64,000 nucleotides of DNA from NCBI GenBank assembly GCA_010909165.1, contig VJWM01000118.1:620001-684000 (forward strand), given 5' to 3'. Position 1 is the stretch's first letter. Every line of letters starts with the position of its first letter. Positions 1 to 64,000 of this stretch are shown here, in pieces. Position numbers and translations under genes: made by a program. Origin of the DNA: Anthoceros angustus. Taxonomy: Eukaryota > Plantae > Anthocerotophyta. The notes under the pieces were generated by a model. That model did not search any database. It was not told where the DNA came from and saw only the letters and a list, made by a program, of their open reading frames with translations.

Positions 1-3000
1 AGTCATCTAGTGTCAAGGATGACACTATTTTGAGGGAATGTGGAGCCCTTATGTATATATGTGGGAAGATGAATGGCTTAGAAGTAGAGTTATTGTTGGA
101 CTCTGCTGCCACTCACAATTTTATAACTCCTCGCAAGGCGAAAGAGCTTGGGCTAGAATGGGCTAGTACTTCCGTGCCATATGGAATCAAGCAAGCTAAA
201 GGAACTCTGCTTTTCTTACGTGAATTGCATGGAGTAAAGCTGCAAATAGAAACGTGGGAAGGATACATGAGTTTCACGATTGTAGACATGGATGACCATG
301 ATGTTATCTTGGGTCTAGAGTGGATGAAATCCAATGAAGTGCGTGTAGATGTGAAGTCCCGCACCATTGAGATATTGAAGAATGGAAAGCACAAGGTGGT
401 TTGTGCTAATCTTAGTCAAGCTTGAGATGTGCTCGATGCAGTTGATTTCAAAAGAGAGCTCAAGCGGGACATAAGACAAAGAAGGAGCTTTATCTAGTTA
501 TGCTCCAGGATTAGAGGATGGTCTTGAGGAAGAATCCTCAGAACAGAAAGACATCCCGAAGGAATTACAAGTTGTCTTGGATGATTTTAAGGATTTGATG
601 CATGATGAATTGCCACCTTTACCGTCTCATAGAGTAGTAGATCATGAGATTGAATTGAGGCTGTGGAGTACGCCTCGTCGAGAGCACCATATAGATTGTC
701 GCAGGATGAGCTGCAGAACTCAAGCGACAACTATCCAACCGGCAAAGGGATATATCGAGTCTCTAAGTCTCCTTTGGTGCGCGGTATTGTTTACGCAAGA
801 AGAATGGAGGACTAAGGATGTGTTTAGATTACGAGCTCGAATCAAATTACGAAGAATGCATATCCTTTGCCAAGAATGGATGATATGTTTGATAGTTGAA
901 GGGTGCCAAGTATTTCACCAAGCTAGATCGATGGCGGGTACTATCGGATCGAATCGCAGAGGGACATGAGTACAAAAGCGACTTAGGACCGTATGGGGCT
1001 TTTGAATTTTGGTCATGCCATTTGGACTTACTAATGCACTGCCACATTTCAAACACTTATGAATACTATATTCATAGATCCGTGGACAAGTGTGTTGTAA
1101 TCTATCTGGATGACATTTTGATCTTTAGCCATACCTTGGAGGAACATCGAACACTTAAGAGAAGTGTTACAGCTAAGAGAGAATTCTTTGTTCTTGGCAA
1201 TTAAGAAGTGTGACTTGTCAAGACAGAGGTAGCTTTCTTAGGCTTTATTGTCTCTGATGGCATTAATGGTGAGGGCCATTCAAGATTGGCAACCTCCTAG
1301 GAACATTCATGAGGTTCGCTTTATGGGTTTGGCTTACGTATGGAGATTTGTACATATGTTTGCTAAGATAGCAGCCCCATAACGACCTCTTAAAGATGAC
1401 GAAAGCTTGGAAGTGGGATCTTTGAATGTCAAGATTGAATACTTGAAGATGAAATTGAGTACAACTCGGTTTTAGGAATGTATGATCCCAAGAAGGATGT
1501 GGAAGTGTCTGATGCCTCGGGCGTGGCCATAGGTGGAGTGTTGATGCAAGACCATAAGCCGATAGCTTTTGAGTCAAGGAAATTGCATCCTTATGAGTTG
1601 AAGTATACCACCTATGAGAAGGAAATGACTACTGTCATTCATTGTTTGAAGGTATCGAGACACTATCTCTTGGGCAGATCTTTTGTGCTCTATACTGATA
1701 CTATTAGCACAACATACTTCTCTAACCAATTGAAATTGAATGCAAGACTAACTAAATGGCAAGATTTCCTAGCTATGTATGATGTGACTCTCAAGTATAA
1801 ACCTGGAAAAGAGAATAAGGTTGCGGATGCGCTGAGTCACAAAAAGAGTCAGGAAGTAAAGGCAATGACAATGCTGGTTGAACCTATGGACACTCACAAA
1901 CAGATCAAGGAAGCATATCTGCAGGATCCGGATGTTCGTGGATTAATGGAATAGAGCGAGAAGGAAGCAAGTTCAAATTGAGGATGGTTTGTTGATATAC
2001 AAGCAGAGAGGAGGATTGTGATCCCAAATTCTTGAGTTGAAGAGCAAATTGCTTCTTGAATGTCATGATGTGCCAAGTGTCACCGTGGAATTGACCCCAC
2101 TTATGAGAAGCTAAGGTTTTATCGGCCGGAATGTATCAGATACGATGGATTATGTCAAGGCATGTGTTGTTTGTCGAAGATAAGGTGGAGCAAGCTAAAC
2201 CAAGAGGTTTGCTACATCTACCTATTCCAAGTGGACCTTGGAAGAGTATCTCTATGGATTTTATCATGCCTTTGCCACCCGAATGGTTGTACAGCTATCA
2301 TGACGGTGGATAGATTCACCAAACAAGCACATTTCATCCCTACAAAGAAGCGGTGGCGAGGTAGCCACTTGTTTAAGAAGTATATATACAAGTACCATGG
2401 CTTACCTATGCATTGTGAGTGAGGATCCAAGGTTCACGGAGAATTTTGGCAGCATTTGATGAAATGCTTGAATGTGGAATTATGTATGAGCACTTTCCAT
2501 CCGGATCGATGGCTCAACGAGCGAGTCAACCGAATCCAAGAAGAATACTTAAGGCATTATGCAGTTGATCGAGGATTGGGTGATCATCTAGACGATGCAA
2601 AATTTTGTTATAACAACACCGCATACTCTCTGGATGTAGTCCTTTTGAGATGGGAGGAAATTCGACCGGACGTGGTATCCATGCTAAATGCTGAAGTTTT
2701 CGATACTACCACTAGAGATCCACGATTCATTGAGCTTGAAGGCTAGGCATGAGATTGCCAAAGGAATTTTAGCCAAGGCTCAAGCACGTCGGAAGAAATA
2801 TCTTTGATAGGCACGGAGAAAGCTGTCTTCAACGTTGGGGATAAAGTATTGGTAAAATTGAAGCATTTCCCATTACCTTAAGGATTAACTCTTAAGTTAA
2901 GGCCAAGATATGGTGGTCCATTTGTAGTCTTGAAGCGCATTGGAGAAGTGGCTTACAAGTTATAGCTGCCTGAATGGATTTTTGCACACAATGTGTGTCA

Positions 3001-3858
3001 TGTATCACTATTGAAACCATTTGTGCGAGCAACATGGACAAGAAGAAAATGACAGTGTTCTCGCAAAGATAATCAAGGAATGGAAATTGAGGAATTCCTT
3101 GCGAGTAGCGTGCCTACAAAACGTGGAATCGTACCATATATGGTAAAGTTGCGTGGCATCTCAGATCCAGTTTGGGCAACGTTAGAGGATATTCGAGAAA
3201 GGATCTGGATGATCTCTCGTCGTTGGCTATCACGAGGATGTGATTCTTTTCGATGGGGAGAAAGTAAGCCTTGCATGAGAAGCATGCAACGGATCTAGTT
3301 AGTAAGTTGTAAGTAGTGGTGGTAAGACTTAGCTTAGGGCTTAAGGAAGAAAGTCCGCTTTTAGCGATTACTTTGGAAATGATGTAAGCCTCCCTATAAA
3401 AGGAGATGAGGCTAGCCCTAGAGAAGCATCTTATGATCCTAGCATGGGGAGCTACACTCTTGAGGATAGGACTTTGGTGCCTAGAGGCCTTGGGAGCCTA
3501 GAGTATGAGCATGTGTACAAGGATCCTAGCACTTGGGAGCTATACTCTTGTGATGATAGGACTTTGGTGCCTAGAGGCCTTGAGAGCCTAGAGTGTGAGC
3601 GTGCTAGAGGAGAGCTGTTGAGGAGGAGATCGAGGGGAGAGAGCTAAGCTCCTAACTTAGGCAAAAATGGGGAGCTCTCTCTGATCTCTCATATATTCTT
3701 GTTGACTCTTGCTAGAATAAATAGCAGTGCCAGACGTACTGACTGCGAGTCGTCTCGTGGAAGGACGGCGGGCTACTGGAGGCCTAGTGCTAGTGTTTGG
3801 TGATGTTTTTGTCGCTAACTGCGTGACTGCCCCACCTCGCTGAAATGGGGGTGTTACT
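1..3858 (+). mobile_element. Ty3/Gypsy LTR retrotransposon (chromovirus-like), 5' part outside window, frameshifted pol
   Basis: Gypsy domain order: protease LLDSAATHNF...DVILGLEW (30-425), RT with YLDDILIFS (577-1204), RNase H SDASGVAIGGVL...YEKEM (1478-1954), integrase WKSISMDFI / VDRFTKQAHF (2131-2746), GPF motif (~2915), chromodomain-like EIEEFL...YMVKLRG...W (3080-3298), then PPT and LTR. Confidence 0.92.
3263..3858 (+). repeat. Putative 3' LTR of the Gypsy element, with an internal ~87 bp tandem duplication (3435-3603)
   Basis: Follows purine tract GATGGGGAGAA (3252-3262). Contains CCTATAAAAGG (~3394) and ends GGGGGTGTTACT. The 5' LTR is not in the window to confirm it. Confidence 0.6.
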
Positions 3859-4759
3859 GACTAGGAGGATACAACCCTATTGAAGTTGCGCAGGTAATGT
3901 CCTCCAGATGGATTTTTCATAGGCTTCTTGTTTTCCGTTTCTCCGTTTCTTATATTCTGATGGCTTCATGTATAGCAAGCAGCTGAACTTGCAAAGTGCA
4001 TCAAGGAGTTGAAGAAGGAAGGTAGAGACCAGGAACGATAGCTCCAGGAGTCACCACTTAAATGCACTTCTGGTGGTTTCACAGTGGTGAAATGAGCTGC
4101 TGGAATACTGCACAGCCGGTTGGGAACTCCACCACGGTCATAGAGTGGTAGTGTCGACGTCTTTGTTTGATGTTTCGCAGTGTGATGCACTGCATCAGGC
4201 GTTGGAGTCACTCGCGCTCATACTTGCCATGGTTTTTGTCGCGTTCATTCCTTTGGGGAGCTCTTATGACACCACATAGGTATCTCCATAAATCCTTCGA
4301 GAGATGCTCCTTGCTGGCTCATCCTGTTTGATGTTCTCTTCCTCACAAAAAGTCACTGCATTTTGGCTTCAAGCTACATGCGTCATGAGAATTCTGGAGG
4401 GGAGTCCTAAAGTTGGGCAGACCCGCTTGGCCATATTTGCAAGGACGAATTTGCAAGGCTTGCAACACCAAATAGTTAAGCCACTCCACTTCCCTTCTTT
4501 CTGTAGGGTCGTCTGCTGATTAATCCTGCCAGTAGCCTGGTACAGGTCTTACAAAACATACAGAACTGATGTGCAACGTTCATTCCACAAGACCAGACTC
4601 AACTACTTTGGGCGTCAAGTAAGGGCATCCTTCGCTAATTCTCCCCCGGCCATGTAAGCACTCTCCAGATTGAACTCCTCAAACGGTCGTGACAGAAGAC
4701 AACAAAATTAACAACTTGGTTGCCAAAAATCACTCTTTAAACTGGCAGTCAGCATCCTG

Positions 4760-5230
4760 AAGGCGATCCTCCAAGGAACAGTCAGCGAAGCAGGTGTTAC
4801 AAATCAGCTTCAACAGTAAACTGCATAATGTCTGGAAGCTCCTTTCAGCTTTCCAGCCTTCCCAAGTCTGTCAATCATATGCAAGTATAGGTCACGACGT
4901 CTGGGGATATGCCCTGCTCCTCCATCATGGATAACAGCAGGCAAGCCTTGTGAGAATCTGCTGATCTGAGCAGAAGTGGGAGAATTGTGTTGTTGGTTAC
5001 AACATCCGGCGAGATTCCCTTGGCTTTCATGTCTTCAAACATGAAGAAAACATGCAGGGCTTCATTTAGCTTGACGAAACCAGCTATCAAAGACCACAAA
5101 GGACAGCATCGCAAGTGGCTGGATCCAGTTCGAAGCCAGTTCGTATCATGTCCAAGAGAAGGTAAAAGCAGTTTCTTGGCGTCGAGATATCCTACCAGCC
5201 TAAGTATTGCATCCCCAAGAAAATGCTGAA
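4760..5230 (-). pseudogene. P-class PPR gene remnant
   Basis: ORF 4875-5114 reads FEDMKAKGISPDVVTNNTIL...MMEEQGISPDVVTYTCI, followed by a stop and a GKAGKL-like continuation. Confidence 0.7.
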
Positions 5231-5292
5231 CACAAGGAAAGTTTGTTTTGTATCTAAATGTTAACTCAAATCACAGTCTGCAGTCTGCAGTC

Positions 5293-6446
5293 AAGCACAA
5301 TGTTTTATTGAACAACTTTGGATATCACGGATGTGATTGTGAGGACACATTTTTGTTGTGTATTTTGATAGCATCTGAATTCAGGGAATCCAGCTTGTGC
5401 TTGCGATTCCAAGACCTGCATTATATTCTGGGTTCGATAGTATCCAGTCATCCAAGAGAGCAGACGATCTGTTAAAGCAATTCCACAAAGATGAGCTGGC
5501 CTACAAAAAAAGCCTAGCACAAGGAAAAGTGGCTGCGCTCTCGACAGCAAGGCATCAAGAAAGAAGGTGGAAATACCCTATGAGTCCGATGGTTAGCGAC
5601 CACCTATGTATAGGTGTCCACTTCAGTAGGAAGCCACCATGGGAAAATGCATGAAGGGAGCACTATGTATGGGAGTCAACTTGAGTAGGAAGCGACCATG
5701 GGAAAAGGCCACTTCAGTAGTAACCCACCGTGGGAAAATATTTTGAAGCGACCACTACGTAGGAGGCCAGCATGGGAGAAGGCCACTTCTGAAGGAAGCC
5801 ACCATGGCAGAAGGCCACTTCTGGAGGAAGCCACCTGGGAAAATGTATGAAGCGATCACGCACGTATGAAGCCAACAATGGAAGCCATCAATGCGAAATC
5901 CTGAAAAGAAAAAGCAGTATTAACAGCCGATTACAGTATGGCACAATACCGGAGAATAATATGTCTGAGCCCAGATTCGAATTGTGGAGACTTGTACATA
6001 GCTTGTGGGACCAGAACAATTACCCACTAGGTGCACCGTCCAGCCTGCCATATTGTACATCGTGTTATAACCCATCAGTTTCAAAGTGTTGAATAGTAAA
6101 CGCTGTAACAAGGTCCCCTACATGTGCTCCACGGTTTTGGACCGTTTCTCAAGTCTTTGCTGACGAGGGCGCAGCTACTTTTCCTCGTGCTAGGCTCTTT
6201 GTAGTCTAGGACTCCAGCTTATCTTGAAGAGTTGCTTTGGCAGATCGTCTGCTCTCTTGGCTGACTGCTGACTGCTGACTGCTGACTGGACACTTATCAA
6301 ACCCATAATATAGTTCGGGTTTTGGAATCCTACGCATAAGCTGAACTCACTGAATTCAGATGCTATCAAAATACGTATGTCAACAAACATGTGTCTTCAC
6401 ATTCAGTTCTGTAACATCCAAACTTGGTCAACGAAACCTTGTGCTT
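5293..6446. repeat. Diverged inverted repeat, arms ~5293-5568 and ~6142-6446
   Basis: The reverse complement of the right arm matches the left arm, e.g. TATTTTGATAGCATCTGAATTCAG, CCAAGAGAGCAGACGATCTG and AGCCTAGCACRAGGAAAAGTRGCTGCGC. Confidence 0.85.
5575..6045 (-). mobile_element. tRNA-headed, SINE-like element with ~30 bp tandem-repeat body
   Basis: Minus-strand tRNA-like head at 5962-6045 (GGCTGGACGGTGC...TTCGAATCTGGGCTCAGACA), a T-run, then repeats of CATTTTCCCATGGTGGCTTCCTACTGAAGTGG-like units (5600-5850). Same architecture at 17693 and 25013. Confidence 0.55.
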
Positions 6447-7004
6447 TCCGGAAACAAATGGCGACAATAAGGGTTACTGTAGAGAAAGGGCAGGATGACG
6501 AAGTAGGCGGAGGTGTAGAGTGTAGACACTTCCTCCCCTTCTCCTAAGATATCCTTTCTGCGTATTGGCTCTGGCATCTCATCAACCTTCCATAATCGGC
6601 AGTCTGAAATTTGCCCTTTCTGTTAGATTATGATATGCAGACGGCACTATAGCTCTGGTATCTGATCTCAATCTCACTGATATCGTTTCGTCACTCTTCA
6701 CATAGGAGGTTAGGGCATAGCTCGACTTCGGGAATGTCAGCTGGAATGCAACCTGTAAGAAGCCAGCTTTGAACGATTTCTGTTCGTTCGGCAGACACAC
6801 CAGGGCGGATTCTCCAACACGAGTGACGGGCGACACCAGAAATCCATGTCCGACCACCTGCACCAGACCAGGTTGCACCAAGGTCTGCCGTGGTCAAGTG
6901 GTGGATTCTGCAGAAGCCACTGTTCAATTCACCCCCACCGTCCTGCTGAGTAGCAGATTGATTAGAGTGTGGACGGACGATCTCACGTCTTCCTATAAGC
7001 TGCA

Positions 7005-7457
7005 ATGGCTGCGATGAAGGCCGCGGTCACACTCCTGCTGTGCTGTGCTTCAATCCTGCTGCTTTCTGTGCAACATGCGGGAGCCGCAGGATTGAGCCGT
7101 GGTCTTCCAGCGGAAATCCACATCCACGATGTCCCAATCGTGACCAGGGCTCCAGGGCTAACGCTGAACGATCCGGCTGCGGAGCGCGCTTTCTTCGCCA
7201 AAGGATTACACCAAGGTGAAGGAAGAAGATTTCCGCGCGCTGCTGTCCCGGGCAGAGCACGCCAAAAGGGAAGAGAAAAACTCATTACAGCTCGCGCCTT
7301 GGATCATGCCATCATCTGCAACAAGATTGTGAAGGTGGAAACGGAAGCTGTCTTAGGAGCCATCTCTCACGATTCGCCGCCCGAGAAGGAGCACCTGAAA
7401 AAGATCAGAAAAAAAGTTGCCCTTGCCGGCAAGACTCGCAAGAATGCGCAAGCATAG
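7005..7457 (+). CDS. Small secreted protein of unknown function (may be spliced)
   Basis: ATG start, clear signal peptide MAAMKAAVTLLLCCASILLLSVQHAGA, GC-rich coding-like composition and a basic C-terminus. Confidence 0.55.
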   Translation: MAAMKAAVTLLLCCASILLLSVQHAGAAGLSRGLPAEIHIHDVPIVTRAPGLTLNDPAAERAFFAKGLHQGEGRRFPRAAVPGRARQKGREKLITARALDHAIICNKIVKVETEAVLGAISHDSPPEKEHLKKIRKKVALAGKTRKNAQA

Positions 7458-8037
7458 GAGGTGCGGTCTCTGGTTCTCCATCCGGTACCTATTAGGATTT
7501 CCATAATGAAAATAAACCTGGTGAATATGAGCGTGTTTTCTCAGTTTTGTGAAAACCTGGTGTTTGATTTCAAAGATGGTATTTTATCCACACATTAGTT
7601 GTAACAAGGGATGGATGATCTTTTATCTTATATTTTGAACCGATCATGAAGGTCTTTTAGAAGAATTATATAATAATAGAATGAAAGGTAAAGATTATAA
7701 CTTAATATTCTACTTAGGAATTTCTAGTCTAGTCAAGTCAAATCAATATAAAACGTGTCTAGGAAATAGATTTTGGGGTCCTAGAAGCTATGTTGAATTA
7801 GAATGGAAAATAGAGGTCACAATATAATAGTCTAGTTGGAAACTTTTAGAGAAGTATCTAGGTAACCCAGTACTAAGTAGATATTCTATAACCTACTTAT
7901 ATTATTCTTTTAACATATTTTTACAAATTATGAAAGAGAAATTTTAAATATTTTTAAGTCCTCTAGATTCATGTATGTCTAAATAATTGGTATGTGCTCA
8001 AAAAAACAAGTTGTTTCCAAGATTTGAAGACCACCTA

Positions 8038-8562
8038 TTAACTTGGAGTAGCAAACATGTACTCTAGGTAACAATTTTTCAAACGGATGAATGCTGTACC
8101 CGACCCTGGACATAATTCATCCAGTAGGCTGATCATCACATTCAAAAGACATTTCTTACATTGTTGTTCAGACTCCATCATTGAAGCTTGTGGATAACAA
8201 TCTACTACACCTGAAAATATATTTCCTTGCATCAAGTATTTGGGATCATATGTGTAAGGGAGATCATTAGGAAAGTAGAGAATTGCATTGTCGATCATAT
8301 CACTAACCATACTATGTAGAAAGATATTTTCATCCACATTTTTAGTAACTTTTGGTCCACAATTTAGTCCATTTACTTCAGAAGCAACTTCAGAAGCAAA
8401 TACGAGTACACGTTTAGGAGGAAATTTTACAATGTTTGGGCATGAGTTGATGAGTATACAAAATATTATCAACAGTAATTGTATATTTTTTAAATAACCC
8501 ATTATTATGTTAGTCGACTTTTCAAGAATAAACGTAGGTAGTCTATCTCCAAGAACCATCAT
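8038..8562 (-). CDS. Single-domain Gnk2/DUF26-like cysteine-rich secreted protein, copy 1 (true start probably the internal Met of MGYLK)
   Basis: Hydrophobic signal segment, then GVVDC-x12-CKKC...LC...FIRLKNCYLEY, resembling the DUF26 G-x-x-x-C...C-x2-C...CYLRY pattern. Paralogous to the two ORFs downstream. Confidence 0.7.
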   Translation of the reverse strand: MMVLGDRLPTFILEKSTNIIMGYLKNIQLLLIIFCILINSCPNIVKFPPKRVLVFASEVASEVNGLNCGPKVTKNVDENIFLHSMVSDMIDNAILYFPNDLPYTYDPKYLMQGNIFSGVVDCYPQASMMESEQQCKKCLLNVMISLLDELCPGSGTAFIRLKNCYLEYMFATPS

Positions 8563-10390
8563 GAAATTAAAAAAAAATCAAAATAGATAAATTATATGCG
8601 ACTTTTTAGAATGAGTCAGAGATAAGTCCAATATAGAGAAGAATCCCGCCTAGGACGGATCAGCGACATCACCCTTCATTACTATGCTAGGCTCACATCT
8701 ATTAGTTTATTGATTTTCCAATATATTGTTGTTTCCAAAGCAACTTAGAATCTACATTATAGAATGCTTCACTTTTGAATCTATTCCCTATTTTTCTTGG
8801 TAAGATCCCTTCATCAAACTTTATAAGCTATGAGCATCTCCAATTCGTCATAAGGTCATATAACACAATTTATAAAGGCAATAATTTTATTCTCCACTTA
8901 TTTCATCCCGCATATATGATCCTCAATTTCTCAAAGACCAAGTTAAAATAACAGTGTCATCCAAGCTTTTTATGAGCCCAAGAGCAAATTCTTAGGTCCA
9001 TAATAACAGTTCCTACACTTTTCACACCATGGTTATTCCATCTCTAACTTAAATGTGCCCTTGAATTTCTATGAGCATCTTCGAATCAAACATATTTTTT
9101 AATGTAACCTTACTCTCAATTATTTAAATCTCTAAGAGCTTTAGCACATGGTATATTATGTCTTATTAGGGAAATCAACTTGGAGATCAAAAGCTTTGTT
9201 TCTCTAGTATGCTATCACCGATTCTTACAAACTGCCAGTTCACCACCCGAGCTTGCATCCATTCAATTTCATAGTTTAGTTGAATGAACAATGTGCCAAC
9301 TGGACACTCCAAGTTGGACGGTCTAGTTTCAAGATTGAACTAAACTTTAAGGTGAATGTGACTCCCATATTGTGATTCCACAGATAGGCCATTGCAATGA
9401 ACTAAATTAAAATTACCCTGAGGCTACTTGCTTGAGATCCCGCAATGAATTGGCTAGGGTTGCTAGGTCCTCCTCAAGGTGGCTAAGATTCAACACCGAT
9501 CAAGGAGCCGTAGAGCTCGTCTACCATGAGCCCTCTCATAATAGACTTGAGATGGCTAGAGTGGTTTGCTCTCCTCACAAGATGGGCCTAACCAAACTAG
9601 GAATGCTGCCTTTTGGAACAGTTTGTAAGGGCGCTAGAATATAAAATATGTGAAAATTATAGTATTTCAATCTCATCTACCTATTGGGGTTGTTTTACCC
9701 AGGTTTAGAAACTAACTGATATCCAATCATGACATGTTGATGTCAAAAAATTGACCACCATACTAGATCCGGTTTGCTCCAATTCTGTGCCAAACCAAAT
9801 TAAGTGAACTGCCCTTTGGGAGTGGCAGTTTGTAAGGGCCCTATAAAGATTATAAAAAAAATATTATAGTTGTTCTCTCAAAAATTAGATTACAATGCCA
9901 ATGGTATTTGCCATAACCAGCTTATGCAAAAGTAGTCTATGTCATTATTAGGGATGTTCAAGAGTTGTAGATCCTTCTTTTACCATTCTCCAACTTGGCA
10001 TCCTTGTTTGGGCCTACCTATCACCGGTGCTGAAGAAGCCGCTAGTCCTGCGCACGTAGCCGTCCTATAAACTTGGATAAGGTGGTTTGGCAATTAATGT
10101 GATCATGAAGAAAATTATTTTGGAAAAATCATAATATGATCATTTATTTTATGTAGGCACATGGAAACAAAGTGTTTGCGTATTTTGATATATTAAAAAA
10201 AATTCTTATTGTCCAACTTTAGATGCACATACCAAAGAACGTCCCCCTCCTGCTCGGAATTGTACATCTAAATCCATGAGTTTGATCATTCTGGTTGAAA
10301 GATGAAAGACTGTGGAAATTGAAACATAATATGTACGCCTTAGTCGGGACAGGAACATTGCATATTTTTGGGGAAAAGATATACAAATTA

Positions 10391-10840
10391 TTATATCTCT
10401 GTTGAGCTTGAAAATATGTATGATAAGTAACAGTCCCGGACACGCACAACTGTTGTCTCTGAACCATTACACAAGTCATCCATTGCTTTGCTCATCAATC
10501 CAAGGAGACATTCTTTACATTGTTGATCATTTTGCATTGATGGAATTTTTGTATAGCAATCCACTGTTCCTTGAAAAGAATTTCCTTCCATTAAGTATAG
10601 TGGTTCATATGTATAAGGAAGACCATCTGGAAAGTAGGTTATTGCATTCTCAATCATGTCCATCACGAGACTGTGTAGGAAACTAACCTCAGTCGGATTA
10701 GCTTTAGGACCACAACTCCATACTGGTGCTCCTAAATCAGATTTTACAACCTCAATACTTGATTTCAAGAGTATATACCATATCATGGCCAATGCTTGTG
10801 TTCTTTTAGAGTACCTCATGTTTGGTAAAAATAAATGCAC
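10391..10840 (-). CDS. Gnk2/DUF26-like secreted protein, copy 2
   Basis: GTVDC-x12-CKEC...LC...VRVRDCYLSY. Shares YFPDGLPYTYEPLYLMEGN-like block with copies 1 and 3. Confidence 0.7.
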   Translation of the reverse strand: MHLFLPNMRYSKRTQALAMIWYILLKSSIEVVKSDLGAPVWSCGPKANPTEVSFLHSLVMDMIENAITYFPDGLPYTYEPLYLMEGNSFQGTVDCYTKIPSMQNDQQCKECLLGLMSKAMDDLCNGSETTVVRVRDCYLSYIFSSSTEI

Positions 10841-11956
10841 TCACATTATCCCATGATGTATGATTGAAAATTATTTTTTTCAAAAGCATTACAATAAGAA
10901 GAAGATTTATATTTATCCTCATGGAGTAGGATAGTATATGAGCATAGCGTTCCATCTTACTAGAATGTGAAAATGTGAAACTAGAACCACGAATCCACAA
11001 GTTTTACATGACTACAAGAACATTATTTATATTTTAAAATATGATATTTTTATTAAAAATATAAAAATATAATGCTAAGAAATATGTATCTTTTTTATGA
11101 TAGACTACCTTTTCAGGATTGAATTGCTAAGTTTTATTAAAATTTACAAAAATCGATTTAGACATACACAATTACATGTACATCCCACAAGGCACAAAGC
11201 TAGGGAAAAGGAATCCACAAGTTCAAACTACTGGTCTTTGCCAAGGCCTGCCATTCGCGTCATTATGGACTAGGGCTCCATCTTTCGTACTTTGTAGGCT
11301 TCTTCATATAATGAGGTATATATGGGTATATGAGTCCCAAACAATGATGCCAAGTTGGAGTTCTTGGTACCTCATAATAGAGAAGAGTAGGCCTCACATA
11401 GGTGGCAATCACAAGACCTCCTAATGAATTGTTTTAGCAAGGGATCTACATTCACAAAACGAGCATTGTGCTAGCATTGTGCCGGGTCGTGTTGGATCTT
11501 TTTCTCACTCTGCAATATGTAGATGGGGTCCCTTTTTCTCACTCTGCAATATGTAGATGGGGTCCCTTATTTCTGTTTAATACACTCAAAGACAGGATTA
11601 CATGTACAAAGTGAGTCTTCTTTCCACGTTGCAATATGTAGATGGCATCACTTATTTCATGATTAATACACTCAAAGACTGGATTGCATGTACCTTCGAA
11701 GAGAAACCATTAGGTTATTTTTTTATAATAACTATTACGTATCTATTGTAGAATAATTATTGCATCCTTTTTTCTTATTTAAAAATATATTATATATAAA
11801 ACACCTTTGAGTACTAAATTGTCTTGTCTAATTTTATATGGACATACCAAAGTGTGTGGCTCTAGTTTTAGACTATACGCCCATATTTATGAGTTTGATG
11901 ATTTATGTGATGAAAGACATCATACATTCTAGGGAAAAGATATAAAATTTATTAAG

Positions 11957-12364
11957 CTACGTTGGGGTAGAAAATACATATGCTATGTAACAATCACGTA
12001 CACCTATAATTACTAGTTTTGAATCCTTACATGAGTCCACCAATCGAAGCAAACATTCTTTACATTGTTGATCATCTTGCATCGATGGAATTCTTGGATA
12101 ACATCTTACTGTTCCTTGAAAAGAATTTCCTTCCATCAAGTATTTTGGTGCGTATGTATAAGGAAGATCATCTGGAAAGTAAGCTATTGCATTATCAATC
12201 ATGACGTTCACCATATTTTGTAAGAAAGCAATATTAGAAGGATCAACTTTAAGACCACAACTATGTAGTTGCACTCCTAAACTAGATTTTATGACCTGTG
12301 CACTTGAATTCAAGAGTATATACCATATGACCGCCCATATTTGTGCCTTTTTAAAGTAACTCAT
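11957..12364 (-). CDS. Gnk2/DUF26-like secreted protein, copy 3
   Basis: GTVRC-x12-CKEC...SC...GVRDCYIAY. Clear paralog of copy 2, including flanking DNA. Confidence 0.7.
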   Translation of the reverse strand: MSYFKKAQIWAVIWYILLNSSAQVIKSSLGVQLHSCGLKVDPSNIAFLQNMVNVMIDNAIAYFPDDLPYTYAPKYLMEGNSFQGTVRCYPRIPSMQDDQQCKECLLRLVDSCKDSKLVIIGVRDCYIAYVFSTPT

Positions 12365-12656
12365 GTTTTTAAAGTATCTTATAATCTATGACTGTGACCA
12401 ACTAAAATTTTCCTAAAGCATGAGAAGAAGATCTCATGTTGTGCCATTAATTGAAATAGTTATTTAGTATGATCTTATAATTTAATAAAATCTAGAAATT
12501 CAAAACTAGACCAAGAATCCATAAGTTTTACATGGTTAGAAGAATATTATCTTATTATAATTAAATATATAAAATATAGAAATGATAATAATATAATTAT
12601 TCTTGATTCTATTGTGAAAATAAGTATGACATCAATGAAAAGCTTTCCTATCTCAA

Positions 12657-13560
12657 TCAAAGGATCAAAGCTCTATCCTTGGAGTAGGCGATAAGCTCTT
12701 TGATCCTTGGAGTGTGTGATAAAAGTGTAGAGAACAAAAGAAGTCTATTTGAATAAGTAATAATGAGGCAAGGGTGCCTCACAAAATGTAGGAGGAGGTG
12801 GCCAGCCATCTTTAGCACTCTCCTCCCACAACAGCAAGTGCCCCTAGCAGACGGGATAATTTGGAAAGATGGGATTTGTGTGCAGGGATCAGCCTGATAT
12901 CCAACCAAGCCTGATCCCTGTGACTTAAAGCCAAGAGCTGCATAGTTTGTTAAAGCGACCTGTATCAACCAGCTCCTCTTCCTCACGTTGGTGTGAGTGG
13001 AAGCTGTCCTACCAGCTGATTGTCGACCCCGCTCGACACGTGCTTTCTTAATTGCTTCCACATCAGGTAAATCTGGTCTTTTGCTCTTATTACAGCCAGA
13101 ATGAGCTCTTACCAGTGGGTGTAGTTGTCTCACCCCCACAGCCTCCTACATATTCGGCTGCCCATGCATATAAGCTCGTTGGAAGGAGTGCTTGATTGAT
13201 TAGTAGTCTTGTCCGATATGTAAATGTGTGGGCTTTTGTCGCAAGCTGGGTAGCTGCATTCTCATGCACCCCTTCCTCCTTGTAGTCCATGTGGCTGCAG
13301 AATTCGAGCGAGGAACTCTTGCTAATAGCCCATCTGTGTATATCACTAGGGATTACAAGCTTACGTATTACGGATGTGTTTTGCAAAGTGATGGAAGGGT
13401 CTTGAGGAAGCTTGGCCGATGTGGTTTGGTTAGGCCGTGTTGAATTTGAGTGATGTATGAGTGAAGGGCATTGTGTACTTTGCCCTTTGAGTTAAGGGCA
13501 TCTCATCGTAACCAACCAGGTTGGAAAAATGGTTTCACAAGGATATTGTGGTGTTCGGTA
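12657..13560 (-). mobile_element. Possible degenerate LINE (L1-like) ORF2 3' remnant
   Basis: Fragments such as TRLLINQALLPTSLY resemble the post-RT GRxxLINxVLxxxxxY motif of plant L1 elements. Broken frames. Confidence 0.3.
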
Positions 13561-13752
13561 ATACACAACCTATGGATTCAGCGATTCAGCGGTTGCTCCC
13601 AAAGGTGAGTGATCCTTGCGTAGAGGGCAGAGCACCTTGAATCTACCGCTACCAGGACTATGAAGCTACGAAATCGTGATCGACGGACAAAACAAGTTTT
13701 CCCACATGGTGGCCTGCCTGCGTGAAGAGGCAGGAGGAATCCGGACTCCCTC

Positions 13753-14811
13753 TCAGCCCGCCATCCTGTAGAACTCCGATGACTCCACGTTGGTACAGGC
13801 GGAAGAAGCAGGGAAGAAATTATAGAGAGTCGGGAGCACAATCGGCACATGGGCCCCGAACAGAGACGGCAGGTTGAAGCTCTTGGTAGCCTCGTAGCAG
13901 AGGCGCAGAGAGGGCATCACATCGGTGGCCTCGCAGGAGCTGATGAAGCGCCTCAAGAGGGGCACCACATACACCGTGTCCAGGAACCTGTCGTGCGGCC
14001 GCTCCCTCTCGAAGCACTGCTGCAGGTAGCGCATGTACGTCCCCGGCTGCAGCTTGGCGGGGTATGGCCGCCCCCTGGTCCCGTCCGCCCGCAGATGCCC
14101 CATGAACATCCCCCGGATCTTCTCGAACTCCGCGTACCCGACCTGCGCCTGCGCGCACCCGGGCTCGAACAGCCCCGCATCCCGCTCCTCCGTAGCCGCG
14201 CTTCGGCTCGTTCCGGGGGCCTGAAGATTGGGCACCAGGAAGACTGTCCCTGCCGGAACCCCGACTGCCCGGCTCGCTGTCGCCCCGTCGGAGAAGACGA
14301 GCGTCGCCGGAGTCGGCGTCCGCAGCCAGCTGTGGGCTCGGAGCGCCGTGTTGGCCGATGCCCATTCCCATCTCGCCGCCTGCTGCTGCTGTTGCCGCCC
14401 CGCCGCCGCCCGCATGAAGCTCTCCAGGGATGGAGCCGCCTCCGCGTCCGCCTCCCGGGCTGGGAGCCGCAGCTTGCTGGTGGCCTCCTCGTCCCCGCTC
14501 GCCCCGGCAGGTCGCCCCCGCTTCAAACCCTGTTTCGGAGGCGGCTGGTAGTCCCCGGTCCCTGATGATTCCTTCCTCTTGGCCGTCGTCAGCAGCAGCT
14601 CCATCTCCACCTTGGGCCGCGCCATCTCTCTCAGCCTCACCTCCTCCGCGCTCTCCAAGCCGCCCTCAATCGCGGCTTCCGCGGAGCGGCTGGGGGAAGA
14701 ATGGAACGCGGAGGCCACCAGAGCCCGCGCCTTCAAGCTCCGGGAAGGAGGTGGTACATTCCGAATCTGACACCCAGATTTGCTTCTTCCTGCCGCGCAG
14801 CCTGTTCGCAC
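13753..14811 (-). CDS. GC-rich orphan ORF (352 aa), unknown function
   Basis: Long uninterrupted high-GC ORF with a low-complexity N-half (KRGRP, poly-Q) and a globular-looking C-half (YAEFEKIRGMFMGHL...RFLDTVYVVPLLRRF). No domain recognised. Confidence 0.55.
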   Translation of the reverse strand: MRTGCAAGRSKSGCQIRNVPPPSRSLKARALVASAFHSSPSRSAEAAIEGGLESAEEVRLREMARPKVEMELLLTTAKRKESSGTGDYQPPPKQGLKRGRPAGASGDEEATSKLRLPAREADAEAAPSLESFMRAAAGRQQQQQAARWEWASANTALRAHSWLRTPTPATLVFSDGATASRAVGVPAGTVFLVPNLQAPGTSRSAATEERDAGLFEPGCAQAQVGYAEFEKIRGMFMGHLRADGTRGRPYPAKLQPGTYMRYLQQCFERERPHDRFLDTVYVVPLLRRFISSCEATDVMPSLRLCYEATKSFNLPSLFGAHVPIVLPTLYNFFPASSACTNVESSEFYRMAG

Positions 14812-15086
14812 GGACGTCCCACGTCATACGTGATACAGACCTGTCTGAGGTACCCGGTACCGGGATTCTGCATCCTTGTACGCCGGGGGTCGTGAAGGGC
14901 ACGAGGGCGGGAACATCGAAGTTGACTGCGGTGCAACGGACAGCAGAGGAAGGAGGACGGAGAACTTGCCTCCATCAAGTCGAAAGCTTTGCGTGAAGCG
15001 AAGGACAGTCTGTGTCTGGCATTCCCTTACCAGTTTCTGAAGGCGTTCCGTTCTGCTCCGCAACTGCACAGTCGGACAGAGATGAA

Positions 15087-15159
15087 TGTCTGAGCCCAGG
15101 CTCGAACCACGGACCTCTGAGCGGGAGACCAGCGTGATGACCAACTGCACCATCCAGGC
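15087..15159 (-). pseudogene. tRNA-Val-derived pseudogene or Pol III box element
   Basis: GCCTGGATGGTGCAGTTGGTCATCACGCTGGTCTCCCGCTCAGAGGTCCGTGGTTCGAGCCTGGGCTCAGACA. A box and B box retained; anticodon arm altered and acceptor stem mismatched. Confidence 0.75.
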
Positions 15160-16549
15160 TTCGACAGAGTACATACCTGACTATGTACCTGTATGCGTGT
15201 TTGTACGTCGACGTTGCAGGGCGGCGCTGGCTTCCATCACGTCTCCGATTTGGAGCTCTCATCAAGGGGACTGCGTCGAGGAAGCTCGGGGCGGGAGGCC
15301 GAGCGACCCAGAACTTGATGAAGGGGCCTGACGAGTCTGTTGGGGCTCTGGCAGGCCTGGTGATGCGGCGTTCAAGAACTGGCAGAGGGAGTTAATCGGG
15401 TCGTGAGCAGAGGGTGGATTAGGAAACAGGAAGTACTGCAATAACTGAAAACTGCCAGGCGTCGTGTCACCGATGGGCGGTTGCTTCCAGGCTTGAACTC
15501 CTGAGTCATCACAGGCTGGAGTTGTTGTTGGTGTCAGGGAAGGGGCCAGCCCGAATTTGCCGTTTAGGGAGGGCAGTGATGGGGTTGTGGGGAGGAGACA
15601 CGGGCGTTGCACGGGTGGCGGTTTCCTCCTCCTCTGCCGCTTGACCCGGACGACTGCCATCTGCACGGAGCGGAAGCCAGGAGGCACGACCGGTGTCTGC
15701 ACGCAGGTTATGACTGTCCTGCATGCAGAGGAACAGGGTTCGATTAGGTCCGAGCTTCGGACAGCAAGAGTCACAGAAGTGTCACGCAGCCGAACGTACC
15801 AGCACTTGCGTCTATGAGACATCATCAATGTATGACCCGCTGCCAGCCCGCCAGCCTGCCAGTTCCTGCTCAATGAGCAGACTGCAGGCAGCAGGCAGCA
15901 GGCAGGGCGGTTTTGCTGATGAAGAACCGCAGACATCACATCATGTCTCTCTCTGCCTGTCTGTTTGTGGACAGATGTCCATATGATAGTTACCACTTGA
16001 GGAAATCAGGAGGCTGTCTTACAGCGGAGTGGACAAACCCAGTTTTGAACCAGTTGACCTAATTTGAACACCTTCGATGAAGACAATGGATGTCCTCTCC
16101 AGGCGTGCTCATCACCAGATCATACAGAAAGCAAATTAGTAGTGTTTACAGAAGCAGAACTGCAACGGCATATGTATGTAGGCCACAGACTGACGTTTTG
16201 AGGTGACATGAGAACTCTGCACTGTTCTCACCTTTGAGTGATCTTACATCTATATGTCTGAAGAGCCTTACATGTCTTTGAATGTTGCACATGCTATCTG
16301 TGGACGTCCAGGCTGATTAAGGATCATCTTGGAGCATGCTCGCAAGCTCTGACACGGTTTTGTCCTCTTCTCTTATCGGTTTCATGGATGGCTAAAATTC
16401 TGAGCTTTTTTTAACAAAGACCTGACAACAATGGCACTCCATAGCTGCACATAGAGGTGAGAGGGGAGTGAATATATGTATCGGCTTGCGCAAAACAGAC
16501 TTATCCCCAGAGCTTGGCCTGGCAGAATCCCTGGGACAGAAGTTTACAC

Positions 16550-17116
16550 CTAGCTACTCAGATGACTGAAGATAATAGGTCTGCACAGTCTACTGAATCT
16601 GTGTACCGGAAGCAAACCATACGTAGGCTTTGCTTGAGGAGTAAAACAACATTCCACTCCCCGAATCATCATTTGCACTTGACCATTAGCAGGCCTCTTG
16701 CTTGGTGCAGTTGTGTCATTTATCCCAAGCCCCTTCTTGGTGGTCAACCAAGGATTGTCGACGTCCTTAGAAAACACAAGGTACAGAAGCCCCATCCAGT
16801 CACGTCCCCGATGCCAGACTTTATCCACCCGCTTGAACGGTGTGGAGGTCAGCTCTGTCAAACAATCCACAATTTCAAACACAGTTCTAATCCTCCATTG
16901 AGACACTTCAAATTTTGGTTCCTCTAGGACTGTTTTGCTCCACATACAGGTTGAAGGCCAGTCAAACCCCAGCCATACCAGAAAAGTGTTGCCAGGAATC
17001 GAATATGCGCAACAATGTAAGAACCGTCCAATCTGGAAATGCCTTATCACTGAAGCCGGACCTAATTGGACTAGGTAGTATCGATCAAGTCCCCTCGGTG
17101 CGGCGGTGGGACTCAC
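16550..17116 (-). pseudogene. Unknown repeated ORF; disrupted copies at ~23880-24600 and ~31400-32150
   Basis: 188 aa frame (LVWLGFDWPSTCMWS...VWHRGRDWMGLLYLVFSKDV) whose DNA recurs twice with indels and stops. Confidence 0.35.
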
Positions 17117-17692
17117 TCCAGCTGCATTATTGGAGATGGCTAACTGATGTGCAATTTCGAATTAGAGCTGCGTAGAGTGCAATCTACTGAATGTCAGCAG
17201 CACGGAGCTCCACTGAGCACCTCAATTGCATTGAGCATTCCTGCATTGCAAATTGCGAGAAATATGTGCTGGATTGTGCCTCACACTGTTAAATCACTTC
17301 AGGTAATGACTTGATTGAAAGTGCTTGCTTTGGATGGTGAGTTTGCAACCCCAGTTTGCCATAGCTGTGGTGAGCACAAGAGATTCAGAGAAATCTGTGG
17401 ATTCTTTTTCCCCGGAGAACATGCTGCACATAAGCTTTGCGTCCCAATCACATCAAGTGGCGGTGAAGATTGCCGCATGCTTGGAGCTCAGATCCAGGCC
17501 CCTGAGATGGGGCCGCAGAGCTGCACATCTCTGCGCGGGGTGTGTGCGGGGAGCTGCAGATGTCTGCGCAAGAAGGCCCCTTGCTCAATAACGGCACGCA
17601 CAAGTCAAGGGACGGTCCAAAGCCGGAGGAAACGGAGGGAATTGTTCGCAATGTTGATCTATAAAGGGCTATAGTAGAAGCACGCTTACCAG

Positions 17693-18120
17693 GTCTGGAT
17701 GGTGGAGTTAGTTACCACCCCAGGCATTCAATCCACGGAGCCCCCGATCGAATCCGGGTTCAGACAACTTGTGAATGGAGTCCTGCCTGCTTTGAACTGC
17801 GCACCGACTTTTTCCCATCAGTCATCTGTTCACACATGTCCACGGTAGCTGACATTTTCTCATGCCGACTTCCTACTCATGTGTTCATACATTTTCCCAT
17901 GGTGGCTGACATTTTCCCATCGTGACTTCCTACTGGATTGTTCATACATTTTCCCATGGTGGTTTCCTCCTGAAGGGTGGCTTCATACGTATATATATCA
18001 CAGAAGGATGTCTTCCAGGGCCTGGTAGAAACCCAGGTAGACCGAACAGCCAATGCCTGTCGTGCGGTCGTCCAGGAGTGGACTATGATAGGCCACCTTC
18101 TTCTTCTTCTTCTCACTCGT
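17693..18120 (+). mobile_element. tRNA-headed, SINE-like element with tandem-repeat body, copy 2
   Basis: Head GTCTGGATGGTGGAGTTAG...CGAATCCGGGTTCAGACA (17693-17766), TATAAA about 30 nt upstream, T5 at ~17809, then CATTTTCCCATGGTGG repeats. Confidence 0.55.
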
Positions 18121-18319
18121 ACTCAGCGGTTTCCATACCGTGAAAGAGAGACTGGAGAAGAAGAAGAAGAAAAGAACAGATTATAGTCCACTTGGAGAAA
18201 CGTCGGGCTTGGGCCGGGCCAAGTAAATATGGATGGTCGTTTCAGGTCAGGGAGTGAGTGGTTTGTTAAACAACTTCAAATTATTGTTTATTTTTGAATA
18301 TGGAAACTCGTTAGACATC

Positions 18320-18393
18320 GTCTGGATGGTGTAGTTGGTCATCACGCTAGTCTCACACACTAGAGCTCCCCAGTTGAAACCTGGGTTCAGACA
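18320..18393 (+). tRNA. tRNA-Val(CAC), near-intact but probably a pseudogene (T-loop TTGAAAC)
   Basis: Full cloverleaf: acceptor GTCTGGA/TTCAGAC, anticodon stem CTAGT/ACTAG with loop CT-CAC-AC, T stem CCCAG/CTGGG. The invariant TTC is changed to TTG and there is no adjacent poly-T. Confidence 0.8.
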
Positions 18394-18729
18394 TCACGCC
18401 GTACAGTTCGATTGCAGATGGGGGAGTTTTGCAGCCTTGTGCAAATGGACGATGTGCTCTGTACAGCAGCGCAGGATGCTTAATAACGGCGTTCTTATAC
18501 ATGTGTGTCCATGTTGCCTAAGCCATTTGGACACATCCTGCTGATGAACCCTCTCGAAAGCCTGCGCATTCGCAAGCCTGTCCCCTTTCGCAAGCCTGTT
18601 GCGCAAGTCTGGTGCACAAGTAGTCCTTTCGCAAGTAGCCTAGGCACAGCGTGGTACAAGTTTTGAAGTACAAGTCCCATGACATAAGAATTCCGTCCAA
18701 GTGGAGTATAATACATTCTTTTATCCTGT

Positions 18730-19260
18730 AGCCAGCGGTTTGAAAACGTGTATGCTAAACGCGGCAACTTTGAGGAGGCTAGCAGGGTAGTTTGGGTTCA
18801 TCACGATGATGTGCTTGTAGCCAGCAGTTTGAAAACGTGTATGCTAAACGCAGCAACTTTGAGGAGGCTAGCAGGGTGGTTTGAGGGTGTTGATCACAGA
18901 GAAGTGGCGACGTGGCCTGCTCTAATTTCAGCATACTTCCTAGCAAGGCAGGGGCCAGGGTAGCCTTCCTGTATGCCATGCAAGAAGTAGGTATCGCTGT
19001 ACCCAGTTCCGTTCGTGACATGATTGTGCCTCCTGCAAGCAGCCATGTGCCAATTGTGGGCAGCTAAGCTTTGGAGAAGGGCAAGCAGCTTCAAGCACGA
19101 TTTAGACAACAAAAACATCAAAGAGAACTGTTAAAAGCCAGCAGTTTGGTGGACATGTATGCAAAGTTGGCAGCCTGGAGGACAGCCGGAAAGTGATTGA
19201 CGAAGTCGATCGGAATGATGGGGTGACATGGAGTGTCCTAATTGCAGGGTTCCGGTAGTG
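18730..19260 (+). pseudogene. PLS-class PPR remnant
   Basis: YAKRGNFEEASRV, WFEGVDHREVATWPALISAY and SSLVDMYAK-like pieces in broken frames. Confidence 0.65.
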
Positions 19261-19963
19261 TGCGTACTGGGTTTCGCATGGCACGATGGAACCGACAATG
19301 TGTGTCTTGCAGCCCTCACAATTCCCAAAATGCACACCATGAGCCAGAACAGCATTATTGTGCGGGGGAGAGAGTCCGCAGCTTATAAGCCTGTGGAATC
19401 GAAATGAAAGAGCTTTGAATTATTACCTCGCCGTGCGTCCCTCATTACTTGTGAGGAACAACAATTCAATCCTGAGCAAATCCCCTGTTGTTCTGAATAA
19501 CTACTCAAGCAACGAATCGCTCTCGACGCAGTGCTCTCTCGCACAAAAACCACGAGGTACCCGGGTCTCTGCCACCTTGCAGGCACCCATCCCCTTGAAA
19601 GCCAGACTTTCACAGAACAGCTCTAAATATCCTACTTCTGGAAAATGTTTTTTCGATGATTCCTGTGCTATTCAACACCCGGAAAAATCCCTCTGTCTAC
19701 CTGACGGTGGTTGCCTGTAAGACCTCAGTTTCCTCCTCCTGTGGTCCTCGTTATGTCCTTGTGCATTACCGGAAATACAAATTCTCACCAGAAATGTATC
19801 TTGCCGCCAAAAACGTCCTACGTGTCAAGCTTGAAAAACTGTCACAGCGGACACTTCGGACAATTGTCAATCCTACTGGAAGTTAGTCCTCTCTACAACG
19901 CAACAAACAAAAAGACGTGAGCCCACCAAGCTTGCTGCATGTCACAGGAGAGGGGACTTGAAC

Positions 19964-21652
19964 TCAGAGCCTCAAATTCGGCATCGGTTGGAAAACTTCC
20001 TCAGGTTGAGCCATAATCTTGGGAACCTTTCGCCAACGACGTCGAAGCATGTCGTAGGCAACAGGACAATCCAGGTTTTCGTGGCCACCACGACCACACT
20101 CCAACTGATAGAAGAAAACCACGAGGTCCCCAGAAACGTGCACACCATTCAAAATGAAAGACCGGCCCAAGGGCCAAGGATCGCCGGGTAGCATTATGTG
20201 CTGCGGGCACCTCGCCGCAGTCTCCACCCACAGCTGCCTGTCGTCGTCCAACATCCAAATAGCACCGCAGCAACACAAGAGCCTTCCACGGTGCCCTGCC
20301 AGAAAAAACTCGCTCTTCCAAGGGGCCCTCTTATAGTCCGGCAATGCCACAGGCTTCTCGAAGGGGGGCAATTCCAGATTCCACAGGTAACGAGGACCCG
20401 TCTTCGTGCTAAGCCGCACCAGCCGCGGGGGAGTGCTGTCCACCGTGGTGTACAAGTCTCCATTGCAGCCCCAAACCCGCGGCTCACCTTTCCCCCCCAC
20501 AGGGCCGAAGAATCCCTTCCACTCACCACTGATGCTGCTGCAGATGGCAACGTCATCACGCACTCGATTGATGAACCTGTTAGCCCCAGCTGGTCCAACA
20601 CCTGAGACATGAACCTTGAAGCTGAGAGTGCTTTGTGTTGCAGTGACCGCTTCCGTCACCAGGACCACTGCAGAGCCCCAAAGGTTGTGAAGCAAAGGCA
20701 AAACTTTGAAGCTCTGGTTCACCGGATTGAAGACACACACAAGCATTCCCTCGTCCACGAGACGGCTGATGCACATGAGCCCACAGGCATGTGCGCAGTT
20801 GTGAAATACCGAGTCCAAAGAAAAGAACACCTGTGGTAAGAAGGACAGATCCACCTTCAAGGCCTTACACCGAGACCCACTTTGTGGCTCCTTCTCCAAG
20901 AATGGCTTGTACCCGGATGCAGGGCAATACCTAATGGCACACAGAGGAGGCGTCGTCCGCGAAAGTGCCTGCAGAAAAGTCCGCCGGAGAAACTCTGGAT
21001 CGGTGAGCTTGGCAAGCCAGGCCTTGCGCACACTTCGGCAGCGGGCCTGCGCTGCCGCCGGCAACCTTAGAAGCACTTCTTCAATTTCATCCCTCGTCAA
21101 CGTCGGAAGCACCAAATTGCTTGGAAGCACCACAGTGCTGGCTGCGCTGGGAGATCTAGAGCCGTAGTCATCAAGCCCTTCCCCAATCACGTAGAGCATC
21201 ACATAGGGATCCAACTTGTTAGACAGGATGCCAGGTCCCGTCGACGTCGGTGCAGCAGGGAACCCCTGGCTGGAGATGGGGAACTCCACATTCGCCACAT
21301 CGTCCTCGAAGGGGATCCTCCTCTCTTCATAGCTTCCCAACTGGATCAAAATCTGTCCATGGCGTACCCGCACGTCGTCATCGCTTTCGTCCATGTCTTC
21401 ATGGTTTTCCCACCTCTCGTCGTCACTGGAGTCATCATCGTCGTCGCGCTCCTCTTCATCGCTGATTCCCGACCTGTTGTCATCGCCGGAATCATCGTCT
21501 TCCATGTCGTCGGCTCTCATGTCCTCCACGTCCTCATCGCCGCCGTGTTGGGGCCCGACATGCCCCATGTATGCTGCCGCAAAATCCTTACACCCTCGGC
21601 CTACAGGCTGGCTACAGGGTATGCGCAAGCCTTGTGTGAGAGACGATGGCAA
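19964..21652 (-). CDS. Intronless F-box protein with acidic N-terminal tract and F-box-associated-like C-terminal region
   Basis: LPTLTRDEIEEVLLRLPAAAQARCRSVRKAW...DPEF F-box, then ACGLMC...VFNPVNQSFKVLP and VAYDMLRRRW. 562 aa open frame. Confidence 0.85.
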   Translation of the reverse strand: MPSSLTQGLRIPCSQPVGRGCKDFAAAYMGHVGPQHGGDEDVEDMRADDMEDDDSGDDNRSGISDEEERDDDDDSSDDERWENHEDMDESDDDVRVRHGQILIQLGSYEERRIPFEDDVANVEFPISSQGFPAAPTSTGPGILSNKLDPYVMLYVIGEGLDDYGSRSPSAASTVVLPSNLVLPTLTRDEIEEVLLRLPAAAQARCRSVRKAWLAKLTDPEFLRRTFLQALSRTTPPLCAIRYCPASGYKPFLEKEPQSGSRCKALKVDLSFLPQVFFSLDSVFHNCAHACGLMCISRLVDEGMLVCVFNPVNQSFKVLPLLHNLWGSAVVLVTEAVTATQSTLSFKVHVSGVGPAGANRFINRVRDDVAICSSISGEWKGFFGPVGGKGEPRVWGCNGDLYTTVDSTPPRLVRLSTKTGPRYLWNLELPPFEKPVALPDYKRAPWKSEFFLAGHRGRLLCCCGAIWMLDDDRQLWVETAARCPQHIMLPGDPWPLGRSFILNGVHVSGDLVVFFYQLECGRGGHENLDCPVAYDMLRRRWRKVPKIMAQPEEVFQPMPNLRL

Positions 21653-22969
21653 CCCGGCTGCTCCGATTTGTTAGGGCTAGGATGGCGAGTTGGTCTATGT
21701 GCATATATGTGCGTGAGACCGAGACCTGAGACCGAGACCCAGACCGAGACCGAGACCGATGGCCCCGCCCTGGACGACCTAACTCTCATTCATCGATTTC
21801 TAACCTTGTGGTCTCGTAAAAATTATAATCGGAGTGAGATTCACCACCTGCTGTATAGAAAGCCGTGTCTTTGGATGGAGAACTGGGAGAAGACCATGTG
21901 CCACAACGTTCTCCTCTGCCTCTGTGCTTCAAGACACGCAGGGATGGTTTCTTGATCATGAGAGCTGTACTATCAATGCATCACAGGAGCTAGACCTTTT
22001 GTCGCTCCAGCTAGCTGCGTTAAGCGAGGTGGAACTACTCAACCGAGCTAGCTGGCTGCGTCCACCAAGCCTGAGTTCCACCTCGCTGGACACAGAGCAA
22101 GGGGTGAAGCTTTTTGGATGTCCCTTTCGGCATGCCATAGCCATGGCCACATGTGTACAAGAGTATGGCAGATTTAGGAGAGACGGACTTCGACGCAGAG
22201 GGAAATGAAATTACCTTGACCTCATAGAAGCCCAAGGGAAGAATACTTCAAGTGACTTCCAGGTTAGATTGAAGCCATAGCCCCGTGATTGAACAATCCT
22301 GTCGATATTAAATGTTTGCAGCAATTTCTTAGTGTTGCAACAAGAATAATTTCCTTCATTGCAGCTTTGATTCGATTAGGCTCTTGCGGACAGCTAAGGA
22401 CATGAAGGTAGATATCTCTGTCAGCCTGCTGGGCGGTGGTGTGCAGCAGAATTTCTGACGTGCTATATAATCCCAGGAACTCGAATCCACTTTAGCATGC
22501 GGGGGCTATGGTGGATGAAGGCACGATCATCCTCTGCTGAGCCAAGCTAGACTGCTGCACAGACAGAGACTCAGGCCGCATCTGACTTTCGACATGTACA
22601 TGCACAGGGACCAGTAGTCTCTGAACCAATCCATGGCTCGGCTCCGGACATGGCTGGACAGATTAGTCAGCTTACTCTCCCTCGTCACTCTCTCACATCC
22701 CCTATCCTAGTGTTTTCACCTGTTAATGCTGGCCTGAGTTGATATGCAGGACAAAGCCAATCCCCTGGCCGATGTGTGAGCAAAAGCCTAAGACTGTGAG
22801 CAATTCTTTGTCGTCCCAGGGTAAGCAAAGTGTTAAATTTCTCTTGCTTTCAGGGCTGAGGATCACGACAGGAGTAGAGCAGCTGGAAGTCCGTTGAGCC
22901 GTGTCCACGCAGCGGTGTTCTAGTAAAACTCAATGTAACTTGACAAGGGCAACACTGGAGAATGCTTTT

Positions 22970-23072
22970 GTCTGGATGGTGTAGTTGGTCATGTTTTTGT
23001 CTGGATGGCGTTGTTGGTCATCACGCTAGTGTCACACACCAGAAACCCACAGTTCAAACCTGGGTTCAGACA
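22970..23072 (+). pseudogene. tRNA-Val(CAC)-derived sequence with duplicated 5' (A-box) segment
   Basis: GTCTGGATGGTGTAGTTGGTCAT at 22970, then a full degenerate copy at 22999-23072 with B box GTTCAAACC. Confidence 0.75.
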
Positions 23073-25012
23073 TCAACAAGTTTGCGACACGATCACTGCA
23101 CTTTGCAACTTTTGGTCATGCGGAATGCGGTTCAAGTAGGACTTGCCTTTGAGGACGGCACATTTTTCCTGTGTCTTTTTGTTTTCTTACCACTTCTTTT
23201 TCACCTGTACCTTTTCTTGTCCCATGGTGGTCCTTCCACATGGGAGGGGCCATATCCATCTTATCAACAGTGGTGAAGGGACCTCCAGCTCATCCAATCT
23301 TCTGTGGAGCATGCGCAGCGAACGATGTATCCTCCGGGTGCCAGGCTCGTACGAGGCTAATACGGACCTGATCTGAATGTAGCGAAGCACGACTTCACAC
23401 ATCGTGGATTCTGGAACCGCATGAAGTGATTGAGGATCCCTGTCAACCTGACGATCAACAACAGGTTGGGCTGTGCAATCATCTCCTACCAATTCAGCTT
23501 GTAGGACTTTCCATGTGTGCTGCTTGCCAAATGTTCGAAAACATACCACGATTGCATGCAATTGAACAGCAGGTTTATGAAGCTAGCTCCAACGGGAGCG
23601 AAGGGAAGGAGGAAGAAGGGAAGAAGAAATTCGCGATTTCCAGACTTTCTTTGACAAGGAAACCGCAATATCCCGGTTCCCATTCAGGCGAGGCTGGGCT
23701 GCCAGTGATTGCGGTGCCCTTCGTCTTTGCTCCTTTGCACCTTACACGGCCGCTGCGGACCATGGAAGACGCGTCATATTTGCATGTACAGAGGGAGCAG
23801 CAAGCTTAAATTTTTCAATTCTCTTGGGAAGAAGAGCGGAGGGCGGGGCTCGTGTTCATAGCTGAGTCTCAGATGCGTTAAACTTTGGAGCTGGAATGGC
23901 GACGGCTTCCAGGTGACTGAAGCTTGGAATTTGGATTCCGTAGTATGTTACTCCTTTTCGCGGTTTTCACAAATTGTGTGGAATGAGGAGAGCCGGCATC
24001 GCTCCTTGCGCACATTGTGCTGTGCCTAATTTTTTTTCCCAGTGGATGAAAGGCTGACTGATAGCATCCGGACAATGATGATGTAAGCTTCTCAATGCTG
24101 CAGGGCATGCCCACATGGCTGGCCGAGCTGGGCATTCTGCCGCCCCAGCTGGTCGGCCTCAATGGACCAAAAATGACTGGAGATGATAAGTCTGCACAAT
24201 CTACTGAATCTACAGTGTAGGCAGGAATCAAACCATTTGTAGGCTTTGATTGAGCAGTAAACAACATTCCACACCCCGAATCATCAGTTGCAGGTCAGCT
24301 CTGTCAAACAATCCACAATTCAAACACTTTTCTAATCCTCCATTGAGACAATTCAAATTTTGGCTCGTCCAGGACTGTGTTGCTCCACATGCAGGTAGAA
24401 GGCCAGTCAAACCCCAGCCATACCAGGCAAATGTTGCCAGGAACAATGTGAGATGCCGTAAGAATGTAAGAAACGTCCAATCTGGAAATGCCTTACCTGA
24501 AGCCGGACTGAATTGTACTAGGTAGTATCGATCAAGTCCCTCGGTGCGGCGGTGGGACTCACTCCAGCTGTATTACTGGAGATGGCTAACTGATGTGCAA
24601 TTTCGGTTAAGAGCTGCATAGCAGTGCAATCTACTGAATGTCAGCAGCATGGAGCTCCACTGAGCACCTCAATTGAGCATTGAGCATTCCTGCATTGCAT
24701 ATTGCCATAAATATGTGCTGGATTGTGCCTCACACTGTCTTCAGGTAATGGCTTGATTGAAAGTGCTTGCTTTGGGATGGTGAGTTTGTAACCCCAACAA
24801 AAGAGATTCAGAGAGGTATGTGAAGATAACCGCTGTCTATGCTGTCTCCGCTTCATAGACAGCTTCTCCTCCGCTTTCGACCTGTGGATATAAATATAAA
24901 GATAACCTGTGGATATATATAAATAAAGTTATTGTTATTATCGAGTTAGTTATCGCCCTTAGTTTTCACTATGGTCCTTCCATGCTTAGTGGACATAAAT
25001 ACAGTTATTATT

Positions 25013-25430
25013 GATATGGAGTTAATTATCACCCTAGGCTTTTAATCTACAGGCCTATGGAATCCAGGTTTAGACATCTTGTGAATCGAGTTTGCTTTGA
25101 CCTATATCGACTTTTTTCCATCAAGTCATTTGTTCATACATTTTCACAGTAGCTGACATTTTTTTATTACGACTTTCTACTCATATGTTCATACATTTCC
25201 CCATGGTGGCTGATATTTTCCCATCGTGACTTCCTACTGGATTATCTATATATTTTTCTATGGTGATTTCCTCCTGAAGTGGACTCCCACACATAGACGG
25301 TGGATTCATACGGATATATATCTAGAGCTTGGTAAAAACTTAGGTAGACCGGACAGCCAATGCCTATCGTGCGCTTGTCCAGGTGTGGACTATAATAGAC
25401 CTTCTTCTTCTTCTTCTCACTCGCACTCAG
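25013..25430 (+). mobile_element. tRNA-headed SINE-like element, copy 3 (AT-shifted duplicate of the 17693 copy)
   Basis: GGAGTTAATTATCACCCTAGGC...GAATCCAGGTTTAGACA followed by the same repeat body. Confidence 0.5.
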
Positions 25431-25600
25431 TAGCACACCGGAGAAGAGAGATTGGAGAAGAAGAAGAATAAGAAGAATGGGCTGGGCCAAGGACATATGG
25501 ATGGTTGTTTTGGGCCACATATATCACTCCGGTTTGCGTAAATATTAGCAACGTTAGTAGGTTGTTTTATAAAATTTGTTAAATTACATTTCACAGCAAC

Positions 25601-25673
25601 ATCTGGATGGTGTAGTTGATCATCACGCTAGTTTCACACACTAGAGGTCCCTAATTAGACCTGGGTTTAGAAA
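25601..25673 (+). pseudogene. tRNA-Val(CAC) pseudogene (duplicate of 18320)
   Basis: ATCTGGATGGTGTAGTTGATCATCACGCTAGTTTCACACACTAGAGGTCC with a decayed T arm. Confidence 0.7.
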
Positions 25674-25989
25674 GACGCTGCATCATGCAATGTCTTGTTG
25701 TTCAACATTCTTTGGGCATGGCAGATTCTGCAACATTTGTGGGGCTTTTGCAGCCTTGTGCAAGTTTGCGAAAAGGTTCATTAAGACAATGTGCTTGTAC
25801 AGCAGCGCATGATGCTTAATAACAGCGTTCTTATAAATGTGTCTTTAATCGGACATCGTCTTGATGAACGCTTTAGCAAGCTTGTTGTGCAAGTAACTTA
25901 GGCACACCATGGTATAAGTTGTTAAGTATCAAGTGCCATGATAGGAAAATTCCGTCCAAGCCAACTATGATATATTCTTCATTCTTCTT

Positions 25990-26420
25990 GTAGCCGGAAG
26001 TTTGAAAACGTGTATGCTAAACGCGGTAACTTTGAGGAGGCTTGCAGGATAGTTGGAGGGTGTTGATCACAAAGAAATGGCGACGTGGCTTGCTCTGATT
26101 TCAGCATACATCCCAATAAAGGCAGGGACTAGGGTAGCCTTCCTATCTACAGTGCCATGCAAGAAGCAAGCATTGCTATACCCAGTTCTGTCCGCGACAT
26201 TATTGTGCCTCCTGCAGGCAGCCATGTGCCAATTGTGGGTAGCTAAGCTTTGGAGAAGGGCAAGCAGCTTCAAGCACGATTTAGACAACAAAGACATTCA
26301 ACAAAACTGTTAAAAGCCAGCAGTTTAGTGGACATATATGCAAAGTTAGCAGCCTGGAGGATAGCCGGAAAGTGGTTGACGAAGTTGATCGGAATGATGT
26401 GGTGACATGGAGTGTCCTAA
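25990..26420 (+). pseudogene. PPR remnant, duplicate of 18730-19260
   Basis: EGVDHKEMATWLALISAY; DNA collinear with the first copy. Confidence 0.6.
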
Positions 26421-26954
26421 TTGCAGGGTTGCGGTAGTGTACGTACTGGGTTTCGCATGGCATGATGGAACCGACATACGATTCGTCAAGGCTTTCAGCT
26501 GGACTCAATCGAAACTTGCCCAGCTGAGAAATGAGCTCCCAAACCTGCTCCCTCTTCAACTCAAGCCGTGTCAGATGCAAGATTAACGCCAGTGTCTTGC
26601 AGCCTCACACCCCAAAATGCACACCATGAGCGAACAGATTATTGTGCGGGAGAGAGTCCGCAGCTTATAAGCTGTGGAATCGAAATGAAAGAGCTTTGAA
26701 TTATTACCTCACCGCAAGGCCCCTCATTACTTGTGAGGACCAACAATTCAATCCTGAGCAGATCCCCTGTTGTTCTGAATAACTACTCGAGCAACGGATC
26801 GCTCTCGAGGGAGTGCTCTCTCGCACAAAAACCACGAGGTACCCGGGTCTCTGCCACCTTGCAGGCACCCATCCCCTTGAAAGCCAGACTTTCACAGAAC
26901 AACTCTAAATATACTACTTCAGGAAAATGTTTTTTCGATGATTCCTTTGCTACT

Positions 26955-27236
26955 GCACGTCGTCATGGCTTTCGTCCATGTCTTCATCGTTTTCCCACCT
27001 CTCATCATCACTTGAGTCATCATCGTCGTCCCACTCCTCTTCATTGCTGATTCCCGACCTGTTGTCATCATGGAATCATCGTCTTCTATGTCATCGGCTC
27101 TCATGTCCTCCACGTCCTCATCGCCACCGTGTTGGGGCCCGACATGCCACATGTATGCTGCCGCAAAATCCTTACACCCTCGGCCTATAGGCTGGCTACA
27201 TGGTATGCGCAAGCCTTGTGTGAGAGACGATGGCAA
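26955..27236 (-). pseudogene. Truncated duplicate of the F-box gene (5' end only)
   Basis: Same N-terminus MPSSLTQGLRIPCSQP. At ~26950 sequence equivalent to 19670 is joined to 21370, a ~1.7 kb deletion removing the F-box. Confidence 0.85.
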
Positions 27237-27625
27237 CCCGGCAGCTCCGATTTGTTAGGGCTAGGATGGCGAGTTAGTCTATGTGTATATATGTGCGCGA
27301 GATCGAGACCGAGACCGATACCGATAGCCCCGCCCTGGACGACCGAACTCTCATTCATCGATTTCTAACCTTGTGGTCTCGTGAACATTATAATCGGAGT
27401 GAGATTCACCACCTGCTGTATAGAAAGCTGTGTCTTTGGATGGAGAACTGGGAGAAGACCATGTGCCACAACGTTTTCCTCTGCCTCTATGCTTCAGGAC
27501 ACCACAGTCAAGGTGATTTTGCCCGATTGGGCGGAAGCTAGACGTCTATGCGGCGTCCTTACGTGACATGGTCCGTAGGACTCGAATCCGGTGGGCGTGC
27601 TCGGCGTGCCCGGTTGAATCCATCT

Positions 27626-27908
27626 GACCTCATATCAGGAAGGCTACCCGCTGCGTTTAAGCATATCACTAAGCGGAGGAGAAGAAACTAACCAAGATTT
27701 CCTAGTATTGGGGAGCGAACCGGAAATAGCCCAGCTTGAAAATCGTATGGCATCACTGTGCGAATTGTAGTCTGGAGAAGCGTCCTCTACAATGGACCGA
27801 GTCCAAGTTCTCCTGGAACGGGACATCAGAGAGGGTGAGAACCTCGTCGAGTCGGACCCTGTTGTTCCACCAGGTGCTATCCACAAGTCGGGTTGTTTGG
27901 GAATGTAG
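27626..27908 (+). rRNA. Diverged 25S/28S rRNA 5' fragment (pseudogene), possibly preceded by ~110 bp of ITS2-like DNA
   Basis: GACCTCATATCAGG...ACCCGCTGCGTTTAAGCATATCACTAAGCGGAGGAGAAGAAACTAAC...AGTCGGGTTGTTTGGGAATG matches the conserved LSU 5' end with substitutions. Confidence 0.9.
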
Positions 27909-28453
27909 AATGTATGACCACTACTAAGTTCCACGTGCGCTCCACTTCTAGGTCTTCAAAGCCGTCGTTCTTGCCCAATGGCTTGGCATCTTCATTTTTC
28001 TCAACTTCTTCCTCATCAACCGCTTGCGTAAGCACCCAGCAGTTGTGATCGTAGCTTATGCATCATTCCTTTGCCATTTCCGTTTAGGAGAACATTCGTG
28101 CGCCTATTGGGCCTCTTAGAGATGAGCTGAGCAGGGCAAGGCTGCCACTGCTGGCCATGTAGATTGGCCATTGCATGTGGCTTGCGTTTGTGTTTCTAAT
28201 ATGCACAAACACTGTTTATTTTCTTTCTTGTAATTCTTTATATGTAGTATGCCAATCAGGCAATTGTCATAGTGTATCTCCATTGGAATTGCTCAAGGAT
28301 GCAATCCAACAAAAAAGTACACTAGGATTTCTACCTAGATTTGCAACCGGATTTTATGCGGATTCTTCAAGAAATAACTTATTGCCTGTATATGTCGTGT
28401 AGCTACATAAAGTTTTCTTCAAGAAACAATAGATTTCTGAGGACTCGTAACAA

Positions 28454-29010
28454 ATGGAAACGAGCACACAATTACCGGATATATACACCATTTTACGACA
28501 TAATGGACTTGAAACAAGTGAAGATTTCCAATACATTGTAGGCGACTGTTTATTCGACTCCATTGCATATTTATTGAATGGAGCAATAACATCTGCGGAA
28601 CTGCAAATCAAAGCAATGTCGCAATTGGAAAGAAGCATAGAAGAAAAAGATCCCAATGCAATTGCGACTATGGAAATATATTCAGGTGAGGCCTTGGTTG
28701 CCATCCATGGACCAAATATCAGAAATATCAAACAATATATATATAATATGAAATTGCCAGCAAAGTTAAATGGCTTATGGGCTGATGCAACTGCCATCCA
28801 ATGGTTAAGTGTAGCCTTGAGGAGAAAGATCTTCGTATGGTCGATGCAAAGCAACAAGTTGATGTGTAAATATGATGCGTCTGCCTCTTCAATGTCAAGA
28901 CCTTCAAGGTGGCATATGTCAAGACCTTCAAGGTGGCATATCTTCTATCTCATATGCCAGCTACAAGTCATGTGATAACATGATGATGAACATTATCGTA
29001 CAATCATGGT
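28454..29010 (+). pseudogene. OTU-like cysteine protease domain, probably disrupted
   Basis: GDCLFDSIA Cys loop, LWADATAI, ALRRKIFVW. The expected His motif (DEHY, ~28985-28996) lies just past in-frame stops and a 24 bp tandem duplication. AT-rich. Confidence 0.65.
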
Positions 29011-29074
29011 AAACTTCTTCTTCCATAAGCTATAGAGCAAGGTATGTGAGGTACGGATTATTGAAGACGATGTC

Positions 29075-29378
29075 GTTCCTCGGCCAACGCAACGGCATAG
29101 GCCGGCAACAAAAAGCTAGCTGTTGTCCCGCGCTTATTCACCGCCGCCGCGTTAATCAGCGGACCAGCGCCCCGCGTTAATCAGCAGACCAGCTTATCGC
29201 CGTTCCGCATCGAACCGAGGCGCACCCGCAGCTTCCATTCGCTTCCCTCTCAGCAATTTCAAGCACTCTTTGACTCTCTTTTCCAAAGTCCTTGTCATCT
29301 TTCCCTCGCGGTGCTTGTTCGCTATCGGTCTCTTGCCAGTATTTAGCCTTGGATGGAATTTACCACCTGCTTAGGGTT
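29075..29378 (-). rRNA. Diverged 25S/28S rRNA fragment (continuation of the 27626 piece, inverted)
   Basis: Minus strand reads GGTGGTAAATTCCATCCAAGGCTAAATAC...GACCGATAGCGAACAAG...GAGTCAAAGAGTGCTTGAAATTG and runs into D2. Confidence 0.9.
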
Positions 29379-30401
29379 ATGGTTTCTTGATCATGAGAGC
29401 TGTACTATCAATGCATCACAGGAGCTAGACCTTCTTGTCGCTCCAGCTGGCTGTGTCAAGCGAGGGGGAACTACCCTGCCGAGCTAGCTGGCTGCGTCCA
29501 CCAAGCCGGAGTTCCACCTCGCTGGACACAAGAGTAAGGGGTGAAGATTTTTGGATGTCCCTTTCGGCATGCCATAGCCATGGCCACATGTGTACAAGAG
29601 CATGGCGGATTTCCTTCGAGGCAGAGGGAAATGAAATTACCTTGACCTCACAGAAGCGCAAGTGAAGAATACTTCAAGTGACTTCCAGGTTAGATTGAAG
29701 CCATAGCCTGTGATTGAACAATCCTGTCGATATTAAATGTTTGCAACAATTTCTTAGTGTTGCAACAAGAATAATTTCCTTGGTTGCAGCTTTGATTCGA
29801 TTAGGCTCTTGCAGACAGCTAAGAACATGAAGGTAGATATCTCTGTCGGCCTGTTGGGCGGTGGTGTGCAGCAGAATTTCTGACGTGCTATATAATCCCA
29901 GGAACTCGAATCCTCTTTGCATGCGGGGGCTATGGCGGATGAAGGCACGATCATCCTCTGCTCCTATAGGCTCGACTGTCCTGACCCACAGTGTCCGCAC
30001 ATCCTGATGAGCCAAGCTAGACTGCTGCACAAACAGAGACTCAGGCCTCATCTGACTTTGGACATGTACATGTACAGGGACCAGTAGTCTCTGAACCAAT
30101 CCATGGCTCGGCTCCGGACATGGCTGGACAGATTAGTCAGCTTACTCTCCCTCGTCACTCTCTCACATTCCCCATCTAGTGTTCTCACCTGCAAATGATG
30201 GCCTGAGTTGATATGCAGGACAAAGCCAATCCCCTGGCCGATGTGTGAGCAAAAGCCTAAGTCTGTGAGCAATTCTTTGTCGTCCCAGGGTAAGCAAAGT
30301 GTTAAATTTCTCTTGCGGAAGTCCGTTGAGCCGTGTATACGCAGCGGTGTTCTAGTGAAACTCAATGTAACTTGACAAGGGCAACACTGGAGAATGTTTT
30401 T

Positions 30402-30504
30402 GTCTGGATGGTGTAGTTGGTCATGTTTTTGTCTGGATGGTGTTGTTGGTCATCACGCTAGTGTCACACACCAGAAACCCACAGTTCAAACCTGGGTTCA
30501 GACA
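30402..30504 (+). pseudogene. tRNA-Val(CAC)-derived sequence with duplicated A-box (duplicate of 22970)
   Basis: Nearly identical to 22970-23072. Confidence 0.75.
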
Positions 30505-32261
30505 TCAACAAGTTTGCGACACGATCACTGCACTTTGCAACTTTTGGTCATGCGGAATGCGGTTCAAGTAGGACTTGCCTTTGAGGACGGCACATTTTCC
30601 CTGTGTCTTTTTGTTTTCTTACCACTTCTTTTTCACCTGTACCTTTTCTTGTCCCATGGTGGTCCTTCCACATGGGAGGGGCCATATCCATCTTATCAAC
30701 TGTGGTGAAGGGACTCCAGCTCATCCAATCTTCTATGGAGCATGCGCAGCGAACGATGTATCCTCCGGGTGCCAGGCTCGTACGAGGCTAATACGGACCT
30801 GATCTGAATGTAGCGAAGGACGACTTCACACATCGTGGATTCTGGAACCGCATGAAGTGTTTGAGGATCCCTGTCAACCTGACGATCAACAACAGGTTGG
30901 GCTGTGCAATCATCTCCTACCAATTCATCTTGTAGGACTTTCCATGTGTGCTGCTTGCCAAATGTTCGAAAACATACCACGATTGCATGCAATTGAACAG
31001 CAGGTTTACGAAGCTAGCTCCAACGGGAGCGAAGGGAAGGAGGAAGAAGGGAAGAAGAAATTCGCGATTTCAGACTTTCTTTGACAAGGAAACCGCAATA
31101 TCCCGGTTCCCATTCAGGCGAGGCTGGGCTGCCAGTGATTGCGGTGCCCTTCGTCTTTGCTCCTTTGCACCTTACACGGCCGCTGCGGACCGTGGAAGAC
31201 GTGTCATATTTGCATGTACAGAGGGAGCAGCAAGCTTAAATTTTTCAATTCTCTTGGGAAGAAGAGCGGAGGGCGGGGCTCGTGTTCATAGCTGAGTCTC
31301 AGATGCGTTAAACTTTGGAGCTGGAATGGCGACGGCTTCCAGGTGACTGAAGCTTGGAATTTGGATTCCGTAGTATGTTACTCCTTTTCGCAGTTTTCAC
31401 AAATTGTGTGGAATGAGGAGAGCCGGCATCGCTCCTTGCGCACATTGTGCTGTGACTAATTGTTTTCCCATTGGATCAAAGGCTGACTGATAGCATCCGG
31501 ACAATGATGATGTAAGCTTCTCAATGCTGCAGGGCATGCCCACATGGCTGGCCGAGCTGGGCATTCTGCCACCCCAGTGGTCGGCCTCAATGGACCAAAA
31601 ATGACTGGAGATGATAAGTCTACACAATCTACTGAATCTACAGTGTAGGCAGGAACCGAACCATTTGTAGGCTTTGATTGAGCAGTAAACAACATTCCAC
31701 ACCCCGAATCATCAATTGCACTTCCCGACGCCGTTAGCAGGCCTCTTTCTTGGTGCCGTTGTGTCATTTATCCCATGCCCCAAGGATTGTTGACGTCCTT
31801 AGAAAACACAAGGTACAGAAGCCCCATTCAGTCACGTCCTCGATGCCACACTTTGTACACCTGCTGGAACAATGTGGAGGTCAGCTCTTTCAAACCAGAA
31901 TCCGCCATCGAAACACTTCAATTTTTTCCTCCTCCAGGACTGTGTTGCTTTACATACAGGTAGAAGGTCAGTCGAACCCCAGCCACATCTGGGAAGTGCT
32001 GCCAGGAAATGCCTTCCTTCTGAAGGCAGACCTTAGTGGACTAGCCTGCAGTAAAGATAAAGTCCCCTCCGTGCGGCGGTGGGACTCACTCCAGCTGTAT
32101 TACTCGAGATGGCTAACAGCTGTGCAACTATTATTTCAGCTAGAGCTGTGAAGCGGCGTTCACTACTGAAAGACCGCAGCAAGGAGCTCCAATGAGCACC
32201 TCAATCGAGCAAGGAGCTCCTTAAGCAGCAAGGAGCTCCAATGAGCACCTCAATGAGCACC

Positions 32262-32960
32262 TCAATCAATGGCTTGATTGAAAGTGCTGCTTTTGATGGT
32301 GGGTTTGCAAACCCAGTTTGGCATAGCTATGGTGAGCACAAGAGATTCAGAGAAGTGCGTAAATCTATTTTCCCGGAGAAGATGCTGCAAATACGCTATG
32401 CGTCCCAATCTCATCCAGCGGCGGTCCCAGCAAGCAATCAGGGTCGTCCATGTAGCCACATTCTTTGTGGCCAAGCTGTCAAAAACCTGGCGTGCATCTT
32501 CCAGTTCGCCACACTTTGAATACATGTCCACCAGGCATCTGCCAACAAACAAGTTAGTGCGAATGCCACTGTGCAACACATCACATCGCACTCTCCGGCC
32601 AGATTCCAATTCGGCGTCAAATGCACAAGCTTGAGGGGCAGCTACAAGGATGTGAGCATGCCCCTTCTATCCTGACTTCCGCATCTCATGGTACAGTTGT
32701 ATGGCCTCCTTAGCTTGTCCATGGTTGGCATGTGCAGAGATGATGTGCACGCGAAAACATCTGGTTTGCCTGCCCTGGTGGGCACATCCATGGCCTCCTC
32801 TAGCCTACCCCCACCTGCATACATGCGCAAGATATGGTTCCGCGAATATGCATCCGACTCGTACCCAAGTTTTAACACCGAGATCGTGAACTCATCGCCC
32901 CACAGCCACATCCTTCTTAGCTGTCCACAGTTTTAGCACAGTGCAAAACAGCGACCGAGA
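32262..32960 (-). pseudogene. Frameshifted PLS-PPR fragment, paralogous to the N-terminal PPRs of the adjacent gene
   Basis: KLGYESDAYSRNHILRMYAGGGRLEEAMDV and NLFVGRCLVDMYSKCGELEDARQVFD correspond to 34600-35110. Confidence 0.85.
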
Positions 32961-32999
32961 AACAGCCCTCGCTGAGCACTGGCTATTTCTTACTTCTTC

Positions 33000-35706
33000 T
33001 CACGGTCGACCCTTACAGCTGCAACAACCATCAGCGAATCGATGCACACGGTACCCATCCCTTACAACAATGTCTCTGTGTTCGAGCCTTGACATGATCT
33101 CCGTTGAACTGTGGCAGTCACTGCACATGCGTAGATTCTTCGTTACCACCAGAGGTGTCCCACTCGGAGTGTTCAAGAGACCAAACGCTAGGGCTAGTTT
33201 CTCAGCATGCCCACAAAGTGCATCTTCCTTTTCCTTCTCACTCAGTGGCTTCAACACCAATTTTGTGTGAGGTATGTGGCCTCCTTCCTGCTTCAGACGT
33301 GCATTCATGCTCTCTACTTTTAGCGCAATATCATCTTCTTTTCTTTCCCCCACCACAAATGTATGTACGTGCTTCTTCACCTCAATGGTCGCCACTGCAG
33401 GTTTTTTGTTAGCTCCTGCTACCAGTCTCCGTGTTTCAATCCTGTCTACATCCGTCCACCTCCCTGCATCTGCATAGGCATTGGCCATAAGCACATACGC
33501 AGATGCCCGCTGAGGGTCCAGCCTAACAATGCGTTCAAAACACCACATCGCCCTCTCTATATCCCCGTGACTTTTGCAGGCATTCAACAAAGATGTCAAG
33601 CCCACAAGATTACTTTGGCTCTCACATGATAACAGCATGTTCTCAGCCTCATCTAAATTACCTGCACGCCCAAGAAGATCAATCATGCAATTGTAATGCT
33701 CAGTTGTAGGTTTGATGCCATGCTGTTCAGCCATGGAATTAAAGTGCTTGCGACCCTCATCCACCAGTTCCCCATGACTGCATGCTACTAGAAGGCAAGA
33801 AAAAGTTGCATCATTAGGCTGAACACCGGCAAATAGCATCTCGTCAAAACAAGCTAGTGCCTTGTGGCCTTCATCACAAGTACCACACCCAGATATCAGG
33901 GCGTTCCATGTCACCACATTCTTTGTGTGCATGCTGTCAAAAACCTGGCGTGCACCCTCCAGTTCACCACATTTTGCATACATGTCCACCAGGCAGGTGC
34001 CCAACACTATGTTATCCAGCAGTCCTCTTTCAACAATCTGTGAGTGCAGCTGCCTGCCCTTCTGTAAGGCACCAGTGCTTCCACAGGCCTTCAGAAGGCA
34101 AGCAAAGTAACATGTCAGCCAAAATGAGGCCCTCCTCCTCCATTTGTCCATACACAACAAGTGCCTCATGTCCGAGCCCTTGCTGGGCATACCCAGCAAT
34201 CAGCGCTGTCCATGTCACCACATTCTTTGTGGCCATGCTGTGAAAAACCTGGCGTGCATCTTCCATTTCACCACATTTTGCGTACATGTCCACCAGGCAG
34301 GTGCCCACCAGTATGTCATCCAGCAGCCCTCTTTCAACAATCAGTGAGTGCAGCTGCCTGCCCTTCTGTAAGGCACCAGTGCTGGCACACGCCTTCAGAA
34401 GGCAAGCAAATGTAACATGGTTAGCCAAAATGAGGCCCTCCTGCTCCATTCGTCCATACAGAATAAGCGCCTCATGTCCGAGGCCTTGCTGGGCATATGC
34501 AGCTATCAGGGCAGTCCATGTGACCACATCCTTCGTGTTCATGCTGTCAAAAAGATGGCGTGCATCTTTCAGTCCACCACATTTTGCATACCCAGATATC
34601 AAGGCATTCCATGTCACAACATCCTTTGTGGGCATGCTGTCAAAAACCTGGCGTGCATCTTTCAGTTCGCCACATTTTGCATACATGTCCACCAGGCAGT
34701 TGCCAACAAACAGGTTTGTAGGAATACCACTGCGCAACACATCACAGTGCACTTTTCTGCCAGATTCCAAGTCGGCAGCAAATGCACAAGCTTGAAGGGC
34801 AGCTACAAAGACGTGACCATTCGCCTTCACTCCTGACCTACGCATCTCATGGTACAGTTGTATGGCCTCATTAGGTTTCCCATGTTTAGCATGTGCAGAG
34901 ATGATGGAACCCCACGTGATAACATCTGGTTTGCCTACCCTGGTGAACACATCCATGGCCTCCTCTAGCCTACCTCCACATGCATACATGCGCAAGATAT
35001 GGTTCCCCAAGTATGCATTCGACTCGTACCCAAGTTTGACACTGAGATCATGAACGCGTCGTCCCACAACCAAATCCTTCCTAGCTGTACACAGTTTCAG
35101 CACAGTGCCAAACAGAGAGACGGAAATAGCAGAGTCCATCTGCGCCAGAGATTCCAGGGCTCCAACGGCCTCAGAAAGCTTCCCCTGCTGGCAGAACGTG
35201 CTCACGGTTTCAGCCGTAACGACGTCCATTTCCGATGTTCCACGCCTCCTAGGTTCAGGCTTATCCGGAGGGCTGGCCTCGGAAGGAGAGGCACCATGTC
35301 CCATCTGCATATCCAAGGAAACGAGCTTCTCATCAACCCAAGCTGGCTTAAAAGTGTTGTTTAGCCACAGCACCTCGCCGGACCCCTTACGCCGAAAGTC
35401 AGGGGAACGGGAGCTCTTCTTATCTCCTCTGTTGTCCCACCACAGGGTAGGGTCCAGAAAAAATTGTTGCCACAAGTGCTCCTGCTCCTGGCAACGACCG
35501 GCATCGCTGGAAAACCCGTCCCTACCCACACACGTTCTCGGAAGGGGAAGTGCTGGGCTCCTTACACTGCTGCACCTGGAAGCTTTGAATGCCAGGGCTT
35601 GACTCCCTAAGATGAGGTGAGCGGGAGCTCCTGGTAGAATCCCTGTACACACACCAATTGCAATTTGTTGGGTCGACAACGGCTCCGGTTGCCATACTGT
35701 GGCCAT
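33000..35706 (-). CDS. PLS-class PPR RNA-editing factor with DYW:KP (GRP-type) domain and N-terminal OSB-type PDF motif; ~902 aa after correcting a 2-nt frameshift at ~34104-34116
   Basis: Transit-peptide-like N-terminus; WQQFFLDPTLWWDNRGDKKSSRSPDFRRKGSGEVLWL..PAWV; ~16 P/L/S/SS motifs; E1, E2; KPAVA box, CGHAEKLA, MCSDCH, HRFADGCCSCKGRP. ORFs 34030-35706 and 33000-34199 overlap, and the 102-aa internal repeat has a 304 rather than 306 nt period. Confidence 0.9.
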
Positions 35707-36324
35707 CGTTCAGGAACCCCTACCGGAAGATGAGTCTAACAACAGACTACTGAGGACGCCCAGGTACACTTTTTTTTTGGGTGTGGTGATCTAGACGCCC
35801 AGATACATCTCTGTGCACCACCACACCATACGAGCTAAAGCTGGGCCGACCCGCAATCTAAGGTACACCTTGTACCGTATGCTACTACCGTGCAGTTAAT
35901 CCGTATGCTTCTTCTTCTCCTACTAATGCCACTACCTATGACACGTCATGTGTGTCCAAATGGCTTAGGCCAAATGGACATACATTTATAAGAACGTTGT
36001 GATTAAGCATCTAAGCTTAGATCGGTACTTAGATGGGGTGCATAACTTAGATGGGGTGCATAAAAGGAGTGGATGCCCTTGGTGCAAGTAGCTTAGGCAC
36101 AACATTGGTACAAGCTGTTAAGTACCAAGTCCCATGACGGAAATCCGTCCTTAGAGGACTTAAATAAAATTCTTCTTCTTCTTCTATGAGAGACTCTGGG
36201 ATATGCGTAATGCGTGTTAATCTAGAAAAGCATGTGTATCTATCATGGCACGGAATGGATGCAAGTGTTGTTACTCCTTCACAGTTAGCCCCATCATCTC
36301 CATCACACAAGAAATTTGAGTTGT

Positions 36325-36456
36325 CGAATGGATACAAGTGTTGTTACGTCTGCAGTTTAGGTGAGTCGCCAGAGGGATGCAAGTGTTATTACATATGCAG
36401 CTTAGGTGAGGCACCGGATGGATGCAAGTGTTGTTATGCATGGAGTTTAGGTGATG
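36325..36456 (+). repeat. ~45 bp tandem repeat (3 copies, plus a partial copy at ~36258)
   Basis: Unit GGATRCAAGTGTTRTTAY...AGYTTAGGTGA; translates to GYKCCYVCSLGE / GCKCYYICSLGE / GCKCCYAWSLGD. Confidence 0.75.
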
Positions 36457-38733
36457 TTCATGTCCTGCTACAAAAAAGAAGTACAATAGCAAGAGCGCTA
36501 CTTTGAGAGTGTTCTTCGGTAATTGAACTAGATCATATAGTTCTTCTAAAATATAAGTTGGATTCACTCAAGGGTTAAAATATTGGTGCAAGTTATTGGT
36601 GTGGCATTAACATCAAGGAGCACGCATGATTGGGAGATTAATAAAATCCAATTGAGCAAGGGCAAAGAAGGGATCAAGTAGCATAGGATGGGCTGTGTGC
36701 TGTATTTGTGTACCTTACGTGAACCCAAGCAAATCAATTATGAACAGGCTCCTTCTTCTTCTAAGACACATCTCTCTTGAGCGAGTACTCTAATTTATTC
36801 TGCATCAAATGGACTAGTTACTCTATCATTGTACACAGTCCATTGCTACTATATTCATGTTTTTTTATGATCGTAATATTTGTAATAAATGGGAAAAACG
36901 TTTGGAACGTTTTTTCCATTTCTCATCCATTTTCATTTCAATTAAATGCTCCTTCCGTTTATGTAGTTCTCGAACACACATATCTGAAATGTTTATAAAC
37001 TATGCTTATCGTGGGCATGCTCACTTGAGTTTTAACTTCGTGGAGGGTTACGCCAAGCTTCAACTTGTTCATTGATGTGCACATGAGAAACGGTCGACCA
37101 AAGCTAGACTGTTTCTAGAGGATGTAAAGGTATTGTTGCTTCTAGAGGATGTAAAGGTATTGTTGCAGGAAAACTTGACAAAATTTTCCGCGTAATATCA
37201 TGGAAGGTTTGATTGATTCTAATATCCACACCACAAACCAAATTCACTGTTGGGCTCTTGCTATTGGTAGAAAAGCATATGTCATGGATTTCAAAGATCA
37301 ATTGAAATCATTGGCCTTATTATAATAGTCAAAAGCCATTAAGGATAAGGGCTTCGAGGTTTTATTTCATATTGACAATGAGAATGTAGGCACTTTCATA
37401 TAAACAATGAGAATGTGGGCACTTTCATATAAACAATGAGAATGTGTAGGCACTTGCCTTTGGTGTTCCATTTTTACATCATATCGACCATGAGTATGTG
37501 CGGGCATTTGTGTTTGGTATTCTTTTAATATAAACTCTGGACAATGCAAGCACACATCATAGAATTATCTATGCAATCCCCTTTGCAGCATGTCATATAT
37601 TTTTCACGTAGTGCGTTATTCCATGTATATATATATTTTCTATGTAATATATATTGTATATTTCTTGTAAATTTATTTATGATACATATTAAATTTTATT
37701 TTTTCACTCAATATAATTTTTAACAATGTAATTTTACTTATTAATATATTTTCATTAAAATAGAAAATATATATACCTTTATACCAAGAACATTAAAAAT
37801 CTATCGCAAACATTTTTCTCTACTCAACAACATAATTTTTATCTCAGTTTTCTTATTTCGTGAGACGACTAAAACGTGCCTCGGTGCATCGACATTTTTC
37901 CCGTCAGACATAGGCCTCGGGGCGAGGCATGAGAGGCGGGCAAACAACGAGCAACTGGGTAGGCGGGTAACAGGTAAGTGGGTAGTGGATAAGGGGTAGC
38001 GGGTAAGGGGTAGGCGGGTAGCCTCCCTCCGCCTCCTCTTTAGAAAGGCCTCCATTACTTCCGGGGAAGCTGCCCTCATCCATGACTTGTCACTTGCTCC
38101 AAGGACAGCGTCAACCTTGGCAACATCACATTGCATATGAATCTATCTAGGATATGCCCGACATGGCCTTGCTCAAGAAGTGCTTGATCACTATGCTACT
38201 ATGCAATAAGAGGAAATTAAATCACTCTAGCTGATCATTTCACGATTCACGATCATCACCACGTGTACGTCTCGCTATCCTGCTTGTTTGAAATCCGTAG
38301 GATTATAACACATCTCATGTTATAATCGAGAGAAAAAGTAAGGAACCCTTCTAGAAATGCACTCAGATGTCAAATACAACCCTTGCAAAACTTATCCTAT
38401 GCACGACATACAAGTATGACTTCACCTCGTAAAAGGTCCAGGTCCTTCTCTGCGCCGACCTTCCTCATGTGTGGTCTTGCTCGGAAGATTATTTAATATG
38501 TATATATATATATATAACAATGTTTTAGGTCGATTAATATCGAGATTGAGGTTCATAGATGTCGAACTATGGCAAGCCAAAGGCCTATAAATGTTGGGCT
38601 CCCACACACTATTTACTATTTACAGGTGTTAAGGCGTAGCGAGGCTGCGTTGAGGCTCTACCACATGCTTCATGATGGCGCGCCTTCTCCATGTTCCCTC
38701 ATGCCAGCATGTGCAGGTGCTTTTTCTCATAGA

Positions 38734-39645
38734 ATGTTGGAAGAAGAAGAAGAAGAATTTTGGAGATCTCAACTCTTGGTCTCGCCGTCTTGATGTCGTG
38801 TCCTGCTCTAATACCTTGCTGTCGTGTTTGTCTGGGTCTCTGTCTTACTGTGTGTATGCTTCGATTTGGAACAGGATGTGGACGTGGCTGAGTCGGCAGA
38901 CAAGGATCCGTCCAGCACGGTGGACGGCGCCGTCAGCAGCGACCCCCAGCCTAGCGTGGCTGCCGAGAGCCCGACGCCTACGGTTCTTCAGTTTTCCAAC
39001 GTGCTTCAACTTTTCTTTCAGCAAAACGTTTGCGGGACGGTGGACCTGGGCGTGCCTGTGAACGTGTCGTGGTTGAGCGAGTTCCTCCCCGACGCGCACC
39101 ACCAAAACACGGCCACCTTTAACCGCTGCAAGCTCAGCTGGGGCGAGCGGTGGGGAGTGACGGGCTTCCTGTTCAAGACAGGGAAGGTGAACTTCATGGG
39201 TGCTCGCAGGGTGTCTCTTGTGCACCGTGCAGCCAAAGAGATCGGGTGCCTCGTGCGTGAGGCGGGTTATACCGGGGCCTCAGCGCGCAACTTCCGAATT
39301 ACCAACCGCGTGGCAAGCGGCCATCTGCCCTTTGCGTTGGACTTGTTGCGACTCAACAATTACCTCAAGGATTCGCAGGTTACATACACAACTAATTCCG
39401 TTCCCATCGATGGGGAGCTCAGCGGTCTGAAGCATGAGCCGGAACATTTCAACGGCCTTCTTCAGAAAGTGTGTGTGCAGGGCAGGTTCGTGAATGTCAC
39501 AGTTTATGCCAGTGGAAGTGTGCTAATCAGCGGAGCCTTGAAGTCTCATCACTTCATACGGACCTTGGAACTGCTTTATCCCTTCCTGATGCGGTGTGAA
39601 CCAAAATATTCACAGACGTCTGGTACTACTCATGGAGCGACATAG
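38734..39645 (+). CDS. Highly divergent TATA-binding protein (TBP)-like protein; probable phase-0 intron at 38779-38874
   Basis: Both TBP repeats are recognisable: QNVCGTVDLG, ATFNR, FLFKTGKVNFMGA, NFRITNRVASGHLPFALDL, HEPEHFNGL, VYASGSVLISGA, LYPFL. The core (38875-39645) is uninterrupted. An upstream ATG exon (MLEEEEEEFWRSQLL) joins in frame through a 96 nt GT..CAG intron; this exon is inferred. Confidence 0.8.
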
Positions 39646-40329
39646 GAAGTAGTTGGGTGAGACGGGTGATAGAGGAAGTAGTGGGTAGGACGCTTCCAAG
39701 GAAGCACTTCATGACTCCTGTTAGCCCTCGCTGGGCGGGTAGCGATTGACTCTGATATTCTATTAGTGCTGTTGAACATTGAGAGAAATCAGTCTTTGAG
39801 TCCGAGCATGTGTCAAAGCAGATTGGGGTTAGGAAAGCCTCTTCGAATTCTTTGACTGCTGCATCAGCCACACTATCATGGTACTCAGTGCATTGGAATG
39901 GAGGCTTTGCTGCAACCTCTACCTCGCCACCATACATCCTCGTCACAAAGCTGTGCTGAGACTTGTTGCATATTTGCTGACTTCTTGCTTTCGATATATC
40001 ACTCGTCCGATCAGAAATGCCTCTTTATCAGAATTGTTTCCTACTGTTTTGTGTAGAACCCTGCTTTCAGGTCCTCGATATCAGCGCTGTCCACATCCTT
40101 GATTGACTAGGCAAGTCTATGAATTCATGGATAATCTGGATTCGGACCTACTCTGCATTTACAAGGATTGAATGAGTTACCTTTTTGTTGAAAATGGTGA
40201 TGTTACTCACTGCCGCATTCAGAATGGAGAGCAACATGTTTTCTTGCTACCTAGAGCCTGGTGCCTCGGCGAATTACAAGCTAATTGACGTGGATCCTAA
40301 GTCTGAGAGACTATCCTCAGTACATCCTG

Positions 40330-41790
40330 ATCAGACGGACAGAGTTGAAGAGGGAAGTGATCTTAACTTTGACTTTGACTTGACAGACGTGCAGGCGAAG
40401 AAGACTTCATGTGACTTCCAGCTTAGATTGCGGGCACAGCCTCTAACAGAACAACCCTCTAAACAAATATTGCAACTCTTGATTAGTGTTGCAACAAAAT
40501 ACTTCCGTTGTTTACAGATTTGTTTCGACTACGTCAAACCATTCAGTGGGCTCTTGCAGAGTGTGAGGGACATGAAGATATCTCTGTCGGCCTATTGGGA
40601 GGTGATGTTCAGCAGCATTTCTGACTTGCTATCCCAGGAAATCAAATACTCGTTGCAGGAGGCTATGGTGGATGAAGTGCCTAGCTAAGTTATGCATCCT
40701 TAGGTAGTCTAGGAACAACACCGAGCCCTTTTTTCCCAATGAACAGTTCCGAAAACTTGTACAGTACTGTACCTCCTGTGACATGCGCAGAATACAGATT
40801 GTAGCAGCCTCGCACACGGGAATGCAGCTTCATCCAAAACCAGCCCAGCTGCATTTGTTCAAAGCGCCAGGTGCGGCGGCGAGCGGTACCAGCATTGTCG
40901 GGGAGCCTGTGGAGCTCATGTATTTGTTCTGAAGCCGGTGGAGCCTCCGTGTTTTCTGTTTATGTTTATGCTGATGCTAAGGTAATAGCTCAACTCTGTC
41001 TGTTACCACAGTGAACCTCGGGAGCCTGTCCCAGTGCACATTGTTCTTGTCTTCAACCGACGCTACATATATATGCGTACAGGATTTGATCAGTATCTGC
41101 TTGGTTCTAGGGCTAACCGGACGTCCAGGGCATGCCATGTTTGGCAATGTTCCGGTTTCTTGGAACTTGCCGGATGGACATCTGCACTAAAATCGCAGTT
41201 AGCAGAATTGAGCAGTCATCTGCAATATGTAATATTGGGCTGAGGTGAAGCAGCGGTTAGGGTTCCGAGTAGGTGTATGCAGGTTGTGGAGACGACAATT
41301 CGCCTCCAAGGACGGCACACTCTTGTATACAAATCATATTGGGAGGCGAACGAGGTATGGTTTTAAGCACTTGTCATGAGTGTGAAAAAGAAGAGGATGG
41401 TGCAGTTGGTCATCACGCTAGTTTCACACACCACATGTCCACGTTTGAAACCTGGGTTCAGACATCAATGAGACAGCAAGGTGCACTTTTGGTCATGCGG
41501 AATGCGGTTCAAGTCGGAGTTTCAGCAGGTGTGTTCTGTCTTGGTAATAAGAGCAATCTGACCCAGATGGGCGGCTCAAGTCGGAGGTTTGGCACGTGTT
41601 CTGAGTTAGCAATAAGAGGAATCTGTGACCATCTTGGTGCGGATTGGCGCTTCAAGTCGGAGCTCAGTTTCCTTCAAGATTGTTGCGCAGGCGGTGTCGG
41701 ATACCCGTGTGAACTTTGAAACTCCTAGAGGACGACCTCACACATCGTGAATTCCGGAACCGCATGAAGTTTGAGGATCCGGGTCACCAT
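40330..41790 (+). repeat. Older, diverged relic of part of the 7.4 kb unit
   Basis: GTGACTTCCAG..TTAGATTG, TTAGTGTTGCAACAA, ATATCTCTGTCGGCCT, CTTTTGGTCATGCGGAATGCGGTTCAAGT and CACACATCGTG..GGAACCGCATGAAGT match 22200-23440 in order. Confidence 0.7.
41395..41464 (+). pseudogene. tRNA-Val(CAC)-derived pseudogene
   Basis: GGATGGTGCAGTTGGTCATCACGCTAGTTTCACACAC...GAAACCTGGGTTCAGACA. Confidence 0.7.
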
Positions 41791-42394
41791 TCTGCCATGT
41801 TATCCTCCGGTGCCGAGAGCGGGGGTATATGGCTGCCTCCTAGTTATTACCAGCATATGCTTATGGGCACGTCACCATATGCATATGCTTATTACCAGCC
41901 TCGAACGTTTACATGGAGGCTGATCTCTGTGACTTGTATCCTCAGCATTCCGTGCTCCCGTATGCGTCTTCTCAGGCCCTGCAAACACCTCTGGACACTT
42001 GATAAGCTCCAACCTCTCGCTGTGGCTGTGGTGAACACATAATATTACAGCAAGAAGAAGAACATCCAGCATCAATTAACAACATGACCACAATCACAAG
42101 AGGATGGAGTAGACCTTCCCAGGGCTTGCGCACTTCCAAGGTGTAGAAATCTGCTAGGCGCTTGAACTGTCGCTCTGTACGCTGACGTTTGCAAGTATCC
42201 TTAGCTGGCCATGTTTCAGCGTTCACTGTCACTGCAACTGCACCTCCACTCATGATCGTAAACAAGTTCCAACCCAGCTCGACTCAGCACCAGACCGTAA
42301 CAGATTAAAAAAAGAACCAGCCCAAAGTGACAACCTCTACAAGCCCGATCAATCATGAGCACCAGCTGCATACCATTGTTATTCTGCTGGCCAA

Positions 42395-42505
42395 TCCGGA
42401 GGTCGAGATTCTCGCTTATTCGTGCCATGAGGGCGCCCTTGGTGCCACTCGAAGGCAATCTCTTGTTACGGACAAAAACCCTCAGCTGCAACACGGACAG
42501 CTATC
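42395..42505 (-). pseudogene. SAP-domain exon interrupted by the Copia insertion
   Basis: LSVLQLRVFVRNKRLPSSGTKGALMARI fits the SAP consensus. It continues across the element to a TTTGCAG acceptor at ~47080. Confidence 0.55.
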
Positions 42506-42699
42506 TGTTAGAAATCTATAGGATTGGTGCAACACATCACATATTAGAGTTATGAGTATAAGTCCTAGAAGTATATAGGATTATCCCAGGAGCGAGATAG
42601 GGTTTCATACTATCGAGAGTATGACAAGGCCAAAGGCTATATATGTATGCATAGCACACCATTTCTAATGTCTTGAACACAGGAATTCGCTTTCTAACA
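42506..42699 (+). repeat. Copia 5' LTR
   Basis: TGTTAG...CTAACA; direct repeat of 46863-47057. Confidence 0.95.
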
Positions 42700-45600
42700 T
42701 GGTATCGAGCATGGTTCGGAGATGCGTAAAGTACTGCACCACCACTGTGGGACTCTTGCCACTTGTCTTCTATTGCATTGTTTGTAGTTATGCGACTAAG
42801 TGTCCGTGAAAGCTCGTTTGCAATTTTGTGAAGCTTGGTAGTAGTTTTGGTGCGAGGAACTTTTGTCTTGTCTTTGCATAGCTTTCGGTGTGCATATGGA
42901 GACTACGCGTCAAGTGGAGAAGTTTGATGGCGTGAACTTCACATTATGGAAGTTGAAGCTAAAATCTCTTCTCATTGACAGAGGATTGTGGAAGTTTGTG
43001 GAAAATGGACTTCCAGATGGCGCTTCTGAAAAGGATATAGACAAGGATACGAAAGCCTTGGCTAATATTATCCTGAATGTGTCGATGACATTCTCTCACA
43101 ATTGAGCGAGTGTGTCTCTTCGCAGGATGCATGGAAAATTCTTTGCAGTACGAGAAGAAGAGCATTGTGAGCGAAATGTCTGGAAAGTCAATTCTCCAAC
43201 TTCAAGATGGGTGAGGGCGACACCGTTCAACAACATGTCAACAAGTTGAAAAGCTTGGTTGATCAAATGAGGGAGGCGAGATCAAACCTTGAGGGTAAGG
43301 TGATCATGCTGAGTAGTTTGCCACCATCATGTAGGCAATTTTATTGTCTTATAGGGCATCCGTAGCGATGCGTCAAGTGACAATCAACCAACCTTTGATG
43401 AGGTGGTTAGATTACTCCTACAAGAGGAGCTTGATGGTTCTTTAGGCGCAAGGCAGGCTTGGCACTCTTCTCCAAGAAGAGCACATCACGGTGGAAGACC
43501 TCGCAAGCCAAGTCTCTAGAAGGGACAAAGGATACAGATGCAAAGAGAAAGGTGAAAGGCTTTTGTTATTATTGCAGGAAGCCCAATCACCACGCAAAGG
43601 ATTGTAAAATAAGATTGGCAGACTTGAAGAAAGGGAAATCATCCCAAGCTAATCAAGTCAGCGAGAAGGACCAAGAACACATCTTCGCGTGCTTCACCGA
43701 AAGAGATCAAGCGACTTCATCAAAGAAGGATGAGAGTTTGTATCTTGACTCGGTGCATCCCAAAGATTTCGCTTATAACCTTCCTTGGTTCTCAAGCTAC
43801 GAGGTATTGCGGAGGGGCATACGGTGGCGCTTGGTGACAATAGGTCACATGACATCAAGGAAGAGGAGTGTTACGAGTCCATCTTCCGGAGGACTATGTG
43901 TATTAAGGGCGTGCATCATGTGCCTCATCTTGCGAGGAATCTTCTTTCCGCAAAAATTGCCGATGCAGTCATGAGGTTGTGTTCAATTCCAAAAGGATTT
44001 CGGATCCAATCCGAGCAGCTGAGTTATCGAATGCTAAAGTGATTGCTAGCGTCCGAATAGGAAATTTGTACAAGTTGTGTGCTTCGTGGAAGGCAAGCTT
44101 GCACCTTTATGGACAGTTCGCAAAATAGCATTGGATCTATTGATTTATGGCATCAACGTCTGGGGCACATTGGTGTGGACAATATCAGGTTGATGAAGAA
44201 CCAACATATGGTTACAGGCTTGGATTTGAAAGAAGTGGGTGAGCCGCAATTATGCCAAGGGTGCATAATGGGAAAGCTACACCGAACTAAGTTCCCAAAG
44301 ATTGCAGCGCGACGAGCAAAGATGGCGCTAGAGTTGGTACACACGGATGTGTGTGGTCCAATGAAAAATTCCACTCATGGCGGAGCCCGCTACATTCTGG
44401 TGTTTGTGGATGATTTCACTAGGAAGACCTGGACATATCTTATGAAGGAGAAATCCGGTATTTACACTCTTCAAGGAATGGAAAGCCATGGTGGAGAACG
44501 CAAGTGGACAACGTCAAGACTTTGCGTGGTGACAACGGAGGTGAATACATCTCCACTAACTTCCAACGCTTTTGCAAGGAGCATGGAATTGGAAGGCAAC
44601 TAACCATCCCTCACACACCGGAGCAAAATGGAGTGGCGGAGCGCAAACTTAGAGTCGTGGAGGCTAAATGCATGTTACATCATAGTGGCTTGGAAGTACG
44701 TTTTGGGGTGAGGTCATGTTACAAGAACCTATGTTTTGAATCGAGTTCCAACCAAAGCTATTGTTGGAATGACCGGAGGAAGCGTGGTCTCAAGCCCGAC
44801 ATAAGCCATTTGAGGATCTTTGGTTCGATGGTTTATGCTCACGTTCAAGCAAACCCGAACAAAATGGGATCCAAAAGGCGTGAAGTGCCTTATGCTTGGA
44901 TACTCTCGAGATTAAGGGCTCGGTTGTATGATCTTTCAAGGAAGAAGATCATTTTAGCGACGTTGTATTTAATGAGGTTGTGGAACCCATCAAAGGAGTG
45001 GGAGCTCCAACCCCGGTGGTTATCATGAAGGATCCGACGGCGTATGTTGACGACCCCGATGAGGATTCGACTATGATGACACTCTTGAGCAACCCGCTCG
45101 AGCCCAACGAACCTTCTCAACAATGCGACATAGAGGGGGAGAAAGGGAAATTCGATGTCGCGATTGGAGAAGTAGATGAAGATCAAAGCATTGTCGTAAT
45201 TGTGAGAGGAAGCTCAAGTATTCGAGAGAGACAACCAATCTTGAGAAGATCAACGAGACAATGGAAACCTTCAGAAGATCTTGGAATCCATGAATGCATG
45301 TGTGTATGAGGAGGCATGGTTGGCGATGCGAACCACAAAGCCTAAGGAAGCATTGGAAGGACCAAAGGCAAAGGAGTGGAAAGAAGCCGTGATGAGTATA
45401 ACTCTCTTCTCAAGAACAAAACTTGGGCAATCACTCCTCTACCTCACGGAAGGAAGAGCATAGGATCAAAGTGGACATTCAAGATTAAGCGCAAGGTGAT
45501 GGAAGCATAGAGCTACAAGGCAAGGCTGGTGGGGAAAGGATATACACAAGTCCCGGTGTGGATTATCGATACCTTCTCCCCGCCGCTAAGATAGCATCTA

Positions 45601-46862
45601 TCCGAGCTCTCCTAGCTATCGCAGCCGCCGACATGGAGATACATCATATGGATGTTACATTGCGTTCTGAATGGAGATGGATGAAGAGATCTACATGGAC
45701 CACCGAGGGATACGAAATACCGGGATGCGAGGGAGAGGTATGTAGGCTACTAAAGGCTCTGTATGGTCTTAAGCAATCTGCCCTTGCTTGGTATCGTAAG
45801 GTTGATGTGTTTTTCCGGTCTAGAGGTTTCAAGAAAACCAATGCTGATTGGAATATCTATGTGAAGAGAGTGGGAGAATCCATAATTATCATTGCTGTTT
45901 ATGTGGACGATTTGATTATTGCTAGCAATGACATGGAACTCTTAGACTCAGTAAAGCAAAGCCTTAATGCAAGCTTTGACATGAGAGATTTGGGTGAGCT
46001 CCACTATTCCCTAGGAATAAAGGTGGAAAGGAATAGGGCTAACAAACAGATCTCTTTGAGCCAACAAACATATGTGGAGACCATATTGGAGCGTTTCGGC
46101 ATGCAAGATTGCAAACCCATGAAGACGCCAATGATCTTCAATGAGAAGCTATCGCAGGAGATGAGCCCTACAACCTAAAAAGGAGAAAGAGAAGATAGAT
46201 AAGACTCTCTATCAACGTGCGTTGGCTGTCTTACATATTTGGCAACAGGACAAGGCCCGACATTGCAGAGGCGGGAGTTGTGAGTCGATTCTTGGCCAAC
46301 CGGACAACGGCATTATCAAGCGATCAAGAGGATATTCAGATACTTGCGCGGCACAAAACATTGGAAGTTGAAATACCAAAAGGATCGACATGAAGAAGCC
46401 CAGGTGGTTGGATTTTGTGATTCAGATTGGGCTGGAGATGTCGATGGCCGCAAGTCTACCACAGGATATGTATTTATGCTATTTGGGGAGCCATTTCATG
46501 GAGTAGTAGGCGTCGACCTCGTGGCTTTGTCCTCTGAGCGGAGTACATGGCAATATCTGCAACAATGGAAGCAATATGGCTACGACGATTGCTCAAGAAA
46601 TGGGATTTAAGCGGTGCGAACCATCTTCAACGACAATCAAGGTTGCATTTACTTAGCAAAGAATGCTACTTTTCACGAGGACGAAACACATTGAAGTAAA
46701 GCATCACTTCATCGAGAGAAAGTTCAATCCAAGGAGATAGAGCTAGCGTATTGTCCCACTGGACATGCTGCAGATGTTTTGACCAAAGGGTTGACTTTAG
46801 AGAAGCACGTTAAGTTTAGCAAGATGTTAGGCTTAAAAGAGTAGCGATGTGTTGAGTGGGAG

Positions 46863-47057
46863 TGTTAGAAATCTATAGGATTGGTGCAACACATCACATA
46901 TTAGAGTTATGAGTATAAGTCCTAGAAGTATATAGGATTATCCCAGAGCGAGATAGGGTTTCATACTATCGAGAGTATGACAAGGCCAAAGGCTATATAT
47001 GTATGCATAGCACACCATTTCTAATGTACTGAACCTGGGAATTACTGTTTTCTAACA
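46863..47057 (+). repeat. Copia 3' LTR
   Basis: Follows the PPT and is followed by TSD CTATC. Confidence 0.95.
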
Positions 47058-47165
47058 CTATCCAAGTGGCCTCCCATCTGCAAACGAAAGCAAACAATGC
47101 AGACAATCGTAATCAAAGGAAGAGTAGATTTCGCTCTAAGACTTCCAACGCCTTACGATGGCGTG

Positions 47166-50100
47166 TGTACAGTGGCCCTCATCACCGTGACTGCCACCAA
47201 TTTACATATAAGCTTGCGATGAATCGCATTCCCGCCCTTGGGATCCGGCAAACACGAGCATTCTTAAGCTCAGAGGCGGTGAAGAGTACCAAAAAACTTT
47301 GCCTTGACTGCTTCCATGAGTTCTCCATTTATATCCACAGCCATGGCGGTGGCAAATGCGACATCGTATCGGGCAAGGTATACATATGTGTCCGTATGTT
47401 GCCTAACACTCGTATATCGCCTAACAACTCACCTGTGGGATGAAGTGGTTTCGGCCTCGAAACGACGGAGGCATGGTAGGCAGCAAGGCGTCGTCACAAT
47501 GGGAAAGGTTGCGCGGCTCCTGTGGCCTCGATAGAGGATAGCCGCAGAGTACGAGATATTCAAGGCAGTTTGTGGTGCGGTGTTTGAGGATGCGGTCCAC
47601 TTCATACATGGGTTTTCCAAGTCCAAGACGGGTGGAGGTCGGGAAGGGAGGGGCCTAGGAACGGCTTTAGCAGGAAGTGTGAAAGACGTTGTGGCACTTG
47701 TAGGAAGGAGGAAGGGCGAGGCGATAGGCCGCAGGGCCGATGACTGTCTGGAAAAGGTCCGATCCATCGATCGGCCAATTTCCGGATCCAGACCAAGGAG
47801 TGGGGTAGAAAACGAGTAGACAATAGCACCGATCGCTGGAAAATGTCGTGGTCGTCGATGGCGGTTGGTTTGTAGGATCTGCCGATTTTGTGCCTCAAAC
47901 ACATGTTGCCGAACTTTGAAGAACTGAGCCATTGTTGGAGGAAGTCCATGGCCAGTGCGTCGACAGCAGGCCACAGCTGTAACATGGTCTGGGATGAAAT
48001 CCATAAAGAGCAAAAAGGTGTTGTTCTGTCTTTGGCATTCTTAGAGTTGTTGAAAGCAAACTCGCTAAATGTAGATATTGCTCCCATTTTTCTGAGTCTT
48101 GACATATGCTCAAGAAGATCTTCAATGGTTTGAATAGCCCTCTGTAGCTCCATCGGTCTGGGTGGCTTCTTTGTTGATAGATACAATTTAGTTTGTAGTC
48201 CGCGATGCATAGCTTGCCAAAGCGAGAAGTAAACCGGGGTCCGATCACTTACTATGCCGTGAGGCAAGCCATGGAGCTCAGAGATATAACGAAGGTATAG
48301 CTCACCGCATCCATCGCTGAACATGCTTCGTAGTGGGGGCTAAGTGGATCATTCTCGTAAGTTTGTCGGTAAACACAAGGATCGCATCATATCCTGGGGT
48401 CAAAGGTAAACCCACTACGAAATCAAGAGTGACTTGCTCCCACGGAGTAAGGGAATGGGCATAGGTCAAGAAGACTGTACCTTAGTCCGGGAGCCTTGAT
48501 CCGTTGACAAATGCCACAAAGATGGATCCAAGTAGTGACATCATCGCCATTTTCGGCCAAGAATACTGCACTGCAAGTTGTAAAGTGTACGGTGAATGCC
48601 TGACCTGCAGAGGGAGTCTCATGAGCCTCAAATAGTATAAGACGAACATGTGGTAGTGGAGGAACATAAAGCCTACCTCGAAATGAAGAAGACACATTCG
48701 ATTGAGTCCATGCGCCCAGATCCGTAACTTGCAGAGCATCCTTAGCAATGGTCTCGCAGTAAGTCGCAAGGAACTCATCGATCCGATTTCCTTGTACATT
48801 AATAGCGTAGTAATAGTTGTTAAACGAGACAGGCATCCGCCACACGATTCTGCTCACCGAAATATGTTGAATCGAAAAGTTGTATTCTTTGGAAGTGCTC
48901 CACCAATGAGCCTCGCTTCCTACTCAAATGTGTTTGAGTTTGAAGATATTTCGATGGCTCGTGATCCGTCTCTAAAATGAATGGGGTGCCTCCGACACCA
49001 CCTCCATTCCTTGAGAGCTAAAACCTGTGCCAAGGTTTCCTTTTCATGGGTGGTCCAGTTAAGTTCAGCCCCTTTCAACTTGCGACTAAAATATGCTATA
49101 GATTGTCGCCCATGACCTCTATCTTGCTGCAACACAGCCCCGATGGCAACATCAGAAGCATCAGTAGTGACTATAAAGGGAAATGCTGGGTCAGGGTAGA
49201 TGAGCACAGGGGCAGAGATTAAGGCTGTCTTGAGGTCTTCAAATGACTCCCACTGTTGAGCCTGCCATGTCCACATTGCGCCCTTTTGAGTTAACTTCGT
49301 AAGGGGGGCTGCCCGATGGGAAAACGCCTATAAATTTCCGTAGTAAGATACTAAGCCGAGGAAAGATTGAACGCCCCGGATGATCTAGGCACCGCCATTT
49401 TGTACTACACATACCTTTTAGGGTCCACTGTATCCCATCTGAAACTATGTGTCCAAGGTACTCTATGGTAAGGTGAATTCACACTTCGCTTGTATGAATA
49501 GCTTCTCCGTAACCTAAGCAGGACTTCTCGTAGTAAAGTAATATGCTCCTCATCGCCTTCTGTAGATGAGTATATCATCTAAATAAACCAACACCCCTTT
49601 CCGATTAAATCACGATAGTGTCGCTCATCGCTTTGGAAGTGCTAGGAGCATTAACCAAACCAAAACTCATGACTAGCCACCATAGTGCCCATCCCTCGTG
49701 TTAAAAGTCGCCTTCTCGATGTCTTCATCAGAATACGGATTTGGTGATACCCGGCTGCCAAATCTAACTTCGTGAAGTACTTGGCCCCTTGCAATTGCTC
49801 AAGCATCTCATCAATCCGTGGTAGGGGTAGCAATTTCGTTTGGTGATATTGTTGAGTCCTCTATAGTCCATGCACATACGTAGTCCCCTGCCTTTTGCCG
49901 TGAAGAGAATAGGGGCCCCACACGGAGACTTTGAAGGACGGATGAATCCTTTCTCGCAAAAGGGCTTCACCGCATCGAGCTTCCTCCAATTCCGTGGGTG
50001 ATAATCGATACATCGAACGGTATGGGGCTTGATGCCCGAGTGAGTCGACTCTATCTTATGATCTGTTTCACGAGGGGAAGCCTTGGTGGCAACCCTTGAA

Positions 50101-50380
50101 CAACCACATCTTGAAACTCCGAAAGGTGGTCCGAACTTGACCCATCAACTATCCACAAGACCTTTCTTATCTACAACATCTTCTCGAATCAAGGAAAACG
50201 CCACAACTTCATTATCCGTTGTTGGTGGTGCAGCCCAAGCGACTCATGAGCAGCTAAAACAGCGCTCTACACGCATCCGTCTCTCCTTCCGGAAATATTA
50301 GGATTACGTTCCTCCAACCACTCCATCCCCAAGATTACATCACAATTAGCAGCGGAGTTATTGTGCAGCAGATGTAATAA
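47166..50380 (-). mobile_element. Ty3/Gypsy chromovirus-like element (pol region), possible 3' LTR at ~47166-47426
   Basis: Protease tail [39 protein letters not shown], RNase H TTDASDVAIGAVL, integrase HGLPHGIVSD / WIGPF, chromodomain YEVDRILKHR..EYLV. LTR limits are tentative. Confidence 0.88.
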
Positions 50381-53299
50381 CATGATAATCTTGGAAGGGG
50401 TTAATATACAAACCCCTTCACAAAAACCCCTTCACAAAAAGACACCGCTCGAAATGCAAAATACGAATCCTCCGTTATGACACCATGCTAAATACGAAGG
50501 GAAAAACATTGATATTTCACAATTCATAAAACAGGGCTTTCTTGGCGGCTGGCTGCCCGAGTATCCTTGCCGGCTATGCTTTGACACAAGTAATGAAAGA
50601 AAATCACGATATCACGTTTCAAAACCCCTTCCGTCCCTCGAATATAGTCTTTCCTCTACAAAGATCCTCAGGTGGTGATAGACTCATCTGCGCTTGGTGG
50701 CTTCAATCTAAAACAAGCTGCCATGTTGCGCATGCGTTCAATTCTACTACATCAAGGCTGGTCTGCCGGGCCTTCATCATCTTCTGCGTTGTCGCCTTCG
50801 TCCTTATCGCCACCACTCCCGGTGGCACGTATCCGAGTTTGTTGTCCTTCCTCTAGCAAGTCCCCTGCTTTGCGTTTTCATCCTTCTTGCACTAAGTGGA
50901 ACCACGAGCTTTCGAACAATTTTTTCGCTAATACAAACTTCTTTAGCCTGTCTTGCTCCTCTCCGGTGGGCCTCGAATGTGAGCTCCTCTTTCCACCGCA
51001 AAACCTCGAAACCATGTATGCGTTGTGGGATATAACCAGACAATGGAGGTCACATTGCAATAGAATTGCGTCCGAGCAATCTTGCCGGTGTTGTTGTCCA
51101 CTTCTGCGCATCCATCCAATCTCCTTCTTTCGAGAATGTTTTGATGAATTTCATCATCAACCCGAGAGGTCTTTGGTAGGCACACCACCATTTTGTCTTG
51201 AGACATGTACACCGCTTCTTCACATGCATATCATGTGGATCGTCCATTGTTAAAAGTCCCTGCGTAATATTGGGCGTCATAGCCGCCTTGCCTTCGAGCC
51301 TTCCTTCACACACCAAGCAATCATATGTACTCCATCGTCTCAAATCCACCTGTCATTACTCATGTTTGTTTTGTCCCAAGCGACTCATGAGCAGCTAAAG
51401 CAGTTGCTCTACATCCGTCTCTCCTTCCGGAAATATTAGGATTACGTTCCTCCAACCACTCCATCCCCAAGATTACATCACAATTAACTGGCAACGGAGT
51501 TATTGTGCAACGAATGTAATAACATGATAATCTTGGAAGGGGGTTAATATACAAACCCCCTTCCGCACAACTGAAACCCCCTTCACAAAAAAGACACCGT
51601 TCGAGAAATGCAAAATACGTCGAATCCTCCGCTAACACCATGCTAAATACGAAGGGAAAAAACATTGATATTTCACAATTCATAAAACAGGGCTTTGGCC
51701 TGGCGGCGCCAGGTATCCTTGCCCGCTATGCTTTGACACAAGTAATGAAAGAAAATCCACGATATCAACGTTTCAAAACCCCTTCCGTCCCTCGAATATA
51801 GTCTTTCCTCTACAAAGATCCTCAGTGGTGATCGAGACTCATCTGCGCTTGGGTGGCTTCGAATCTAAAACAAGCGCCATGTTGCGCATGCGTTCAATTC
51901 TACTACATCGGTCGGTCTACCCGGGCCTTCGCTTCATCATCTTCTGCGTTGTCGCCTTCGTCCTTATCGCCACCACTCCCGGTGGCACGCAGTATCCGAG
52001 TTTGTTGTCCTTCCTCTAGCAAGTCCCCTTTGCGTTTTCATCCTTCTTGCACTAAGTGGAACCACGAGCTTTCGAACAATTTTTTCGCTAATACAAACTT
52101 CTTTAGCCAATTGTCTTGCTCCTCTCCGGTGGGCCTCGAATGTGAGCTCCTCTTTCCACCGCAAAACCTCGAAACCATGTATGCGTTGTGGGATATAACC
52201 AGCACGGAGGTCTCTATTGCAATAGAATTGCGTCCGAGCAATCTTGCGGTGTTGTTGTCCCACTTCTGCGCAACCATCCGTAATCCAATCTCCTTCTTTC
52301 GAGAATGTTTTGATGAATTTCATCATCAACCCGAGAGGTCTTTGGTAGGCACACCACCATTTTGTCTTGAGACATGTACACACCTTCTTCACCCAGATCA
52401 TGTGCAATCACGGATCGTCCATTGTTAAAAGTCCCGTAATATTGGGCGTGCCTTGTGCCTTCCTTCACACCAAGCAAGCTGTTATGTACTCCACTCTCAA
52501 ATCCACCCCACCATTACTCATGTTTGTTTTGTCCCAAACGAAGGACACCATTCCACCCTTGCCACATAATCCACGCATGCACTCTCTCACAAGGTGAGCT
52601 TCTTCCACTCCGTGCATGACAATGAGCGAATTCTTCCGTCGTCTTCTCACGGAAGCTTTGGAAGCTGTGTTCATCATGCATCGAACCGACTATCCATAGG
52701 ACCAATGTCAAAGCCTCTTGGGACATCCATAACGAGAAGGGTATAAGCCCGCGGAAGGAATCCCGCATCTCCATAATGTTTCTTTTTCCACTTGATAGTA
52801 ACACTCTTCTCGGACCACGGAGCGGTGAACAAGTGCGTCGTCTTTCAAATCCTTGTCGTGATTGCACGCTGCTCATCCTCAAGACTCTTCCAGTTGTTAA
52901 TCTCAAATATGAAGTTCTTGAAATCCTCCGGCTTTTGCAAATTCTCCACATCCTTTATTTCTTTGAGCCGAAAGAAAAACGTTAGAGCGAGGACACCACA
53001 TTCCTATTGTATTCAAACAAGCGGGCGATGGCGAAGGAGGGTGTGAAAGGCGCGGCCGCGCCCTTCACACCTCCATCGACAAATTTGGGCGTGAGCCTCA
53101 CATGCGGCGGGCGCCGGCGGCGCGCCGCCGGTAGGGCGAGGCGGGGGCGAAGCCATACATGGGCGCCGGCCGGCGCCCGTGACATGTGCACTGCGCATCC
53201 AAAGATAGTGGGGAGGCGCGGCCGCGGCGCCTCCCACTATCGTGCCATTCTCTCGACAGGCGTGGCGGGGCGCGGCCGGCGCCCCTCTGCAAAACGAAA

Positions 53300-56200
53300 C
53301 CAAAGCGACTCATTGTCGTGGTGACGGATCTCACCTTCCAAAGAAAAGCCGTTTGAAAACGAGCAATCATGTCGTCGTTGAGTGTAGGATATTCCTTCCT
53401 CACTTCCTCGAAGATGAGCACTCCGGATGTTTAGCCATGGCCACTTGAATAACATGCGCTTTCTTTCTTGAAGTAATTTCGTCCTCCATTCCTTTGAGAT
53501 CGAGGATGCACAAGACCTTCCTGTTGCCGTGACAAGAATCACGCCACCCTTTGGTATACCACGGAATGATTTCCGGGGTTTGAGCATGTCTTTCGGCTTG
53601 AAATACTGTTTCCACGTGTTTGGGATCATCTGTGACTTTCCTTTTCCCTTCCCTTTCTTCTGGTGCCAGTATGTGCTTCTTCCGCCTCGTAACTCCGCTT
53701 CCCACTTTGAAAAGATCTTATCAATATTATCCCATACCTTGCCCTCCGCCGCGATGCAGATGTGTGTCCTGTTGTCCACTTTGTTCGCTTGTACACGTCA
53801 TCTTCGGCCTTCATCATCTTCAATTAATCCAAGAACCTTATAAAGATTGAACTTCCATGACATGGTCATCGCACTCCATCCCGACGCAATAAGAAGCTCA
53901 TCTCGTAAATATCTTACATTCAATAAAAGACATTTTCTTCCGCTTGTCGACATTGTGTTATGGTCGGTTGCAAGAACTCTCATCTCGCACCGTAAGCCCA
54001 CGGTATACATGCGCTTCAACATATTGAAACAGGACTTCCGAGCAATATCCGCCAAGTGCTTCATAGCGACATATGTGTGGTTCCCCAAGTACACCCATAA
54101 TATATTTCTTGGCCGAATTTATCCAACTTGCTAATATCGTTGCACTCCGGGTCAATCATGCATGATGGCGTAACCCTTCTTCAATCCTTCCTTGAATAAC
54201 TCGGGCTAGGTAGTTTGACCATGCCTCGTCCACCCTCCCGATTTGGGCATCCGGTGTAATAAAAGATCTTGGCTTCAAATTCTCAAGCTTTACCGATCTC
54301 TCGAACAACTTTCTTGGCATAGGCGAGTCCACGATTATTGTCAATGGGTCCGATTCCGGATGGCATCTTCAAGTCTTTCCTCATCTGCACATGGATCGCT
54401 ATATTCTCTGGTGGGCTTCACTCACGGTTTCCTTCACACACCAAGCAACATGTACTCCATCGTCTCAAATCCACCCTCACATTACTCATGTTTGTTTTGT
54501 CCCAAACGAAGGACACCATTCCACCCTTGCCACATAATCCACGCATGCACTCTCTCACAAGGTGAGCTTCTTCCACTCGTGCATGACAATGAGCTCGAAT
54601 TCTTCCGCCGTCTTCTCGAAGCTTTGGAAAATCGTGTTCATCATGCCCGCATCCAACCGACTATCCATAGGACCAATGTCAAAGCCTCTTGGGACATCCA
54701 TAACCAAGGGTATAAGCCCGCGATCAAGGAATCCCGCATCTCCATAATGTTTCTTTTTCCACTTGATAGTAACACTCTTTCTCGCACTCGAAGGAATGTG
54801 CAAATTGTCTTTCAAATCCTTGTCGATTGCACGCTGCTCATCCTCAAGACTCTTCCATTGTTAATCTCAAATATGAAGTTCTTGAAATCCTCCGGCTTTT
54901 GCAAATTCTCCACATCCTTTATTGTCAACGCCGGAAAGAAAAACGTTAGAGCAGGACACCACATTCCTATTGTATTCAAACAAGGGACGATGAGGGTGTG
55001 AAAGACGCCACCGACCGGCGCCCTTCACACCTCCATCGACAAATTTGGTTTACATGCGGCGGGCGCCGGCCGCCACGCCCGCCCGGTAGGTGGCAGGGAC
55101 GGACATGGCGCCGGCCGGCCGGCCGGCGCCCGTGACATGTGCAGCTCAAGATAGTGGGGAGGCGGCCGGCCGGCGCCTCCCACTATCGTGCCATTATCTC
55201 AGACAGATACGCCGCCACCGCGAATGCAAAACGAAACCAAAGCGACTCATTGTCGACGGATCTCACCTTCCCAAAGAAAAGCCGCTTGAAACCGAGCAAT
55301 CATGTAGTCTGAGAGGATATTCCTTCCTCACTTCCTCGAAGATGAGCACTCGGATGTTTAGCCATGGCCACTTGAATAACATGCGCTTTCTTGAAGTAAT
55401 TTCGTCCTCCATTCCTTTGAGATCGAGGATGCTCACAAGACCTTCCCTTGCCGTGACAAGAATCTGCCCACATTCATCGGTATACCGGAATGATTTCCGG
55501 GGTTTCATGAGCATGTCTTTCGGCTTGAAATACGCTTTCCACGTGTTTGGGATCATCCGTGACTTTCCTTTTCCCTTCCCTTTCTTGGGTGCCACAGTAT
55601 GTGCTTCTTCCGCCTCGTAACTCGCCCGCTTCCCACTTTGAAAAGATCTTATCAATATTATCCCATACCTTGCCCTCCTCGCGATGCAGATGTGTGTCCT
55701 GTTGTCCACTTTGTTCGCTTGTACACGCCATCTTCGCCTTCATCATCTTCAATTAATCCAAGAACCTTATAAAGATTGAACTTCCATGACATGGTCATCT
55801 CTGACTCCATCCCGACGCGCAATAAGAAGCTCATCTCGTAAATATCTTACTGCTCAATAAAAGACATTTTCTTCCGCTACATTGTGTTATGGTTTGCAAG
55901 AACTCTCATCTCGTGCACCGTAAGCCCACATACATGCGCTTCAACATATTGAAAACGGACTTCCCGAGCAATATATCGCCAAGTGCTTCATAGCAAGATA
56001 TGTGTGGTTCCCCAAGTACACCCATAATATATTTCTTGGCCCCGCCACCCAACTTGCTAATATCGTTGCACTCCGGGTCAATCATGCATGAATGGCGTAA
56101 CCCTTCTTCAATCCTTCCTTCAAATAACTCGGGCTAGGTAGTTTGACCATGCCTCGTCCACCCTCCCGATTTGGGCATCCGGTGTAATAAAAGATCGGCT

Positions 56201-56546
56201 TCAAATTCTCAAGCTTTACCAAGATCTGTCCGAACAACTTTCTTGGCATAGAGTCCACGATTATTGTCAATGGGTCCGATTCCCGGATGGCATCTTCAAG
56301 TCTTTCCTCATCTGTCCACACATGGACAGTCGCTATGTTATCCTGGTGGGCTTCACTCACTGTTTCCTTCCTGGATTTCTTCTTTCTCTTCCCCCCAGAT
56401 GGAGCCTCGCTATGTGAGCGACTGGTATGCCCTGTTGCGGCGTGCCCACCATGCCTTGCTCTCCCACTCGAGTCCCCTGTCTCCATACTCTCGGATCTGG
56501 CGGACACAGGAGGTTCCTCAATAGAAGCGCCCGCCCACCCCGCCAC
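53300..56546 (-). pseudogene. Large frameshifted ORF (present twice) with a possible ParB/Srx-like domain, transposon-associated
   Basis: Stitched frames read AQIGRVDEAWSNYLARVI...WVYLGNHTYVAMK...VLATDHN...VWDNIDKIFSKWE, resembling the ParB G-x-H-(R/T)-x-x-A motif. Weak. Confidence 0.35.
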
Positions 56547-59500
56547 CGTCTCTTCCGCAACAATTGGCGTGCACCCGGGCCGGCGCCCAACCTTCGATGT
56601 GCCTTGGGAACCCGAAACCCGGTTGGTGCGGTGTACAGTCTCCGGCCTCTATCGCGGGAGGCGGCCGGGCACCTCCTCCTGGCGGATCCGACCAGGGTAC
56701 CTCCATGGAGGAGCCAGGAAAAGGAATGTCCAGAACGGAGCATCCTTCCATCCTCGCCTCCGAAAGTCGTCATCGTCGGAGTGGCCAAGGGCGTCGGGTA
56801 TACACCCATCCTCCTCATCGGATGGGCCGAGCTCACTAGGCGCTGCGCTCGGCCGTGAGCCCGTCATGCACATTCGCCGGGCTCGACTCGTCGTTGTGAC
56901 ATTTCCCTCCTATCTTTGGATGACGGATTCGGTAATCTTCCCGCATATGGTCGTGCTCTAGCTTCGAGCATCGCAAAAACAGAAAAAGGATTGAGGAAAA
57001 GGCAAGATAGAAGGCACAAGTCATGGAAACCAACATACAACGATTTGCATCAAGCCTTGAAAACCTTATTCCAAAGTTTTACTTACGCTATCGACGATAG
57101 CATTTCGAAATCCTCCACCAGTTTGAAGGATGCACTTCTTGCTTTGGAAGCCATGTAGGTGACCTCATAAGCCTTGTACATGGTTTCATCTTCGCTTATC
57201 CGATCAAATACCAAAGGCTTTGTTGTGCAGATAAAACAGCTCTCGTCCATCCATATCCACGATCGCCCATAGAACCCAGCCCTTGCTCTCGGTTTGGCAA
57301 GGCCCCTTGAACCCTCGACCACGGTTTCAATAGAGGAGTCCAAAATTGTTCTCCTCAAGGCTCCTCATCCTGTGTCAACATCCGGTCCTTCTCCGAGCAG
57401 TGGCCTCCACCTTGCTCCCCAACCGACGATGGCAGTATCCTCATAGTTAAATGGCGTTGGAATAGGCGCGCACCGATTGCCTGTGGGGTCTCTTCCTCGG
57501 TCTCCTCCTGTGACCTTCTCCTTCGTTGTCTTGGCCTTCCCGGATGTTAGCTGCCCGATTTCCCATGCCCAATTGACAAATTACCTCCGGGCTGATGCTT
57601 TGGGTTGTATCTGCGCCCCTCCAGGAGGTAGGCGTGCCTTCTCCGACATCCACACCCGAAATTCCGCGCATCCTTCTTCTTCTTCGGGGGATTTCTTGGT
57701 TTTGGGCATCGGGTCGGGATGTTCCTCAGTTCTCCACGTTCCTTCCTACTTCGTCTTCCGCTTGCCATCCTCAAGAGATTAGATACAATCGCCATAGGAA
57801 GCCGGCAATTCAAAGAAGGAATCGGCGCACAACTTGAAGGAAATTTGCGAGCAGGAAGGGGAGGGCCATACCGCAAGACTATGTGAATCGCGAAGAGGAA
57901 ATGGCGGAGGATCGCGTGGAGAAGTCGCGTCTTTGGGAGACAGGCCAAAAGTCCTTCTCGAGAGTTGATCCGAGGCGGCCGCCACCGTCTCTGGAAGAAC
58001 TTGCTCGTCTCTCGGGGTTACTCTCCACTTGAGAAAGTATGACGCCTGCTCGGTCACGTCATACACATGTGCTGGCAACCCTAACCATAAATGTCAATTA
58101 AGGAAATGATTACACGGAAAACCATTTATAGGACCCTAAGTCAAAAGCCGTACATGTGAACCCCAATGCCGAGAAAACAATGAAGAGGCGGTGTGCCTCG
58201 CAGCCGCCAAGTTCTACCGGTGAAGATCTTTCGGTTTATTTGCTCATAATGGCATTTCCACCTTACCTTCAGTCCACGGTCGCCTATGTCATGGCATACC
58301 ACGCGCTGTGAAGAGTGAGGACCATATTTCCGAGGTTAGAGGTGCGGAGTCCTCGGGCGACAATGTTGCGCCACCACACATCGGTTGTCGAAGAGGTCGA
58401 GTTTTCGTCCACAAAGTTCATTCCTCACGCTTTGTGCGATCAAGGGGAACATGTACTTGAGAACAAGTGTTGGGTTTGCATCGCCTCTCCGTCTCTCCGT
58501 CTGTTCGTCCATGTAATGACGACATTGATGTTGTCGCAGCGAGCATGTGGAAGAGGGGTCTTTTGATTTCCGGATGGTAGGTGACTCTCTTGTGAGCCGA
58601 AGGATGGTCAGATCGAATGGGGCCCCGCGGCCCTTCCGATCATGAGCAACGAAAACGAGTCCGAACTCCGGAAGGTTAGTTTGCCTTCAACAAGAAACAG
58701 CTTGTTTGCGGTGAAGACAACATCCAGTCCTTCTCGAGCGAGTGGCCTCCACCTTGCTCCCCAACCGACGATGGCAACAGATATCCTCATAGTTAAATGG
58801 CGTTGGAATAGGCGCTGCACGATTGCCTGTGGGGTCTCTTCCTCGGTCTCCTCCTCCTGCAGCCTTCTCCTTCGCTAGCCGCCTTCCCATGTTAGCTGCC
58901 CGATTTCCCATGCCCAATTGACAAATTACCTGTGGCTGGTGCTTGATGGCTGGTTGCCGCGCCTCCACCGGAGGTAGGCGCGTGCCTTCTCCGACATCCA
59001 CACGAAATTCCGCCGCATCCTTCTTCTTCTGCCGGGCCGGATTTCTTGGTTTTGGGCATCGGGTCGATGTTGCCTCGTTCTCCACGTTCCTTCCTTCCTT
59101 GCTTGCCATCCTCAAGAGATTAGATACAATCCGCCATAGGAAGCCGTAATTCAAAGAAGGAATCGGTCGCACAACTTGAAGGAAATTTGCAATGAAGGGA
59201 GGGCCATACCGCAAGACTATGTGAATCGCGAAGAGGAAATGGCGGAGGATCGCAGTGCGGAGAAGTCGCGGGGAGACGCCAAAAGTCCTTCGCTCAGAGT
59301 TGATCCGAGGCGGCCGCCACCGTCCGTCTGGCCGGAAGAACTTGCCTCTCGTGGTTACTCTCACTAATCGAAAGTATGACGCCTGCTCGGTCACGCCATA
59401 CACATGTGCCGCAACCCTAACCATAAATGTCAATTAAGGAAATGCTTACATGGAAAACCATTTATAGGACCCTAAGTCAAAAGCCGTACATGTGAACCCC

Positions 59501-60289
59501 AATGCCGAGAAAACAATGAAGAGGCGGTGCACCGCCAAGTTCTACCGGTGAAGATCTTTCGGTTTATTTGCTCATAATGGCATTTCCACCTTACCTTCAC
59601 CACGCCGCCTATGTCATGGCATACCACGCCTGTGAAGAGTGAGGACCATATTTCGAGGTTAGAGGTGCGGAGTCCTCGGCGACAATGTTGCGCCACCCAC
59701 ACATCCCTTGTCGAAGAGGTCGAGTTTGTCCACAAAGTTCATTCCTCACTGCTTGTGCGATCAAGGGGAACATGTAGAACAAGTGTTGGGTTTGCATCGC
59801 CTCTCCGTCTCTGCTCACCATGTAATGACGACATTGATGTTGTCGCAGGGAAAGCGTGTGGAAGAGGGGTCTTTTGATTTCGGTAGGTGACTCTCTTGTG
59901 AGGAGCCAAGGATGGTCAGAATGGGGCCCCGCGCCCGCCCGATCATGAGCAACAAAACGAGTCCGAACTTAAGGTTAGTTTGCCTTCAACAAGAAACATT
60001 TGTTTGCGGTGAAGACACATCCGTGGCGATTCCATCTCATGCACACCGCACGGTGGTATTGCGGTAATGCTCGTCGCCATCGACAAGCGTCCTCTCCGGC
60101 ATTCGCGTGGGGTGCCCATGACCCCGTGAACTTGAACTTATATGCGCCATTGATGGGAATCCGCATCCAGCGAAGACACCGGGAAGGAAGGGAGATGGGG
60201 TGCGATCCCGTCGTGGTTTGTTCCGCCAAGGAGCGATGTCGAGGATGACCGCAGGATCGAGTTCTTCCACAAGCAAATGATCCGTGGGG

Positions 60290-63200
60290 TGAGGATGGGG
60301 ATGATGACTTTGTTCACCCTCCTCCGGTGGTGCATCTGGAACATTCCATCCCAAGCCTTTAAGTGAGACATTGATGACAACAAAGCTTTCGGACAAGCGC
60401 GGTGACGGCGGCAGGGTGTCTTTGCAAAAATGTGAAATGGAGAAGGTGGCAGACTTTCTTAAACCGTGTTGCAACCAAATGTGCATGCAGAGGTTGACCA
60501 AGCAAGGCCTTGAGCAACGATATAGGTTCCTCACAATGTGCAAGAGCAAGAGACATTTCTTCAAAGCCTCGTACATCGGGACCCGAGTCAAACTAACAAA
60601 GAAAGAGTTTTACGCATGTTATGGGATCGGTTCCTCGCTACTGCGTGAAGGCCTTAAGAGTATATTGTATGGGGCTCAGATCGAGGATGGGGATGATGAC
60701 TTTGTTCACCCTCCTCCGGCTGGTGCATCCGGAACATTCCATCCCAAGCCTTTAAGTGAGACATTGATGACAACAAAGCTCGGCGGACAAGCGCGACGGC
60801 AGGGGTGTCTTTGCAAAAATGTGAAATGGAGAAGGTGACGGACTTTCTTAAACCGTGTTGCAACCAAATGTGCATGCAGAGGTTGACCAAGCAAGGCCTT
60901 GAGCAACGATATAGGTTCCTCACAATGTGCGGCAAGAGCAAGAGACATTTCTTCAAAGCCTCGTATCGGGACCCGAGTCAAACTAACAAAGAAAGAGTTT
61001 TACGCATGTTATGGGATCGGTTCCTACTGCGTGAAGGCCTTAAGAGTATATTGTATGGGGCACAATGATACGAGGAATCGAAAGGGAGGTCATGAGGAAT
61101 GCCCGTGGGATAGTGTTCGAACCAACCCAATTCATAAGTCCCGTCATGCACTTGGTGCTCTAGCGTGGATGGATAATAATGTTCATGGTGAAAAGACTTC
61201 AACGTGCGGTGTATAACGCACACCTATACAAAGCGGAGATATGGTCATTGTACAAACGGCGTGTCAAAGCTCGTGCGGTTGTGACGACGTGGTTTTGAAG
61301 TTATGGAAATCTAACTTCAGCCGAGTGAAGATTCCCAAATCCAACAGGTTCTCGACCTGCTCAATATGTGCAGGGTTAAAGACCACCATTCGGAATACAA
61401 CTCAGAAGGTTGATCAAGGTAGATATCACTCTACCACTAGTACAACCCATCTGCTGGTGGGAGGAGTTTTTCAGGTTCATCCCATAGTTCGCCGAATGAG
61501 CAGCTGGTATGCGGATGGTTCGAAATGTCGAGGGTGGGCCGGCGCCCACCCTCGGATGACCGTTCTGAGGCCCAAGTTGCTCGAGTACCATGTTTGAAAC
61601 TGAGTTCTTGTTCATGTATGGCCCCTGGGTTGTAGGTTGGATTGGTCGAGTTTGTAGGGGCCAGGCCCCGGGGGCGCCGGCCTGCCGGCGCCCCCTGGGC
61701 CCCATCCACCTTCAAGCTCGCCAACCATAATATATGACCTAGAAGGTGGATGTTTTGAACATTTTAGATTGGGGAAGATGGTAAATGTATGTGTGAAGAG
61801 GTGATAGTCCACGACATCGGTTTGTTGTATGCAATGGGTTTCATGGATTATCTTCGCTTGTGGTGTGGAAGAAGCGTGTTTGTATGTGTGAAATTGGAGC
61901 GTGAAAAACTTGGAAGGATGTGACACTTGGAGCGTGTTTGGTGTGGCGAGAAAATATCAGCGTTAGAGGCACACAGCGTCTGCAGGAGGAGCGGGAAAAA
62001 TGGCAAAACACCGTGAAAAGAGTTACAGGAACCGGATAAGTACATGCTCCTCGCTATAGACTAATGGACCAAGAAGACCGAGATTCCACACTTTCTGCGT
62101 TGGCCAAAGAATCTTGATGAGGACGTGTATCTGCACGTAGTGGGTTGCATGATCCACAATTATACGACGCAGCAAGAGTGTTTTTGCACTATGCCAATTT
62201 GAGGAGATCACGAATCGACAATCGGATTATTCAAGATGTTATTCTTAATTATAAAGGAGTGCTACCCAAAGTGCTCTATTTGCAGCTTGACAACACTTGC
62301 CGGGAAAACAAGAACCAGCTGTTGTTTGCGTATTTGAACATGCTAGTTGATATGGGAACTTTTCAAGGTGAAGGTTGGGTTCCTCCTTGTTGGGCACACT
62401 CACGACCAAATCGACCAAATGTTCTCTTGCTTTTCCAAAAGCTTGAAGCACAAGGAGGCACACACTCTTCCGCGTTGGCGACATCTTGGTTCATGCATAC
62501 ACGCCTACACCGGAGATCAAAGTTTTGCGGAGGTCCGGACTTCCGGTCATATGTATGGCCGATTAGACAAGGCGATGGTCGCCAGCATATTCATCGGTGG
62601 TGAGAAAATTGAACAACTTATCTTTCCAGCACGCTTTAAAATCACCAGAGAAGACAAACCGCACTGTGGGTGACGAATTAGGAGCAAGCAATATTCGACA
62701 TCGATGTATTGGGAAACCGGCCGGGTTGGAGTTTTTGAAATTTGTCCCTCCAACGACATAACAACGGTACATCGGGACCCGAGTCAAACTAACAAAGAAA
62801 GAGTTTTACGCATGTTATGGGATCGGTTCCTCCGCTACTGCTATGCGTGAAGAGTATATATTGTATGGGGCACAATGACGAGGAAAAAGGGAGGGTCATG
62901 AGGAATGCCCTGGGATAGTGTTCGAACCAACCCAATTCATAAGTCCCGTCATGCACTTGGTGCTCTAGCGTGGATGGATAATGCTTTTCGCTTCATGGTG
63001 AAAAGACTTCAACGCAGTGTATAACACGACACCTATACAAATGGAGATATGGTCATTGTACAAACGGCAAAGTGTCAAAGCTCGTCTGCAGCGACGACGC
63101 GTGGTTTTGAAGTTATGGAAATCTAACTTCAGAGTGAAGATTCCCAAATCCAACAGTTCTCGACCGCTCAATATGTGGTTAAAGACCACCATTCGAATAC

Positions 63201-64000
63201 AACTGGTTGATCAAGGTAGATATCACTCTACCACTAGTACAACCCATCCGGTGGGAGGAGTTTTTCGTGTTCATCCCATAGTTCGCCGAATGAGTGTATG
63301 GTATGCGGATGGTTCGAAAACACGGAGGCGCCGGCGCCCACCCTCGGATGACCGACTGCTGCATGAAGTTGCTCGAGTACCATGTTTGAAACTCGTTCCT
63401 TGTTCATGTATGGCCCCGGGTTGTAGGTTTGATTGGTCGAGTTGCCGGCGCCGGCCGCCGGCGCCTGGCCCCATCCACCTTCAAACTCGCCAACCATAAT
63501 ATATGACCTAGAAGGTGGACGTTTTGAACATTTTAGATTGGGGAAGATGGTAAATGTATGTGTGAAGAGGTGATAGTCCACGACATTTTGTTGTATGCAA
63601 TGGGTTTCATGGATCTTGTGGTGTGGAAGAAGCGTGTTTGTATGTGAAATTGGGGAACGTGAAAAACTTGGAAGGATGTGACACTTGGAACGTGTTTGTG
63701 CGTAAAAATATCAGCCGTTAGAGGCACACCGCGTGGGAGGAGCGGGAAAAATGGCAAAACACCGTGAAAAGAGTTACAGGAACCGGATAAGTACATGCTC
63801 CTCGCTATAGACGGAATGGACCAAGAAGACCGAGATTCCACACTTTCTGCGTTGGCCAAAGAATCTTGATGAGGATGCCGTGTATCTGCGTAGAGGTTGC
63901 ATGATCCACAATTATACGACGCAAAGAGTGTTTTTGCACTATGCCAATTTGAGGAACGATGCGAATCGACAATCGTGATTATTCAAGATGTTATTCTTAA
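60290..64000 (+). mobile_element. Sola-like DDD transposase, frameshifted and partly duplicated, likely with an intron at ~61420-61960
   Basis: PCCNQMC, EFYACYGI, VKIPKSNRFSTCSIC, LAIDGMDQ (~63800), LYLQLDNTCRENKN, FLLVGHTHDQIDQMF. Confidence 0.7.

Follow-up and report, generated by a model that had tools for sequence, protein, structure and literature searches.

A very divergent, intact TBP-like gene in a repeat-rich region of the hornwort Anthoceros angustus genome

The TBP-like gene and its genomic surroundings

The window, by which we mean the complete stretch of 64,000 nucleotides that was analysed (Anthoceros angustus contig VJWM01000118.1, positions 620,001 to 684,000), contains a gene that is unannotated in Anthoceros angustus and whose product is a member of the TBP superfamily (PF00352). 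Its ORF is found at 38824-39645 on the plus strand. The strand is free of stop codons from 38794 to 39645, and the ORF as listed (38824-39645) comprises 273 codons in an intact frame. The length of the stop-free run is by itself marginal evidence, as shuffled windows reach up to 287 stop-free codons.

The following layout is proposed for the gene. A TATAAAT motif at 38586-38592 (+), the sole occurrence of TATAAA within 38300-40400, is a candidate TATA box and precedes the first ATG by about 80 nt. The candidate coding exon 1 (38665-38778, +; 38 codons) starts with that ATG, has a frame that stays open up to the donor and is in phase with the TBP frame, and ends in an acidic run of six Glu. The ATG at 38734, from which the earlier note had started the gene, shares its frame with the one at 38665, and this frame is open through 38778. 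The candidate intron (38779-38874, +) measures 96 nt, has GT...AG borders, is U-rich and contains an in-frame TGA at 38791-38793. Its putative donor, the GT at 38779, is the only in-phase GT ahead of the stop and precedes the in-frame TGA by 12 nt, and its putative acceptor, the AG at 38873-38874, is preceded by 109 nt devoid of AG, a length reached by 12 of the window's 4108 AG-to-AG gaps (0.3%). The junction 38778/38875 that had been suggested earlier is thereby formally sound as a candidate (GT, AG, 96 nt, in phase). Ahead of the saddle the main exon lacks an ATG in frame, and one is gained only via the candidate intron. As far as can be judged from the sequence, the TATA motif, the in-frame first ATG, the single in-phase donor and the AG-free tract form a coherent candidate gene model of the plant type, in which a short acidic exon 1 (38665 or 38734 to 38778) and the 96-nt intron would be followed by an exon at 38875-39645 for a disordered tail and a TBP saddle that is complete with its two repeats.

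The product of the main exon counts 256 residues and can be divided as follows. The N-terminal tail (residues 1-46; 38875-39012, +) is rich in Asp, Ser and Pro, is modelled with a pLDDT of 40-62 and is not matched by TBP profiles. TBP repeat 1 (residues 47-140; 39013-39294, +) shows the order S1-H1-S2-S3-S4-S5-H2 according to Pfam, PDB alignment and model, in which the elements run from E48-57 to H113-129 with a pLDDT above 95. TBP repeat 2 (residues 141-242; 39295-39600, +) is delineated by the same three sources and by Foldseek. Its H1'-S2' loop (39370-39429, +; borders ambiguous in the alignments) exceeds that of canonical TBP by 17 residues, which bears out the insertion of some 15 residues before the stirrup that had been reported earlier, and is modelled as coil (pLDDT 76-87). 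A short C-terminal tail and the TAG stop complete the exon (39601-39645, +). The TBP core is devoid of introns.

The gene lies in plant DNA, with a PPR-DYW gene, an F-box-like array and retroelements as neighbours. A Pfam scan of 20 of the window ORFs retrieved the PPR-DYW gene, retroelement domains, and weak matches to DUF26 and to DNA-binding domains. The PPR protein, with E and DYW domains (33000-35706, -), has its best named relatives in the hornwort Nothoceros aenigmaticus (48-59% identity) and further ones in ferns, Ginkgo, lycophytes and mosses (33-47%), a pattern that by itself would indicate a land plant and probably a hornwort. Loss of one nucleotide in a T run near 34106-34126 divides the PPR gene between two ORFs that overlap, and the restoration of one T yields a typical PPR motif. 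The split could reflect true pseudogenisation or an uncorrected homopolymer error. Its position in a T run suggests that the assembly is not entirely free of such errors, by which the number of genes called broken may be inflated, and the break bears on all such calls across the Anthoceros angustus genome.

A tandem repeat of approximately 7.4 kb extends over about 16.8-32.1 kb and comprises two young units, with a similarity of 92-99% in the longest matched pairs (300 nt) and of 86-97% in shorter ones. An old and degenerate third unit (32005-41786), recognised by collinear matches of 70-88% to 24484-30876 and 17035-23445, encloses the TBP-like gene. The 4.2-kb block with the gene (36186-40372) has no counterpart in the two younger units, and since tblastn detected no second TBP-like copy in the 64-kb window, these units carry no TBP-like remnant.

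Several other elements were observed in the window. The first repeat unit contains an ORF of 562 codons (19964-21652, -) with an acidic head and, by eye, an F-box-like motif; it was not matched in Pfam, NCBIfam or PDB, and around 1.85 kb of it is missing from the second unit. Six copies of a 77-nt tRNA-Val-like unit are located at 17693, 18320, 22999, 25601, 30431 and 41391, only one of which (18320-18393) was called an intact tRNA-Val(CAC) by ARAGORN; the copies are either a tRNA-derived SINE or decayed tRNA genes that are carried along by the tandem repeat. Rfam identified the 5' part of a eukaryotic large-subunit rRNA (model positions 24-314) at 27647-27928 (+) in the second unit, which is an rDNA fragment outside an rDNA array. 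The retroelements include a copia-type element (43459-48324, with RVT_2 at 45558-46178) and a gypsy-type RNase H fragment (1478-1954). The sequence 42506-42699 recurs at 46863-47057 with 95% identity, and the two may be the LTRs of the copia-type element.

Fold, conserved residues and relatives of the TBP-like protein

All searches and structure predictions were performed with the product of exon 2. The match to the Pfam TBP profile (PF00352; E 7.6e-16, 58.2 bits with a curated cut-off of 22.9) covers both repeats, is interrupted in repeat 2 by the loop insertion, and excludes a resemblance to TBP by chance. The archaeal TBP models of NCBIfam match weakly. The product could be aligned across both repeats, end to end, with the solved cores of yeast, human and Arabidopsis TBP (E 5e-6 to 3e-5), and both saddle repeats are thus indeed whole within a single exon. 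When an alignment of about 52-53 distant TBP-family homologues was supplied, AlphaFold2, the use of which had been proposed in the earlier note, predicted a TBP saddle, with the full S1-H1-S2-S5-H2 pattern occurring twice (pLDDT 85.9; above 95 in the core). The prediction is not independent of homology, as folding of the single sequence gave no confident structure (pLDDT 38). A Foldseek search with the model had solved TBPs at its head, with an E-value of about 1e-14, a TM by target of 0.84-0.92, an rmsd of 1.7-2.0 Å and 22-24% identity for those of Arabidopsis and human, and searches of the ESM Atlas returned TBP and TBPL1 clusters only, the TBPL1 cluster at a TM of 0.90; the nearest feature cluster in the Atlas is 76% viral. 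The modelled sequence is compatible with the saddle along its whole length, and the Pfam match, the alignment-based model and Foldseek agree on a genuine two-repeat protein of the TBP fold.

The alignment with the human core recovered the kept and changed residues that had been read from the sequence before. Phe is present at the positions of Phe193, Phe210 and Phe284 (in ATF, FLF and EHF) and is replaced by Tyr at that of Phe301 (in VYASG), where the numbers are those of the intercalating Phe in human TBP (PMC3142196). Both central Asn (QN..., ITN...) and the E-P-E of the second stirrup are retained, and the Thr pair of the T-G-A motifs has changed to Met (FMGA) and Ser (ISGA). Repeat 1 accordingly holds the first Asn, two Phe and the Met, and repeat 2 the second Asn, the stirrup, a Phe followed by the Tyr, and the Ser. 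The Leu that follows the stirrup E-P-E in canonical TBP is a His. DNA kinking may survive, since the Tyr keeps an aromatic ring at the position of Phe301.

The first 200 residues of a protein of Penstemon davidsonii (P0019, KAK4492228.1), which constitute a canonical angiosperm TBP, served as the plant reference for identity and similarity. The full entry, a 'hypothetical protein', consists of two canonical TBP sequences fused head to tail and is probably the result of an annotation merge of tandem TBP genes. Similarity to the Penstemon TBP is better kept in the strands (40 of 75 positions) than in the helices (16 of 52). In canonical TBP the sheet of strands is the face that binds DNA and the helices line the outer face. 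Three Arg of repeat 1, one beside the first Phe and two in S3 and the S3-S4 turn, have been replaced by Thr, Ser and Gly, at positions that we take to be phosphate contacts in canonical TBP, and one Lys of S5' has been replaced by Ser. In helix H2, presumably the part of canonical TBP that is contacted by TFIIA, NC2, TAF1 and Mot1, the residues H, K, E, C and E are found where canonical TBP has R, R, K, R and K. The core as a whole is basic (pI 9.4), with a net charge of about +7 versus +12 to +21 in four of the five TBP cores that were compared. The division that the earlier note had drawn between kept and altered functions can therefore be followed at the residue level: the residues for DNA kinking and the stirrup are kept, and changes have affected the Thr pair, several of the basic residues that contact DNA, and helix H2.

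Identity to any TBP amounts to 22-30%. HMMER, run exhaustively against 1.84 billion cluster representatives, yielded 82 matches at E ≤ 1e-3, none of which exceeded 38% identity. The best full-length match (P0002) has an E-value of 8.5e-11 and 26-30% identity, and the named matches are scattered over a choanoflagellate, a ciliate, a fly TBP-like protein, an angiosperm TBP and environmental TBPs. The best E-value belonged to an environmental repeat ORF of 1226 residues (P0001; L002 9106-12786), which was set aside as spurious: the score derives from 16 short repeated matches, tblastn shows one weak match of 30 residues, and the match to this ORF probably reflects its repeats and no relationship with TBP. 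Neither an orthologue nor a close paralogue was recovered among 15 billion proteins, including those of a Nothoceros transcriptome, which is weak evidence given how sparsely the lineage is sampled; proteins from the window itself are absent from the searched collection, in which the nearest PPR matches are only 52-59% identical. A word-index protein search, scans of IMG/VR and the JGI metagenomes, and a comparison with PHROGs returned no match to the TBP-like protein.

The degree of divergence was also evaluated in a maximum-likelihood tree of 77 proteins of the TBP family. The terminal branch of the query is the longest (3.03; the median is 0.78, and the plant TBP has 0.17), which, with the identity of 24% to the angiosperm TBP, substantiates the extreme divergence that had been claimed for the protein. 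The query lies in an open polytomy and joins no group, and any placement is unreliable given a branch of 3 substitutions per site.

Coding signature, read data and possible origins

The GC content at codon positions 1, 2 and 3 of the TBP-like ORF is 0.58, 0.44 and 0.68, respectively, and its CpG o/e is 0.91, where the flanks show a flat GC content of around 0.45 and a CpG o/e of 0.54-0.72. The GC3 of the F-box-like ORF (0.64) is close to that of the TBP-like ORF.

Read data were available as the contigs of two runs, one of DNA (X1) and one possibly of RNA (X2). A single X1 contig spans 38457-40811 at a depth equal to that of its neighbours, which implies that the locus is single-copy in X1. 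X2 has no contig on the TBP-like gene and touches only a 39-nt repeat (40565-40603). With respect to the window, X1 displays two G-to-A changes and many losses of one nucleotide, approximately 26 in 5.5 kb and mostly non-coding; 11 of the 12 losses that were checked lie in homopolymer runs (e.g. those at 38721, 39087, 39209, 40182 and 40729). If real, the two of them within the ORF, at 39087 and 39209, would disrupt its frame. However, such homopolymer losses occur about every 200 nt throughout 37000-42500, also in non-coding DNA, and the window version is in register with the TBP profile across both positions; we therefore read the differences as platform errors and judge it unlikely that X1 represents a broken allele. 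The published hornwort assemblies were made from Nanopore data and polished with Illumina reads (PMC8075897, PMC7027989).

The reading that we prefer, and to which we would give an even chance, is that the gene is a very divergent, intact and working, or recently working, member of a TBP-related family that is restricted to the lineage and evolves by birth and death. The protein would sit as a saddle in the minor groove and kink the DNA at both ends, as the kept Phe, Tyr and Asn suggest, and would still present the acidic E-P-E stirrup, with which TFIIB and Brf interact in canonical TBP. What it has lost are the Thr pair, the three phosphate-contacting Arg of repeat 1 and most of the basic residues of helix H2, and because of these losses it would recognise different target sequences and escape from the regulators of TBP. 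By analogy with the animal TBP-related factors, initiation might then be nucleated on a different set of sequences, outside the reach of the usual TBP regulators. An origin as a retrocopy, followed by a long working life, is possible and forms part of this explanation. The further-reaching proposition that hornworts, or one hornwort lineage, maintain a birth-and-death family of TBP-related factors of which the present locus is a working member seems doubtful to us.

Instead of being in use, the gene could be a silent relic, which we regard as possible though not probable: the family would once have worked in the lineage or in a donor, and the present copy would be unexpressed or free of selection, and intact since it died only recently. 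This would suit the repeat-rich setting inside a degenerate tandem-repeat unit, the lack of an X2 contig on the gene, the main exon without an in-frame ATG and the marginal length of the stop-free run, but it is less easily reconciled with a register of the TBP profile that is kept over 256 codons without a stop or frameshift, with GC3 and CpG o/e values that have not relaxed toward those of the flanks, and with the coherence of the candidate gene model.

An origin outside the host TBP, by integration of a giant virus (Nucleocytoviricota), another large DNA virus or a mobile element, appears improbable. No viral hallmark gene was found among the 20 ORFs scanned with Pfam (out of 39 of at least 150 aa in the window), the IMG/VR scan was blank, and no convincing LTRs, terminal inverted repeats or target-site duplications surround the gene. 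Identity to viral TBP-like models is 8-17%, as opposed to 20-24% to cellular TBPs, and the candidate spliceosomal intron and the neighbour-like GC3 suggest a long residence in the host. The observations that point to a virus are the intronless core and the association of the gene with repeats, the viral majority in the nearest ESM Atlas feature cluster, and the protein P0005 (28-31% identity), which is encoded on a densely packed contig together with a viral alkaline exonuclease; nevertheless, P0005 is no closer to the TBP-like protein than protist TBPs are, and the tree shows no link between the two. Insertions of giant-virus DNA have been documented in a moss and a lycophyte, in a study that leaves TBP unmentioned (PMC4083422). 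A virus could also lie far back in the ancestry of a gene by now adapted to its host.

A processed retrocopy of the host TBP that drifts neutrally would have an intronless core in a plant, where TBP genes are intron-rich, but can be dismissed, since an intact frame with codon periodicity, free of stops and frameshifts at 24% identity to plant TBP and 3.0 substitutions per site, excludes neutral drift to such divergence, and neither a poly(A) tract nor a target-site duplication was found by the gene, although both would be erased at such an age.

Significance and comparison with known TBP-type factors

TBP is among the most conserved of eukaryotic proteins, and to our knowledge plants have only near-identical duplicates of it. 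In the literature that we searched, no description was found of divergent TBP relatives in hornworts or other plants: neither 'TBP' nor 'TATA' occurs in the Anthoceros genome papers (PMC8075897, PMC7027989), and plants go unmentioned in a review of the TBP-related factors (PMC3142196). If the gene is a working member of its family, it would be for plants the first alternative core promoter factor of the TRF type. It might then serve a specialised programme (e.g. in reproductive cells or in the transcription of repeat arrays), may itself stem from a virus, and would represent an alternative plant route to building the pre-initiation complex, in which the saddle, the residues for kinking and the stirrup for TFIIB are kept and the rest of the protein is rewritten. 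It would also constitute a natural experiment on the surfaces that TBP can dispense with. If the family is dead, the locus would still mark an unusual event of amplification or transfer in the lineage. It also shows that standard pipelines miss unannotated genes of this kind.

With canonical TBP (Arabidopsis TBP1 and TBP2, human TBP) the protein shares the two PF00352 repeats, the saddle fold, a basic core, the Asn at both minor-groove positions, Phe at three of the four intercalating positions and E-P-E in the stirrup. It differs in its low identity (22-24%), the replacement of the Thr pair by Met and Ser and of the fourth Phe by Tyr, the replaced Arg and basic H2 residues, the insertion of 17 residues in the loop and the intronless core. 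It is not an orthologue of canonical TBP, in view of its departures in conservation, in the Thr pair and in the basic surfaces.

Nor can it be filed with the viral TBP-like proteins or with the animal TRFs. The giant-virus proteins resemble it in being very divergent and intronless and in having the TBP fold (Foldseek E 1e-12 to 1e-9), whereas identity to the sampled viral models is as low as given above and the gene has neither viral neighbours nor a relative in IMG/VR. The metazoan TRFs are animal genes with orthologues across phyla, in contrast to the TBP-like gene, for which no orthologue was detectable; the tree, built without a labelled TBPL1 sequence, did not group the protein with them, and the TBPL1 match in the ESM Atlas shows a shared fold only. 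TRF2 has lost its Phe pairs and is not known to bind TATA, while the TBP-like protein keeps three Phe and a Tyr. What the protein has in common with TRF1, TRF2/TLF/TBPL1 and TRF3/TBPL2 (PMC3142196) is that of a saddle-fold paralogue of TBP in which the surface for reading DNA or binding partners has been altered. The TRFs are used for specialised initiation, and by analogy the same idea may apply to the TBP-like protein of Anthoceros angustus.
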